A stretch of 47,132 nt of DNA from Chloroflexota bacterium. Its GTDB lineage: Bacteria; Chloroflexota; Limnocylindria; P2-11E. The notes below the pieces were generated by a model. It had not been told where the DNA came from and did not search any database. It saw nothing but the letters and a program-made list of their open reading frames with translations. The position numbers were made by a program, and so were the translations under genes. The stretch covers positions 1 to 47,132 of the forward strand of contig JACPEQ010000018.1 of the NCBI GenBank assembly GCA_016183435.1, in the 5' to 3' direction. This document shows, piece by piece, positions 1-47,132 of this stretch; within the stretch, counting starts at the first letter, position 1, and the number at the start of each line of letters is the position of its first letter.

Positions 1-1
1 G

Positions 2-1684
2 GAGGAGGTCGACGAGGCGACGTTCCGCAAGCGACCCGGCGGGCGCGCCATGATCGCCCATTACCTGCTGACGGAGCTGCCGCCCGGGATCGACGCGCTC
101 GGTCCTGACAACCTGCTCATCTTCGCGCCTGGCGTGCTCACCGGGACGCCGCTCTCCGGCGCTTCGCGCCACTCCGTCGGCGCCAAGTCGCCGCTCACCG
201 GCGGGTTCGGCGAGGCCGAGGTCGGGGGGTTCTGGGGCGCGGAGCTGAAGCGCGCCGGCTGGGACGGCATCGTCGTGCGCGGCGCCTCGCCGACCCCGGT
301 GTACCTCTTCATCAAGGACGATGAGGTGGAGATCCGGGACGCGACGCACCTCTGGGGCATGGACACCGGGGACACCGAGGAGACGCTGAAGGCCGAGGTC
401 GGCGAGCGCCTCGCGCGGGTCTGCGAGATCGGACCCGCCGGTGAGAACCGCGTGCGGATCGGCGGGATCGTGAACGACTACAAGGACATCGCCGGCCGCG
501 CGGGTCTCGGCGCCGTCATGGGGTCGAAGCGGCTGAAGGCGATCGTGGTGAAGGGATCAAGGGCCGTGCCGCTCGCGGACGCCGCGAAGGTGAAGGAGGT
601 CGGGCGCTGGGTCGCGGACCGCCTGCAGGAGGACCACTGGGCGTTCCACAACTTCGGGACGGGTATGGGCCTCGACGGGTACGCGCAGGTCGGCGGTTTC
701 GCCGTGCGCAACTTCGAGGGTGGCCCGTTCGACCAGGCCGCCGACATCAGCGCCGAGGCGCTGATCGACCGGGGCTTTCGCGTGAAGATGGAGGCCTGCT
801 GGGCATGCTCCGTCCGCTGCAAGAAGGTCGTGCGACTGGAGGAGCCGTACCGCATCGACCCGAAGTACGGCGGCCCGGAGTTCGAGTCGACGGTGGCGCT
901 CGGGGCGCACTGCGGCGTGGGAGATCTCGCGGTCATCTCGAAGGCGAACGAGCGCTGCAACGCCCTCGGCATCGACACCATCTCCACCGGCGCCACCATC
1001 GCGTGGGCCATGGACCTGCGCCGCCACGGGATCCTTCCGGACGCCCAGCTCGACGGTGAGCCCCTGGAGTTCGGCAACGGTCGCGCGGTGCTGGCCGGCG
1101 TCGAGGCGATCGCGCATCGGCGTGGCCTCGGCGACGTCCTCGCCGAGGGGTCCGCCCGCGCGGCCGAGCGCCTGGGCGGCGCGGAGCTCCTGACAACGGT
1201 GAAGGGCCTCGAGATCGCGATGCACGACCCGCGGCAGCGCACGGAGTACGGTCGCACCGTCCGCGTCTCGTACGCGACGAGCCCGAGCGGCGGCGACCAC
1301 ATGGTCTCGCACCTGCCACCGCGCAGCATGCGGAACACCGTCGGGATGTGCTTCTTCCTCAAGTACGACGACCCCAAGATGCTGGAGATCGTGAACGCGG
1401 TCTCCGGCTGGGGGCTCACGCCGCGGGAGCTCAGCGACATCGGGGAGCGCTCGCTCACCCTCGCGCGGCTCTTCAACGAGCGAGAGGGATCCACCGCGAA
1501 GGACGACCGGCTGCCGCAGCAGGTGATGCGTCCGCACGTCTCCGGGCCGCTCTCGAAGGTGCGTCTGGACGAGGGCGACCTGCGCGCGCAGGTCGCCGCC
1601 TACTACGCCGGCCGCGGCTGGGACGACGCCGGGCATCCGAAGCGCGAGACGCTCGAGCGCCTCGGCATCACGGAGTACGCGTAG
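2..1684 (+). CDS. aldehyde:ferredoxin oxidoreductase (tungsto/molybdopterin AOR family), 5' end cut by window edge
   Basis: Frame is open from nt 2 (EEVDEATFRKRPGGRAMIAHYLL...), so the ATG at 50 is internal. AOR-like motifs GASRHSVGAKSPLTGG and EACWACSVRCKK are present. Stop at 1682-1684. Confidence 0.85.
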   Translation, partial: EEVDEATFRKRPGGRAMIAHYLLTELPPGIDALGPDNLLIFAPGVLTGTPLSGASRHSVGAKSPLTGGFGEAEVGGFWGAELKRAGWDGIVVRGASPTPVYLFIKDDEVEIRDATHLWGMDTGDTEETLKAEVGERLARVCEIGPAGENRVRIGGIVNDYKDIAGRAGLGAVMGSKRLKAIVVKGSRAVPLADAAKVKEVGRWVADRLQEDHWAFHNFGTGMGLDGYAQVGGFAVRNFEGGPFDQAADISAEALIDRGFRVKMEACWACSVRCKKVVRLEEPYRIDPKYGGPEFESTVALGAHCGVGDLAVISKANERCNALGIDTISTGATIAWAMDLRRHGILPDAQLDGEPLEFGNGRAVLAGVEAIAHRRGLGDVLAEGSARAAERLGGAELLTTVKGLEIAMHDPRQRTEYGRTVRVSYATSPSGGDHMVSHLPPRSMRNTVGMCFFLKYDDPKMLEIVNAVSGWGLTPRELSDIGERSLTLARLFNEREGSTAKDDRLPQQVMRPHVSGPLSKVRLDEGDLRAQVAAYYAGRGWDDAGHPKRETLERLGITEYA

Positions 1685-1742
1685 CGCCGTCGATCATTCC
1701 GCTGCACCTCGCGTGCAGGGGTGGCGTGGGATGATGCCTCGT

Positions 1743-2531
1743 ATGGGTCTGCTCGGGGGCAAGAGGGCGCTGATCGTCGGGGTCGGCAACCAGCGCAGCA
1801 TCGCGTGGGGCATCGCCGCCGCATTCCAGCGCGAAGGCGCGAAGCTCGCGTTCACGTATCTGAACGAGCGATTCAAGGACAACGTGCACAAGCTCGTCGA
1901 GACGCTGCCCGACCACTCCGCCATCCCTGTGCTGCAGTGCGACGCGTCGAAGCCCGAGGAGGTCACGCGCCTCTTCTCGGAGGTGGACCAGCGCTGGAAC
2001 GGCCTCGACATCCTCGTCCACTCGATCGCGTACTCGCCGACGGAGGACCTCAAGCGCCGGTTCCACGAGATCTCCCGCGAGGGCGTGCTCACGGCGCTCG
2101 ACGTCAGCGCGTACACGCTCGTGTCGCTGTCGCGCGCTGCGCTCCCGCTCTTCGAGAAGGCGGGCGGCGGCGCGGTGATGGCGCTCACGTTCAACGCGGT
2201 CGAGCGCGTCGTGCCGAGCTACAACGCGATGGCGGTCGCGAAGGCCGCGCTCGAGACGTGCGTCCGCTACCTCGCCGTCGATCTCGGCCCCCACAACGTG
2301 CGGGTCAACGCGATCTCCGCGGGCCCGCTGAAGACCCTGTCGGCGAGCGCGGTCAAGGGCATCTCGCAGGCGCGAGACCTCATGGAGGCCAAGTCGCCCC
2401 TGCGCCGCAACATCACACAGGAGGAAGTGGGGAACGTGGCCGTGTTCCTCGCGAGCGAATGGTCGCGCTCGGTGACCGGGGCGACGATCTACGCGGACAA
2501 CGGGATGAACATCGTCGGGGTGACCGAGTAG
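1743..2531 (+). CDS. fabI: enoyl-[acyl-carrier-protein] reductase (NADH), FabI
   Basis: MGLLGGKRALIVGVGNQRSIAWGIA N-terminus typical of FabI, with an SDR fold and ISAGPLKTLSAS. I chose the ATG at 1743; the ORF track begins at GTG 1713. Confidence 0.9.
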   Translation: MGLLGGKRALIVGVGNQRSIAWGIAAAFQREGAKLAFTYLNERFKDNVHKLVETLPDHSAIPVLQCDASKPEEVTRLFSEVDQRWNGLDILVHSIAYSPTEDLKRRFHEISREGVLTALDVSAYTLVSLSRAALPLFEKAGGGAVMALTFNAVERVVPSYNAMAVAKAALETCVRYLAVDLGPHNVRVNAISAGPLKTLSASAVKGISQARDLMEAKSPLRRNITQEEVGNVAVFLASEWSRSVTGATIYADNGMNIVGVTE

Positions 2532-2990
2532 CTAGCGCCCTCTGAGGCGCAGCTCGTAGAGGACCGTCGCCGTGGCGCGCTCGTCACCGGACCAGCGGAA
2601 TCCCGTGCGCTCCGCCCACTGCGCGCCCGGGCCCATCGGCGCGGTGCGCAGCCGCACGACGGTCGCCTCGCGCTCCGCGAGCTCCTCGCGGAGGTGGTCC
2701 CAGATCGCCGTCGCGACGCCGCGGCGCCGATAGGGGATGTCGACGGCGAGATGCAGGAAGTACCGCCGCGGGTCGAACTGGTCGGGCTCGTGGTGCAGCT
2801 CGCCGTAGCCGACCGCGACGCCCTCCTCGTCCTGCGCGACGACGCGGACCTTCTCGAAGCGGGAGTGGTCCCAGCGCTCGTCGTAGCGGCGGATGTCCTC
2901 GACAGTGACCTGCTCGCCCTCGGCCTCGCACTTCATCTTGGCCAGGCGCGGGTAGTCGTGCGGGTGAAAGGGCCGGACCCGGATCTCCAT
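2532..2990 (-). CDS. GNAT family N-acetyltransferase
   Basis: Real gene is the C-terminal 152 aa of ORF 2532..3365, starting at ATG 2990 (MEIRVRPFHP...). Acetyl-CoA binding motif YRRRGVATAIW. The upstream part of the ORF is antisense or overlap noise. Confidence 0.8.
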   Translation of the reverse strand: MEIRVRPFHPHDYPRLAKMKCEAEGEQVTVEDIRRYDERWDHSRFEKVRVVAQDEEGVAVGYGELHHEPDQFDPRRYFLHLAVDIPYRRRGVATAIWDHLREELAEREATVVRLRTAPMGPGAQWAERTGFRWSGDERATATVLYELRLRGR

Positions 2991-2991
2991 G

Positions 2992-3639
2992 TCAGTCGCC
3001 ACGGAACAACCTGCCCGACTGAAGAGCGCCGCGCAGCCAGCCGAGCTCGTCGCCGATCGTCGTCGGCGGCCCGTGCCCGGGGTAGACGCGCGTCCGCGGT
3101 GGGAGCGCCGCGACCCGGCGCAGGCTCGCTTCCATCTGTCGCGGGTCGCCCCCGGGAAGGTCGACCCGCCCGACGTTGCCGCTGAACAGGACGTCGCCCG
3201 AGAAGAGGATCCCCTCGGCCGGCAGGTAGAAGCAGGTCGAGCCCTCGGTGTGGCCGGGGGTGTGGAGCGCCTGGACCTCCACGTCCGCGAGGTAGGTGAC
3301 CGGGCCTTCGTCGAGCAGGTCGTCCGGGACCGCTCGCGGCGCCGGAGGGAGGACGGACGCACCACCGGGCTTGCTGACGAGGTCCAGGCGATACGCGTCG
3401 AGCCGGTGGATCGCCAGCCGCGCGCGCGTCGCCTCCTTCACCGGCGCGTTCGCGTACACGTGGTCGGGATGGCCATGGGTGTTGAGGATCGCGAGCAGAC
3501 GCAGCCCGTTCTCACGCATCGCGCCCAGCACTTCCGCCTCCGCCATCGACGGGTCGATGAGGATCGCATCGCTCCGGTCGTCGACGAGGATGTAGACCCC
3601 GTTGTCGAACGGTGCGACACGAAAGGGCATCACCCGCAC
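2992..3639 (-). CDS. MBL-fold metallo-hydrolase (glyoxalase II-like)
   Basis: NTHGHPDHV (HxHxDH) motif and later HTPGHTEGS. Its stop lies 1 nt upstream of the GNAT start (coupled pair). Alternative ATG start at 3630. Confidence 0.85.
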   Translation of the reverse strand: MRVMPFRVAPFDNGVYILVDDRSDAILIDPSMAEAEVLGAMRENGLRLLAILNTHGHPDHVYANAPVKEATRARLAIHRLDAYRLDLVSKPGGASVLPPAPRAVPDDLLDEGPVTYLADVEVQALHTPGHTEGSTCFYLPAEGILFSGDVLFSGNVGRVDLPGGDPRQMEASLRRVAALPPRTRVYPGHGPPTTIGDELGWLRGALQSGRLFRGD

Positions 3640-3676
3640 GGCGGCCTGACGGTACCCCCTTTAGGATCTGCGTGCC

Positions 3677-5431
3677 GTGAGAGCGACGCCGGTCGTCGAC
3701 ACCGCGCCTCCGACCGCGACCACGAAAGGTCGCCCCGCCGTGCTCGGTACGAAGCACATGGTCAGCTCGACCCATTACCTCTCGTCGCTCGCGGGCCTCC
3801 GCATGTTCCCGCGCGGCGGGAACGCCGTGGACGCGGGCGTCGCCGCGGGGATCGCGCTGAACGTGGTGGAGCCGCACCTCACGTCCTTCGGCGGCGTCGC
3901 GCCGATCGTGGTGTTCGGGCCGGGCATGCAGGAGCCGGTGACGATCGACGGCCTCGGCCGCTGGCCGCGCGGCCTCGATCTCACCACGTACCGCTCGCGG
4001 CACGGTGATGACATGCCGCTGGGCGCCCCGCGCATGGTCACGCCCGGCGCGCCGGACGCGTGGCTCACCGCGCTGGCCCGATACGGCCGGCTCTCGCTCG
4101 CCGAGGTGCTCGCGCCGGCGATCGAGCTGTGCGACGGGTTCCCCGTGTTCCCGCGCCTGGCGCGGGCGCTGGAGATGTGGGCCGACCGGATCCGCATGTG
4201 GCCGACGACGGCCGCGGTCTTCCTGCCCGGCGGCCGTCCTCCGCGGGCGGGTGAGGCGCTCGTCCAACGTGAGCTCGGCGACCTGTTCCGGCGGCTCATC
4301 GCCGTCGAGCGCGCCCATGACACCCGCGGCCGGGCGGCGGCGATCATGGCCGCGCGGGACGCGCTGTACCACGGCGACATCGCGCGGGAGATCGCCGCGT
4401 TCGTCGGGCGCGAGGGGGGAGCGCTGACGTACGACGACCTCGCCGCCTATCACGTGTCGATCGGGCCCGGCGCGCACACGACGTATCGCGGCATCGACGT
4501 GTACGCCTGCGGGCCGTGGTCGCAGGGCCCGCTGGTGCCGATGACGCTGAACATCCTCGAGCGGTACGACGTCGCGGGGATGGGCGCGCTGTCGGTGGAG
4601 TTCCTGCACACCTACACCGAGGCGATGAAGCTCGCGTGCGCCGACCGCGAAGGCTTCTTCGGCGATCCCGACCTGATGGACGTCCCGATCCGCGGCCTGC
4701 TCGACAAGGGCTACGCCGCGGAGCGGGCGAAGCTGATCCGCGCCGACCGCGCGCATCCCGAGCTCCCGCCACCCGGCGATCCGTGGCGGTACGAAGGGCG
4801 CACCGGCCCGGCCGGCTACCGCCCCGCGCCCGCCGAGGGCGACCGCTTCCCCGATACCTCCTACGCCTGCGCGATGGACGCCGAAGGCTGGGCGTTCTCG
4901 GCGACGCCGTCGGATCCCGCCGCGCACGGGCCACTGGTCCCGGGGCTCGGGACGATCGTGTCGAGCCGCGGCGCGCAGCTGTGGACGACGCCCGGCCATC
5001 CCTCCGCGATCGCGCCCTGGAAGCGGCCCCGCCTCACGCCGAACCCCGCGCTCCTCGTGCGCGACGGGCGCGCCTACATGCCCTTCGGCTGCCCCGGCGA
5101 GGACGCGCAGTGCCAGGGCATGGTGCAGGTCGTGTGCGGGATCGTGGACTTCGGCATGGACACGCAGGAGGCCATCGAGATGCCACGCGTGATCTCGCGC
5201 AGCTTCCCGTGGACGTTCCATCCGCATCGGTACGCCCCCGGTGAGCTCGGCGTCGAAGGCCGGATCCCCGCCGCCGTTCGCGAACGGCTCGCCGCGCTCG
5301 GTCACAAGGTGTTGCAGTGGCCGGACATGACGGCCGCAGCCTCCGGCGTTTGCGCCATCCGCCGGCTCGACACCGGGACGCTCGAAGGCGGCGCCGACCC
5401 GCGGCGCGAGAGCTACGCCGTCGGGTGGTGA
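3677..5431 (+). CDS. gamma-glutamyltransferase family protein
   Basis: 584 aa. GGNAVDAGVAAGIAL N-terminal region and a DTSY segment consistent with the autoprocessing Thr of GGT/Ntn hydrolases. GTG start. Confidence 0.85.
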   Translation: MRATPVVDTAPPTATTKGRPAVLGTKHMVSSTHYLSSLAGLRMFPRGGNAVDAGVAAGIALNVVEPHLTSFGGVAPIVVFGPGMQEPVTIDGLGRWPRGLDLTTYRSRHGDDMPLGAPRMVTPGAPDAWLTALARYGRLSLAEVLAPAIELCDGFPVFPRLARALEMWADRIRMWPTTAAVFLPGGRPPRAGEALVQRELGDLFRRLIAVERAHDTRGRAAAIMAARDALYHGDIAREIAAFVGREGGALTYDDLAAYHVSIGPGAHTTYRGIDVYACGPWSQGPLVPMTLNILERYDVAGMGALSVEFLHTYTEAMKLACADREGFFGDPDLMDVPIRGLLDKGYAAERAKLIRADRAHPELPPPGDPWRYEGRTGPAGYRPAPAEGDRFPDTSYACAMDAEGWAFSATPSDPAAHGPLVPGLGTIVSSRGAQLWTTPGHPSAIAPWKRPRLTPNPALLVRDGRAYMPFGCPGEDAQCQGMVQVVCGIVDFGMDTQEAIEMPRVISRSFPWTFHPHRYAPGELGVEGRIPAAVRERLAALGHKVLQWPDMTAAASGVCAIRRLDTGTLEGGADPRRESYAVGW

Positions 5432-5470
5432 GCGTGGACGGCTGAGGAGACCGACCAGGCTCTCACGACC

Positions 5471-5824
5471 TCAGGTGCGCTTCCTCAGCCGGCTGACGAC
5501 GACGAGGAGATCCCCGCCAGGATCCTCAAAGGCAGCGGTCCCGCTCGCGATCCGCTCGCCCTCGAGCACGTGAGCGCGTAGCCGATCGACCGGCAGGAGT
5601 GGGTCGGCCAGGTTGCTCGGGTCGTGGTCCAGACCGGTACGTTCGCGCACGAGCCGCCGCGTCTCGGCCCAGCGGACGATCGCGTCGCGGTCCCGCTCGG
5701 GGAAGCGCGCGTACGCCTCGGGACTTCGCATGGCGTCGCGGTAGGGGCCGAGCCGGCGCAGCTCGGTGCCGCGCGGGTGCTCGGAGGCGAGGCGGATCTC
5801 CTTCTCGTCGATCTCGTCGGTCAC
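5471..5824 (-). CDS. hypothetical protein (117 aa)
   Basis: Strong GC3 bias in this frame, GTG start, no recognisable motif. Confidence 0.55.
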   Translation of the reverse strand: MTDEIDEKEIRLASEHPRGTELRRLGPYRDAMRSPEAYARFPERDRDAIVRWAETRRLVRERTGLDHDPSNLADPLLPVDRLRAHVLEGERIASGTAAFEDPGGDLLVVVSRLRKRT

Positions 5825-5898
5825 GGCTGAGACGCTACGTCAGCCACGTGCTCCGCGCGCGCCCATATCGTGGACTGGTGGCCGAGAACGCTCCTCGG

Positions 5899-6648
5899 AT
5901 GGAGGACTCACGCGCGGAGCGCGATCTGCTCGTGATCGCGAAGGTCATCGGCTCGAGCGAGTTCCCGGTCGAGCGTCCGGCGATCGTCGGTGTCGACCGG
6001 GAGACCGGCGGGCTCCTCCGCCTCAGCCCGTTCCCGTGGAAGGGCGCCGACACGGACCCGCCGATCCAGAAGTGGTCCTGGCTCCACGCGGGCACGCGGG
6101 CCTCGGAGTACGACCCGCGGCCGGAATCGCGCGAGGTCGTTGGCGAGGTCACCGCCACCGCGTACGTCGACGCGAAGGAGGGCTGGCGGCTGCGGTGGCC
6201 GTTCGTGCGGCCGCATGTCGTCCGCTCGCTGGAGGACGCGCAGCAGCGGGCGCGGGATGGAGCGGGGACCGCCGCGTTCATCCGCCCCGCGACCGACGCC
6301 GACGTGATACAGCTGCCGCTGCGCCTCCGCTTCCGGTGCGACGACGAGGGCTGTTCGACATACCACGAGCTGCCGGTCCTCGACTGGGAGCTGCATCAGA
6401 TCGCCCGCGCGACGCGCGAGCGGTACGGGCCGCAGTGGGCCACGCAGTTCCGCCAGACCTGGGGCGCGCCGCTGTTCGAGCGCTACGACGTTCACGTGCT
6501 CGTCTCGACCTATGCGCAGGCGATCACGAGGCCGTACGTGGCCGGGCTGTTCTGCCCGCCCCGTGCCGGCGAGGACGCGCACGCCCACGCGCATCACGTC
6601 GAGCATCGGAGCCACTCCGTACCCCCTGGCGCGCAGACCGAGGCGTAG
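5899..6648 (+). CDS. hypothetical protein (249 aa) with Cys/His patch
   Basis: ATG at 5899 (MEDSRAERDLLVIAK...). The part of the track ORF upstream of 5899 overlaps the antisense gene. RFRCDDEGCSTYHELPVLDWELH patch. The last codons (PGAQTEA-stop) lie in repeat copy A. Confidence 0.6.
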   Translation: MEDSRAERDLLVIAKVIGSSEFPVERPAIVGVDRETGGLLRLSPFPWKGADTDPPIQKWSWLHAGTRASEYDPRPESREVVGEVTATAYVDAKEGWRLRWPFVRPHVVRSLEDAQQRARDGAGTAAFIRPATDADVIQLPLRLRFRCDDEGCSTYHELPVLDWELHQIARATRERYGPQWATQFRQTWGAPLFERYDVHVLVSTYAQAITRPYVAGLFCPPRAGEDAHAHAHHVEHRSHSVPPGAQTEA

Positions 6649-6703
6649 ACGAGGTCGAGCACCCGGGCCCGAGCGAGGGGTTCCCCCGAGCGAGGGTCGG
6701 ACC
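6623..6703 (+). repeat. GC-rich intergenic repeat family 1, copy A (short form)
   Basis: ccctggcgcgcagaccgaggcg...gaggtcgagcacccgggcccgagcgaggggttcccccgagcgagggtcgga. Alignable by eye to six other copies in the window. Confidence 0.9.
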
Positions 6704-7137
6704 TAGACCTTTCCGATCAGCTCCCTGGGGGCGTCGTGTCGCTCGCTGCCGATCTCGCTCTTCTTCCCGCGATAGCCGTGCGGGAAGATCCGCAGGAGCA
6801 GGTACGTCCCGGTGTTGGGATCCTCGGCGCGCTCGAGCACGAGCGACGGCCCCCACGGTGAGTCGAACGTGTCTCCGACCTCCGGCTTGGGCCGGCCCGG
6901 GTCGAAGCCCTGCCTGTCCCACTGGAGGACGGCGTAGCCGCGGACGATGCGCTCCTCCTCGCCGCCCTCGTCCGGACGCCACTGATGCGCTCCGGGATGC
7001 TCTCGCTGGCAGACCGCCGGCGAACCGGAGTGCATCGTCACCCATTTGTGCACGTCGGCGTCCTTCGACTGCGCACCCTGCGGGTACGCCTCGCGGTGGC
7101 GCGCCGCGCCCTCGCCGCAGAGGTAGTAGAAGAGCAC
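6703..7137 (-). CDS. hypothetical protein (about 144 aa)
   Basis: C-terminal part of ORF 6703..7947. Upstream of about 7140 that ORF is antisense to the hydrolase gene. In-frame GTG at 7137 (an ATG further in, at MHSGSP, is an alternative). High GC3, no family recognised. Confidence 0.5.
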   Translation of the reverse strand: MLFYYLCGEGAARHREAYPQGAQSKDADVHKWVTMHSGSPAVCQREHPGAHQWRPDEGGEEERIVRGYAVLQWDRQGFDPGRPKPEVGDTFDSPWGPSLVLERAEDPNTGTYLLLRIFPHGYRGKKSEIGSERHDAPRELIGKV

Positions 7138-7158
7138 GAGGGCATCATAGGTAGCGAC

Positions 7159-8157
7159 ATGGACGCGCGCACGATCCGGGTGGGTGGTCTGCGCGTCCGG
7201 GTGGTCGAGGTCGCGCCGCGTCGCGAGCGCGACGACCCCGTGTTCATGATCCACGGGCTCGGCGGATGGGCGGAGAACTGGCGCGAGATCATGCCGGCGG
7301 TCGCCGACAGCGGACGGCGCGCGATCGCGGTGGATCTCCCGGGATTCGGTGAGAGCGAGCGGCCGCGCCGCTCGCGCTACTTCGATCCGGAGAAGCCGTT
7401 CTACGCGCCGTTCGTGTTCGACACGCTCGACGCGCTCGGGATCGAGCACACGCACGTCGCCGGGCACTCGCTCGGCGGGGCCGTCGCGTACACCGCGGCG
7501 ATGTGGCGGCCCGACCGGGTGCGCTCGCTCACGCTCGCGGCGCCCGGGGGCCTGGGCAGGGAGATCGCCCGCGAGCTGCGCATCCTCACGCTGCCCGGGA
7601 TGGGCCTGCTCGCGCGGATCCGCCGGTCCGAGCGAGTGACGCGCCAGGTCCTGTATTCGTGCTTCCACGACCCGGCTCGGTGTCCCGAGCCGGTCGTCGC
7701 CGAGGCCATCAGGTACGGCGCGCCGGCGGCCCCGGAGATGGTCCGCGCGCTGCGGTCGGCCGTGACCTTCCGCGGCGGCGTTCGCGACGAGGTGCGCCTG
7801 CCCTGGATCGCACGCGCCGGACGGTACGGCGGCCCGGCGCTCATCCTGTGGGGCCGCGAGGATCGGATCCTGCCGGTGTCCCTCGTGGACGAGGCGCGCC
7901 GGATGGCCCCGCAAGCCGAGGTGCGGATCATCCCATCGTGCGGGCACCTGGTCATGGTCGAGCGGCCGCGCGAGATGCTCGATGCGCTCCTACCGTTCCT
8001 CGACCGCGCGGTGCGTCCCCCAGGCGCGCAGACCGAGGCGTGGTCCCCAGGCGCGCAGACCGAGGCGTGGTCCCCAGGCGCGCAGACCGAGACGCGAAGC
8101 GGCGAGGTCGAGCACCTGGGCGCGAGGGAGGGGTCCCCCCGACCGAGCGTCGGATGA
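7159..8157 (+). CDS. alpha/beta hydrolase
   Basis: ATG 7159 (MDARTIRVGG...). HGLGG oxyanion region, nucleophile elbow GHSLGG, C-terminal catalytic His in SCGHLVMVERP. The last 46 codons are encoded by repeat copy B. Confidence 0.85.
   Translation: MDARTIRVGGLRVRVVEVAPRRERDDPVFMIHGLGGWAENWREIMPAVADSGRRAIAVDLPGFGESERPRRSRYFDPEKPFYAPFVFDTLDALGIEHTHVAGHSLGGAVAYTAAMWRPDRVRSLTLAAPGGLGREIARELRILTLPGMGLLARIRRSERVTRQVLYSCFHDPARCPEPVVAEAIRYGAPAAPEMVRALRSAVTFRGGVRDEVRLPWIARAGRYGGPALILWGREDRILPVSLVDEARRMAPQAEVRIIPSCGHLVMVERPREMLDALLPFLDRAVRPPGAQTEAWSPGAQTEAWSPGAQTETRSGEVEHLGAREGSPRPSVG
8017..8155 (+). repeat. repeat family 1, copy B, head triplicated (3 x 27 nt)
   Basis: caggcgcgcagaccgag starts at 8021, 8048 and 8075 (period 27), followed by the usual gaggtcgagcacctggg...tcgga tail. 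Confidence 0.9.
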
Positions 8158-8236
8158 GGTTCGCTGGTCGCGACGTCCTGATCGCCATGCAGAGCGCGCC
8201 CCCGGCCCGCGCGGTCAGTGGCACCATGAAGCATCG

Positions 8237-10654
8237 ATGAGGACGCGGTCCCGGCCGACCGTCCGAACGCCGGCCGGGCTCACGCTCACGGCCCAAGGGG
8301 TCCTCGCGGACTACCGCATCGCGGTCCGCAGCCGCGCCGCCAGCGTGATCGCCCGGCGGGAGGTCCTGACCGGCAAGGCCCCCTTCGGCATCTCGGGCGA
8401 GGGCAAGGAGGTCGCCCAGCTCGCGATGGCCAGGCAGTTCCGCGAGGGCGACTGGCGCTCCGGCTACTACCGGGATCAGACGTTCCACTTCGCCGCGGGG
8501 ATCGCGACGATCCCGCAGTACTTCGCGCAGCTCTACACGGACACGGAGCACGACCCTTTCTCCGCGGGGCGGCAGATGGTCAGCCACTTCGCGACGCGCA
8601 GCATCGACGCGGACGGCGAGTGGCTCCCGATCGCTCGCACGAAGAACAGCGCCGCCGACCTGTCGCCGGTGTCGGCGCAGCTCGGCCGGTCGCTCGGGCT
8701 CGCGTACGCGTCGAAGCTGTACCGGCGCCACGACGGCTTCAGCGGATACGGGCGGGGGAAACTCAGCGCCGACGGCGGGGAGGCGTGCTTCACGACCGTC
8801 GGGAACGCCGGCTGCGCGGAGGGGATCTTCTGGGAGGTCCTGAACGCCGCGGGCGTCCTGCAGGTCCCGCTCGCGATCTCCGTCTGGGACGACGGGTTCG
8901 GGATCTCGGTGCCGAACGACCTGCAGGTCACGAAGGGCTCGATCTCGGAGATCGTCCGCGGGTTCGCCCCGGCGAACGGCGTGCCCGGCGTCGACGTGCA
9001 CGTCGTCCGGGGGTGGGACTACCCCGCGCTCTGCGACACGTACGCGCTCGCGATCGAGAAGGTGCGCCGCGCGCACGCCCCGGCGCTCATCCACGTGACC
9101 GAGATGACGCAGCCGCAGGGACACTCCACCAGCGGCAGCCACGAGCGCTACAAGACGACGGAGCGGCTGCGGTACGAGACGGAGATGGACCCCATCGCCC
9201 GCATGCGCACGTGGATGATGCGCGAGGAGCTCGCGACCGCCGCCGAGCTCGACGACGCGGAGCGCGAGGACCGCCAGTACGTCGAGGGCGTCCGGGCCGA
9301 GGCCTGGCGCGCCTACTCGGAGCCGATCCTCGACGACCGCGAGCGAGTGGTGGCGCTGCTCGAGCGGGCCGCACGCGAGAGCGGGGTCGACGCGCTCGGC
9401 GCGCTCGCGCAGGGCCTCCGCGGCCAGGCCGAGCCGGGACGCCGCTTCGCGCACGTCGCGATCGCGACCGCGCTCCTCGAGCTCCGGGACCGCGACGTGC
9501 CGGTACGCCAGGAGCTGCGCGCCGCGCTGCGCACCCGCGAGGACGCGGACCGCGAGCGCTTCACGACGCACCTGTACAGCACGTCGGCCCGGTCGCCGCT
9601 CCGCGTGACCGAGACGGCGCCCGCGTACGCCGCCGATGCCGAACAGGCCGACGGACGCGTCGTCCTCGTTCGCTGCTTCGACGAGCTCCTGTCGCGCGAC
9701 CCGCGCGTGTTCGTCATCGGCGAGGACGTGGGCAAGCTCGGGGACGTGAACCTCGTGTTCGAGGGCCTGCAGCAGAAGCACGGCGACCTGCGTCTCACCG
9801 ACACCGGCATCCGCGAGGCGACGATCCTCGGGCAGGGCATCGGCGCGGCGATGCGCGGCCTGCGGCCGATCGTGGACATCCAGTACCTCGACTACCTGCT
9901 GTACGCGCTGCAGCTGGCGTCCGACGACCTTGCCACGCTGCGCTACCGCACCGCGGGCCGCCAGATGGCGCCGGTGGTCATCCGCACGAAGGGCCACCGT
10001 CTCCAGGGGATCTGGCACACGGGATCGCCGATGTCGCTGCTGCTCGGCTCGCTCGCCGGTGTCCGGATCTGCGTTCCGCGGAACATGACGCAGGCCGCGG
10101 GCATGTACAACACGCTCTTCGAGAGCGACGATCCGGCGCTCGTCATCGAGGTGCTCTCCGGCTACCGTCTGAAGGAGCGGATGCCCTCGAACATCGGGCA
10201 GATGCGCATCCCGCTCGGCGTGCCGGAGGTGATCCGACCGGGACGCGACCTCACCCTCGTGACGTACGGCGCGTGCTGCCGGTCCGCGCTCGAGGCGGCG
10301 ACGGAGCTCGCGACGCTCGGCGTGGAGGTCGAGGTGATCGACCTCCGGACGCTCGATCCGCTCGACCTGCGCGGTGTGATGGGCGCGTCGATCGAGCGCA
10401 CCGGGGCGCTCGTCGTCGTGGACGAGGACCTGCCGGGCGGCGCCTCGGCGCACATCCTTCGCCATGCGCTCGAGGTGCAGCGCGCGCAGGATCGGCTGGA
10501 GGTGCCGGCGCGCACGCTCACGGCGACCGCCAACCGGAGCCCGGTCGGGCAGGACGGCGACTTCTACACGAAGCCGAACACGACGGACATCGTCCGCGCG
10601 GCGTACGCCATCGCACGCGAGCGCGACCCGCGGCGCTTCGGGGAGGTCTGGTGA
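8237..10654 (+). CDS. 2-oxoacid dehydrogenase E1 component, fused alpha/beta subunits (TPP-dependent)
   Basis: 805 aa from ATG 8237. The N-terminal half is E1-alpha-like (GNAGCAEGIFWEVLNAAGVLQVPLAISVWDDGFGISVP). The C-terminal half is E1-beta/transketolase-like (FVIGEDVGKLGDVNLVFEGLQQKHG, DLRTLDPLD). Confidence 0.85.
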   Translation: MRTRSRPTVRTPAGLTLTAQGVLADYRIAVRSRAASVIARREVLTGKAPFGISGEGKEVAQLAMARQFREGDWRSGYYRDQTFHFAAGIATIPQYFAQLYTDTEHDPFSAGRQMVSHFATRSIDADGEWLPIARTKNSAADLSPVSAQLGRSLGLAYASKLYRRHDGFSGYGRGKLSADGGEACFTTVGNAGCAEGIFWEVLNAAGVLQVPLAISVWDDGFGISVPNDLQVTKGSISEIVRGFAPANGVPGVDVHVVRGWDYPALCDTYALAIEKVRRAHAPALIHVTEMTQPQGHSTSGSHERYKTTERLRYETEMDPIARMRTWMMREELATAAELDDAEREDRQYVEGVRAEAWRAYSEPILDDRERVVALLERAARESGVDALGALAQGLRGQAEPGRRFAHVAIATALLELRDRDVPVRQELRAALRTREDADRERFTTHLYSTSARSPLRVTETAPAYAADAEQADGRVVLVRCFDELLSRDPRVFVIGEDVGKLGDVNLVFEGLQQKHGDLRLTDTGIREATILGQGIGAAMRGLRPIVDIQYLDYLLYALQLASDDLATLRYRTAGRQMAPVVIRTKGHRLQGIWHTGSPMSLLLGSLAGVRICVPRNMTQAAGMYNTLFESDDPALVIEVLSGYRLKERMPSNIGQMRIPLGVPEVIRPGRDLTLVTYGACCRSALEAATELATLGVEVEVIDLRTLDPLDLRGVMGASIERTGALVVVDEDLPGGASAHILRHALEVQRAQDRLEVPARTLTATANRSPVGQDGDFYTKPNTTDIVRAAYAIARERDPRRFGEVW

Positions 10655-11637
10655 TGGTCGAGAAGACGAACGTGCAGGCGGTCCACGACACGCTGCTCGA
10701 GGAGTTCCGCCGCGACGACCGGGTCATGATCCTCGGCGAGGACGTCGGCAAGCGGGGCGGCGTCTTCCGCGTGACCGACGGGTTCATCGAGGAGTTCGGG
10801 CCGCACCGCGTCCTCGACATGCCGCTCGCCGAGGCGTCGATCGTCGGCGTCGCGATCGGGCTCGCGCTGGCGGGCTTCCGGCCGATCGCGGAGATGCAGT
10901 TCGCGGACTTCTCGACCCCCGCGTTCGATCAGATCGTGCAGGAGGCGGCGCGCATCCGGTATCGCTCCAACGGCCAATGGGGTGTCCCGATGGTCGTGCG
11001 CATGCCGTGGGGCGCCGGCGTGCGCGGTGCGCTGTACCACTCGCAGTCGGTCGAGGCGTTCTACGCGCACGTTCCGGGCCTCAAGGTCGTCGCCCCGAGC
11101 ACACCCGCGGACATCACCGGGATGCTGCGATCGGCGATCCGCGACCCCGACCCGGTGATCTTCCTGGAGCACAAGGCGACGTATCGTGCCGTCCGCGGGG
11201 ACGTGCCCGACGGCGATCAGACGATCCCGCTCGGCACCGCGGACCTCAAGCGCGAGGGGACCGACATCACCGTGTTCGCGTACGGGCTGATGCTGCACCA
11301 TTGCCTGAGGGCGGCGGAGACGCTGGCCGGGGAGGGGATCTCCGTCGCGGTGGTCGACGTGCGCAGCCTGCGTCCGCTGGACGCGGCAACGATCGTGCGC
11401 GAGGCGCGGAGGACGGGGAAGTGCCTCGTCGTCTACGAGGACAATCGGATGTTCGGTGCCGGCGCCGAGATCGCCGCGCTCATCGCCGAGGAGGCGTTCG
11501 ACGACCTCGACGCTCCGGTGATGCGGTACGGTGGACCGGAGTCACCCGCGACGCCGTTCAACAAGCCACAGGAAGACGCATTCATGCCGGATCCCGAGCG
11601 GATCGCGCAGAAGATGCGCGACCTCGCCGCGTACTAG
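10654..11637 (+). CDS. alpha-ketoacid dehydrogenase E1 subunit beta
   Basis: MVEKTNVQAVHDTLLEEFRRDDRVMILGEDVGKRGGVFRVTDGF, then VDVRSLRPLD. ATG 10654 overlaps the upstream TGA by 1 nt. It is the real part of track ORF 8620..11637. Confidence 0.9.
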   Translation: MVEKTNVQAVHDTLLEEFRRDDRVMILGEDVGKRGGVFRVTDGFIEEFGPHRVLDMPLAEASIVGVAIGLALAGFRPIAEMQFADFSTPAFDQIVQEAARIRYRSNGQWGVPMVVRMPWGAGVRGALYHSQSVEAFYAHVPGLKVVAPSTPADITGMLRSAIRDPDPVIFLEHKATYRAVRGDVPDGDQTIPLGTADLKREGTDITVFAYGLMLHHCLRAAETLAGEGISVAVVDVRSLRPLDAATIVREARRTGKCLVVYEDNRMFGAGAEIAALIAEEAFDDLDAPVMRYGGPESPATPFNKPQEDAFMPDPERIAQKMRDLAAY

Positions 11638-11739
11638 TCTGATCCCTACTCGCTTCGCCGCCTTCGGCTGCTCCGCTCGTGGGGGCCGGGTACGGCAGCT
11701 CGGTCAGGCGAAGCCTGACCTCGCATCGGAGGAACACGT

Positions 11740-13044
11740 ATGGCCGTATTCGAGCTGAAGATGCCCAAGCTCGGTGAGTCCGTCACCGAGGGCACGATCG
11801 GCAAGTGGCTGAAGAACGCCGGCGACAAGGTCGAGAAGTACGACCTCCTCGTCGAGGTACAGACGGACAAGGTGAACACCGAGATCCCCTCCGAGGTGTC
11901 CGGCACGCTCAAGGAGATCAAGGTCAAGGAAGGCGAGACCGTCCCAGTGGGCGCCCTGCTCGCCGTGTTCGAGACCGCCGAGGGCGCTGCGCGGACAGGG
12001 GCCCCTACCCCTGAGGCGGCGGCCGCGAAGCAGGTCCAGCCGCAGCCCGCGCCCACGATGGCCGCGCCATCGGGCGACGGCCGTGTGGCCGCGGCGACGG
12101 CGGTGCGCGAGGCGGCGCGGAGCGGCGTCGCGGCCGAGGACATCCGCGCGACGCCCGCGGTCCGCAAGCTCGCGGCGGAGCACAACATCGACCTCGGGCG
12201 CATCCAGGGGACGGGCCTGAACGGCCGCGTCTCGCGCAGGGACGTCGAGGACGCGATCGCCCAGCTGCAGGCCGGCGGCGGCCGCGCGCCCGCGCCCGCC
12301 GCGCCACCGGCCGCGCCGGCGCCTCCCGCGTACGCGCCGAGCTCCGGCGATCGGCCGGTAAGGCTCACGCAGATGCGCCGCGCGATCGCCGACAACATGA
12401 TGCGGGCGTGGACGGCCCCGCACGCGCACGCGGTCATGGAGATCGACATGACCGACCTCATGAAGTACCGGGAGCAGGTCCGCGGCGACTTCAAGGCCCG
12501 CGAGGGCTTCGACCTGTCGCCCGCGGCGTTCATCGTGAAGGCGGCGGTCGAGGCGCTGCGCGCGGTCCCGCTCGTGAACGCGAGCTGGAGCGATCAGGGG
12601 ATCGTCCTGCACGGCGCGGTCAACGTCGGCTACGCCGTCGCGCTCGGCGACGAGGGCCTCGTGGTGCCGGTCATCAAGGCCGCCGACGAGAAGAGCATCG
12701 CCGGCCTCATGCGGGCCATCCGCGACGCCGTCGATCGCGCGAAGGCGAAGAAGCTCACGTTCGACGACTTCTCGGGTGGCACCTTCACCGTCAACAACAC
12801 CGGCCCACTCGGCACCATCGTGTCGAGTCCGATCGTGCCGCCGGGTCAGGCCGCGATCTGCTCGAGCGAGTCGATCGTCAAGCGGCTCGTCGTCCTCGAC
12901 GACGACACCATCGCGATCCGCCACCGGATGAACCTCGTCATCGGCTTCGACCACCGGGTCGTCGACGGCGCGACCGCCGCGCGCTTCCTGCAGACCATGC
13001 GCGACTGGCTCGAGGCCGTGGGCCCAGGGGTCACCGTCTACTAA
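11740..13044 (+). CDS. dihydrolipoamide acyltransferase (E2 component)
   Basis: Lipoyl domain with [14 protein letters not shown], Ala/Pro linker, E3/E1-binding domain [16 protein letters not shown], catalytic DHRVVDG. GGAGGA Shine-Dalgarno sequence 7 nt upstream. Confidence 0.92.
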
Positions 13045-13045
13045 T

Positions 13046-13079
13046 GGGGGTGGAAGGGGGCGCAGCCCCCTGCGAGGGA
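13046..13079 (+). repeat. repeat family 2 (G/C hairpin element), copy 1
   Basis: gggggtggaagggggcgcagccccctgcgaggga, with a 7-bp stem AGGGGGC/GCCCCCT. Near-identical copy at 29624-29659. Confidence 0.8.
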
Positions 13080-13081
13080 TA

Positions 13082-14026
13082 GTGGCTGATCTGGCACCGA
13101 TCCGCTTCGAGGTCCCCGGCGAGGTCGAGCGGCCGCGTTCTCGCGGTCGCGGGCCGACCAACACCGTGGTGCCGGTCGACCGGCAGCGTCCGGAGTGGCT
13201 GAAGGTCCGCCTGCCGATGGGCCCGCAGGTGGAGCAGCTGCGCCGCCTCATGCGGTCGAAGTCGCTGCACACGGTCTGCGAAGAGGCGCACTGCCCGAAC
13301 ATGGCCGAGTGCTGGGGCGCCGGCACCGCGACGTTCATGATCCTCGGCGACACGTGCACGCGGTCGTGCGGGTTCTGCGCGGTGAAGACCGGCCGCCCGA
13401 TGGAGCTCGACCCCGAGGAGCCGGCGCACGTCGGCGACGCGGTCGCGCGGATGCGGCTCGGTCACGCCGTGGTCACGAGCGTGAACCGCGACGAGCTCCC
13501 CGACGGCGGCGCCTCCGTCTTCGCCGAGACGATCCGCGAGATCCGGCGCCGTTCTCCCGGCACGACCGTGGAGGTGCTGACGCCGGACTTCCGCGGCCAC
13601 GGCGACGCGCTGGACGTCGTGCTGGCCGCGCGGCCGGAGGTGATGGCCCACAACGTCGAGACCGTCCCGCGCCTGTACGCGCGCGTGCGGCCGCAGGCGG
13701 TGTACGAACGATCGCTCGAGGTGCTGCGCCGGACGTGCGAGCGCGCGCCGGACCTCGTGTGCAAGACCGGGATCATGGTCGGGCTCGGCGAGACGGAGGA
13801 CGAGGTGCTCGCGACGATGCGCGACATCCGCGCGCAGGGGACGGACGTCCTCACCATCGGCCAGTACCTGCGGCCGTCGCCGATGCACCTCCCGATCGAG
13901 CGGTACTGGTCGCCCGAGGAGTTCGCGGGCTTCCGCGAGGCCGGGATGGCCATGGGCTACCGCCACGTCGAGTCCGGGCCGCTGGTCCGCAGCTCGTACC
14001 ACGCCGAGCGCCACGTGAATGTCTGA
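13082..14026 (+). CDS. lipA: lipoyl synthase
   Basis: [13 protein letters not shown] and [10 protein letters not shown] radical-SAM / auxiliary cluster cysteine motifs. GTG start. Confidence 0.93.
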
Positions 14027-14765
14027 CGTGCTCATCGCGACGTGGCTCGGCCGCGTCGCGTACGTCGACGGATGGCGGCTGCAGGAGGCCGTGGCGACGC
14101 GCGTGCGGTCCGGCGGACCCGATCGCCTCCTGCTCCTGGAGCACGACCCCGTGTACACGATCGGGCGGCGGGGGTCGGTGGCGAACCTCACGGCGCCGCC
14201 TGCCGAGCTGCGCGCGCACGGCGCGAGCGCGTACCGCGTCGACCGCGGCGGGGACATCACCTATCACGGACCCGGTCAGCTCGTCGCGTATCCGGTCGTC
14301 GCGCTCGGGGATGCGCCGGACCTCGTCGGGTACGTCCGCGCGATCGAGGCCGCGCTCATCGACGCGCTCGAGGGCTACGACGTGGCCGCGCGGCGGATCG
14401 ATCGGAAGACCGGCGTGTGGGTCGACCTGCCGGGCGGTGTCCTCGCGAAGATCGCGGCGATCGGGGTGCGCGTGTCGCGCGGCGTGTCGAGTCACGGTCT
14501 TGCGCTGAACGTCTCGACCGACCTCTCGGCCTTCGCCCGGATGATCCCGTGCGGCTTCGCGCACGAGGTCGCTTCGCTCGAGCGCCTCGGCGTCCACGCG
14601 ACCGTCGGAGAGGTGGGAGAGCGCGTGGCGCGGGCGTTCGCGCGGCGGTTCGGCCGCGACCTGGCGTGGGAGCGGGACATCGCGGCCCCGCGTGAGGCGG
14701 AGGTCCCCGTCGACGCCCCCGTGCGCGCCGCGGCGGACCTGCTTGGGGAGGCGCTGGCGTCCTGA
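14019..14765 (+). CDS. lipB: lipoyl(octanoyl) transferase
   Basis: [56 protein letters not shown]. Overlaps the lipA end by 8 nt. Confidence 0.9.
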
Positions 14766-14833
14766 GGCTGCTGATCCGCGAGGGCCCCGCGACCGAGCTC
14801 ACCGTCGCGACGAGGATCCTCGCGCACCTCGGC

Positions 14834-15184
14834 GTGCTCGCTGAGGACGGCAGGGTCGCGCTCGTGGTCGGCAGCGAGGTCGTGTACGCGGGGGGACGTG
14901 AGGCGAGCGCGGCGACGATGACGCCGTATGACGTCGCCGCTGTGCGGCTCGCCGACGGGCTGGAGCTCGCCGGACGGCCACCCGCCGACCTGGACCGCTA
15001 CCTCGACGCGCTCCGGCGTGACCCGTCGGCGCGGGCGACGGCGCTCACCGCGAGCGGCGAGATGGCCACGGCTGCGGACGCGGTCGGTCTGGTGGAGACC
15101 CTCAGTGGGATGCGCTGGGCCGAGGCGGAGGTCCGGACCAGAGCCGGCGGTGGACTGGTCGGCGCGTACCCGGGCGGGCAGTGA
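14834..15184 (+). CDS. hypothetical protein
   Basis: High GC3. The frame is open from 14765 with CTG codons at 14768/14771, so the true start may be upstream of GTG 14834. Faint class II aldolase N-terminal resemblance only. Confidence 0.45.
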   Translation: MLAEDGRVALVVGSEVVYAGGREASAATMTPYDVAAVRLADGLELAGRPPADLDRYLDALRRDPSARATALTASGEMATAADAVGLVETLSGMRWAEAEVRTRAGGGLVGAYPGGQ

Positions 15185-15270
15185 GGGGCCGGGCGGTACC
15201 GGCGTACCAGGGGAGGGGCCGTCCGGCTCATTGCGCGCTCCACCTGGCGCGAGGAACAGTTGACACGGTG

Positions 15271-15471
15271 ATGAACGGTCTGCTCCGGGCGCTCAAGCGC
15301 AAGGACGATGAGCCTGCGGTCGAGACGCTCGACGTCGACACGCTCAAGAGCCGTATCGGCGAGCCGCTCCCGCCGAAGACGCCCGCTCCGGAGCCCGCCG
15401 AGTACGTCCGTACCGACAGCCGGTCGAAAGAAGAGCGCAGCTGGCGGAAGGTGGCCGGACTCCCCCGATAG
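15271..15471 (+). CDS. small hypothetical protein (66 aa)
   Basis: ATG 15271 within track ORF 15181..15471. Charged, Pro-rich. Weak support. Confidence 0.3.
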   Translation: MNGLLRALKRKDDEPAVETLDVDTLKSRIGEPLPPKTPAPEPAEYVRTDSRSKEERSWRKVAGLPR

Positions 15472-15484
15472 CTCGGCGGCGTCC

Positions 15485-15766
15485 CTAGCCCGGCGGATCC
15501 AGGCTCGGCGGACGCTCCGGCTCCGCGCCCTCAGGCACGATCTGGCCGCTGGTCCCGTAGACCTTCTTGCGGCGTTTGCGCTTCTCGAACGGCGTGCGCA
15601 CGTCGAAGCCGAGCTGGAACTGCGTCGCGGCGTGCAGGAGCGCGTCCGGCGGCTCGAGGCCGGTCACCCGCACGAGGTCGTCGTAGAGACGGTCGAACCG
15701 CTCCTTGTCCTCGTCCGAGCGGACGACGTCGGGATACGCCGGCGCTCGTAGTCGGTCAGTCGGCAC
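15485..15766 (-). CDS. hypothetical protein (93 aa)
   Basis: In-frame GTG at 15766 overlaps the end of the GYD gene by 11 nt. Basic KRKRRKK patch. No family recognised. Confidence 0.45.
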   Translation of the reverse strand: MPTDRLRAPAYPDVVRSDEDKERFDRLYDDLVRVTGLEPPDALLHAATQFQLGFDVRTPFEKRKRRKKVYGTSGQIVPEGAEPERPPSLDPPG

Positions 15767-16061
15767 TGCGTCCCTTGCGCCCGATCGCGCGGATGAACGT
15801 CTCGACCGGCATGGCCGGGAGCGTCTCGATGTGCACCGTTCCACGCGCGCCGAGGTTCGCCGAGACCTTCGCGATGGTCTCGTTGTCCTTGGCTTCGACG
15901 ATGTTCACGAAGTCGTAGCGGCCCAGCGTCGCGTACTGCGCGACGATCCGGCAGCCGAGCGACTCGATCTCCCGGTTGACCTCCTTGATGCGGCGCGGGT
16001 TCGACTGGATCGTCTTGACGCCCGCGGACGTGACCCGGGTGAGCAGGACGTACGTCGCCAT
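15756..16061 (-). CDS. GYD domain-containing protein
   Basis: MATYVLLTRVTSAGVKTIQSNPRRIKEVNREIESLGCRIVAQYATLGRYDFVNIVEA matches the GYD family pattern. ATG 16061. Confidence 0.8.
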   Translation of the reverse strand: MATYVLLTRVTSAGVKTIQSNPRRIKEVNREIESLGCRIVAQYATLGRYDFVNIVEAKDNETIAKVSANLGARGTVHIETLPAMPVETFIRAIGRKGRSAD

Positions 16062-16102
16062 GTGCGCCTCCCTCGGCCGCCGTGCGGCGGCAGAATGAGG
16101 AT

Positions 16103-16432
16103 ATGCCGCGGTTCGCGCGCGACGAGGCCGAGGCGATACTCCCCAAGGTCGTGCCATACCTCGAGGACATCCACCGGCGGAAGCGGGCGTTCGATCGGAA
16201 CCCGACGGAGCCCCTCGCGGCCGAGATCCGCGCGCTGATCCGCTCGGTCGCGGAGATGGGCGTCGAGGTCAAGAGCCTCGACGACGGGCTGATCGACTTC
16301 CCGGCGGAGCGGCGCGGGCGTGAGATCTACCTGTGCTGGAAGCTCGGCGAGGGCGAACGGATCTCGTGGTGGCACGAGGTCGACACGGGCTTCGCCGGGC
16401 GACGCCCGATCACGGAGCTGTACGAGAACTGA
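16103..16432 (+). CDS. DUF2203 domain-containing protein
   Basis: EIYLCWKLGEGERISWWHEVDTGFAGRRPI is typical of DUF2203. ATG 16103. Confidence 0.7.
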   Translation: MPRFARDEAEAILPKVVPYLEDIHRRKRAFDRNPTEPLAAEIRALIRSVAEMGVEVKSLDDGLIDFPAERRGREIYLCWKLGEGERISWWHEVDTGFAGRRPITELYEN

Positions 16433-16464
16433 CGGCACGTCCCCTCTTGCGCCTGCGCAACGTG

Positions 16465-17376
16465 ATGCCGCATACATCTCCCATGGATCCAACGGAGCTC
16501 GCTTGGGCGGCAGGATTCTGGGATGGCGAAGGCTGGGCGAATCTCGTGCGCTGCGGACGCGGTGAACTGGTGCGACCGATGGGACGCATCAACCAGTCCG
16601 ATGTCCTGGGGGTCCCGGTAGCGCTCGCTCGATTCCGCAACGCGACCGGTCTCGGGACGGTCAGCGGTCCGCATCTCCAGAACGGACGCGAGCCGATCTA
16701 CCGATGGGTGATCTCCAGTCGGCCCGACGTGGAACGCCTTGGTCAGCTACTGGGTCCGTGGCTCGGGGACGTGAAGCGTCGTCAACTCGAGCAGTCGACC
16801 GGTGCTCGCCTGGAGCACGCCTCGTGGAGCGACCTCACGCCTAATGAGCGGCGCGCCTGGGGCGCTGGTCTGTGGGACGGCGAGGGATCTGTGTGCCTGC
16901 TGAGGCATCGAACTCACGACGGCTACTTCGTGCCGGAGGCCTCCGTCACGCAGTCATCGGATCAAGGTGTTCCCGAGGTGCTCATGAGGCTCGGGTCGAT
17001 CGGGCCGCCCGGCTTCGTCTACGGGCCGTTCCCTCAGGAGCAGCCGTACCTGCCCGTCTATCGCTGGAAGCTCTTCCGACTGCAGGAGATCCAAACCCTG
17101 CTCGGTCTCCTCAGGCCTTGGCTCGGTCCCGTGAAGATCGAACAGGCTGAGCACGTTGTCTCCGTTGTCGAAGCACAACTGAAGTTGCCGCGCGGGAATC
17201 CCGCGTGGGGATCGCACAAGACGCATTGCCTGCGAGGCCACGAATACGCGATCGCGCGTGTTCGCCCCTTCCGGGGACGAGGCACCAACGCCGACGCGCC
17301 TCGTGCGTCACATCAGTGTCTCGCGTGCGTGAGAGACGCGGCTCGTCGCCGGCGACAAGGAAAGAACGACGGCTGA
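16465..17376 (+). CDS. LAGLIDADG-type homing endonuclease-like protein with C-terminal Cys/His zinc-ribbon-like tail
   Basis: Two LAGLIDADG-like motifs: LAWAAGFWDGEGW and RAWGAGLWDGEGSV, about 125 aa apart. C-terminal HCLRGHEY...HQCLACV. GC visibly lower than the flanks. Confidence 0.7.
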   Translation: MPHTSPMDPTELAWAAGFWDGEGWANLVRCGRGELVRPMGRINQSDVLGVPVALARFRNATGLGTVSGPHLQNGREPIYRWVISSRPDVERLGQLLGPWLGDVKRRQLEQSTGARLEHASWSDLTPNERRAWGAGLWDGEGSVCLLRHRTHDGYFVPEASVTQSSDQGVPEVLMRLGSIGPPGFVYGPFPQEQPYLPVYRWKLFRLQEIQTLLGLLRPWLGPVKIEQAEHVVSVVEAQLKLPRGNPAWGSHKTHCLRGHEYAIARVRPFRGRGTNADAPRASHQCLACVRDAARRRRQGKNDG

Positions 17377-17408
17377 TGCCGCCGTCCTCGCTCACGTCGG
17401 TTCCGTGA

Positions 17409-17651
17409 CTACTTGTCGAAATAAACCTTGTTGATCTCGATGTAGTTCTTCCACTTCTCGGGCACGGCGTCCTCGGGGAAGATCGCGCTCACTGGACACA
17501 CTGACTCGCACGCACCGCAGTCGATGCATTCGTCGGGATGGATGAAGTACATCTTGTCCGCGTCCGTCGTATAGATACAGTCAACGGGACACACATCGAC
17601 GCATGAAGCGTCCTTCACATCGATGCACGGTTCCGTGATCACGTAGGTCAT
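17409..17651 (-). CDS. fdxA: 7Fe ferredoxin (3Fe-4S plus 4Fe-4S)
   Basis: [27 protein letters not shown]...[21 protein letters not shown]: Cx7Cx3CP plus CxxCxxCxxxCP. ATG 17651. Confidence 0.9.
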
Positions 17652-17723
17652 CTGAGCAGCACTCCCTCTATCACCCGCGGTGCGAGCGCGATCTCGGCGC
17701 AAGGCTATCATCGGCTCGCGTTC

Positions 17724-18086
17724 ATGTCAGACGAGACCACCGAGTTCCCATTCCCATTCGACGTCACCGACGAAGAGCGCGCGACCGCGCGCTCCGAGTT
17801 CGGCAAGTACGCGCGCATCGTTTCGGAGGACAAGGAGGCGATCCGCTTCGAAGGCAGGGCGCTCGGGAAGACCGGGCCGATCTGGCGCTTCCAGTACCTC
17901 CGCATGTACCGGCTGCACAAAGGGTTCCTCGTCGCGGGCCACGAGCTCCGCGAGGGCATCAAGGTCTTCCAGGCCGACTCGGCCGAGGCGCTCCCGCGAT
18001 GCTTCGAGCACGAAGGCGTGGCCGAGTTCATCGAGGACGAGCTGCGCTACCGCGGCGTGATCGGGAGCGAGCACGCCCGAGCCTGA
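17724..18086 (+). CDS. hypothetical protein (120 aa)
   Basis: ATG start, coherent coding bias, no motif recognised. Confidence 0.55.
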
Positions 18087-18177
18087 TCCCCGCCGGCCCG
18101 ATCCGGCCGCGCTCGCGCGCCGGCGGAAGGCACGGCGCGGCCCGAAGCGCGAGCCCATCGCCGACGAGCCGCCGCGC

Positions 18178-18555
18178 TTGCGCTGCGACAATCCACCGCC
18201 GCACGAGCTGACGCGGGCCATCGAGCAGTTCAACGCCGGCGAGCTCTTCGAGCAGCACGAGACGCTCGAGACGCTCTGGCGCGCGACGGACGCGCCCGTG
18301 CGCGGTCTGTATCACGGGATCCTGCAGATCGGGATCGGGATGCATCACTGGTCCAACGGCAACTTCCACGGGGCGACCGTCCTGCTCGCGGAAGGCATCG
18401 AGCGCCTGCGGCCGTTCGCGCCGTCGTGCCAGGGGGTGGACGTCGCGGCGCTGATCGCCGACGCCTCGGCGGCGCGCGAGGACCTGCTGCGGCTCGGCTC
18501 GGAGCGGATGAGGGAGCGCGACGCGCGGCGCACGCTGCGGGTGCGCGCGGCCTAG
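18178..18555 (+). CDS. DUF309 domain-containing protein
   Basis: FNAGELFEQHETLETLW...GLYHGILQIGIGMHH pattern of DUF309. TTG start. Confidence 0.7.
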   Translation: MRCDNPPPHELTRAIEQFNAGELFEQHETLETLWRATDAPVRGLYHGILQIGIGMHHWSNGNFHGATVLLAEGIERLRPFAPSCQGVDVAALIADASAAREDLLRLGSERMRERDARRTLRVRAA

Positions 18556-18884
18556 GAGCTCGGCGGGGTCTCCTCGACGGGCATGTCGACGGGCTTGAAC
18601 GCGGGCTGATCCCAACCGAGGAGCGTGTGCGGCGGCAGATTCAGCGCCTCGACGCCACGGAGGTCGGGGATGGCGTCCTTCAGCGCGCGCTCGATGCCGC
18701 TCTTCATCTGCAGCGAGAACACGAGCCGGTTCGGACCGGGGCGGGTGAGCCACAGGTGCACCTGGGCGATCCCGTCCTCCACGCCGAGCAGCTCGATGCT
18801 CGCCCCGGAGCGCTCGAGGTAGGGGCGCATCTCGTCCAGCCTCGCGGCGACGCGCTCCTTCAGATCGGCCATCGCGCCGATCAT
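18552..18884 (-). CDS. NifU C-terminal-like domain protein (lacks CxxC)
   Basis: Nfu-like layout (RPYLERSGASIELLGVEDGIAQVHL...MKSGIERALKDAIPDL), but no cysteine pair. Confidence 0.55.
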   Translation of the reverse strand: MIGAMADLKERVAARLDEMRPYLERSGASIELLGVEDGIAQVHLWLTRPGPNRLVFSLQMKSGIERALKDAIPDLRGVEALNLPPHTLLGWDQPAFKPVDMPVEETPPSS

Positions 18885-18931
18885 ACGGACGGAGGCGTCC
18901 CCGCGCCGCGGGTGGCAGCATAGACAGCCTC

Positions 18932-19717
18932 ATGTGCTACCCCCCGTCCGCACGGCCTCCGGAGATCCCCGCCGACCTACTGCGTCCCATCTCGGGCGGG
19001 GCGGGCGGCAGCGACGTGATCCTCACGAGCGAGGACGGCAACCGCTTCCGCGCGTACATCTCGCGCGCGCAGGACGGGGAAGGCGGTGTCGTCATCGCGC
19101 CTGACGTGCGCGGCCTGCATCCGTTCTACGAGGAGCTCGCCGAGCGCTTGGCGTCGGCCGGCGTGCACGCCATCGCGTTCGACTACTTCGGGCGCACCGC
19201 GGGGACCGACCGGCGCCCGCCGGACTGGGCGTACCAGGAGCACAACGCCAAGAACACGACGGGACAGATCCACGCGGACCTCACGACCGCCATCGGACAC
19301 CTGCGCGGCGCGACCGACGCGCGGAGCATCTACGTGATGGGCTTCTGCAAGGGCGGCCGCGTGGCGTTCAACTCGGCCGCCGAGCACAGCGGCATCGCCG
19401 GGGCGATCGGCTTCTACGGCTGGCCCACGCGGCGCTCGGACGAGGATCAGGGCGCTCCGGTCGACAACGTCGATCGGATGCACGTGCCGCTCCTGGGCCT
19501 CTTCGGCGGCGCCGACAAGGGCATCCCGCAGAGCGCGGTCGACACATTCGCGAAGGCGCTCGCTGGCCGCCGCGTGCGCCACTTCATCCACACGTATCCC
19601 GGCGCGCCGCACTCGTTCTTCGACCGCACCTTCGCGGAGCACAAGAACGAGTCCGATGACGCGTGGCGCCGGGTCTTGGGGTTCATCAGAACGGGGGATC
19701 CAGCGGCCCGCGCCTAG
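18932..19717 (+). CDS. dienelactone hydrolase family protein
   Basis: VVIAPDVRGLHPFYEELAERLASAGVHAIAFDYF and nucleophile motif GFCKGG. C-terminal YPGAPHSF. Confidence 0.8.
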   Translation: MCYPPSARPPEIPADLLRPISGGAGGSDVILTSEDGNRFRAYISRAQDGEGGVVIAPDVRGLHPFYEELAERLASAGVHAIAFDYFGRTAGTDRRPPDWAYQEHNAKNTTGQIHADLTTAIGHLRGATDARSIYVMGFCKGGRVAFNSAAEHSGIAGAIGFYGWPTRRSDEDQGAPVDNVDRMHVPLLGLFGGADKGIPQSAVDTFAKALAGRRVRHFIHTYPGAPHSFFDRTFAEHKNESDDAWRRVLGFIRTGDPAARA

Positions 19718-19728
19718 CGCCGATCGAG

Positions 19729-21723
19729 CTAGGAGACCCGCCTCCGCTTGTTGTCGACGTAGTCGATCAGCACGTACTCACCGAGCCGCTCCGGCTCGAC
19801 GTAGAACGCGCGCCCGTGGTTGATCTTGGACATCTGGTTCACGAAGTCCACCAGGTAGTGGCCGCGCGCGAGCATGAACGTGTTGATCGTGATGCCCTCG
19901 CGCGTGCAGCGGACCACCTCGCGCAGCGTTTCCTCGAAGGTGCGGCGCGCCGGCGGGTACGAGAACTTGGGACGCCCGTCCTCGAAGTGCGCGGTCGGCT
20001 CGCCGTCGGTGATGAGGATCACCTGCTTGTTCTTGCCGCGTGAGCGCGACAGCAGCGTCCGGGCGGTCTCGAAGGCGTGCTGCATGTTCGTCCCGTACAC
20101 GTACTCGTTCCACGTGAGCCGCGGGAGGTCCGCCGGCTTCAGCTGTGTCGCGTACGCCGAGAACCCGACGATGTAGAGGTCGTCCTTCGGGAACGTCGAC
20201 CGGATCAGCGAGTCGAGCGCGAGCGTGACCTTCTTCGCCGCGAGGAAGCACCCGCGGAAGAGCATCGACCGCGACACGTCCACGAGGATCGCGGTCGCCG
20301 ACTGCGTCATCAGCTCCGTGCGGTAGACCGCGAAGTCCTCCGCGGAGAGGCGCACCGGCGTGCCGGGTCCCCCGCGCATGACCGCGCCGCGCACGGTGCC
20401 CGGCAGGTCGAGCAGGAACGGGTCGCCGAACTCGTACGTCTTGAGGTCGTCCGTCGGGTCGCCGCCGCGGCCGCGATGGCGCATGCGGTGGCTGCCGAAC
20501 GCGTCGCGCTTCAACGTCGCGAAGATCTCCTCGAGCGAGCGCTGCCCGATCTTCCGGATGCCGCGCGGCGTGAGCTCGTAGCGCGGGCCGTCCTTCCGTA
20601 TGAGGCCCGCCTCCTCGAGCAGCTCCCACATGCGCTGGATCTCCTCCAGCGTCCGCCGCGCCTTCTTGCCGGCGAGGTGCTCGACCTCGGAGGGATCGAT
20701 GTCCTTCAGGTCGTCCGGGCCGCTCGCGACCCGCAGCTGGCCCTCGAGGTCGGTGAGGCGATCCATCTGCCGCATGAGCTCGAGCGCCTCGGCGAGCGAG
20801 ACCGGGTCGTCGCCGCTCATCTCGTAGCCGTGGCCGTCCATGGGCACCAGCTCGGAGAGCGTGTCGGCGAGGTCGCTCATGGCCTGCTGCAGCCCGGCGT
20901 CCTGGAACGCGGTGCCGAGCAGGTCCTCGAGCTGGTCGCGCATGTCCGACGGCATGCTCTGCCAGAGGGATCGCATCGCGGCCATGCCCGCGGCGATCTG
21001 GCGCGTGAGGTCGTCCCAGTCCTTCGCGCTGCCGGCGAGCTCGGGGTACTCGCGCTGGAACGCCTCGAAGTCCGGCTCGCCGCCCTCCATGCGCTCGCGC
21101 AGCGCCCTGTTGAGGTCCTTGATCATCCTCCTGGTGCGCTCGAGCTGCTCCGGAGTGAGGTTCTTCAGTGAGTCGCGCATGTTCGAGAAGTACGACCCCA
21201 GGACCTGCTCCTGCAGCATCTGCAGGAGCTCCTGGTACGCCTGCGCCGCCTTCGGCTCGACGAACTCGTAGTCCTTGAGGTCGCGGATCGCGCGGCCCAC
21301 GTCCGGAGGCAGCGCGTCGAGACGATCGATGCGCTCCTGGGCCATCCGCTGCATCGCCTCGTGCATCTCGGGCGTCGGCGCGTCCGCGTGCATGCGCCGC
21401 TCGAGGCCCTCGCGCTCGAGGCGCTTCACCTCGTCGAGCTTCTCGCGGAGCTGGTCGAAGATCTTGGACAGGCCGTGACGCTCGGCACGCTTCTGCCGCG
21501 CCGCGCGCATCCGCTCGATGAGGTCCTGGAATCCCTCCATGCGACCGGCCATGCCGAAGCGCGCCAGTCGCGCCATGGCCTCCTCGACGTCGGCGCCGGA
21601 CAGGAGCTCGTCGGCCATCGCGTTCAGCAGCTCCTCGGCCTCGATCGCGTCGAACCGCTGGGTGCCGTCCCATCTGCGGTATTTGATGGGCCCGAAGGCC
21701 TCGGGGAACGGCGTCTCGCTCAT
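19729..21723 (-). CDS. VWA domain-containing protein (long helical N-terminal region plus C-terminal von Willebrand A domain)
   Basis: 664 aa. MIDAS-type DVSRSM, later GTNMQHAF and ILITDGEPT. About 430 aa of acidic, helical-looking N-terminal sequence. Start is 1 nt after the upstream stop. Confidence 0.85.
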   Translation of the reverse strand: MSETPFPEAFGPIKYRRWDGTQRFDAIEAEELLNAMADELLSGADVEEAMARLARFGMAGRMEGFQDLIERMRAARQKRAERHGLSKIFDQLREKLDEVKRLEREGLERRMHADAPTPEMHEAMQRMAQERIDRLDALPPDVGRAIRDLKDYEFVEPKAAQAYQELLQMLQEQVLGSYFSNMRDSLKNLTPEQLERTRRMIKDLNRALRERMEGGEPDFEAFQREYPELAGSAKDWDDLTRQIAAGMAAMRSLWQSMPSDMRDQLEDLLGTAFQDAGLQQAMSDLADTLSELVPMDGHGYEMSGDDPVSLAEALELMRQMDRLTDLEGQLRVASGPDDLKDIDPSEVEHLAGKKARRTLEEIQRMWELLEEAGLIRKDGPRYELTPRGIRKIGQRSLEEIFATLKRDAFGSHRMRHRGRGGDPTDDLKTYEFGDPFLLDLPGTVRGAVMRGGPGTPVRLSAEDFAVYRTELMTQSATAILVDVSRSMLFRGCFLAAKKVTLALDSLIRSTFPKDDLYIVGFSAYATQLKPADLPRLTWNEYVYGTNMQHAFETARTLLSRSRGKNKQVILITDGEPTAHFEDGRPKFSYPPARRTFEETLREVVRCTREGITINTFMLARGHYLVDFVNQMSKINHGRAFYVEPERLGEYVLIDYVDNKRRRVS

Positions 21724-21724
21724 C

Positions 21725-23122
21725 TCAGCCGCGGAACGTGGACCGCGTCTCGCCGCGCTCCTTGTTGAGCTTCCGGTTGAGGTGCAGTCCCTCGAGGATG
21801 AACTCGACGGCGGCGGCGATGGCGGCCTGGTTCCCCGTGGCGCCGAGCTTCGCGACGGCGCCCTTCATGCCCGGGATCTGCAGTGCCTGCTTCACGTACT
21901 CGGTGCTCGGCAGCGACGACGACACGTGCATCGTCGCGCCGCGCTGGAACGCGCCGAGCAGCGCGTCGAACTCGGCGAGCGCGAAGGTCCGGTTGAACAC
22001 GTTCAGCACCGCGCGCTGGGTGAGGCGCTCGATGACCCGCTCCTCGGAGGTCTCACCGACGGACTCGAGCTCGATCTTCCCGGCCGTCGATGCGACGACG
22101 GCGGGCAGGTCGCTGATCCGCGGCACGACCGCGTTCTCACCGAGCCGGAGCGCACGCTTCAGCGCGTTGGACACGAGGTTCTCGTAGTTCGCGATGGTCA
22201 CGCGCACGGAGACGCCCGACCGCTGCGAGATCTCGGGCGAGCGCCGGGCGAGGTGGGAGAGCTCGGCGAGGACCTCCTTCATGTATGCCGGGACGGTCGT
22301 GGTGATGCCCTCGTCGACGTACTCGGAGCGCTCCTGCTCCATGATCCCGACCTCGGTCCCGATCTCATGCGGGTAGTGCGTACGGATCTGCGAGCCGAAG
22401 CGGTCCTTGAGCGGCGTGATGATGCGCCCGCGGTTCGTGTAGTCCTCGGGGTTCGCGGAGGCGACGACGAAGAGATCGAGCGGGAGCCGGACCTTGTACC
22501 CGCGGATCTGCACGTCGCGCTCCTCCATCACGTTGAGGAGGCCGACCTGCACGCGCTCCGCGAGGTCGGGCAGCTCGTTCAGCGTGAAGACGCCGCGGTG
22601 CGTGCGCGGGAGGAGCCCGTAGTGGATGGTCATCTCGTCGGAGAGGTAGCGGCCCTCCGCGACCTTGATCGGGTCGACCTCGCCGATAAGATCGGCGATG
22701 GAGATGTCCGGCGTCGCGAGCTTCTCGGTGTAGCGGCGATCGGGCGTGAGCCATACGAGCTCGACGGCGTCGCCGTCGTTCGCGATGCGATACCGGCAGG
22801 AGGCGCAGATCGGATCGAACGGCTCATCGTTGATCTCGCATCCGGCGATCGCCGGCACGGCGGCGTCGAGGAGCGACACGAGCGAGCGCGCGATGCGCGT
22901 CTTCGCCTGTCCCCGCTCGCCGAGCAGGATGACGTCCTGCCCGGAGAGGATCGCGTTCTCGATCTGCGGGATCACGGTGGCCTCGTAGCCGACGATGCCC
23001 GGGAACAGGGGCCGGCCGTCGCCGAGCGCCGCGATGAGGTTCGCGCGCATCTCCTCCTTCACCGAGCGCGTGCGGTAGCCCGTCTCGCGGAGCGCGCCGA
23101 TGGTCGTCGGTCGGTCGTTCAT
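21725..23122 (-). CDS. ChlI/BchI-like AAA+ ATPase
   Basis: 465 aa. Walker A GERGQAKT, Walker B-like VFTLNELPD, sensor region VVASANPEDY. Cys cluster CEINDEPFDPICASC. ATGA overlap with the upstream gene. Confidence 0.85.
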   Translation of the reverse strand: MNDRPTTIGALRETGYRTRSVKEEMRANLIAALGDGRPLFPGIVGYEATVIPQIENAILSGQDVILLGERGQAKTRIARSLVSLLDAAVPAIAGCEINDEPFDPICASCRYRIANDGDAVELVWLTPDRRYTEKLATPDISIADLIGEVDPIKVAEGRYLSDEMTIHYGLLPRTHRGVFTLNELPDLAERVQVGLLNVMEERDVQIRGYKVRLPLDLFVVASANPEDYTNRGRIITPLKDRFGSQIRTHYPHEIGTEVGIMEQERSEYVDEGITTTVPAYMKEVLAELSHLARRSPEISQRSGVSVRVTIANYENLVSNALKRALRLGENAVVPRISDLPAVVASTAGKIELESVGETSEERVIERLTQRAVLNVFNRTFALAEFDALLGAFQRGATMHVSSSLPSTEYVKQALQIPGMKGAVAKLGATGNQAAIAAAVEFILEGLHLNRKLNKERGETRSTFRG

Positions 23123-24024
23123 GCCTTATTCCATCCCTTCGCTCGGGGGGATCCCTCGCCCTTCACGCTCTCTCCGCGCCGCGCGGCCACCGCGGCACGG
23201 ACCGCCGGGATGGCGAAGATGCCGCGTTCGCCGAGATCCCGCAGATACGCGGCACGGACGTCCAGCTCCGCGCGCAGCTCGCCGACGTGGCCGCCGCGCC
23301 GCGCGCGGAGCAGCTCGAGCTGTGCGCTCTCGTCGTGCTCGTGCGCGTCGCGGTCGCCGTCCCATCCCACCAGCGGGACCAGGCTCACGCCGCCGCGCAG
23401 GTCGGAGCTGAGCCGATGCGCGGACACGACGCGGCGGGCGATGGGACCGTACGCCGTTCCGACGCGATACATGCGCATCACGAGGAGCAGGTCCACCCGC
23501 GCGAGATCCTCGGCGTCGACGCCGAGCTCGCCGGTGAGCTGAGCGACGGCCTCCTCCGCGCTGTCCGCGTGCAGCGTGGAGGCGAGCGCGTATCCGCGCC
23601 CGAGCGTGTGGAAGACCTCCACCGCCTTCGATCCCCACAGGTAGACCGGGAGGTGGCTGGACAGCTCGTTCGCCAGCAGGAGCGTCCGCCGCGGGTCGGT
23701 GTGGCGCAGGAAGTCGAATGTCTCGGCCCAGCCGCGCACGAAAACGCGGCACACGTCGGCCGGGAGGAGATCGAGGAACGCCGTGAGCGTCGTCGTCTTG
23801 CCCGAGTGGGGCTGCTCCGCGGCGATGAGGATGGATCCGTGCGCCTCGAGCACGAGCCAGCAGAGCGCGGCGGTGCGTGCGTCGAAGTTGCCGGCGGCGA
23901 GGAGCTCGGTGATCGACATCGGGACCGGCGGCTCCCAGCTCCAGCCCCACCAGCCGATCGGGACGTCGTAGTCCTCGGCCGAGAGCGGTCGCTCGCGGAC
24001 CTGATACGAGCGCGGTGCCTCCAT
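23119..24024 (-). CDS. stand-alone VirB11/PilT/CpaF-like secretion-type ATPase core
   Basis: 301 aa. Walker A AEQPHSGKTTTL, Walker B-like TLLLANELS, His-box-like ASTLHADSAEEAVAQL. Confidence 0.7.
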   Translation of the reverse strand: MEAPRSYQVRERPLSAEDYDVPIGWWGWSWEPPVPMSITELLAAGNFDARTAALCWLVLEAHGSILIAAEQPHSGKTTTLTAFLDLLPADVCRVFVRGWAETFDFLRHTDPRRTLLLANELSSHLPVYLWGSKAVEVFHTLGRGYALASTLHADSAEEAVAQLTGELGVDAEDLARVDLLLVMRMYRVGTAYGPIARRVVSAHRLSSDLRGGVSLVPLVGWDGDRDAHEHDESAQLELLRARRGGHVGELRAELDVRAAYLRDLGERGIFAIPAVRAAVAARRGESVKGEGSPRAKGWNKA

Positions 24025-24074
24025 CTACCGAGGCTAGCACCAGGACACCGCATTCCTACTAAAGTCAGGACCAA

Positions 24075-24362
24075 GTGAAAGAAGGGATCGAGCGAGGATC
24101 CGGATCTTCACCCCACGGATCCTCCGGATCCGCGGGGACCCCGGGTACGGCCGGGCCGAGCGAGTCCACAAGCAGCGGAGCGACCAGCCGCGAAGCGAGG
24201 CCGAAGGCCGAGCCGACGGCTATTGAACAGGACCAGCGCGACCCGGACGACCCGGCTCGCCTCGCGGACGAGGCGCGCGCCCTGACCGCGAAGTTCGCGG
24301 CGGACCTGCGCGCTGCGCAAGTGCCGATCGAGACCGAGCCGCCGACGGTGTACAAGCCCTGA
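24075..24362 (+). CDS. small protein with GatC/AtzG-like (DUF4089-like) C-terminus
   Basis: GTG start. Gly/Ser/Pro-rich N-terminus. The C-terminus LADEARALTAKFAADLRAAQVPIETEPPTVYKP resembles small amidase partner subunits. Its stop overlaps the amidase homology start. Confidence 0.45.
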   Translation: MKEGIERGSGSSPHGSSGSAGTPGTAGPSESTSSGATSREARPKAEPTAIEQDQRDPDDPARLADEARALTAKFAADLRAAQVPIETEPPTVYKP

Positions 24363-24412
24363 GCGCGTTCGCGACGATCGTCGAGCTCGCTGCGGCGCTG
24401 CGCGAGCGGCGC

Positions 24413-25807
24413 ATGAGCGCCGTCGAGCTCGCGACCGAGACGGTCGATCGCCTGGCGTCGCTCGGTCCGCGCTACAACGCGGTGGCGTCGCTGATGCGGA
24501 CGCGCGCGCTGCGCGAGGCCGCGGCCGCGGACCGCGCCATAGCCCGTGGCGACGCGCGCTCGCCGCTGCTCGGCATCCCGTATGGCGCGAAGGACCTCCT
24601 CGCCGCGCGCGGCGCGCCGACGACCTGGGGCGCCGCGCCGTACAGGGATCAGAAGCTTCGCTTCGACGCGACGGCGATCGCGAGGCTGCGCCGCGCGGGC
24701 GCCGTCCTCGCGGCGAAGCTCGCGATGGTCGAGCTGGCCGGAGGCGGGGGATACCGCTATCCGAGCGCGTCGCTGCAGGGACCCGGTCTGAACCCCTGGG
24801 ACGTCGGCCGCTGGGCCGGCGGATCGTCCAGCGGCAGCGCGGCCGCCGTCGCCGCGGGCCTCGTGCCGTTCGCCCTCGGGTCGGAGACGTCCGGATCGAT
24901 CGGCACGCCCTCCGCGTACTGCGGGATCACGGGCCTTCGTCCGACGTACGGGCTCGTCAGCCGTCACGGCGCGATGGCCCTCTCATGGACTCTGGACAAG
25001 ATCGGACCGCTGGCACGCACCGCGACCGACTGTGCGCACGTCCTCGCGGCCATCGCCGGGCCCGATGCGAAGGACGCGACGGTGAGCGGCAAGCGGTTCC
25101 GTCCGCTCTCGGCCGATGCGGCGCGCGACGCGATCGCCCGCGTCCGCGTCGGCTTCGCGGGTGACGAGCTCGAGCGCGCGGGCGACAGCGCGAAGCCCGC
25201 GATCATGCGCGGGATCGACGAGCTCCGTCGCATCGCGCCCACGTTCGTCGACGCGCGGCTGCCCGAGGACATCCCGTACGGGCCGATGGTCGCGACGGTG
25301 TACGGCGCGGAGGGGGCGACGATCTTCGCGGAGCTCATCGAGAGCGAGCGGCTCGACCTCATGCCCGACGCCCGCCAGAAGGCGGGGTTCCGCGCTGCGC
25401 TCGAGATCCGTGCGCGCGACTACCTCCAGGCGATGCGCCTGCGGACCGTGCTCGCCGCGAGGATGCGCGAGGTCTTCACGACGTGCGACGTCATCGTGTC
25501 CGCCGGCCGCACCGCGACGGCGACCGGCATCGACCAGCCGCTCGACTCGTCCGCCTTCCCGCCGGGGGCGTCCGCGGCCCGCGACACCGCCGCGCCGCCG
25601 CCGCGTCCGGGCAACCTCCTGCTCATCCCCGCCGGCAACCTCGCGGGCCTGCCCGCGATCTTCTTCCCGTGCGGGCTCGGGACCGACGGCCTGCCGGCGG
25701 GGCTCCAGCTCGTCGGTCCCCCGTTCTCCGAGCCGCTGCTGGTCGCGCTCGCTGAGGCCTACCAGCGCGAGACCGACCACCACCGGCGGCGGCCGCCGGC
25801 CGCGTAG
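24413..25807 (+). CDS. amidase (amidase-signature family)
   Basis: GGSSSGSAAAV and GSETSGSIGTPSAYCGITGLRPTYG signature. Typical N-terminal homology (LSAFATIVELAAALRERR) extends upstream to a CTG at 24359, so the true start may be 24359. Confidence 0.9.
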   Translation: MSAVELATETVDRLASLGPRYNAVASLMRTRALREAAAADRAIARGDARSPLLGIPYGAKDLLAARGAPTTWGAAPYRDQKLRFDATAIARLRRAGAVLAAKLAMVELAGGGGYRYPSASLQGPGLNPWDVGRWAGGSSSGSAAAVAAGLVPFALGSETSGSIGTPSAYCGITGLRPTYGLVSRHGAMALSWTLDKIGPLARTATDCAHVLAAIAGPDAKDATVSGKRFRPLSADAARDAIARVRVGFAGDELERAGDSAKPAIMRGIDELRRIAPTFVDARLPEDIPYGPMVATVYGAEGATIFAELIESERLDLMPDARQKAGFRAALEIRARDYLQAMRLRTVLAARMREVFTTCDVIVSAGRTATATGIDQPLDSSAFPPGASAARDTAAPPPRPGNLLLIPAGNLAGLPAIFFPCGLGTDGLPAGLQLVGPPFSEPLLVALAEAYQRETDHHRRRPPAA

Positions 25808-25865
25808 TCCATTTTCGATGCGCGGGAGCGCATCTGGACGCGTGATCGTCCGCTGGCTATACACG

Positions 25866-25950
25866 TCCCCCGGGCGCGCAGACCGAGACGCGAAGCGGCG
25901 AGGTCGAGCACCTGGGCCTGAGCGAGGGGTCTCCCCGAGCGAGGGTCGGA
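25866..25950 (+). repeat. repeat family 1, copy C (short form)
   Basis: tcccccgggcgcgcagaccgagacgcgaagcggcgaggtcgagcacctgggcctgagcgaggggtctccccgagcgagggtcgga. Confidence 0.9.
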
Positions 25951-25967
25951 ACAGGAGGGGGTGGCAC

Positions 25968-26555
25968 ATGGCCAGGATGACCTGGGCGATCCTTGCGTTG
26001 GCGAGCCTGGTCGCGGTCGCGTGCGCCGGAGGCGCGAACGTCGGACGCTCCTCGGCGACGCCGAACCCGGATCCCTATGACGAGTCGCCGACGTCGGTCG
26101 TCGCGAACGCGGCGATCATGAACAAGGACGGGAAGGTCGTCGGGCTCGCGAGCTTCCGCGAGACGCGCACGGGCGTCCGCGTCGAGATCAAGGTCACCGG
26201 CATGCCGCCGGGGCAGCATGGGACGCACATCCACGGCGTGGGCAAGTGCGACGGACCGGACTTCACCACCTCGGGCGGCCACTTCAACATCAACGACAAG
26301 ATCCATGGCGTCCCGGGCGCCGTGACCGCGCACGCCGGCGAGCTGCCGAACCTCGAGGTCGGCTCCAACGGTACGGGATCGCTCGTCTTCTACTCGCCGC
26401 ACCTCAGCCTGAACCGGGCCCAGTCGAACGGGCTCGCCTTCGGTCTCGGGACGGCGGTGGTCATCCACGCGCAGGAGGACGACTACAAGACGCAACCCGC
26501 GGGGAACAGCGGCGCGCGCATCGCCTGCGGGGTGGTCAGACTCGCGAATCCCTAG
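25968..26555 (+). CDS. sodC: superoxide dismutase [Cu-Zn], probable lipoprotein
   Basis: ATG 25968 after an AGGAGGGGG Shine-Dalgarno sequence. Signal peptide with LVAVAC. HGTHIHGVGKCD, GGHFN, HAGELPNL, VVIHAQEDD, RIACGVV. Confidence 0.9.
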   Translation: MARMTWAILALASLVAVACAGGANVGRSSATPNPDPYDESPTSVVANAAIMNKDGKVVGLASFRETRTGVRVEIKVTGMPPGQHGTHIHGVGKCDGPDFTTSGGHFNINDKIHGVPGAVTAHAGELPNLEVGSNGTGSLVFYSPHLSLNRAQSNGLAFGLGTAVVIHAQEDDYKTQPAGNSGARIACGVVRLANP

Positions 26556-26559
26556 CACG

Positions 26560-27033
26560 CTACGGAAGCGCGTCGCGTCCGTTGGGGGACTGCTGGAGAT
26601 CCGCTTCGACACGCTCGTTGCCCGTTGTGCCTTCCTCGGCAGTGAGGCGGAAGGCCATGTGGCGCCCCGCGATCGTGATCGTCGTGAGCATGAAGGCCGC
26701 GAACGGCGCGATCGCGACGAGCGTGAAGACGGTCGTCCCGCCGCTGAGGACCCGCTCGATGACGACCGTCGCCGCGTACCAGAAGGCGAACGTGAGCGAC
26801 GTCTCGCGGATGGGGAAGGTGATCGGGCTCCGCGGCGAGCGCCGCTGCGGCCGCCGCTCGGGCGGCAGCAGCGCCTCCTCCGCACGGCGCCGCCGCACGT
26901 CGCGTCGCATGAGCGCACCGACGGTCACGGCCGAGACCACGGTCAGCACGAGGTAGAACGCGACGCCGGCGGTGCTGCCGAACGAGAAGGACGCGATCGC
27001 GAACAGGAAAGACAGCATGGCGATCCCGCCCAA
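26560..27033 (-). CDS. hypothetical membrane protein
   Basis: Several hydrophobic segments (MLSFLFAIASFSF..., FAFWYAATVVI, VFTLVAIAPFAAFML). Follows glcF on the same strand. Confidence 0.55.
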   Translation of the reverse strand: MGGIAMLSFLFAIASFSFGSTAGVAFYLVLTVVSAVTVGALMRRDVRRRRAEEALLPPERRPQRRSPRSPITFPIRETSLTFAFWYAATVVIERVLSGGTTVFTLVAIAPFAAFMLTTITIAGRHMAFRLTAEEGTTGNERVEADLQQSPNGRDALP

Positions 27034-27053
27034 GACGACAGAGACCGCGCGCG

Positions 27054-28469
27054 TTACGAAGCGGATCTGGAGCGGCCTCCCAACGTCTCGCCTCGCTCTT
27101 CCGAAGCGTACTTGGCGAGGGCCCGGTCGAGCACCTCGACGATGTGCAGCACCGGCAGGTCGCTACCACGTGCCTTCAGCCCCGACGCGATCTGCAGCAT
27201 GCATCCCGGGTTCGCGCTGACGACGGCGTCCGCCTTCGTCGAGAGGATCGCCGCGACCTTGGAGGCCTGGAGCGCGTCGGCGTAGGCGGGCTGAGTCACG
27301 TTGTAGGTGCCGGCGCTGCCACAGCACACGTCGGCCTGCGGCATCTCGACGAGGTCGAGTCCTTCGACCCGGCGCAGGAGCGAGCGCGGCTGTGTCCGGA
27401 TGCCCTGCGCGTGCGCGAGGTGACAGGCGTCCTGATAAGTGACCCGCATCCGCAGGCGCCCGAGCGTCGCCGGCAGGTCGGTCGCCGCGAGTTGTTCGCT
27501 CACGTCGCGCACGTTCGCGGCCATCGCCGCGGCGCGCTCACGCCACGCGGGATCGTCCGCGAGCAGCTCGCCCCAGCCCCTCATGTGCGCGCCGCAGCCT
27601 GCGGCGTCGACGACGATCGCGTCGACGTTCGCGCGCTCGAACGCCGCGATGCCGCGGCGCGCGAGTCCGCGAGCGGCGTCGCGGTCTCCGGCGTGCGCGT
27701 GGAGCGCGCCGCAGCAGGCCTGGTCGGGCACATCGACGATCTCGTACCCGAACCGCACCAGGACGCGCGCCGCGGCCGTGTGCACGTCGCCGTACGCCAC
27801 GCGCATCACGCAGCCGAGCAGCAGCGCCACCCGCGCGTGGGGCGCCGGCGGCGGCGCGGGCGCGCGGTATCGCGGACGCGTGAGCGGCGGGTACATCGCC
27901 TCGAGCCGCCGCAGCCGCGACGGCAGAGCGCGCACGAGGCCCGTCGCGTGGAGCAGGCGCCGGATCCCGAGCCGTTCGTAGAGCGATGTGATGCGTGCGA
28001 CGAGATCGAGCACGCGCGGGCGCGCGACGACGCCGCGCAGCAGGATGTCGCGCAGGCGGGACCGCGGCGCGCAAGCGGTGAGCTCGCCGTGTGCGAGCTC
28101 GATGAGACGGCCGTACGGGACGCCGGAGGGGCACGCGGCCTCGCAGGCGCGGCAGCCGAGGCAGCGGTCCAGATGCACGGACACGCTCGGGGTCGGCTCG
28201 ATGCGGCCCTTGGCCAGCGCGTCCATGAGATGGATGCGGCCGCGCGGCGACTCCGTCTCGAGCCCCGTGAGCAGGTACGTGGGGCAGGCCTGCAGGCACA
28301 TCCCGCAGCGGATGCACTGCTGCAGCGCGTCCAGTCCGACCCTCAGCCGGGCAAAGCCCTCCTTCGGGCCCAGGGGTAGGGGCCCCTGTGCGCGAAGCGC
28401 GTGCTCGACCTCGCCGGTTCGGCCCTGCCTCACCGCCTCGGTCTGCGCGCCCAGGGGACGCGCGCTCAC
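27054..28469 (-). CDS. glcF: glycolate oxidase iron-sulfur subunit GlcF
   Basis: CIRCGMCLQACP and CLGCRACEAACP ferredoxin-type motifs plus two CCG domains (QACCGA, DVCCGSAG). The only in-frame starts upstream of the first Cys motif are GTG 28469 (GTGA overlap with the glcE stop) and GTG 28433. Both make the N-terminus repeat-encoded. Confidence 0.85.
   Translation of the reverse strand: MSARPLGAQTEAVRQGRTGEVEHALRAQGPLPLGPKEGFARLRVGLDALQQCIRCGMCLQACPTYLLTGLETESPRGRIHLMDALAKGRIEPTPSVSVHLDRCLGCRACEAACPSGVPYGRLIELAHGELTACAPRSRLRDILLRGVVARPRVLDLVARITSLYERLGIRRLLHATGLVRALPSRLRRLEAMYPPLTRPRYRAPAPPPAPHARVALLLGCVMRVAYGDVHTAAARVLVRFGYEIVDVPDQACCGALHAHAGDRDAARGLARRGIAAFERANVDAIVVDAAGCGAHMRGWGELLADDPAWRERAAAMAANVRDVSEQLAATDLPATLGRLRMRVTYQDACHLAHAQGIRTQPRSLLRRVEGLDLVEMPQADVCCGSAGTYNVTQPAYADALQASKVAAILSTKADAVVSANPGCMLQIASGLKARGSDLPVLHIVEVLDRALAKYASEERGETLGGRSRSAS
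28334..28460 (-). repeat. repeat family 1, copy D (long form), embedded between glcE and the conserved part of glcF
   Basis: The reverse complement reads cgtcccctgggcgcgcagaccgaggcg...gaggtcgagcacgcgcttcgcgcacaggggcccc...ggctgagggtcgga. It shares the long-form insert with copy G. Confidence 0.85.
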
Positions 28470-29611
28470 GGCATGCGGCCCGGCGCGAGGACGGCGCGGG
28501 GATCGAACAGGGACCGCAGCCGGCGCGACAGCTCGAGAGGGATGCGTGGCGTACCCCACGTGCCCGCCGCGCGGCGCAACTCGGTGGGGGCGCGTTCGAT
28601 CACGAGCGCGCCCGCGGAGGATTCGGCGGCGCCGCGGACGCCGCGCAGGGTCTCGGCGTCGGTCTCGTCGAGGAGGTGCGCGATCTCGATCCCGGGGTAC
28701 CAGAGCGAGTTCGCCGTGTAGGCCTCGACCGGCTCGCCCGCGGGCCAGGTCCCGCGGAGGGACGTGGCCGCGTCCGCCGGCAGATCGGCGATGCGCCGCC
28801 ACACGTCGTGCCCGACATCGGCCATCGCCGTCCGCCGCTCGAGGGTCGCGCGCAGGCGATCGACGGCGGCGCGCGTGCCCGCGAGGCGCGTGAAGAGCGC
28901 GGTCCACGTCGGACCGCCGAGAGGTTCGGTCTGCGGCCCGGTGACGAGCGCGATCGCGTCGAAGGGTGGCCGCTCCCGCATCAGGTCGCGGACCATGCGG
29001 TACGCGTGCGCGAGCGTCGGCATGTCCGCGCGCACGGTGAGACGGTGCTCCGGCAGCGGCACGAGCTTCAGCGTCACCTCGACGATCGCGCAGAGCGTCC
29101 CGAACGACCCGCTGTACAGGCGTGTGAGGTCGTATCCGGTCACGTTCTTCACCACGCGGCCGCCGGCCTTCGTGGCCGTGCCGTCGCCGAGGACCGCACG
29201 GACGCCGATGGTCCAGTCGCGCGGGTGGAAGTAGCGGTAGCGCGCCGGGCCGTCCGCGGCGCTCGCGATGGTGCCGCCGACCGTGGCGCGTTCGGGATGC
29301 GCCGCCTCGACCGGCCACCACTGGCCGTGCGCCACGAGCGCGGCCTGCAGCTCCGCCATCGTCGTGCCGGCGCGCACCGTGACGGTGAGGTCCGCGGGCT
29401 GGTGGTCGACGATGCCGCGATGCCCGCGCAGGTCGAGCGCGACGTCGTATCGCTCCGGCGGGTCGCCGATGCCGATCCGGGTGCCGCCGCCCCAGATCAC
29501 GATCGCCGAACGGTCCTCGTTGGCCGCGCGGATCGCGCTCACGACATCGGCCTCGCTCTCCGCGGCGACGTGGTGGCGCGGCACCATGCCGTCGATCGTG
29601 AACGCGGCCAC
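28466..29611 (-). CDS. glcE: glycolate oxidase FAD-binding subunit GlcE
   Basis: FAD/PCMH-type domain (IVIWGGGTRIGIG, VTVRAGTTMAELQAAL, VKNVTGYDLTRLYSGSFGTL). GTG 29611 chosen, with ATG 29587 as an alternative. It is the real part of track ORF 28466..30154. Confidence 0.85.
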   Translation of the reverse strand: MAAFTIDGMVPRHHVAAESEADVVSAIRAANEDRSAIVIWGGGTRIGIGDPPERYDVALDLRGHRGIVDHQPADLTVTVRAGTTMAELQAALVAHGQWWPVEAAHPERATVGGTIASAADGPARYRYFHPRDWTIGVRAVLGDGTATKAGGRVVKNVTGYDLTRLYSGSFGTLCAIVEVTLKLVPLPEHRLTVRADMPTLAHAYRMVRDLMRERPPFDAIALVTGPQTEPLGGPTWTALFTRLAGTRAAVDRLRATLERRTAMADVGHDVWRRIADLPADAATSLRGTWPAGEPVEAYTANSLWYPGIEIAHLLDETDAETLRGVRGAAESSAGALVIERAPTELRRAAGTWGTPRIPLELSRRLRSLFDPRAVLAPGRMP

Positions 29612-29623
29612 GTCGTTGAGAAC

Positions 29624-29659
29624 GGGGGGTGGAAGGGGGGCGGAGCCCCCCTGCGAGGA
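29624..29659 (+). repeat. repeat family 2 (G/C hairpin element), copy 2
   Basis: ggggggtggaaggggggcggagcccccctgcgagga in the 53-nt glcD-glcE gap. Same absolute strand as copy 1. Confidence 0.8.
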
Positions 29660-29664
29660 AGGTG

Positions 29665-31095
29665 CTACACCCACATGCCCTCCGCCAGAGCGCGCTTGAT
29701 CCGGTCGGTCGGGATGTCGGAGCATCCTCCGGCGCCGGGCAGGATCTTCCCCGGATTCATGCGGCCGTCGGGGTCGAACGCATCGCGCGCGCGACGCATC
29801 GCGTCGAGGTCCTCCGGTGCGAAGACCCATGGCATGAAGTGGTCCTTCTCGAGGCCGATGCCGTGCTCGCCCGAGAGCATGCCGCCGGCGTCGACGGCGA
29901 CCTTGAGGATCTCGGCGCTCGCCTGCATGACGCGCTCGATCGGATCGGTCCGCGCGTCGAAGAGCAGGATCGGGTGCAGGTTGCCGTCGCCGATGTGGAA
30001 CATGTTCGCGGTGACGTAGCCGTAGCGCTCCGCGATCGCGTTCACCGCGGCCAGGACCTCGGGGACCTTCGTGCGCGGAACGACCGCGTCGTGCAGGTAG
30101 TTGTTCGGCTTGATGCGCGCGAGGGCCGTGTATCCGAGCTTCCGCGCCTTCCACAGCCGATCACGCTCCTCCGCGGTCTTCGCGGAGCGCGTCCCGAACC
30201 CGCCCGCGTCCGCGCAGATCCGCTCTATCCGCGCGACCTCGTCCGTGCACTCCTCGACGAGCCCCTCGACCTCGACGAGGAGGAGGGAGCCCGCCTCCTG
30301 GGGAAGGTGCGCGTCGAACGCGGCGTTCAGTGCCTGGATCGTGACGCGGTCGATCATCTCCATGGCCGCGGGCACGATCCCCGCGCCGATGATCGCGCTC
30401 GCGGCCTGCGCGCCGGTCGCGATGTCCGGGAAGAGCGCGAGGAACGTGTGCACGTGCTCGGGGAGCGGCAGCAGGCGCAGCCACGCCTTCGTGACGATCC
30501 CGAGCGTGCCCTCGCTCCCGACGATCAAGGGAACGGCGTCGTAGCCGGGGAGGTCGACGGCGCGGCCGCCGAACGTGGCCACCGTGCCGTCGGCGAGCAC
30601 CATCTCGACGCCGAGCACGTGGTCGACGACCGAGCCGTAGCGGAGGGCATGCGGACCCCCCGCGTTGGTGCCGATGTTGCCGCCGATGGTCGAGCAGCGC
30701 TGGCTCGAGGGGTCCGGCGCGAAGAAGAGGCCATGCGGCCGCACGGCTTCCTGAAGGTCGAGGTTGACGACGCCCGGCTCCACGAGCGCGGCGCGGCTCT
30801 GGGGATCGATCGCGATGATCCGCCGCAGCCGCGACGTCGAGACGACGATCGCGTCGCCACAGGCGATGGTCCCGCCCGCGAGGCCCGTGCCCGCGCCGCG
30901 CGGCACGACCGCGACACCCGCATCACGCGCGGCGCGCACCACCGCCCCGACCTCGTCGGCGCTCCCGGGCACGACGACGGCGGACGGCGGCCGGCGGTCG
31001 AAGCCGGCGTCGTACTCGAAGACGATCAGCTCCTCCGGTGTGCTGAGGACGTTCTCTCGACCGCAGATGGAGACGAGTCGGTCGATGAGGTCCAT
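29665..31095 (-). CDS. glcD: glycolate oxidase subunit GlcD (FAD-linked oxidase)
   Basis: ATG 31095 (MDLIDRLVSICG...). VVPRGAGTGLAGG, GSEGTLGIVT, GMLSGEHGIGLEK. It is the C-terminal 476 aa of the 1135-aa track ORF. Confidence 0.9.
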   Translation of the reverse strand: MDLIDRLVSICGRENVLSTPEELIVFEYDAGFDRRPPSAVVVPGSADEVGAVVRAARDAGVAVVPRGAGTGLAGGTIACGDAIVVSTSRLRRIIAIDPQSRAALVEPGVVNLDLQEAVRPHGLFFAPDPSSQRCSTIGGNIGTNAGGPHALRYGSVVDHVLGVEMVLADGTVATFGGRAVDLPGYDAVPLIVGSEGTLGIVTKAWLRLLPLPEHVHTFLALFPDIATGAQAASAIIGAGIVPAAMEMIDRVTIQALNAAFDAHLPQEAGSLLLVEVEGLVEECTDEVARIERICADAGGFGTRSAKTAEERDRLWKARKLGYTALARIKPNNYLHDAVVPRTKVPEVLAAVNAIAERYGYVTANMFHIGDGNLHPILLFDARTDPIERVMQASAEILKVAVDAGGMLSGEHGIGLEKDHFMPWVFAPEDLDAMRRARDAFDPDGRMNPGKILPGAGGCSDIPTDRIKRALAEGMWV

Positions 31096-31148
31096 CTTGG
31101 GCAGGATACCGACGACGTGGGCGCCGCGCGGCGAGCCGCTACGCCAGC

Positions 31149-31817
31149 TTAGGCGTGTTCTTCGATCCAGACGGCGCCGTCGTCGGTGAACTCCTTCTTC
31201 CAGATGGGGACGACGCTCTTCAGCTCGTCGATGGCCTGGCGCGCGGCGGCGAATGCCGCGTCGCGGTGCGGCGCGCCCGCGGCGACGACCACGGCCGTGT
31301 CGCCGATCGCGAGATCGCCGATGCGGTGATGCATCGCCACCTTCGCGGGGGCGTGCTCGCGCTCCAGGCGGTCGCTGATCTCTCGCATCTTGCCTTCGGC
31401 CATCTCGGCATAAGCCTCGTACTCGAGGTGCGTGACGCGCTTGCCGCGGCTGCGGTCGCGGACCGTGCCGAGGAACACGACGAGACCGCCGAAGCCGTCG
31501 TCGCGGACCGCGTCGAGGACCTCGTCCACCGACAGCGGATCCGTCGTGACGTGGATGCGTTCGCGCGCGCGCGCCGCGCCGCCCGAGACGGGCGGGATGA
31601 GCGCGAGCTCGTCGCCGTCGGCGAGCGGAGCTTCGACGTCCACGTACTCGCGGTTGCGCGCGATGACCAGCTGGCGTCCTTCGGCGACGAGCGGGTGCTG
31701 CTTGAGGACGGCGCGGATCGCGTCGCGCGCCGTCGAGCCCTCGGGAAGCTCCAGCGGGACGTGGCCGACGCCCGCCGCCTCGCGGTACGACGCGAACAGG
31801 CGGACGTTCACTCTCAC
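31149..31817 (-). CDS. fused molybdopterin synthase MoaD-MoaE
   Basis: The N-terminal 80 aa are MoaD-like and end in ALIPPVSGG. The rest is MoaE-like (GGLVVFLGTVRD, HLEYEAYAEMAE, HRIGDLAIGDTAVVVAAGAPHR, PIWKKE). Confidence 0.85.
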   Translation of the reverse strand: MRVNVRLFASYREAAGVGHVPLELPEGSTARDAIRAVLKQHPLVAEGRQLVIARNREYVDVEAPLADGDELALIPPVSGGAARARERIHVTTDPLSVDEVLDAVRDDGFGGLVVFLGTVRDRSRGKRVTHLEYEAYAEMAEGKMREISDRLEREHAPAKVAMHHRIGDLAIGDTAVVVAAGAPHRDAAFAAARQAIDELKSVVPIWKKEFTDDGAVWIEEHA

Positions 31818-31845
31818 GGGGCCAGTCTAGATACCATGGGTGCGC

Positions 31846-33156
31846 ATGGACCTCGGCGCGGCAGTGCCCGCGCTGCTCCTCACGCTGCTGCTCCTCGTCA
31901 CGAACGGCTTCTTCGTCATGGCGGAGTACGCGATCGTCCGCGTGCGCCGCACCCGGCTCGTTGAGCTCGGCGACGCGGGGAGCCGCCGCGCGCGGCTCGC
32001 TCTCCGCATCAACGACTCTCTGGACGACTACATCTCGACGGTCCAGGTGGGCGTCACCGCGGCCTCTCTCGGCATCGGCATCATCGGCGAGCCGGCCGTC
32101 GGGGCGCTGCTGGCGCCGATCCTCGGGTTGCTCACCCCGATCTCCGAGGGGCTGTTCCGTGCCGTCAGCTTCGTCGTCTCGTATGGGCTGATCACCTACG
32201 TCACGCTCGTGGCGAGCGAGCTGGCGCCGAAGTACATCGCCCTGGAGCACGCGGCCCCGCTGGCGTTGGCGACCGCCTATCCGCTTCACATCGCGTACCG
32301 CGTCCTGTTCCCGTTCGTCTGGCTGGTGAATCGGGGTGCGGGCGCGCTCGTTCGGCTCTTTGGGGTCCATCCGACGAGCGAGCTTGACGTCATGAGCGAA
32401 GAGGAGCTCAAGATGCTCGTCGCCGCGTCGACGAAGAAGGGCGTCCTCGCCGAGTCCGAGCGGGTGCTCTTGGGCCGTGCCCTGGACTTCGCGGACACGA
32501 TGGTGCGGCAGGTCATGGTCCCGAGGACCGAGATCGTCGCGGTCGCGCAGGACCAGCCGCTGCGCGAGCTGCGGGACCTGACCCGGGAGCATCCGTTCAC
32601 GCGGTTCCCGGTCTTCCACGCCGACCTCGACCACATCGTGGGCGTCGTCCACATCAAGGACCTCGTGCCCGCCCAGGACCTCAGCCGCCCGCTGCGCGAC
32701 GTCATGCGGCGTCCGCTGTTCCTGCCGGAGACGACACGGCTCGACCGAGCCCTCGCCGAGTTCAAGCGGCAGCGCATGCAGCTGGGCATCGTCGTCGACG
32801 AGTTCGGCGGCACGGCCGGCCTCGTCACGATCGAGGATGTCCTCGAGCAGCTCGTCGGCGAGGTGCAGGACGAGTTCGACCGGGAGACGCCGCACTTCCG
32901 GACCGAGCCGAGCGGGACCGTCCTGGTGGACGGCCTCGCGTCCGTGGCGGAGCTGCGCGAGCGGCTGGCGATCGAGCTCGCCGAGGAGCGCTACGACACG
33001 GTCGGCGGGCTCGTGTTCGGGCGGCTCGGCCGCCTCGCCAAGGTGGGGGACACGGTCGACGTCGAGGGGCACCGCTTCGGCGTCGTCGCGGTCGAGGGCC
33101 GCCGCGTGGCCCAGGTCCGCGTACAGAGGGCGTCTCCGAGGCCGCCGGCACGATGA
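31846..33156 (+). CDS. hemolysin/CorC/CNNM family protein (DUF21, CBS pair, CorC_HlyC domains)
   Basis: TNGFFVMAEYAIVRVRRTRL (DUF21), a CBS region, and C-terminal GGLVFGRLGRLAKVGDTVDVEGHRFGV. ATG 31846 (GTG 31840 is an alternative). Confidence 0.85.
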   Translation: MDLGAAVPALLLTLLLLVTNGFFVMAEYAIVRVRRTRLVELGDAGSRRARLALRINDSLDDYISTVQVGVTAASLGIGIIGEPAVGALLAPILGLLTPISEGLFRAVSFVVSYGLITYVTLVASELAPKYIALEHAAPLALATAYPLHIAYRVLFPFVWLVNRGAGALVRLFGVHPTSELDVMSEEELKMLVAASTKKGVLAESERVLLGRALDFADTMVRQVMVPRTEIVAVAQDQPLRELRDLTREHPFTRFPVFHADLDHIVGVVHIKDLVPAQDLSRPLRDVMRRPLFLPETTRLDRALAEFKRQRMQLGIVVDEFGGTAGLVTIEDVLEQLVGEVQDEFDRETPHFRTEPSGTVLVDGLASVAELRERLAIELAEERYDTVGGLVFGRLGRLAKVGDTVDVEGHRFGVVAVEGRRVAQVRVQRASPRPPAR

Positions 33157-33629
33157 CCGTGGCCCCGGACGACCTCCGGCGCGTCGCCGGGCGTTTCCCG
33201 ACCGGTGTCGCCGTGGTCACGACCACCCATGAGGGCCGGCCGTGCGGCCTGACCGTGAACAGCTTCGCCTCGGTCTCGCTCGATCCGCCGCTGGTGCTCG
33301 TCTGCGTGTCGCAGGCGGCGCGGGCGTTCAAGTGCATCGACGCGGAGGGACGCTTCACCGTGAACGTGCTGGCGGAAGGGCAGGACGCCCTCGCGCGCCT
33401 CTTCGCGAGCACGGTCTCGGACAAGTTCGCCGACGTCGCCCATCGGCCCTCCCCCCACGGCGACCCGGTCCTCGACGGCGTCCACGCCTGGTTCGACTGC
33501 GAGGTCGTCGCGCGCCACGGCGGCGGGCGCACACACACCATCTACGTCGCTCGGGTGACGGCGCTCGCGGAGGGCAGCGGCCGTCCGCTCGTCTTCCACG
33601 GCGGGAAGTACGGGGGCCTCGGGACCTAG
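33153..33629 (+). CDS. flavin reductase family protein
   Basis: FPTGVAVVTTTHEGRPCGLTVNSFASVSLDPPLVLVCV. ATGA overlap with the upstream gene. Confidence 0.85.
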   Translation: MTVAPDDLRRVAGRFPTGVAVVTTTHEGRPCGLTVNSFASVSLDPPLVLVCVSQAARAFKCIDAEGRFTVNVLAEGQDALARLFASTVSDKFADVAHRPSPHGDPVLDGVHAWFDCEVVARHGGGRTHTIYVARVTALAEGSGRPLVFHGGKYGGLGT

Positions 33630-33771
33630 CGCGATCCGGTTCTGACACCACAGCGCAGGCATCGTCGCGTTCAGTTACCCGAACGCTGTCACGAGCGGCG
33701 GCAGCTCGACAGGCCTGGCACGCGGGATGCGTCCGTGGATCGTGGAACGACGACGAAAAGGGAGGCCCCCG

Positions 33772-33999
33772 ATGGACCTCTTCCAGGCGATCGCCAGCGA
33801 CGATGGGATCCTGCTCTTCTCTCTCGCCGGCCTCGTCGCCACGACGGTCGCGATCCTTACAGACACGAGGTCGCAGAAGGCCGGCCCGGCCCGCGCCTCG
33901 GTGCGGACCGACCGCTACGAGGGCCTGTTCACCACGGCGTCGACGAGGGCACGCACGAACGTGCCGAGCTCCGAGAAGCGGTCACCCCACCACGCCTGA
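33772..33999 (+). CDS. small hypothetical protein (75 aa), N-terminal hydrophobic segment
   Basis: AAGGGAGG Shine-Dalgarno sequence 7 nt before ATG 33772. GC3 bias is good in the first half and weaker in the 3' part, which overlaps the convergent ORF. Confidence 0.4.
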   Translation: MDLFQAIASDDGILLFSLAGLVATTVAILTDTRSQKAGPARASVRTDRYEGLFTTASTRARTNVPSSEKRSPHHA

Positions 34000-34109
34000 C
34001 TGCGCGGGTCGAGCAGGACCAGCAGCGCCGTGGTGATGAACAGCACCAGCGCCACCATCGCCACGAACGCCAAGACGTTCCAGCGGAACGTCGGGCCGCG
34101 CGAAGTCAC
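33915..34109 (-). CDS. small membrane protein (64 aa) coupled to parB
   Basis: GTG 34109 overlaps the parB TAG by 1 nt. One clear TM segment (VLAFVAMVALVLFITTALLVLL). Strong GC3. Confidence 0.5.
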   Translation of the reverse strand: MTSRGPTFRWNVLAFVAMVALVLFITTALLVLLDPRSQAWWGDRFSELGTFVRALVDAVVNRPS

Positions 34110-35056
34110 TAGCTCGTGCTGCGGATACGGGCGACGAGATTGTCCAGGCGGGCGCGCGAGATGGTGAGGAACTTCGCCAGGTTCTGACGGTCGCCGTCGG
34201 GCACATCGGCCGCCGCGTCCACCGCGCCGGCCAGCTCCATGAGCGCCTCGTTCAGCTTGCGCGTCGCCAGGATCATCGCGTCATCCCGCAGGGCCGGCGT
34301 CTGGTCCTCTTCCTTGTCTTCCCTCGGCGGGCGCCCGACCGGGTCCAGGATGCGCTCTACCCGCTCGTGCAGCCTCAGGAGCGTCATCTCGCCGGAGAGC
34401 ACCCGCTTGACCAGCGCCCGGCGCTTGCGCTTGTCGTCGAGCTTCATCAGCTCGTACGCGTGCGTGATGGTGTCGTAGCGCTGGGCGACCATCTCCTTGA
34501 CGTCGTCGGGCGCGTTCGCGAGGCGAAGGCGGTTCTCGACGTAGCCCTTGTCCTTGCCGAGCTTCCCGGCGAGCCCGCGGATCGAGTACCCGAGCTCGGT
34601 CGTCATCTTGTTGTAGATGAAGGCCTCGTCGAGCGGCGAGAGATCCTCGCGCTGGAGGTTCTCGATGAGCGCGATCTCGAGGGCCGTCGCGTCGTCGAAG
34701 CGCTCGACGATCGCGGGGATCGTCTCGCGCTTCGCCATCTTGGAGGCGCGCCAGCGGCGCTCGCCGGCGATGAACTCGTAGCTCTCGCCGGCGGCGGGAC
34801 GGACGAGGATCGGCTGCAGCACGCCGTGCTCGGTGATCGAGGCGGCGAGCTCCTTGAGCGTCTCCTCGTGCCACGTCATGCGCGGCTGCGATGGGTTCGG
34901 CTGGATCTTGTCGACGGGGATGTCGCGCACCGCGGTCGGCGCGCGCGAGGCCAGCAGGCGGATGATCCCGTTCTGCGGATCCGCCTGCTCCTGCTGGAAG
35001 ATGCGGCTGCCGGCGTCGCGGAAGGACTTCGAGCGCGAGCGCTCGCTAGTGAGCAT
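34109..35056 (-). CDS. parB: ParB/Spo0J family partition protein
   Basis: IPVDKIQPNPSQPR, HGVLQPILVR, IAGERRWRA, ENLQREDLSPLDEA. ATG 35056 overlaps the parA end by 11 nt. Confidence 0.9.
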   Translation of the reverse strand: MLTSERSRSKSFRDAGSRIFQQEQADPQNGIIRLLASRAPTAVRDIPVDKIQPNPSQPRMTWHEETLKELAASITEHGVLQPILVRPAAGESYEFIAGERRWRASKMAKRETIPAIVERFDDATALEIALIENLQREDLSPLDEAFIYNKMTTELGYSIRGLAGKLGKDKGYVENRLRLANAPDDVKEMVAQRYDTITHAYELMKLDDKRKRRALVKRVLSGEMTLLRLHERVERILDPVGRPPREDKEEDQTPALRDDAMILATRKLNEALMELAGAVDAAADVPDGDRQNLAKFLTISRARLDNLVARIRSTS

Positions 35057-35825
35057 TCGCCACCTCCTTCGCGAGGTCCATGAAGCTCTTCGCGGCGTCC
35101 GACCGCGCGTCATACGTCGTGATGGGCACGCCCGCCGTGGGCGCTTCGCCGATCTTCACCGACTGCCGGATGACCGTGCGGAAGACCTGGTGGTCACCGA
35201 GGTCCTTCAGCGAGTCGAGCATGTCGCGCGCGAGGATCGTGCGGCTGTCGTAGAAGGTCGGCAGGAGCCCGAGCACCTGCAGCCGCGGGTTCAGCCGGGT
35301 CTGCACGGTCTTGATGATCTTCAGCAGCGCCGCGACGCCCTTCAGGGCGTAGTACTGCGTCTGCACCGGGATGATCACGCCGTCGGCCGCGACGAGCGCG
35401 TTCAGCGTGAGCAGCCCCAGCGTGGGCGGGCAGTCGATGAGGATGTGCGAGTAGCGGTCGATGACGTCGGCGGTCAGCTTGTCGCGCAGGGCCAGCTCGC
35501 GACCGATCGCCGTCATGAGCTCGACCTCCGCGGACGACAGCTCGATCGTGGTCGGCGCGGCGTCGAGGTTCTTCGTCTTGGTCGCGCGGATGACGGACAT
35601 GAGCGGGACGTCGGACTCGACCATGACCTGCGCCATGCCGTGCTCGACGCTGTTGAGGTCGATGCCGAGCCCGACGGTCAGGTTGCCCTGCGGATCGAGG
35701 TCGATGCAGAGGACCCGGTGGCCCATCGCTGCGAGCGCGCCACCGAGGTTGATGGCGCACGTCGTCTTGCCGACGCCGCCTTTTTGGTTCGCGATCGCGA
35801 TGATGCGTCCCAAGGCGCCTCCCAT
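35046..35825 (-). CDS. parA: ParA family partition ATPase
   Basis: Deviant Walker A IAIANQKGGVGKTT, and CIDLDPQGNLT. ATG 35825. Confidence 0.9.
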   Translation of the reverse strand: MGGALGRIIAIANQKGGVGKTTCAINLGGALAAMGHRVLCIDLDPQGNLTVGLGIDLNSVEHGMAQVMVESDVPLMSVIRATKTKNLDAAPTTIELSSAEVELMTAIGRELALRDKLTADVIDRYSHILIDCPPTLGLLTLNALVAADGVIIPVQTQYYALKGVAALLKIIKTVQTRLNPRLQVLGLLPTFYDSRTILARDMLDSLKDLGDHQVFRTVIRQSVKIGEAPTAGVPITTYDARSDAAKSFMDLAKEVANAH

Positions 35826-35917
35826 GGCGAGACTTCCGTGACCGTCTCCCCATGGCGCGTGGAAGCGGCGCGCCTCGGTCCCTGCGGGAACTATACGCGA
35901 CAATAGGTAGTGAGACG

Positions 35918-35989
35918 CGGCCGGTAGCTCAGTGGCAGAGCGGCAAACTCATAATTTGCTGGTCCCAGGTTCGATCCCTGGCCGGCCGA
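35918..35989 (+). tRNA. tRNA-Met (anticodon CAT), elongator type
   Basis: Cloverleaf by hand: acceptor CGGCCGG/CCGGCCG, D arm GCTC-AGTGGCA-GAGC, anticodon arm GCAAA-CTCATAA-TTTGC, T arm CCAGG-TTCGATC-CCTGG. C1-G72 is paired and the anticodon stem has no GGG/CCC, so it is not an initiator. tRNA-Ile2 (lysidine) cannot be excluded. No CCA encoded. Confidence 0.85.
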
Positions 35990-36009
35990 CAGCGCGAGGG
36001 AGGACGTCC

Positions 36010-36960
36010 ATCGTCGGTCTGGCAGACGTCCGGCGCGCGCGCGAGGTCATCGCCTCCCACATCTACCGGACACCCCTCCTGTCCGCTCGTCACCTGGGCG
36101 AGCGCATCGGCGCGACGGCGTTCCTGAAGGCCGAGAACCTCCAGCGGACCGGGTCGTTCAAGCCGCGCGGAGCGACCTATGCCGTCGCCACGATGTCGGA
36201 AGCGGATCGGAAAGGCGGGATCGTGACGATGAGCGCGGGCAACGCCGCCCAGGCCATCGCCTACGCCGGCCGGTCGGTAGGAGCTCGCGTCACCGTGGTC
36301 ATGCCCAAGACCGCCCCCCGGACCAAGGTGGAGGCCACACGGTCGCACGGCGCCGAGGTCCGCTTCGCTGAGGACATGACAGGGCTCCTCCCGATCGTCC
36401 GATCCCTGGAGGCCGAGGGCATGCGGTTCCTCCACCCCTTCGATTACGACGCGATGATCGCCGGGCACGGGACGGCGGCCCTCGAGATCCTCGACGACCT
36501 CCCCGAGACCGACGTCATCGTCGTGGGCGTGGGCGGCGGCGGCCTCATCGCGGGGCTCGCCGTCGCCGCGACGGCGGTCCGGCCGGGCGTGCGGATCATC
36601 GGGGTCGAGCCGGAAGGCGCCGCGGCGATGCGGGCGGCGCTGGATGCCGGCCGTCCGGTCCATCTGGAGCGCCTGGCGACCGTCGCCGACGCGCTGGCGG
36701 CCCCGTTCGCCGGCGACCGGCCGTTCGAGATCGTCCGGCGGCTCGTGGAGGACGTGGTGACGGCGACGGACGAGGAGATCCTCGAGGGAGTGCGCTTCCT
36801 GGCGTCGCGCGCCCGCCTCGTGGCGGAACCTGGCGGCGCCGCGGCTGTGGGCGCCCTGCTCGCCGGGAGGGTCCGCGTGCGTCCGGGCGAGCGCGTCGTC
36901 GCGGTCGTCAGCGGCGGGAACGTCGACATGGCCAGGCTCGCGCAGTTCCTGGCTCCATGA
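36010..36960 (+). CDS. threonine ammonia-lyase / serine-threonine dehydratase (PLP-dependent, no ACT domain)
   Basis: TPLLSARHLGERIGATAFLKAENLQRTGSFKPRGA (PLP Lys), GNAAQAIAYA. The start is uncertain: no ATG/GTG/TTG lies between the tRNA and the conserved region. ATC 36010 or CTG 36019 sit after a GGGAGGA Shine-Dalgarno sequence. Confidence 0.85.
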   Translation: MVGLADVRRAREVIASHIYRTPLLSARHLGERIGATAFLKAENLQRTGSFKPRGATYAVATMSEADRKGGIVTMSAGNAAQAIAYAGRSVGARVTVVMPKTAPRTKVEATRSHGAEVRFAEDMTGLLPIVRSLEAEGMRFLHPFDYDAMIAGHGTAALEILDDLPETDVIVVGVGGGGLIAGLAVAATAVRPGVRIIGVEPEGAAAMRAALDAGRPVHLERLATVADALAAPFAGDRPFEIVRRLVEDVVTATDEEILEGVRFLASRARLVAEPGGAAAVGALLAGRVRVRPGERVVAVVSGGNVDMARLAQFLAP

Positions 36961-37367
36961 CCAGGGCGACCCTGTTCGCGGACGGCGCCGCGCGGGGCAA
37001 CCCGGGGCCCGCGGGCTCGGGCGCGCTGCTGCTCGACGAGCGCGGCAATGCTCTCGCCGAGCTCACGCTCTCGCTCGGGCGCGCCACGAACAACGTCGCC
37101 GAGTACCGCGCGCTCATCCTCGGGCTGGAGGAGGCGCGTCGCCGGGGCATCGACGCGATCGACGTGCGCCTGGACTCGCTCCTGGTCGTGCGCCAGATGC
37201 AGGGCCGCTGGAAGATCAAGCACCCCGGCCTGCGGCCCCTCGCGCTCCGTGCGGGCGCGCTGCTCGCCGAGTTCCGCGACCGGACGATCGAGCACATCCC
37301 GCGAGAGGAGAACTCCCGGGCGGATCAGCTGGCGAACAAGGCGATAGAGGAGGCCGCGCGCCCGTGA
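36957..37367 (+). CDS. rnhA: ribonuclease H (RNase HI family)
   Basis: LFADGAARGNPGPAGSG, NNVAEYRALILGLEEA, REENSRADQLAN (DEDD residues). ATGA overlap with the upstream gene. Confidence 0.85.
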   Translation: MTRATLFADGAARGNPGPAGSGALLLDERGNALAELTLSLGRATNNVAEYRALILGLEEARRRGIDAIDVRLDSLLVVRQMQGRWKIKHPGLRPLALRAGALLAEFRDRTIEHIPREENSRADQLANKAIEEAARP

Positions 37368-37401
37368 GCCGAGCGGACCGCGCCATCGACGAAGCCATCC
37401 C

Positions 37402-38196
37402 GTGACCGCTACAGATCCTCTGGCGGCGATGATCTCGCGCGCTCTGGGCGCTGAGGTCACCGAGGCACGCAGCGAGCTCCTGGGTACAGGCGACGGGGTC
37501 GAGCTCGAACGCGTGCGCTTCGTCGCCGGTGGCGCCGAGCGTACGCTCGTGTTCGAGCGTCTGGCGCCGCGCAACGCCCTCGAGGCGCAGCTCGTCCCGT
37601 TCCTCGCGCGGAAGACGGACCGGGTCCCCGTCGTGCACGCCCGCGGCATCCCGCGCTCCGCCGCGCCGGCGCCCTCGTGGCTGCTCGTCGAGGACCTCAC
37701 GGACGCGCCGAGCGCGTGCGACGTCGATCCGCTGCGGGTGCTCGAGGCGAAGCTGGCGGTCGAGGCGGCGGTCGCGGGCGACGTGCCCGCGCTACGCGCG
37801 CTCGGCGTCCCCGAGCGCCCGCCGGGCGCCATCGCGGAGGACGTCGCGGCGGCGGTCGCGCAGGAGCCCGAGGGAGAGGCGATGGCTGCTGAGGCGCGCG
37901 AGTCGGCGCGCCGGCTGCGCTCCTGGCCGACCGCGCTCGTGCACGGAGATCTCCGGTGCGCGAACGCGGCGATGACCGAGCGAGGCGCCGTCCTGCGGCG
38001 ATGGGGGAGGGCGTACATCGGCTGCGCGCTGCTCGACGTCGTTCGGCTGGTCGCCGACATCGTCGAGCGGGGCGACGCCGTCCTCGGGATCGGGCTGTCG
38101 CGGACGTACGCGGAGCGCCTGGACGTCGTCCTGCCGACCGAGGTCCTGCGCGGCGCCGAGAAGCTCGATCGGCTCGCTCGCCGCCATCTCAGATGA
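37402..38196 (+). CDS. phosphotransferase (APH/kinase-like fold) family protein
   Basis: Catalytic-loop-like LVHGDLRCANA, followed by a downstream LLD. GTG start. Confidence 0.6.
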   Translation: MTATDPLAAMISRALGAEVTEARSELLGTGDGVELERVRFVAGGAERTLVFERLAPRNALEAQLVPFLARKTDRVPVVHARGIPRSAAPAPSWLLVEDLTDAPSACDVDPLRVLEAKLAVEAAVAGDVPALRALGVPERPPGAIAEDVAAAVAQEPEGEAMAAEARESARRLRSWPTALVHGDLRCANAAMTERGAVLRRWGRAYIGCALLDVVRLVADIVERGDAVLGIGLSRTYAERLDVVLPTEVLRGAEKLDRLARRHLR

Positions 38197-38203
38197 GGTC
38201 CTC

Positions 38204-38288
38204 TCCGACCCCCGCTCGGGGGGACCCCTTGCTCGGGCCCGGGTGCTCGACCTCGTCGCTGTGCGCCTCGGTCTGCGCGCCCCGGGGT
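38204..38288 (-). repeat. repeat family 1, copy E (short form)
   Basis: The reverse complement reads taccccggggcgcgcagaccgaggcgcacagcgacgaggtcgagcacccgggcccgagcaaggggtccccccgagcgggggtcgga. Confidence 0.9.
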
Positions 38289-38308
38289 ACGCGGTAGAAT
38301 CGACGTTG

Positions 38309-38611
38309 CCGAGCAGGTCGGATGGTCGCGGCGTCGAAAGGCGTCGAGGAAAGTCGGGGCTCCAGAGGGCACGCTAGCGGGTAACACCCGTCCGCCGTGA
38401 GGCGAGGACGAGCGCCACAGTGACGAACCCGCCGAAAGGCGGGGTGAAACGCGGCAAGCTCTAGCGGAGAGCAAGACCGAATAGGGGGACCATGGCGTGG
38501 CCCGCGCCGTCCCCGGGTCGGTCGCAGGAGACGGAGGGCGACCTCCGTCCGAGATGGATGACCATCGCCCCGCGAGGGGCACAGAACCCCGCTTAGATGA
38601 CCTGCTCGGCA
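38309..38611 (+). ncRNA. rnpB: RNase P RNA, bacterial type A (compact, about 300 nt)
   Basis: P1 CCGAGCAGGTC/GACCTGCTCGG. P3 hairpin with a GAAA loop. Conserved GAGGAAAGTCGGGGCTCC (P4 5' strand) pairing with ACAGAACCCCGCTTA. AGCAAGACCGAATAGGGG and GGGTAACACCC elements. Confidence 0.92.
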
Positions 38612-38719
38612 CCCTGATCGCGACGGGACCCAGGAGATCGGCGCCGACGCGCACCTGCCCGCCGAACGGCTCGGATCGATCCGGCCCCGGCTTCTCCGCG
38701 CAGCACTGAGAGACGGCCG

Positions 38720-38762
38720 GACCCTCGTCGCTGCGGCGCCTCGCTCTGCGCGCCCGGGGAAC
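38720..38762 (-). repeat. repeat family 1, copy F (head-only fragment)
   Basis: The reverse complement ccgttccccgggcgcgcagagcgaggcgccgcagcgacgagggtcc matches only the 5' half of the element. Confidence 0.7.
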
Positions 38763-38792
38763 GGACCTGGCCTGAACAACGAGGAGGATCTG

Positions 38793-39386
38793 ATGCGATC
38801 CATCGCCATCGTCCTTGGCGCTGCCGTCCTGCTCAGTGCGTGCGGCGGCGCGGCGCAACCGAGCCCGGCGCCCGCAACGGCCGCTCCCACGGCCGCGCCC
38901 GCGACCGCGCAGCCGACGGTCGCCGCTACGACAGCCGCACCGACCGCGGCGACCTCGCTCAAGTTCACCGCGGACCTGAAGACGGAGAACGAGGTGCCGC
39001 CGATCGCGAACGACGAGAAGAGCGCGAGCGGCAAGGCCACGTTCACGCTCGACCTGACGCGCGATGCGGCCGGCAAGATCACGGCCGCGAAAGCGTCGAT
39101 CGACGCGACGTTCAGCGGTCTCCCTGCGACCGCGTTGATCCACATCGGTCACCTCCACGGTCCGGCGGCCGCGGGCGTGAACGCCGGCGTGAAGATCCCG
39201 TTCAAGACCGACGCCGACGTCCCGCTCGTGCTCACGACCGGAGCGACGACGTTCAAGAAGGCCGACATCACGGTCGAGGCCGCCCTGGCTCAGGAGATCA
39301 TCGACAAGCCCGGCGACTACTACGTGAACTTCCACTCGAGGCTCAACGCCGGCGGTGTCGTGCGCGGGCAGCTCGTCAAGGGCTAG
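38793..39386 (+). CDS. CHRD domain-containing lipoprotein
   Basis: Lipobox LLSAC, Ala/Pro/Thr linker, then CHRD-like NEVPP...GKATFTLD...HIGHLHGPAAAGVNAGV...PGDYYVNFHS...GGVVRGQL. Confidence 0.75.
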   Translation: MRSIAIVLGAAVLLSACGGAAQPSPAPATAAPTAAPATAQPTVAATTAAPTAATSLKFTADLKTENEVPPIANDEKSASGKATFTLDLTRDAAGKITAAKASIDATFSGLPATALIHIGHLHGPAAAGVNAGVKIPFKTDADVPLVLTTGATTFKKADITVEAALAQEIIDKPGDYYVNFHSRLNAGGVVRGQLVKG

Positions 39387-39409
39387 CCATCTCTCGCGCC
39401 ACCTGTGCT

Positions 39410-39445
39410 GAGGGCCCCGGTCGCACATGACCGGGGCCCTCTTTC
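39410..39445 (+). terminator. rho-independent terminator after the CHRD gene
   Basis: Perfect 13-bp stem gagggccccggtc / gaccggggccctc, 6-nt loop, then tttc. Confidence 0.8.
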
Positions 39446-39525
39446 GGTCGTCGGCACGAGCGCGGACGCACGTTCTGCTGCGATGGCTGCGCCGACGGCG
39501 GTCCGTGCCTGTGTCGATCGGTGCA

Positions 39526-39554
39526 TTGACGTCAGCGTGCCTAGTGCGTAACCT
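39526..39554 (+). promoter_or_regulatory. candidate sigma-70-type promoter
   Basis: TTGACG (39526-39531), 17-nt spacer, TAACCT (39549-39554), in a 350-nt intergenic region of lower GC. Confidence 0.45.
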
Positions 39555-39713
39555 TCAGCCGCCTTGATCCGCGATCGGAGCGGATCAGGAGTCTTCAAAA
39601 GGCAGTGCGGCAGTGCTCGTGAACATGCTCTCAGGCGTCCCGCGGACCTTCCGCGGCGTCAGCCTGCCCACTTCCGGAATGACCTAACTCCCAGCATCGC
39701 GAGGACCTCCGGA

Positions 39714-39752
39714 CCGTGGGCAGTCGGAATGGCCCACGGTCTATTTGTTTCG
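39714..39752 (+). terminator. terminator/attenuator-like hairpin in the leader of the ABC transporter operon
   Basis: 8-bp stem ccgtgggc / gcccacgg with a 10-nt loop, followed by tctatttgtttcg. Lies 43 nt upstream of ATG 39795. Confidence 0.45.
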
Positions 39753-39794
39753 TGGATCACCACGACGTGGGCCTGTCCAGCGACCAGAAGGGAC

Positions 39795-40646
39795 ATGGCC
39801 ATGATCGCGATAGAGGAAGCCGGAGCCGAGCGGCGTACCGCGCCCGGCACTGCTGTCGGCCGGATCGCCTTGTCGGCGCGCGGCGTCCGCAAATCGTTCT
39901 CCGGCCGGGCGGGCAAGTCGGTCCACGCCGTCGACGACGTGTCCCTCGAAGTGCGTCGCGGCGAGATCTACGGCCTGCTCGGGGCGAACGGGAGCGGCAA
40001 GTCGACGCTCATCCGCGTGTTCTCGACGCTGCTCGAAGCCGACGCGGGGGACGTCCGCGTGTTCGGCCTCGACGTCCGCGCCGACGAGCGTGCCGTGCAG
40101 CGGCTGATCAACCGCGTCTCGGTGGAGGCGTCGTTCTTCAAGAAGCTCTCCGCGATGGAGAACCTCGTGTACGCCGGCCGCCTGTACGGCGTGGCGGCGG
40201 CCGAGGTCCGCGACCGCGCTCGCGGGATCCTGAAGCGGCTGGGCGTCGCGGAGGATCGCCTCCACGAGCCGCTCGAGAAGCTATCCCGGGGCATGCAGCA
40301 GAAGGTGGCCATCGCGCGCGCGTTCCTGACCTCACCAATGCTGCTGCTGCTCGACGAGCCGACGACCGGTCTCGACATCCGGAGCAAGCGCGAGGTGCAG
40401 ACGTTCGTGCGTGACCTGCGCGAGCAGCACGACGCCACGATCGTCCTGACCACGCACGACCTGGACGAGGCCGAGCGGCTGTCCGATCGCATCGGGGTCA
40501 TCCACTCGGGACGGCTGGTCGCCGAGGGCAGCGCCGAGGAGCTGAAGGAGCGGCACGGCGCCCGCGACCTCGAGGAGGCCTTCATGAGCCTCACGGGTCG
40601 CCGGCTCGAGGAGGCCGACAAGGGCGACGACGAGGCGAGGCCGTGA
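39795..40646 (+). CDS. ABC transporter ATP-binding protein
   Basis: Walker A GANGSGKST, signature LSRGMQQK, Walker B LLLLDEPTTGLD. ATG 39795. The upstream part of the track ORF is leader. Confidence 0.9.
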   Translation: MAMIAIEEAGAERRTAPGTAVGRIALSARGVRKSFSGRAGKSVHAVDDVSLEVRRGEIYGLLGANGSGKSTLIRVFSTLLEADAGDVRVFGLDVRADERAVQRLINRVSVEASFFKKLSAMENLVYAGRLYGVAAAEVRDRARGILKRLGVAEDRLHEPLEKLSRGMQQKVAIARAFLTSPMLLLLDEPTTGLDIRSKREVQTFVRDLREQHDATIVLTTHDLDEAERLSDRIGVIHSGRLVAEGSAEELKERHGARDLEEAFMSLTGRRLEEADKGDDEARP

Positions 40647-41476
40647 TCGAGCTCAGGGCTCAGGGCGGCCTCGCCTACGCCTTCGTCGAGCGCCAGGTCG
40701 CGCTCATGCGGCGCTACTGGCTGTGGGAGCTGGTGTGGGTCATCTACTCGATCACCACGTCGCTCTCGGTGGCGTACATCGGCCTGGCGCAGCCGATCAT
40801 CACCGGCACCGAGACGGACGCGGCCACAACGTCGCGGTTCGTCCTCTACCTGCTCGTCGGCACGATCGCCTGGCGGTTCCTCGGGATCGTGTTCGAGGAC
40901 ATCGCCGAGCTCATCGCCTGGGAGCGCTGGGAGGGGACGATCGAGCACACGTTCATGGCGCCGGTCCCGCGCATCACGCAGCTCCTGGGCATGGCCGTGG
41001 GCACGATCGTCCGCGCCTCCGTCATCAGCGTCGCCGTGCTCTTCGCGGTCATGCTCTTCATCCCCGTCGATCTGTCGAAGGCCAACGCCGTGTCCGCGTT
41101 CGCGCTCCTCGGCGTGGGGACGCTCGCGTTCATCGGCCTGGGGATCGCGTCCGCGTGCTTCCCGCTCATGTGGACCGAGAAGGGCCTGCAGATGGCGTAC
41201 ATCGTCCAGGCCGTCGTGCTGCTCGTCTCCGGCGTGTACTACCCGACGACGGTGCTGCCCGGCGCGCTACAGGCGATCTCCGTGATCTCGCCGGCGACGT
41301 ACGTCATCGAGGGGATGCGCCGTGCCCTGATCGACGGCGCCGACATCGGCTCGCTGTGGCCGCTCGCCTGGCCGGCGCTCCTCATCGGGCTCGTTTCCAT
41401 CCCGCTCGGGCTGCGCCTGTTCCTCGCCGCCGAGCATCACGCGAAGCGGACCGGCCGCCTGAAGCGCAGCGGCTGA
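40643..41476 (+). CDS. ABC-2 type transporter permease
   Basis: Six hydrophobic segments. GTGA overlap with the ATPase gene. Confidence 0.8.
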   Translation: MIELRAQGGLAYAFVERQVALMRRYWLWELVWVIYSITTSLSVAYIGLAQPIITGTETDAATTSRFVLYLLVGTIAWRFLGIVFEDIAELIAWERWEGTIEHTFMAPVPRITQLLGMAVGTIVRASVISVAVLFAVMLFIPVDLSKANAVSAFALLGVGTLAFIGLGIASACFPLMWTEKGLQMAYIVQAVVLLVSGVYYPTTVLPGALQAISVISPATYVIEGMRRALIDGADIGSLWPLAWPALLIGLVSIPLGLRLFLAAEHHAKRTGRLKRSG

Positions 41477-41489
41477 GCTTAAGGACGTA

Positions 41490-41598
41490 TCCCGGGCGCG
41501 CAGACCGAGGCGCGAAGCGACGAGGTCGAGCGCGCTTCGCGCACAGGGGCTCCCATCCCTGGAGCCCGAGCGAGGGGTTCCCCCGAGCGAGGGTCGGG
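41490..41598 (+). repeat. repeat family 1, copy G (long form)
   Basis: tcccgggcgcgcagaccgaggcgcgaagcgacgaggtcgagcgcgcttcgcgcacaggggctccc...cccgagcgaggggttcccccgagcgagggtcggg. Contains a 10-bp inverted repeat GCGCGAAGCG/CGCTTCGCGC. Confidence 0.9.
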
Positions 41599-41621
41599 AT
41601 CAGGACGGTAGGCTCTCGCTC

Positions 41622-43577
41622 ATGCCCACACAGCCCAAGGCGCTCGAGGCGCTCACGTTCGACGAACGGCGGTTCGCGCCACCCGAGGCGTTCCGTGCGC
41701 AGGCGAACTGGCGGGACGCGAGCGTGTACGCCGACGCGGACCGCGACCTCGAGGGCTTCTGGGCGAAGCACGCCGAGGACTTCCTGTGGTCGAAGCGGTG
41801 GGACACCGTGCTCGACTGGCAGGTCCCGTACGCGAAGTGGTTCGCCGGCGGGAAGCTGAACATCTCCGAGAACTGCCTCGATCGCCACGTGCGCGCGGGG
41901 CTCGGCGCGAAGGTGGCGTACCACTGGGAGGGCGAGCCCGGCGACACGCGCAGCGTCACGTACGCCGAGCTGCTGGATGAGACGCAGCGCTGCGCGAACG
42001 CCCTGCGCGAGCTCGGCGTGCACACGGGCGACCGCGTCGCCATCTACATGCCGATGATCCCCGAGCTCCCGGTCGCGATGCTGGCCTGCGCGCGCATCGG
42101 CGCGCCGTTCACCGTGGTCTTCGGCGGCTTCTCGGCGGAGGCGCTCGCCGGCCGCATCAACGACTCCGGGGCCACGGTCGTGATCACAGCCGACGGCGGA
42201 TATCGCAAGGGCGGCGTGGTGCAGCTCAAGCGCAACACCGACGACGCGCTCGCCCAGACCTCAACGGTCCAGAAGGTCCTGGTGTACCGGCGGACCGCCC
42301 AGGAGGTGCCCTGGACCGACGGTCGCGATGTGTGGTGGCACGACATCGTCCCGCGCCAGGAGGCGCACTGCCCGCCGGAGCAGCTCGACAGCGAGCACAT
42401 GCTCTACCTGCTCTACACGTCGGGCACCACCGCGAAGCCCAAGGGCATCGTCCACACCACCGCGGGCTACCTGGTGGGCACCGCCACCACCCACAAGTAC
42501 ATCTTCGACATCAAGCCGGACGACGTGTACTGGTGCGCCGCTGACATCGGCTGGGTCACCGGGCACAGCTACATCGTCTTCGGCCCACTGGCCAACGCGA
42601 CCACCGGCGTGATGTACGAGGGTGTGCCCGACTTCCCGGACAAGGACCGCTGGTGGCGGGTCATCGAGAAGTACAAGGTCACCATCCTCTACTGCGCGCC
42701 GACGGCGATCCGCACCTTCATGAAGTGGGGAAGCCAGTATCCGGAGCGCTGCGACCTGCGCTCGCTGCGCCTGCTGGGGTCGGTCGGTGAGCCCATCAAC
42801 CCCGAGGCCTGGATCTGGTACCGCGAGACGATCGGCGGGTCGCGCTGCCCCATCGTGGACACATGGTGGATGACGGAGACCGGCATGATCCTGATCACGC
42901 CGCTCCCCGGCATCACGGTGACCAAGCCGGGCAGCGCGACGTTCCCGTTCCCCGGCGTGCGCGCGGACGTGGTCGACGACGAGGGCAAGAGCGTCCCGCG
43001 CGGCGGCGCGGGCTACCTGGTCATCACGACGCCGTGGCCGGCGATGCTCCGCGGCATCTACAAGGACGACCGCCGGTACCGGGACACGTACTGGAGCCGC
43101 TTCCCCGGCCGCTTCTTCGCCGGCGACGGCGCCAAGCGCGACGAGCAGGGCTACTTCTGGCTGATGGGCCGGGTCGACGACGTCATGAAGATCAGCGGGC
43201 ACCGGATCTCGACCACGGAGGTCGAGTCGAGCCTCGTCTCACACCCCAAGGTCGCCGAGGCCGCCGTGATCGGCCGCGAGGATCCCATCACTGGTCAGGC
43301 GATCTTCGCCTTCGTGACGCTGCGCGGCGGGACCGACGGGAGCGACGGCCTGTCCCGCGAGCTGCGCGAGCACGTCGTGGCGAAGATCGGCTCGATCGCG
43401 CGGCCGAAGACGATCATGTTCACGCCCGAGCTTCCGAAGACCCGCTCGGGGAAGATCATGCGCCGGCTCCTGCGCGACATCGCGAACGGGCAGCCCCTCG
43501 GCGATACGACCACGCTCGCCGACGCGACGGTGGTGGAGCAGATCCGCACGGCCGGCGCGAGCGCCACGGAGGACTGA
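41622..43577 (+). CDS. acs: acetyl-CoA synthetase
   Basis: 651 aa. YTSGTTAKPKG AMP-binding motif, WWMTETG, SGKIMRR. Typical Acs N-terminus. Confidence 0.93.
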   Translation: MPTQPKALEALTFDERRFAPPEAFRAQANWRDASVYADADRDLEGFWAKHAEDFLWSKRWDTVLDWQVPYAKWFAGGKLNISENCLDRHVRAGLGAKVAYHWEGEPGDTRSVTYAELLDETQRCANALRELGVHTGDRVAIYMPMIPELPVAMLACARIGAPFTVVFGGFSAEALAGRINDSGATVVITADGGYRKGGVVQLKRNTDDALAQTSTVQKVLVYRRTAQEVPWTDGRDVWWHDIVPRQEAHCPPEQLDSEHMLYLLYTSGTTAKPKGIVHTTAGYLVGTATTHKYIFDIKPDDVYWCAADIGWVTGHSYIVFGPLANATTGVMYEGVPDFPDKDRWWRVIEKYKVTILYCAPTAIRTFMKWGSQYPERCDLRSLRLLGSVGEPINPEAWIWYRETIGGSRCPIVDTWWMTETGMILITPLPGITVTKPGSATFPFPGVRADVVDDEGKSVPRGGAGYLVITTPWPAMLRGIYKDDRRYRDTYWSRFPGRFFAGDGAKRDEQGYFWLMGRVDDVMKISGHRISTTEVESSLVSHPKVAEAAVIGREDPITGQAIFAFVTLRGGTDGSDGLSRELREHVVAKIGSIARPKTIMFTPELPKTRSGKIMRRLLRDIANGQPLGDTTTLADATVVEQIRTAGASATED

Positions 43578-45629
43578 ATAGAGGTCTCTCCGCCGCCCGC
43601 CTCGCCGCGCGAGACCGTCGTCGATCTCCTCCACGGCGAGCACATCGAGGACCCGTACCGCTGGCTCGAGGACCCGTCCAGCGAGCGCGTGCGCTCGTGG
43701 ACCAGCGCGCAGAACGCCCGCACGCGCGCGGTCCTGGACCGCATCCCGCAGCGCGCCCGGTTCGCCGCGCGACTCCGCGAGCTGCTCGCGGTCGGACTCA
43801 TGGATACCCCGCGGCCGGTCGCGGGGAAGCTGTTCCATCTGCGCCGTGAGGGGGAGCAGCGCCAGGTCGTCCTCTACGTGCGCGACGCGCTCCACGGGGA
43901 GGATCGCGCGCTCGTCGACCCGAACGGGCTCGATCCGGCGGGACTGACGACGATCGACTGGTGGTACCCGTCGCGCGACGGCGCACTCGTCGCGTATGGC
44001 CTCTCGCACGGGGGCACCGAGATGTCGACGCTCCACGTGATCGAGGTGGCGACCGGCCACGACACGGGCGAGCGCATCGAGCACACGCAGCGCGCGTCGG
44101 TCGCGTGGACGCGCGACGGGTTCTTCTACACCGCGCATCCCGCGGCCGGGACCGTCGCGCCCGGCGACGAGCACTACTTCAGCCGGGTGCGCCACCACCG
44201 GCTCGGGGACGATCCGGCACGCGACGAGGTCATCTTCGGAGAGGGGCGTCCAAAGGAGGACATCATCGCGGTGACGGCGTCGCCCGATGGCAGATGGACC
44301 GTCCTGCTGGCATACCACGGCTGGCTGCGCAACGACGCGTACCTTCTCGACGGCGAACGCCCCGAGCGCGGGATCCGCACGGTCATCGAGGGCGAGACCG
44401 CCCTGACCTACGCGTCTCCGATGAACGACCGGCTGTGGCTCGTCACCAACCTCGACGCGCCGAACTATCGCATCGTCGCTGCGTCGCCGGACGCGCCGTC
44501 CGAGTGGACGACGATCATCCCCGAAGGCGAGCATCCGATCGAAGGTCGCGCATTCACGCGCGATCGCATCGCCGTTCACACGCTCGAGCACGCGACCTCG
44601 CGCTTGACGATCTTCACCGCCGACGGCAGGCGCGAGCGCGATGTCGCGCTCCCCGGGGTCGGCTCCATCGACGCGATGCCCTTCGACACGGGCCTGCGCG
44701 CGGACCGGGAGGGAGACCTCGTCGTCTACCAGTGGCACTCGTTCGCGGATCCCGCGACCGCACACGCGCTCGACGTGCGGACGGGAGTCATCACTGAGAT
44801 CGCGCGCCTGCGCCGGCCGGCGGGGATCCCCGAGATCGTGGTCGATCGGACGCGCTACCGCTCGAAGGACGGGACCGAGGTGCCGATGTTCCTCATCCAC
44901 CGCGCGGACGTGCGCGCGACGGGATCCGTCCCGACCGTGCTCAACGGCTACGGCGGATTCAACGTCGCGCGCACTCCCGCGTACTCGGCGGCCACCGTGC
45001 TGTGGGCCGAGCAGGGCGGGCTGTTCGCGGTCGCGAACCTGCGCGGCGGCGCCGAATACGGCGAGCGCTGGCACCGCGACGGCATGCTCGCCAAGAAGCA
45101 GAACGTCTTCGACGACTTCCACGCGGCGGCCGAGCATCTGGCAGCGTCGGGCTGGACGCGCGCCGATCGCCTCGGCATCTGGGGCGGGTCGAACGGCGGG
45201 CTCCTCGTCGGCGCGGCCATGACCCAGCGCCCGGAGCTCTACGGCGCCGTCGTCTGCGCGGTGCCGCTGCTCGACATGCTCCGGTACCAGCACCTGCTCA
45301 TTGCGCGGCTGTGGATCGCGGAGTACGGATCCTCGGAGGACGCCGAGCAGTTCCGGTGGCTGCGCGCGTACTCGCCCTATCAGAACGTGCGCGCGGGACG
45401 TGCCTATCCGCCGATCCTGCTGACGACCGCCGAGGGCGACAGCCGGGTCGATCCGATGCACGCGAGGAAAATGGCGGCGCTCCTCCAGTGCGAGACGCAC
45501 ACCCTCGCGCTGCTGCGCGTCGACGTGGACGCCGGCCATGGGATCGGGAAGCCGCTGGACAAGCAGGTCGACGACGCCGCCGACTGGACGGCCTTCCTCG
45601 CGTGGAGGCTCGGCCTCGCTGAGGTCTAG
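43578..45629 (+). CDS. prolyl oligopeptidase family serine peptidase (S9A)
   Basis: N-terminal HGEHIEDPYRWLED, beta-propeller region, catalytic GGSNGGLL, and D/H in DSRVDPMHARK. The 5' limit is uncertain: the first ATG/GTG/TTG is GTG 43689, downstream of the conserved DPYRWLED (43650-43673). Confidence 0.88.
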   Translation: MEVSPPPASPRETVVDLLHGEHIEDPYRWLEDPSSERVRSWTSAQNARTRAVLDRIPQRARFAARLRELLAVGLMDTPRPVAGKLFHLRREGEQRQVVLYVRDALHGEDRALVDPNGLDPAGLTTIDWWYPSRDGALVAYGLSHGGTEMSTLHVIEVATGHDTGERIEHTQRASVAWTRDGFFYTAHPAAGTVAPGDEHYFSRVRHHRLGDDPARDEVIFGEGRPKEDIIAVTASPDGRWTVLLAYHGWLRNDAYLLDGERPERGIRTVIEGETALTYASPMNDRLWLVTNLDAPNYRIVAASPDAPSEWTTIIPEGEHPIEGRAFTRDRIAVHTLEHATSRLTIFTADGRRERDVALPGVGSIDAMPFDTGLRADREGDLVVYQWHSFADPATAHALDVRTGVITEIARLRRPAGIPEIVVDRTRYRSKDGTEVPMFLIHRADVRATGSVPTVLNGYGGFNVARTPAYSAATVLWAEQGGLFAVANLRGGAEYGERWHRDGMLAKKQNVFDDFHAAAEHLAASGWTRADRLGIWGGSNGGLLVGAAMTQRPELYGAVVCAVPLLDMLRYQHLLIARLWIAEYGSSEDAEQFRWLRAYSPYQNVRAGRAYPPILLTTAEGDSRVDPMHARKMAALLQCETHTLALLRVDVDAGHGIGKPLDKQVDDAADWTAFLAWRLGLAEV

Positions 45630-45639
45630 AGTTGAGGAA

Positions 45640-45990
45640 GTGAACATCCTCCGGCGTCTTCGTGAGGAAGCGAAGAAGTTCGACTGCAGCGTGTGCGGGA
45701 CGAACCACACCCGGTCGGACATCCGGGTGCTGGGAAAGCTCGACGCCGCCTGGATCGTCCGCGTGACGTGCTCGACCTGCTCGACGGCGTTCAAGCTCCT
45801 GGTCGTCGTCGAGGAGCAGAAGGCCGCGGTGACGCCGGTGAAGGAAGAGCGCCCGCGCGCCGGCCGGCGCGCGCCCATGACCAGCGATGACGTGCTCGAC
45901 GCCCACGAAACGCTGCGCGAGTTCCAAGGCGACGTGAGCGCCCTGTTCAAGCGCCCGGCGGCGACCGCCCGCGGATCGCGTCGCGACTAG
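45640..45990 (+). CDS. hypothetical zinc-ribbon protein (116 aa)
   Basis: GTG 45640 after GAGGAA. CSVC...CSTC pair. No family recognised. Confidence 0.5.
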   Translation: MNILRRLREEAKKFDCSVCGTNHTRSDIRVLGKLDAAWIVRVTCSTCSTAFKLLVVVEEQKAAVTPVKEERPRAGRRAPMTSDDVLDAHETLREFQGDVSALFKRPAATARGSRRD

Positions 45991-45997
45991 AGGCCGC

Positions 45998-47077
45998 GTG
46001 GCGAAGCAGAACGCGGTCGTGACGGGATACGGCTTCTACGCTCCCTCCCGCGTCGTCACGAACCTCGACCTCGAGAAGATGGGCGTGGGAACCTCGGACG
46101 AGTGGATCACGACCAGGACGGGGATCAAGGAGCGCCGGTTCGCCAGCGACGGTGAGACGACCTCGACCATGGCCACCCGCGCCGCGCGCATCGCCCTCGA
46201 ACGGGCGAGGCTGCGGCCGCAGGATCTCGACCTCGTCGTCCTTGGCACCTGCTCGCCGGACTACCTGTTCCCGGCCACTGCGTGCTTGGTCCAGACCGCC
46301 CTCGGGGCCGAGCGGGCGGGCGCATTCGACGTGGAGGCGGCCTGCACCTCCTTCGTCTCGGCGCTGGCGATCGCGAACGGGATGATCCTCGCGGGGAGCG
46401 CGCGGAACGCACTGGTCATCGGTGCCGAGTGCCTCTCGCACCTGCTCGACCTGAAGGACCGGACGACGTGCGTGCTCTTCGGCGACGGCGCCGGCGCCGT
46501 GGTGCTGGAGGCATCGAACGCCTCGGTGGGCGTCGAGTCGGCTGTCCTGCATGCCGACGGGTCCAAGGGCGACCTGCTGTGGGTGGAGGGCGGGGGCTCT
46601 CGCGTGCCGGCCACGAACGAGACGGTCGCGCAAGGCAAGCACTTCATCCGCATGCAGGGCGGAGAGACCTTCAAGCTCGCCGTGAAGTCGATGGCCGACG
46701 CCGCGGAGGAGGCCCTCGCCGAGGCCGGCGTCACCGCCGACGACATCGACATCATGATCCCGCACCAGGCCAACGTCCGGATCATCGACGCGGTCGTGAA
46801 GCGCCTGAAGTTCCCGGAAGAGAAGGTCTTCGTCAACATCCAGCGCTACGGGAACACGTCCGCGGCCTCGATCCCGATCGCCATCGCCGAGGCGGCGGAG
46901 CAGGGCCGCCTGAAGAAGGGCGACCGCGTGCTGCTCGTCGCCTTCGGCGGCGGCTTCACCTGGGGCGCCTCCGTCATGGAGTGGTGGGGGGTCCCGATCC
47001 CCGACCGCCGCGAGAAGACGATCGTCGAGCGCGCCGCTCGCACGGTCGAGGACGTCTTGGACAAGGTCCGCCCCTAG
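45998..47077 (+). CDS. fabH: beta-ketoacyl-ACP synthase III
   Basis: GYGFYAPSRVVTNLDLEK, DEWITTRTGIKERR, active-site EAACTSF, HQANVRI, GNTSAASIP. About 30-aa C-terminal tail beyond the usual end. Confidence 0.9.
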   Translation: MAKQNAVVTGYGFYAPSRVVTNLDLEKMGVGTSDEWITTRTGIKERRFASDGETTSTMATRAARIALERARLRPQDLDLVVLGTCSPDYLFPATACLVQTALGAERAGAFDVEAACTSFVSALAIANGMILAGSARNALVIGAECLSHLLDLKDRTTCVLFGDGAGAVVLEASNASVGVESAVLHADGSKGDLLWVEGGGSRVPATNETVAQGKHFIRMQGGETFKLAVKSMADAAEEALAEAGVTADDIDIMIPHQANVRIIDAVVKRLKFPEEKVFVNIQRYGNTSAASIPIAIAEAAEQGRLKKGDRVLLVAFGGGFTWGASVMEWWGVPIPDRREKTIVERAARTVEDVLDKVRP

Positions 47078-47132
47078 GCGATCCGGCGGCCGCCGGGCTA
47101 CGCCGTCGCCGCCGAGCTACGCTCGCGGAACG

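Follow-up and report, generated by a model that had tools for sequence, protein, structure and literature searches.

The 47,132-nt stretch of Limnocylindria DNA analysed here (the window) contains a short sequence that recurs in both orientations beside functionally unrelated genes, and raises the question of what this repeat is and how it came to be dispersed. The repeat is a previously undescribed mobile non-coding element of ~85–130 nt from uncultured groundwater and soil Chloroflexota (Limnocylindria), and constitutes a new family of a kind of element that is already known. The uncultured Limnocylindria abound in groundwater, soils and lakes, but their mobile DNA has hardly been charted.

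Copies of the repeat in the window

A covariance-model scan of the window (filters off, sites counted at E<0.01) identifies seven significant copies, six of them full and one consisting of the head only (Table 1). All are at the sites listed in the initial annotation and there are no others, so the abundant, dispersed seven-copy family described there is real, as are its positions and its short and long forms; independent repeat finding in the window also recovers the family. Beyond these seven, the window has truncated heads arrayed in tandem with a 27-nt period, and an eighth copy that has decayed. The head motif GGCGCGCAGACCGAGGCG is present at nine sites with no more than one mismatch (1.4 expected; nine reached in 0/100 shuffles) and the tail motif at six. 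Four copies are oriented rightwards (+) and four leftwards (−; three significant copies and the remnant), with a density of approximately one copy per 7 kb.

The unit is ~85 nt long and the long forms 110–130 nt. The two long forms, copies D and G, carry an extra module (GCGCTTCGCGC plus CAGGGG..CCCCTG), and in copy D the tip of hairpin 1 is additionally enlarged. Orthologous copies of D in L024, L134, L150 and L177 are short forms, relative to which the extra module of copy D measures 27 nt by inspection, such that the reading frame is preserved. Site B comprises 2.7 perfect tandem head units (period 27, 100% matches) followed by one full copy. The edges of copy A are delimited by element-matching metagenome contigs that part from the window before position 6622/6623 and after 6700–6702.

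Table 1. Positions of the repeat and its parts in the window.
Feature	Coordinates	Strand	Form	Context or basis
Head motif GGCGCGCAGACCGAGGCG	6628, 8023, 8050, 8077, 25873, 41495	+		
Head motif GGCGCGCAGACCGAGGCG	28451, 38281, 38754	−		
Copy A	6620..6703	+	Short; minimal hairpin-1 tip (C-GTA-G)	Flanked by convergent genes
Tandem array	8018..8071	+	Two truncated heads, 27-nt unit CCCCAGGCGCGCAGACCGAGGCGTGGT	Directly upstream of copy B
Copy B	8072..8155	+	Short	Read through by the alpha/beta-hydrolase ORF 6985..8157
Decayed remnant	~23124..23160	−	Hairpin-2 (tail) half only	In the last ~15 codons of ORF 23119..24024 (−)
Copy C	25866..25950	+	Short; reference copy	Between amidase and Cu/Zn superoxide dismutase genes
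Copy C, hairpin 1	25869–25916	+		
Copy C, hairpin 2	25917–25945	+		
Copy D	28334..28460	−	Long	glcE/glcF junction; in frame with the glcF-like ORF from GTG 28469
Copy E	38204..38288	−	Short	Antisense to the adjoining APH-like gene and RNase P RNA gene
Copy F	38720..38764	−	Head only (5′ part of hairpin 1)	Between RNase P RNA gene and CHRD lipoprotein gene; E = 0.008
Copy G	41490..41598	+	Long	Between ABC-2 permease gene and acetyl-CoA synthetase gene

Distribution of the family

The family is restricted to Limnocylindria-type Chloroflexota, where it is dispersed and reaches high copy number. Further copies turn up in MAGs of Limnocylindria/Chloroflexota, and over 120 metagenome contigs from groundwater and soil carry them too. 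A scan of a genome collection with the 18-nt head revealed five loci with real elements, all in Chloroflexota MAGs, among at least 115 matches listed; the head alone is too unspecific, and most of the matches listed are single chance matches in GC-rich genomes. In the four groundwater metagenomes containing the window, the summed contig depth over the element is ~25–50 times that of the flanks, and the element-matching contigs continue into many different flanks.

The element has no match in plasmid and phage collections (BLAST of one copy) or in viral contigs (pattern scan). No Rfam family comes near its gathering threshold, the copies giving only chance matches to eukaryotic lncRNAs and miRNAs at E≤10, and a gathering-threshold scan of the whole window matches RNase P RNA and tRNA only. 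Full-text literature searches (with the core sequence and for Limnocylindria repeats) returned nothing relevant, in keeping with the original impression that the repeat belongs to no described family.

A strand-specific fold

A two-part fold specific to one DNA strand is kept by selection. This strand folds as two related imperfect hairpins with tandem G·A mismatches and loops that are mostly of 3 nt (C-GNA-G or T-rich). Hairpin 1 has an outer stem (CCCNGG/CCNGGG) enclosing the core GACC-GA-G-(G·A)-CGC-GNA-GCG-C-GA-GGTC, and hairpin 2 is CCC-GA-NN-GA-GGGG-TYC-CCCC-GA-NN-GA-GGG. On inspection, the hairpin-1 core and hairpin 2 share a common layout (GC stem / tandem GA / 1–2 bp / GA / GC stem / triloop), and both have a nearly identical 3′ arm, CGAGG(G)TCG, in direct orientation. 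The tail had been described as containing an internal direct repeat, CCGAGCGAGGG twice; the sequence is as described, but the two occurrences are the arms of a hairpin whose stem includes two tandem G·A mismatches. Among DNA mini-hairpins, d(GCGAAGC)/GNA triloops stand out for their exceptional stability.

Covariation, which had been proposed as a check, bears out this fold. Among 101 distinct copies, compensatory changes occur in 19 of the 28 pairs, and there are 224 double-change cells as compared to 73.6±5.9 in shuffled data (0/500 reach it) and no more than 58 with the partners slid; a hand-defined structure on alignment A2 gives an agreeing picture. The middle two base pairs of hairpin 2 are GC/GC in 36 copies and switched to GG/CC in 25, with the flanking GA..GA fixed, the GA·GA positions are now and then Watson–Crick instead (L208, L165 and L193), and the G·A of hairpin 1 can be swapped to A·G (72 G·A, 14 A·G, 6 other). 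The pairs are asymmetric with respect to strand, with G·U more frequent than A·C (38 vs 16) and purine–purine G·A mismatches far more frequent than C·T (375 vs 7). Both orientations relative to genes are found with equal structural integrity, and fold retention is 0.963 in copies sense to host genes (n=43) and 0.948 in antisense copies (n=27).

A closing helix joining the extreme ends (GTCC/GGA) was considered and dropped, with double changes in 0/3 pairs. Folding energies are no better than those of shuffled sequences (z from +1.9 to −2.7; RNA and DNA parameters, both strands); these scores are uninformative because of the 72% GC background and are left out of the evidence.

Mobility, ends and insertion sites

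The element is mobile, being gained or lost site by site between related genomes. At least 14 pairs of filled and empty sites are found between loci with flanks 75–90% identical, and several involve the window itself. Copy A has an orthologous copy in L126 and an empty site in L159, both of these loci are empty at the position of copy B, and the L134 locus syntenic to copy C is empty. The junction holding the decayed remnant is occupied in syntenic L134 by a full copy (L134:6043–6131). One spacer is occupied by independent insertions of opposite orientation, and partial, internally deleted and tandem-head copies exist. The source metagenomes were searched for excision variants and contain no same-strain empty site, only a different strain without copy B.

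Copies also persist at orthologous sites across genomes that are ~80–88% identical. Orthologous copies match the coding flanks in conservation (87.3% vs 86.3%), which hints at constraint at the level of the host or at gene conversion.

The sequence SGT(C/A) stands directly 5′ of nearly every copy and pre-exists at three clean empty sites (L227, L201 and L234; one GGTA and two CGTC). At several other filled/empty pairs no left-flank motif can be seen in the unoccupied locus, where a few bases differ by replacement. No consistent target-site duplication is seen across the filled/empty pairs; the one possible exception is a TAG present on both sides of two filled sites (L120 and L169), where the empty site L147 has a single TAG. 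The empty sites without a visible left-flank motif and the TAG on both sides at L120 and L169 sit uneasily with the transposition mechanism favoured below. There are no real terminal inverted repeats, as initially reported: inspection of the ends gives 5′ CCGTCCC and 3′ GGGTCGG, a 7-nt imperfect complementarity with a central mismatch and no covariation.

Gene context

By inspection no stop codon interrupts the consensus in any of the six frames, and flanking ORFs do read through the element, in accordance with the earlier description of copies absorbed into ORFs. The ORF upstream of copy A (5848..6648) extends into the element for nine codons, until the TAG of the hairpin-1 tip ends it, and copy B is read through as a C-terminal extension of an alpha/beta-hydrolase ORF (6985..8157). 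A six-frame-open repeat at this density will corrupt gene calls, producing spurious extensions at N and C termini, ORF fusions and odd start codons. Assemblies will also break wherever a copy lies, as is seen here in the Logan contigs. The statement that all copies sit at gene boundaries in both orientations holds for the window but not elsewhere, where in-frame copies lie inside genes.

In tandem gene contexts, 54 copies are sense and 30 antisense (~36% antisense), and divergent (5′) contexts outnumber convergent ones (19 vs 4). Of the fold-checked copies in tandem contexts, 27/70 are antisense to both neighbouring genes. The tail is fused directly to an ATG in 18 of 91 distinct flanks, with GAGG ~6 nt upstream by inspection, and this ATG visibly starts the next gene in several (copA-like, tsaD, a response regulator, etfB and thyA). 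An aquifer metatranscriptome includes one element-containing contig; its contigs represent RNase P RNA and one foreign element copy, and are too sparse for transcript ends to be read. These contexts could reflect a survival filter, with copies lasting where harm is small. At operon junctions the purine-rich tail, GAGG..GGA(ATG), could stand in for the ribosome-binding site and start codon, and the TAG of the hairpin-1 tip could stand in for a stop codon.

Proposed mode of transposition

The explanation we favour, with a probability of about one half, is that the element is non-autonomous and that a trans-acting HUH/Y1 transposase mobilises it as single-stranded DNA, in an IS200/IS605- or REP-like manner. 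The element would travel as single-stranded DNA, with the two hairpins acting as left-end and right-end recognition structures for a trans-encoded enzyme (IS200/IS605 TnpA-like or RAYT-like). This enzyme would cut out the structured strand and place it 3′ of an SGT(C/A) target, which would not be duplicated. In published accounts of IS200/IS605 transposition, the Y1 transposase TnpA recognises imperfect palindromes in subterminal position, cleavage takes place at a distance from these, the target is a specific tetranucleotide and one strand is excised (PMC3201880, PMC5934647, PMC5027513). The features of the element appear to match this definition. IS200/IS605 elements and their miniature derivatives are hairpin-ended and undergo single-strand 'peel and paste' transposition by Y1 TnpA. 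Like them, the element lacks terminal inverted repeats and consistently duplicated targets, carries on one strand a pair of similar imperfect hairpins, each nearer to one of its ends, appears to keep a short specific left-flank sequence, and is under strand-specific structural constraint.

There are also differences from IS200/IS605. In the element the hairpins contain tandem G·A mismatches and end in GNA triloops, the left hairpin sits inside an extra outer stem, and we could not make out the guide/cleavage-site pairing by which the family is defined. The element is without evident uniform orientation along a contig: orientations are mixed on single contigs (the window, L135, L188 and L202), which argues against the strong replication-linked bias reported for IS200/IS605. 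Neither TnpA nor a full-length parent was found in the window or in ~1 Mb of related loci. A Pfam search of the ~50 genes of the window finds no transposase, as the initial annotation had stated, and motif scans of the related loci, which are drawn from many genomes and in which the sought gene would be single-copy, find none of the RAYT-/IS200-type (Y1/HUH). With no transposase found in this DNA, the HUH/Y1 mobilisation step is an inference. The covariation yields a precise, testable structure that makes the element a test case for hairpin-dependent mobility, and the sample already holds natural filled, empty, inverted, truncated and in-frame sites.

Alternative explanations

The initial annotation placed the repeat nearer to REP/BIME-type or structured-RNA elements. 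The second of these would make it a host-selected, cis-acting structured RNA, a portable operon-junction module whose transcript stabilises mRNA or provides or occludes a ribosome-binding site; the G·A-rich hairpins would form a protein- or ribosome-binding RNA structure, and mobility would be just its means of spread. We regard this reading as unlikely. The excess of sense copies in tandem contexts and of divergent over convergent contexts would be expected of such a module, as would the fusion of the tail to ATG behind a GAGG, the contig in the aquifer metatranscriptome, and coding flanks that evolve no slower than orthologous copies. Tandem G·A motifs are also typical protein-binding motifs of RNA. 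A structured RNA is nevertheless disfavoured because copies antisense to both neighbours keep the fold equally well, because close relatives lack the copy at the same junction while the genes there persist, and because some copies are within coding regions. Also against it are the unrelated functions of the neighbouring genes, the 3-nt loops in place of the GNRA/UNCG tetraloops usual in RNA, and the lack of an Rfam match; and since the hairpins of the window copies are not followed by a T-run on inspection, they are not intrinsic terminators.

A REP/REPIN-type element kept by a single-copy domesticated RAYT, with the same HUH chemistry and a vertically inherited, long-lived, host-associated population in place of descent from an insertion sequence, is a decidedly doubtful reading. 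The likeness to REP, BIME and REPIN sequences is considerable: the element is abundant, mostly intergenic and GC-rich, has imperfect palindromes and, just 5′ of the hairpin foot, a short conserved motif (GT[C/A]C), includes mosaic, partial and tandemly arranged copies, and is confined to one lineage and lacking from plasmids, phages and viral contigs. Its persistence at orthologous sites also resembles that described for REPIN populations (e.g. 10.1101/2021.07.10.451892). However, the element fails the defining features of REP/BIME/REPIN sequences, the GTAG box and the inverted REP pairs, and the earlier assignment to this type is not sustained. A REP is a 20–40 nt palindrome with GTAG, whereas the unit here is 85–130 nt long with two hairpins and SGT(C/A)C (GTAC in a minority). 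Its hairpins are direct and non-identical, forming neither an inverted doublet nor a REPIN-like dimer, with one partial inverted head seen (L139). REPs are known from Enterobacteria and Pseudomonas with RAYT, but a pattern scan (HUH and Y..NP) finds no RAYT-like ORF in the related loci, and the frequent in-frame intragenic copies are atypical of REPs.

Mobilisation as a classical MITE, in which short terminal inverted repeats would be recognised by a DDE transposase and insertion would duplicate TA or TAG, is very improbable. The element resembles bacterial MITEs (Correia, ERIC, RUP, BOX) in being short, non-coding, high-copy and located at gene junctions, and such elements can likewise supply expression signals and be co-transcribed. 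The weakly complementary ends (CCGTCCC and GGGTCGG), TAG on both sides at L120 and L169 as against a single TAG in L147, and the stop-codon-like CTA/TAG strings common near both ends could all be read in this way; the TAG strings occur there because adjacent genes end at these positions. Classical MITEs have terminal inverted repeats with TA-type duplications or a recognisable origin from a DDE insertion sequence, and the element does not; most filled/empty pairs lack a duplication, and the putative closing helix shows no covariation. A strand-asymmetric fold with G·A mismatches under selection is moreover unexpected for double-stranded end recognition.

It is also conceivable, at rather long odds, that the element goes beyond selfish DNA and is a domesticated nucleic-acid module, strand-specific and based on sheared G·A pairs in tandem. 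It could be the long-term substrate of a new HUH clade in Limnocylindria (REPIN–RAYT-like), or a structured-RNA or protein-bound portable junction cassette of the host that provides a ribosome-binding site, start and stop. Such a module would explain the coding-like rate of evolution, the fusion of the tail to start codons and the single translated frame of in-gene copies.

Insertions within coding sequences

Rickettsia palindromic elements (RPE) are structured repeats of ~100–150 bp inserted in-frame in unrelated protein genes, where they are tolerated as peptide segments (PMC10969869). The Limnocylindria element behaves alike in the UvrC endonuclease domain, an Fe-S oxidoreductase, GlcF and the C-terminus of a hydrolase. 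The host phylum is unrelated and most copies here are intergenic, and the likeness drawn here concerns behaviour, not homology. These in-frame copies take the RPE phenomenon, mobile DNA tolerated as protein insertions, to another phylum. In the UvrC of L235 the element forms residues 480–511, within a UvrC_RNaseH_dom match (411–603), and the orthologue in L210 is empty; in the Fe-S oxidoreductase of L128 it forms residues 750–787 in frame. These two insertions leave the host domain intact on both sides, and the copies within genes use one reading frame only (..PPGAQTE..).

Copies of the repeat in the window

The repeat constitutes a real, abundant, structurally constrained and mobile family. 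A covariance model derived from related copies and run on the window with filters off matches at E<0.01 the seven sites reported in the initial annotation and no others, and motif counts and reading of the copies agree with these positions and with the division into short and long forms, copies D and G having an extra module (table). The 18-nt head (5′ part) GGCGCGCAGACCGAGGCG is present at nine window sites with ≤1 mismatch (1.4 expected; 0/100 shuffles gave nine), the tail (3′ part) CCCGAGCGAGGGTCGGA occurs six times, and a general repeat search of the window picked up the family independently. Site B starts with a 27-nt truncated-head unit in 2.7 perfect tandem repeats. The window has a GC content of 70–73% and ordinary chromosomal genes, including those for aldehyde:ferredoxin oxidoreductase, 2-oxoacid dehydrogenase E1/E2, LipA/LipB, GlcDEF, MoaDE, ParAB, CysK, acetyl-CoA synthetase, FabH, RNase P RNA and tRNA-Met.

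Repeat copies and other features of the window. L-numbers are related MAG or metagenome loci; those syntenic to the window are 77–88% identical to it.
Feature	Coordinates	Strand	Description	Related loci
Copy A	6620..6703	+	Filled	Filled in L126, empty in L159
Copy B	8072..8155	+	Filled	Empty in L159 and L126
E1 ORF	8237-11637 (with the adjoining E1 beta-like gene)	+	805-residue ORF, 2-oxoacid dehydrogenase E1 alpha (E1_dh) fused to E1 beta (Transket_pyr, Transketolase_C)	
Gene-poor region	~15500-17400		Few confident genes by GC3-based caller	
GC dip	16001-18000		GC falls to ~0.65	
Decayed eighth copy	~23124-23160		Remnant on the minus strand, hairpin-2 half only	Full copy in L134
Copy C	25866..25950	+	Filled	Empty in L134
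Copy D	28334..28460	-	Filled, long form	Common to L024, L134, L150 and L177
ParB + ParA (AAA_31/CbiA)	34109-35903	-	Gene pair	
tRNA-Met(CAT)	35918-35990	+		
RNase H	36957-37367	+	Small gene	
Copy E	38204..38288	-		
RNase P RNA	38310-38612	+	Bacterial class A, 193.7 bits, full length	
Copy F	38720..38764	-	Head only	
Copy G	41490..41598	+	Long form	

Structure of the element

Copies consistently form two hairpins on the strand as first written. The outer stem of hairpin 1, CCCNGG/CCNGGG, is followed by GC/GC, an internal loop, and the core GACC-GA-G-(G·A)-CGC-loop-GCG-C-GA-GGTC. Hairpin 2 is an unbroken helix of 13 positions, CCC-GA-NN-GA-GGGG-TYC-CCCC-GA-NN-GA-GGG, in which the opposed GA/GA positions are tandem purine-purine mismatches; the repeated sequence in the tail, annotated initially as an internal direct repeat, is in fact its two arms. 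By inspection both hairpins have the same build with a common 3′ arm, CGAGG(G)TCG. Loops are mostly 3 nt, with the hairpin-1 tip usually C-GNA-G (N = A, T, C or G; larger in some copies) and the hairpin-2 loop usually a T-rich triloop. In long forms two additional hairpins lie between hairpins 1 and 2, the mini-hairpin GCGC-TTC-GCGC and CAGGGG-N5/6-CCCCTG, and the stem of the second covaries (TGGGGG/CCCCCA in L127 and L128).

Folding energies carry no information on selection for the fold at the GC content of the window. The covariation that the initial annotation proposed looking for is present: with the hand-defined structure, 70 aligned short forms have 146 double-change cells (shuffles 51.6±5.1, 0/500; slid partners 12–60), and a model-based alignment of 101 distinct copies has 19 of 28 pairs compensatory (shuffles 12.9±1.2, 0/500; slid partners 6–11) and 224 double-change cells (shuffles 73.6±5.9, 0/500; slid ≤58). 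The central two base pairs of hairpin 2 are GC/GC in 36 copies and GG/CC in 25 with the flanking GA..GA retained, Watson-Crick pairs stand in for the GA·GA positions in L208, L165 and L193, and one G·A of hairpin 1 is swapped to A·G in 14/92 copies, with other combinations in only six. Invariance of the inner part of hairpin 1 is meaningless because that part was preset by the search pattern; copies found only by profile do have compensated changes there (e.g. GGCC/GGCC in L037:3495), as does column pair 24/91 of the 101-copy alignment.

The constraint on the fold is strand-asymmetric, the structured strand having 38 G·U-type pairs vs 16 A·C, and 375 G·A/A·G mismatches vs 7 C·T. Notable stability in single-stranded DNA is a property of d(GCGAAGC)/GNA triloops and of tandem sheared G·A pairs; the loops preferred in structured RNAs are GNRA or UNCG tetraloops. 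Approximate counts from our own GC3-based gene caller, which is crude, and with orthologous duplicates partly removed, place 54 copies in sense and 30 in antisense orientation between tandem genes, 19 in divergent spacers and four in convergent spacers. Among model-aligned copies the structure positions are kept equally in sense (0.963, n=43) and antisense (0.948, n=27), such that upkeep of the fold is independent of whether the structured strand is transcribed, which favours a DNA-level requirement rather than a function in host mRNA. A 199-nt contig from an aquifer metatranscriptome (run X15) matches window positions 38209–38259 with different flanks and thus corresponds to another family copy, although at a depth of 2 it may be DNA carry-over.

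Mobility and target sites

The element is mobile: window sites differ among syntenic loci, and a systematic flank search identified at least 14 independent pairs of sites with and without the element (flanks 75–90% identical). The cleanest pair (L202:11890 vs L227) has CCCC…GGG as its exact insertion, between pre-existing AACGGTA and TCTC. The empty site already has CGTC in L164/L201 and L090/L234, and TAG is present on both sides at the L120/L169 site only. Inverted termini are lacking, as originally proposed, and duplication is not consistent; the short motif SGT(C/A) at the left flank serves as the target in at least some cases. Partial (head only or tail only), internally deleted (L169) and tandem-head variants occur.

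One spacer in L128 and L220 contains different subtypes in opposite orientation. The divergent spacer between thyA and gene Y similarly has the element in one orientation in L203:430-830 and L187:2200-2598 and in the other in L181:1840-2240 and L191:450-850; in both, the gene faced by the tail has its start codon joined to the tail as GGA-ATG, and a stretch of ~12 nt from the 5′ flank, GAGAC(A)CTATGG, moves along with the element. Either the entire spacer from one start codon to the other was inverted, or the element inserted twice independently.

Relationship to known elements

The family belongs to the hairpin-dependent non-autonomous bacterial repeats. Two like, imperfect hairpins on one strand, each towards one end, the absence of inverted termini and duplication, the short motif retained at the left flank and a strand-specific constraint that does not depend on host transcription together form a peel-and-paste signature, from which we infer a non-autonomous element that would be mobilised in trans, as a single strand, by an HUH/Y1-type transposase encoded elsewhere. 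This mode of transposition, in which HUH/Y1 transposases 'peel and paste' a single strand, is defined for IS608 and the IS200/IS605 family (PMC3201880, PMC5934647, PMC5027513) and also operates in REP/REPIN-RAYT systems (PMC3116915, PMC3337134). The element has the structural features of IS200/IS605-type miniature elements, but no cognate transposase is seen: the genes of the window include no transposase, in agreement with the initial annotation, and motif scans of ~1 Mb of related loci gave none of the RAYT or IS200 type. The mixed orientation of copies along contigs is also a poor fit to a strict lagging-strand bias.

Classical MITEs are rejected as a match since the element does not have inverted termini plus duplication. 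Of the earlier suggestion of a REP/BIME-type or structured-RNA element, the conserved structure stands; a host-mRNA function is disfavoured, and GTAG and the inverted doublet that define REP/REPIN are both absent. Rickettsia palindromic elements resemble the family in behaviour, inserting in frame within genes (PMC10969869). Unusual traits of the family are its G·A-studded hairpins, the single translated frame, the supply of start and stop signals, and coding-like conservation at orthologous sites.

The last of these is the main observation unexplained by a purely selfish-DNA reading. Neutral spacer DNA is expected to diverge faster than coding DNA; in 32 orthologous filled pairs the element has a mean identity of 87.3% vs 86.3% for the mostly coding flanks, so the copies are held by selection, inter-copy gene conversion or re-insertion.

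Distribution and abundance

The family is specific to Limnocylindria-type Chloroflexota. A head-only scan of the genome collection gave mostly chance matches in GC-rich genomes, and complete elements, among the matches listed, were only in Chloroflexota/Candidatus Limnocylindria MAGs (L024, L037, L075, L090 and L101). Searching the metagenome collection with a two-part pattern returned at least 120 stretches from groundwater, vadose zone and soil, every one with a genuine copy (at least 92 distinct instances). Plasmid, phage and viral-contig collections contained no match, Rfam gave no family match even at E≤10, and the literature search found no description of the element, consistent with the initial failure to recognise a described family.

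The window is present in four groundwater metagenomes. The element reaches a summed contig depth ~25–50x that of its flanks in the source metagenomes, and element-matching contigs branch into many different flanks from window positions 6622/6623 and 6700–6702. The window has one copy per ~7 kb; were this density typical, a genome would contain several hundred copies.

Effects on flanking genes

By inspection none of the six frames of the consensus has a stop, and several copies are translated through by ORFs (A, B and D in the window; L235, L128 and L164 elsewhere), the absorption into ORFs described initially. However, the accompanying claim that all copies sit at gene boundaries fails elsewhere. 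The UvrC gene of L235 (2827-4836, leftwards) has an element at 3304–3395 in frame, encoding 31 residues (RPPGAQTEAPQRRGRAPGPEGGVPPTEGRNE, residues 480–511) within the RNase H-like endonuclease domain match (411–603), and its L210 orthologue is empty; L128 has one copy within an Fe-S oxidoreductase and another at the C-terminus of the same protein. In L164 a copy is immediately past the start codon.

The gene upstream of copy A has its native stop replaced, the ORF ending at the hairpin-1-tip TAG (VEHWKHR* in L159, without the element), and copy B adds ~45 residues to a hydrolase. A GTG overlapping the glcE stop (GTGA) puts copy D (window 28330-28470) in frame with glcF; as this GTG is the only in-frame start, the whole 127-nt element would be an N-terminal extension of GlcF, and its long-form module is by inspection exactly 27 nt extra, preserving the frame. 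The glcF-like gene of L024 has an ATG start immediately past the element tail, where the window has CTG. All seven translated copies (A, B, D, L235, two in L128, and L164) share one frame, ..CCC CCG GGC GCG CAG ACC GAG.. (PPGAQTE), probably through a survival filter, since the other sense frames would give strongly arginine-rich peptides.

An ATG lies directly past GGTCGGA(A) in 18 of 91 distinct 3′ flanks, with GAGG ~6 nt 5′ of it by inspection, and in several cases this ATG initiates the gene that follows (copA-like, tsaD, a response regulator, etfB and thyA). In L188 compared with L205 the native ribosome-binding site is visibly replaced by the element tail.

Other features of the window

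A separate E1 beta-like gene lies directly 3′ of the fused E1 ORF, and the beta parts form direct repeats (D9, D11) 1016 nt apart. ORFs of the gene-poor region have no Pfam match except a DUF2203 gene. For the small RNase H gene the best-scoring model is RVT_3 ('reverse transcriptase-like'); Pfam finds no reverse transcriptase domain in its product, and the gene has no link to the repeat. The RNase P RNA gene is flanked by antisense copies, E 21 nt upstream and F ~110 nt downstream; metatranscriptome contigs start at 38309, placing copy E outside the mature RNA. The ParB–ParA pair adjoins tRNA-Met(CAT), which may place the window close to the chromosomal origin region.

Follow-up and report, generated by a model that had tools for sequence, protein, structure and literature searches.

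What is the core of a secretion-type ATPase doing as the first gene of an operon whose other two genes encode an AAA+ ATPase and a VWA protein? The question is raised by a locus of a soil Chloroflexota bacterium, which we analyzed within the 47,132-nucleotide stretch of DNA that surrounds it (the window). Genes and motifs described below all lie on the minus strand. The three open reading frames, of 301, 465 and 664 aa, occupy positions 23119-24024, 21725-23122 and 19729-21723, and their GC3 of 0.90-0.97 is in the range of real genes in a 70% GC genome. An ATGA overlap (23119..23122), read directly as 'GC ATG A', places the gene 1 stop over the gene 2 start and couples the translation of the two genes, and a 1-nt spacer (21724..21724), read as 'TGA g ATG', separates the gene 2 stop from the gene 3 start. 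An earlier note, made from the letters of this DNA, had described three coupled genes here; the frames lie exactly where it put them, and every motif that it quoted from genes 1, 2 and 3 is present in the translations. The promoter is presumed to lie in the divergent intergenic region between gene 1 and an amidase gene (24025..24412), which contains a 95-aa plus-strand ORF. Neither a sigma-70 consensus site nor an Rfam match was found in this region, and the promoter is therefore placed there from position only. The trio is a conserved operon of Chloroflexota for three proteins.

Gene 2 (21725..23122; 465 aa, 51 kDa) encodes an AAA+ ATPase of the Rv0958 type that is chelatase-like and related to ChlI/BchI; its Pfam matches are AAA_5, Sigma54_activat, AAA_3 and Mg_chelatase. 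The ChlI/BchI type first proposed for it agrees with its top PDB match, ChlI (8osf, E = 1.5e-10). Its motifs GERGQAKT, FTLNELPD and CEINDEPFDPICASC were compared across 13 sequences from three lineages. Walker A (G68-ERGQAK-T75, 22898..22921) follows the pattern GERGQ[AG]K[TS], with the Lys invariant in all 13, and N182-E183-L-P-D of Walker B (V178-FTLNELP-D186, 22565..22591) is invariant as well, Actinobacteria included. The Walker B motif of AAA+ proteins normally has Asp at the position of Asn182; because every gene 2 member has Asn there, its ATPase chemistry may be atypical. The block with sensor 1 and the Arg finger (A221-SANPEDYTNRGRIITPLKDRF-G243, 22394..22462), invariant in Chloroflexota and Actinobacteria, resembles the ChlI block NPEEGxLRPQLLDRF. 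A Zn-binding insert, once thought possible in gene 2, did not hold up: its Cys triad is not conserved and is missing in Thermomicrobiales and Tsukamurella.

Gene 3 (19729..21723; 664 aa, 76 kDa) encodes a protein of the Rv0959 type (Pfam VWA_2, 30.5 bits). In a low-confidence AF2 model its acidic, helical N-terminal region is followed by a winged-helix-like module and a disordered linker, and the VWA domain lies at the C-terminus. Some 430 residues of acidic, helical sequence had been noted at the N-terminus; they have a net charge of -21 and a pI of 5.0, and their helicity is predicted at low confidence. The acidic helical region itself (residues ~25-300, 20824..21651; AF2 helices at 29-292, again with low confidence) has a net charge of -18 and a pI of 4.8. 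The winged-helix-like module (residues ~353-405, LLEEAGLIRKDGPRYELTPRGIRKIGQ, 20509..20667) gives weak Pfam/NCBIfam matches to HVO_A0261_N and Sso10a, is modeled as a helix, two strands and a helix, and is conserved across phyla. The VWA domain (residues ~474-642, 19798..20304) contains an intact MIDAS, as first read from DVSRS...GTN...TDGE: D482-x-S484-x-S486 (20266-20280), T545 (20089-20091) and D573 (20005-20007). All five residues are invariant in 24 sequences, three of them actinobacterial.

Sequence comparison identifies genes 2 and 3 as full-length orthologues of an actinobacterial pair, a "sigma-54-interacting regulator" and a VWA protein, of the M. tuberculosis Rv0958/Rv0959 type. Full-length identity is 46-49% between gene 2 and the 'sigma 54-interacting transcriptional regulator' that Actinobacteria encode beside a VWA protein, and 31-34% between gene 3 and that VWA protein; orthologues closer to gene 3 (76-93% identity) bear PF27532 (Mb0984_helical), PF27098 (Rv0959_3rd) and PF13519. 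The locus had been called a candidate undescribed system. That applies to function, as none was reported for the pair in the literature searched, but not to the family, which is widespread in Actinobacteria and already in Pfam as PF27532 and PF27098.

Could the operon encode a divergent metal chelatase (Mg or Co, like ChlI/ChlD or CobS/CobT) or a cobalamin-related metal insertion system? The database label 'magnesium chelatase' points there, as do the top PDB/NCBIfam matches of gene 2 (ChlI, BchI and a putative cobaltochelatase), and B12-resistant mutants of M. marinum include one with a transposon 49 bp upstream of the Rv0958 orthologue (PMC11237697). However, the scores of gene 2 fall far short of the family cut-offs (41.7 against 467 for BchI-ChlI, 46.5 against 779 for the cobaltochelatase model), the AAA-like N-terminus of BchD is missing from gene 3, and neither the window nor the orthologous loci contain an H or CobN subunit. 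A cobalamin riboswitch was searched for and not found, and, as far as records show, none of these organisms is a phototroph. We consider a chelatase highly improbable.

Gene 1 (23119..24024; 301 aa, 33 kDa) encodes a stand-alone P-loop protein of the type of the C-terminal domain of FlaI/archaeal GspE, with the motifs AEQPHSGKTTT, LLLANELS and STLHADS. Its PDB sequence matches, afGspE (2oap, E = 6e-8) and FlaI (4ihq, 1e-5), cover only chain residues ~230-485. The AF2 model (pLDDT 91.2) was matched to 2oap by Foldseek with E = 5e-18, a TMq of 0.72 and an rmsd of 2.9 A; 2oap and 4ii7 both scored near 5e-18 at TMq 0.72, whereas HP0525 reached 1e-5 at TMq 0.40. The VirB11-like identity initially given to gene 1 was therefore rejected, while the description of a RecA-like core only was retained: as modeled, gene 1 is an ATPase core of the FlaI/archaeal-GspE type that has no N-domain, and its C-terminal-domain fold is assigned with confidence. 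It differs from FlaI/GspE in lacking the N-terminal domain and the Asp-box "ED", but retains the Walker A Lys, the Walker B Glu and the His box.

Residue conservation in gene 1 was judged on 42 diverse family members. In the Walker A/P-loop (E70-QPHSGKTT-T79, 23788..23817), G75 is invariant and K76 is present in at least 90% of the 42. The reading of LLLANELS as Walker B (T114-LLLANEL-S122, 23659..23685) is supported by the AF2 model, in which N119-E120 follow a strand (114-117) whose place in the topology is between the strands of the Asp box and the His box; E120, found in at least 90% of members, is the candidate catalytic Glu, and S122 is invariant. Directly after Walker B comes a family-specific loop (S123-HLPVYLW-G131, 23632..23658), in which Y128 is invariant and W130 and G131 occur in at least 90% of members. 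It has no counterpart in the alignments with afGspE and FlaI, and its sequence was the pattern with which genomes were scanned. The His box (S149-TLHA-D154, 23563..23580) aligns to STLHA of afGspE, with T150 and H152 in at least 90% of members. At E <= 1e-10 the family comprises 344 clusters (50% identity), nearly all of 250-310 aa, and is made up of ~270-aa proteins mainly from Chloroflexota. Gene 1 is under purifying selection and keeps K76, E120 and H152; the decay considered earlier does not apply.

Its fold raises the possibility that gene 1 is the motor of a secretion, pilus or archaellum-type apparatus, and archaellum clusters have been horizontally acquired by Chloroflexota (PMC12488501). 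Alternatively, the trio could be a mobile anti-phage defence system, since conflict systems occur among the MoxR/vWA ternary systems (PMC7159879). Gene 1 is unlikely to be a secretion motor because it lacks the N-terminal domain on which hexamer packing of secretion ATPases depends and because no membrane platform, pilin or secretin gene is nearby; ArlJ/H genes were likewise absent from the window and the orthologous loci. When every called gene of the window was scanned against Pfam, no pilus, secretin, platform or coupling-protein gene turned up, in agreement with the first reading. As for defence, PADLOC gave no meaningful match, no phage match was found, and the window showed neither a riboswitch nor a defence-system signature. 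The locus lies in a stable housekeeping neighborhood common to Limnocylindria (amidase, DLH, NifU, DUF309, GlcDEF) and not in a variable island. Secretion and defence are thus largely refuted by missing components, and we give them an extremely small probability.

The earlier note had proposed a synteny survey as the main test of the trio. The order gene 1, gene 2, gene 3 on one strand was found in 58 of 74 evaluable loci, the 58 being from different species-level genomes; two further loci had the trio within 4 kb and one had gene 3 followed by gene 1. The trio is thus conserved as a unit, and the survey does not refute it. It occurs in Limnocylindria, Chloroflexia and Thermomicrobiales (T. 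roseum DSM 5159, Thermalbibacter, Nitrolancea, Sphaerobacteraceae), and the linkage persists at gene 1 identities down to 35%. Its recurrence at 58 loci, on one strand and with the genes equally close together, shows that the arrangement is not due to chance. Between the same lineages gene 1 is 35-40% identical, compared with 64-66% for genes 2 and 3, and therefore evolves much faster. At loci L066 and L071, which have no gene 2 nearby, gene 1 comes directly after gene 3; this suggests that the VWA protein is the closest partner of gene 1.

Linkage is frequent but obligate in neither direction. The pair is autonomous: it occurs without gene 1 in Actinobacteria, so that gene 1 is an add-on and not a core part of the motor, and also at the Chloroflexota locus L097. 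Conversely, 13 gene 1 family members with full flanks have neither gene 2 nor gene 3 nearby, and the neighbors of divergent members are unrelated (an NRPS/PKS cluster and a histidine kinase among them) or unremarkable. No set of residues was found that distinguishes linked from orphan gene 1 proteins, so the conserved surface motifs of the family may serve a partner other than the pair. These observations would suit a gene 1 that is physically and functionally independent of the pair, a separate small NTPase that became the first operon gene in the Limnocylindria/Thermomicrobia ancestor and was kept by inheritance. Yet order, strand and tight spacing are held at 35-40% gene 1 identity while all flanking genes differ, the 4-nt stop/start overlap recurs in most Limnocylindria loci, and in the gene 3-gene 1 variant, too, gene 1 stays next to the VWA gene. 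In prokaryotes, an arrangement that persists in this way is normally a sign of functional coupling, and we regard independence as improbable.

The three proteins most likely form one complex of AAA+ motor, MIDAS adaptor and gene 1. Gene 1 could have the part of a co-motor or of a regulatory subunit, docking on the AAA+/VWA complex as a second ring or switch that binds nucleotide; it might then act like the degenerate N-terminal AAA module of BchD/ChlD or gate the machine by its nucleotide state. Retention of K76, E120 and H152 together with loss of the Asp-box ED and the hexamer-interface N-domain fits what is expected of a binder or switch; translational coupling implies a fixed stoichiometry, gene 3 has a helical region in place of the BchD AAA-like N-terminus, and the linkage outlasts deep divergence. 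But in Actinobacteria and some Chloroflexota the pair does without gene 1, orphan members exist, ring formation without the N-domain is unsupported, and none of 150 representatives had gene 1 fused to gene 2 or gene 3. We hold a co-motor to be a real but rather unlikely possibility.

We tentatively favor, at somewhat less than even confidence, gene 1 as a dedicated partner that the AAA+/VWA machine binds and remodels. Gene 2 would form a hexameric ring motor, as in NorQ/NorD, CbbQ/CbbO, CoxD/CoxE and BchI/BchD. Gene 3 would be the adaptor, its MIDAS metal capturing an acidic residue of the target, which ATP hydrolysis would then remodel; in the published model, an acidic target residue is bound by the VWA MIDAS and the AAA+ ring provides the force (PMC9976466; PMC7159879). 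That the catalytic motifs of gene 2 and the MIDAS of gene 3 are invariant across phyla supports this scheme. Gene 1 would be the Chloroflexota-specific partner of this module, made in a fixed ratio through translational coupling, and could be assembled, loaded with nucleotide or metal, or reset.

The 13 unlinked members, locus L097, the faster evolution of gene 1, the lack of linked-specific residues and Asn182 in the gene 2 Walker B all count against gene 1 as a target, and we know of no AAA+/VWA chaperone that has a ring ATPase core for its 'client'. As a third partner, gene 1 offers a new lead on the function of the uncharacterized Rv0958/Rv0959-type pair.

The earlier statement that the locus has no client gene is correct for known clients: among the genes called in the window, Pfam scans revealed neither a chelatase-H, CODH, NOR or RuBisCO gene nor any other known AAA+/VWA client. 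It may nevertheless misread the locus. In norCBQD, cbbLSQO and coxMSLDEF, the gene order is client, then AAA+, then VWA. Gene 1 holds the client position of these operons and would be made in a fixed ratio, and it is therefore favored as the remodeled target.

Three minus-strand open reading frames (ORFs) make up the operon: gene 1 (23119-24024, 301 aa), encoding a secretion-ATPase-like core; gene 2 (21725-23122, 465 aa), encoding an AAA+ ATPase; and gene 3 (19729-21723, 664 aa), encoding a VWA protein. We call genes 2 and 3 the pair and all three genes the trio. These ORFs agree exactly with the coordinates in an earlier note on this DNA, and all the motifs quoted there are present in the translations. 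Direct reading of the junctions showed that the end of gene 1 ('…AAG GCA TGA') overlaps the start of gene 2 ('ATG AAC…'), and that 1 nt lies between gene 2 and gene 3 ('…GGC TGA g ATG AGC…'). The G+C content of the window is ~70%, and genes 1-3 have GC3 values of 0.90-0.97 and GC2 values of 0.42-0.50, which mark them as real genes of this genome. The closest protein relatives of the window are named Chloroflexota, class Candidatus Limnocylindria. A consensus scan, which is uninformative for this phylum, found neither a sigma-70 promoter nor a convincing terminator. The trio is a conserved, translationally coupled operon.

Gene 1 had been described as a VirB11-like ATPase core. It scored 23.1 bits against the Pfam T2SSE model (PF00437), below the gathering cut-off of 24.9, and a precomputed PF00437 match is present on some close homologues. 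The scores against the NCBIfam equivalogs for FlaI/ArlI (NF058587, 49.3 bits, cut-off 550) and VirB11 (TIGR02788, 12.1 bits, cut-off 250) were also below the cut-offs. The only real matches in a PDB sequence search were archaeal GspE (2oap, E = 6e-8) and FlaI (4ihq/4ii7, E = 1e-5), and they span only residues ~230-485 of the 511-513-residue chains, which is the C-terminal ATPase domain. An AlphaFold2 (AF2) model of gene 1, computed from an input alignment of 42 diverse family members, was confident (mean pLDDT 91.2, pTM 0.89). Foldseek matched the model to afGspE and FlaI with E ~5e-18, TMq 0.72 and an rmsd of 2.9 Å over 283 columns at 22-24% identity, the TMt being only 0.44; a PilB model and TadA/CpaF followed (E ~1e-9 to 1e-8), and then HP0525/VirB11 (E ~1e-5, TMq ~0.4). 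This ranking indicates that gene 1 is a C-terminal domain of the FlaI/archaeal-GspE type and not specifically VirB11-like. The identification as an ATPase core of the type II/IV secretion-system superfamily (GspE/PilB/PilT/VirB11/FlaI) was therefore retained, on the RecA-like fold and the motifs, and the assignment to VirB11 was rejected on the Foldseek and NCBIfam scores, which favour FlaI/afGspE.

The RecA-like C-terminal ATPase domain of gene 1 carries a Walker A motif, a Walker B Glu and a His box. In the P-loop, G75 is invariant and K76 is found in at least 90% of family members; the family also keeps T150 and H152 of the His box, 'T(M/L)HA', together with R197 and R257. The motif 'TYLLxNExS' has E120 in at least 90% of the family and an invariant S122. 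In the AF2 model, strand 114-117 and N119-E120 lie between the Asp-box strand (92-95) and the helix/strand leading towards the His box, and because of this topological position we assign strand 114-117 as the Walker B strand. The reading of 'LLLANELS' as Walker B thus holds on both the topology and the family alignment, which also overrule a phmmer pairwise alignment in which the Walker B Glu seemed to be lost.

Other parts of gene 1 depart from its relatives. At the place of the Asp box 'ED..E', the family has 'RG..E', with G98 invariant and E101 kept; in the segment FVRGWAE, R97-G98 replace E-D of the hhhhEDxxE pattern. Two elements are specific to the family, an N-terminal PxxWWG motif kept throughout and a loop after Walker B, 'xHLPxYLWG', in which Y128 is invariant and W130/G131 are conserved. 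In addition to the acidic pair of the Asp box, gene 1 lacks the whole N-terminal domain, only ~35 residues preceding the C-terminal domain. In GspE, PilB and FlaI, the N-terminal (N2/PAS-like) domain packs on the neighbouring subunit to build the hexamer. Since gene 1 differs in its N-terminal domain, Asp box, model scores and gene context, and shares only the fold and the core motifs, it is unlike any described member of the secretion-ATPase superfamily in its working.

An exhaustive phmmer search of 1.84 billion representatives returned 707 relatives of gene 1, with 344 reaching E <= 1e-10. Their lengths nearly always fall between 250 and 310 aa, and the family comprises at least 344 clusters at 50% identity. 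Within Limnocylindria the gene is under strong purifying selection, with a mean column identity of 58% and ~100 invariant positions. The long family members contained no informative domain fusions, only low-complexity tails or miscalled extensions. Judged from these sequences, gene 1 represents a family of stand-alone short proteins and not a truncated pseudogene. When a gene 1 relative was used in tblastn, haloarchaeal ATPases of the T2SS/T4P family came next in rank (~22% identity). Archaellum clusters, including the FlaI/ArlI ATPase, have entered Chloroflexota from archaea (PMC12488501), and such a transfer is a plausible candidate source of the gene 1 lineage.

Gene 2 matched the Pfam models AAA_5 (31.9 bits, cut-off 22), AAA_3 (27.6, cut-off 27) and Mg_chelatase (25.2, cut-off 20.3), as well as Sigma54_activat, all with modest scores, and it reached 17 bits against bpMoxR (cut-off 27). 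Its best solved relative is ChlI (8osf, E = 1.5e-10), and it scored 41.7 bits against the BchI-ChlI model TIGR02030 (cut-off 467) and 46.5 bits against the cobaltochelatase model TIGR02442 (cut-off 779). The Walker A motif, GERGQ(A/G)K(T/S), is invariant from Chloroflexota to Actinobacteria. The Walker B motif (window 22565-22591, residues 178-186) reads hhhhNE instead of the canonical hhhhDE: in 'NELPD', Asn (N182) stands for Asp before E183, and this is invariant in the whole family named below after Rv0958. The sensor-1/Arg-finger block ANPEDYTNRGRIITPLKDR(F/Y)G and the QRSGVS.R motif are likewise invariant across the lineages compared. At the sequence level, then, the nucleotide-binding, sensor and Arg-finger motifs of gene 2 are intact. 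The Cys triad previously proposed to bind Zn proved not to be conserved across these lineages.

Gene 3 contains a Pfam VWA_2 domain, and our search found no solved relative. Its orthologues on three gene 1-bearing contigs of other genomes (L001, L003 and L005) carry PF27532 ('Mb0984_helical'), PF27098 ('Rv0959_3rd') and VWA_2, and PF27532, PF27098 and a VWA domain are precomputed on all 120 of the listed homologues, which are 76-93% identical to gene 3. Local Pfam searching did not return PF27532 or PF27098 for the gene 3 of the window itself, and the architecture was read from the homologues. The MIDAS residues D482, S484, S486, T545 and D573 are all invariant across the lineages compared. 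As in the MoxR-clade AAA+/VWA chaperone pairs at large, an AAA+ gene of the H2-insert clade here adjoins a VWA gene with a complete MIDAS. The AF2 model of gene 3 has low confidence (pLDDT 63.5) and informs on gross architecture only; it predicts an acidic helical region (~29-292) and a helical and winged-helix-like region (~310-405), after which a disordered linker (~407-438) leads to the VWA domain (~474-642). No AAA domain was matched by Pfam in the N-terminal part, which is helical in this low-confidence model. This bears on the chief rival to the reading of gene 1 favoured below: gene 1 would be a further nucleotide-dependent subunit of the complex, or a switch on it, and might replace the AAA-like module that BchD has and gene 3 does not. 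We consider this reading doubtful.

The pair has counterparts outside Chloroflexota. When annotated records were searched by tblastn with gene 3, homologues turned up in three actinobacteria, Tsukamurella, Nonomuraea and Nocardia, with 31-34% identity over at least 94% of the length; immediately before each of them stands a gene 2 homologue with 46-49% full-length identity. In Tsukamurella, the annotations of the pair read 'sigma 54-interacting transcriptional regulator' and 'VWA domain-containing protein'; the two genes lie just downstream of purN-purH, a position we take to correspond to that of Rv0958/Rv0959 after Rv0956/Rv0957 in H37Rv. On their likeness to these actinobacterial pairs and the Pfam matches of gene 3 orthologues, genes 2 and 3 are assigned to the catalogued, functionally uncharacterised Rv0958/Rv0959-type family; the link to M. 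tuberculosis rests on the Pfam family names, the orthologue length of ~463 aa (PMC11237697) and the gene order of H37Rv. The gene 1 family HMM had no match in the three actinobacterial pair loci, and neither gene 1 nor its Streptomyces relative matched the 11.85-Mb Nonomuraea chromosome record by tblastn. A 286-aa hypothetical gene upstream of the Tsukamurella pair, considered as a cryptic gene 1, was unrelated (hhalign probability 0.2%).

No function or client of the pair is reported in the literature we searched. The M. smegmatis orthologue MSMEG_5512 was caught with RNA polymerase in AP-MS, with no DNA association (PMC7092591), and ClpC1 is another of its interaction partners (PMC10433963). 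In M. marinum, the B12-resistant mutants included a transposon insertion 49 bp upstream of the Rv0958 orthologue (PMC11237697), and Rv0959 is an entry in Tn-seq and antigen lists. In Tsukamurella tyrosinosolvens (L088:10895-13615), an alternative ribosomal-protein cluster lies at a distance of about 3 kb from the pair, with rpsR, rpsN, rpmG, rpmB, type B L31, rpmF and a gene for a 'GTP-binding protein'. The cluster looks zinc-sparing (Zur-type); its closeness to the pair may be coincidental or could bear on a metal-related role.

We scanned all called genes of the 47-kb window with Pfam. The window encodes an aldehyde:ferredoxin oxidoreductase, a 2-oxoacid dehydrogenase with lipoate-synthesis genes, GlcDEF-like oxidase subunits, MoaE/ThiS, a CorC-type transporter, ParAB, an ABC transporter, acetyl-CoA synthetase and a prolyl oligopeptidase. 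Beside the operon lie genes for ferredoxin, DUF309, NifU-like, dienelactone hydrolase and amidase proteins and for a Cu/Zn superoxide dismutase; the last, at 25965-26555, is an addition of the window to the neighbourhood shared across Limnocylindria. The flanks at 17409-19717 and 24413-31817 are conserved across Limnocylindria (ferredoxin, DUF309, NifU-like, dienelactone hydrolase, amidase, GlcDEF-like FAD/Fe-S oxidase and MoaE-ThiS), indicating that the operon sits in a stable core-genome region. Two further ORFs were noted. A 347-aa ORF at 16333-17376 on the plus strand has two 'G(F/L)WDGEG' motifs and a Cys/His-rich C-terminal tail and looks like a double-LAGLIDADG homing-endonuclease-like protein, with no Pfam match at 1e-3. 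With a GC3 of only 0.71, and in a stretch (16-18 kb) where the GC content drops to 0.648, it may be a mobile or foreign gene. A 95-aa ORF at 24075-24362 (plus strand) occupies the space between the divergent gene 1 and amidase genes and has the orientation of the latter. Two of the compared loci (L001, L005) have a called gene of 60-72 aa at this place. The 95-aa product had no Pfam match and might be the GatC-like partner of the amidase, which is GatA-like.

Neither the window, by Pfam, nor the orthologous loci contained a pilin, a platform protein (GspF/PilC/TadBC/FlaJ), a secretin or a coupling protein. The same searches found no chelatase H/CobN, CODH, NOR or RuBisCO gene, so the earlier view that the window has no pilus or secretion partners, and that no known client gene adjoins the trio, was borne out. 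Rfam families, the cobalamin riboswitch among them, were absent around the operon, both in the window and in the four orthologous loci searched. A chelatase role for the trio, which the likeness of gene 2 to ChlI might bring to mind, is thus highly improbable, given the missing H/CobN gene, the sub-threshold model scores and the missing riboswitch. A role in secretion or defence, the former in line with the superfamily of gene 1, appears about as improbable. In PADLOC-DB 2.0, gene 1 had no match and genes 2 and 3 had only weak generic AAA and coiled-coil matches (E >= 3e-4); there were no phage matches, and these results and the stable context argue against defence.

We then asked how often the trio occurs as a unit. 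One genome per species (GTDB) was scanned with a gene 1 family pattern, L[VCA]NE[IL]S[SDP]HLP, taken from an 11-sequence alignment; the survey gave 103 confirmed matches and 80 kept loci, and its single pattern biases it towards Chloroflexota-like members. By record title the kept loci are from Chloroflexota (Limnocylindria, Thermomicrobiales, Chloroflexia and Dehalococcoidia), the sole exception being a 1.5-kb contig binned as Acidiferrales. Classification of 81 gene 1 family ORFs by family HMM and tblastn placed gene 2 (and gene 3 where the contig reaches) directly downstream on the same strand in 58 loci, both genes 3.5-4 kb downstream in two, and gene 3 directly upstream in one. Gene 1 had full flanks free of gene 2 and gene 3 in 13 loci, and seven contigs were too short to judge. 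The 4-nt stop/start overlap of genes 1 and 2 is the rule in Limnocylindria; in Thermomicrobiales the gap is 28-230 nt. In a neighbour-joining tree, linked gene 1 genes occupy several deep branches, with identity down to 35% and wholly different flanks. Cultured organisms have the trio: Thermomicrobium roseum DSM 5159 on the megaplasmid NC_011961.1 (TRD_RS11475, 'type II secretion system protein E'; TRD_RS11480, 'sigma 54-interacting transcriptional regulator'; TRD_RS11485, 'VWA domain-containing protein'), and also Thermalbibacter longus and Thermomicrobium sp. CFH 73360. A search started from gene 3 found it in Nitrolancea as well.

Exceptions run in both directions. One Chloroflexota contig has the pair and no gene 1 within 6 kb, and another has gene 3 and no gene 2 in 6 kb upstream. 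In L066:5974-8825 and L071:5742-8816, a gene 3-like VWA gene is directly followed by a gene 1-like gene on the same strand, with no gene 2 detected in the flanks covered. Orphan gene 1 genes adjoin unrelated genes, and divergent relatives lie away from any pair in Streptomyces sp. NBC_01275, in marine Dehalococcoidales and, in a further case, upstream of a hybrid histidine kinase. We found no set of residues that separates linked from orphan gene 1 proteins. The association of gene 1 with the pair is robust and not universal: it is frequent across lineages without being obligate. That gene 1 works independently of the pair, as the orphans might suggest, seems to us unlikely when set beside the repeated linkage in deep branches.

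Several loci in this comparison deserve a remark of their own. The Streptomyces relative (L091:8001-8846, WP_266405296.1, 34% identity) lies immediately upstream of an adenylation/PKS/condensation (NRPS/PKS) cluster, near a resolvase; it is a rare case outside Chloroflexota and may reflect horizontal transfer. One Chloroflexia MAG (MFD05942.bin.2.347) has two paralogous orphan gene 1 genes (L077 and L081), and a FAD-dependent monooxygenase-like gene follows gene 1 in L081 and also in L075. In 13 Thermomicrobiales loci, gene 3 is followed on the same strand by a gene for an 87-123-aa protein with the motif 'YRYEDILRAIGRFIDE...QDVxILQ...G(I/V)LLRG...RRGTGS', for example at L087:8089-8454 (T. roseum TRD_RS11490), L074:12417-12785, L062:12644-12964 and L095:8189-8491. 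This protein may be a fourth operon member in Thermomicrobiales; no relative was found in the window or the Limnocylindria loci.

In norCB-QD, cbbLS-QO and coxMSL-DEF, the first genes encode the client. The trio shows the same order, client, AAA+ and VWA, if gene 1 is placed in the client position, and gene 1 lies beside gene 3 without gene 2 in two loci. On these grounds and those that follow, our tentative first choice is that gene 1 would be the target bound by the MIDAS adaptor and acted on by the AAA+ ring. In the mechanism established for related pairs such as NorQ/NorD, one VWA protein docks on the AAA+ hexamer, an acidic residue of the target completes the MIDAS metal site as its sixth ligand, and the target is remodelled at the cost of ATP (PMC9976466; for a general statement, PMC7159879). 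If genes 2 and 3 work in the same way, as a hexameric motor and a MIDAS adaptor, gene 3 would bind gene 1 and the gene 2 ring would act on it. Because the pair is autonomous in Actinobacteria, gene 1 would be an add-on and not part of the core motor.

In a broader form, two unrelated ring-ATPase superfamilies would meet in one soluble machine, with a FlaI/GspE core, free of its N-domain and of any membrane apparatus, serving either as the substrate to be assembled or reset by the AAA+/MIDAS-VWA remodeller or as a docked second motor or switch. We put this forward as a possibility that is open to considerable doubt. If true, the trio of Chloroflexota would show what the Rv0958/Rv0959 module, conserved as far as M. 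tuberculosis, acts on, a target long sought, and it would define a new cytoplasmic role for secretion-ATPase cores. The pair is highly conserved (46-49% for gene 2 between Chloroflexota and Actinobacteria), including M. tuberculosis, and the trio is a lead on its function. Client discovery explained other AAA+/VWA pairs, and gene 1 is a testable candidate in the cultured T. roseum DSM 5159. The gene 1 family itself is, to judge from the literature searched, undescribed, a FlaI/GspE-type core persisting as a stand-alone soluble protein without a secretion or pilus apparatus. RefSeq names the three T. roseum genes separately. Each of the labels in current use, 'type II secretion system protein E', 'sigma 54-interacting transcriptional regulator' and 'magnesium chelatase', probably misleads. 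We found no paper on the trio or the gene 1 family in the literature searched.

Compared with known systems, gene 1 superposes on the C-terminal ATPase domain of FlaI/ArlI and afGspE and has in common with them the P-loop, the Walker B Glu, the His box and the C-terminal helical subdomain. It differs in lacking the ~230-aa N-terminal domain, in its Asp box (RG..E, not ED..E) and in the PxxWWG motif and SxHLPxYLWG loop peculiar to its family; unlike FlaI, it has no ArlJ, ArlH, archaellin or pilin genes beside it.

Like the trio, NorQ/NorD, CbbQ/CbbO and CoxD/CoxE combine an AAA+ protein with a following ~70-kDa protein in which a disordered linker joins the N-terminal domain to a C-terminal VWA domain with MIDAS, and their gene order is also X, AAA+, VWA. 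However, gene 2 is ~200 aa longer than NorQ/CbbQ, nearer to ChlI than to the CbbQ/NorQ group, and has NE instead of DE in Walker B; the client position is filled by a soluble ATPase core and not by a metalloenzyme, and no metal-cofactor enzyme is nearby. BchI/ChlI with BchD/ChlD likewise pairs an AAA+ ring with a MIDAS/VWA protein bearing an acidic region, and BchI/ChlI is the best sequence match of gene 2 among solved structures. Here the scores are far below the BchI-ChlI and BchD cut-offs, gene 3 is without the AAA-like N-terminal module of BchD/ChlD, the trio is without an H subunit, and gene 1 is without a counterpart in Mg-chelatase.

The MoxR-vWA-VMAP conflict systems also join a MoxR-clade AAA+ protein and a vWA protein to a third, lineage-variable partner, namely a VMAP, a beta-propeller or an effector protein (Kaur, Burroughs, Iyer, Aravind 2020, PMC7159879); that paper does not mention a secretion-type ATPase in this position. 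In contrast to these systems, the trio has no effector domain and no PADLOC match and stands in a stable housekeeping context. The pair is thus related to, and not a member of, the Mg-chelatase I/D, NorQD/CbbQO/CoxDE and MoxR-vWA-VMAP families. With the Rv0958/Rv0959 type (MSMEG_5512/5513, mmar_4541), genes 2 and 3 are collinear over their full length, with similar lengths and adjacent or overlapping genes, and they share identical Walker A, 'NELPD', sensor/Arg-finger and MIDAS motifs. What sets the two apart is gene 1, absent from the three actinobacterial pair loci compared and present in Chloroflexota, where the trio is an AAA+/VWA module with a new, unusual third partner.
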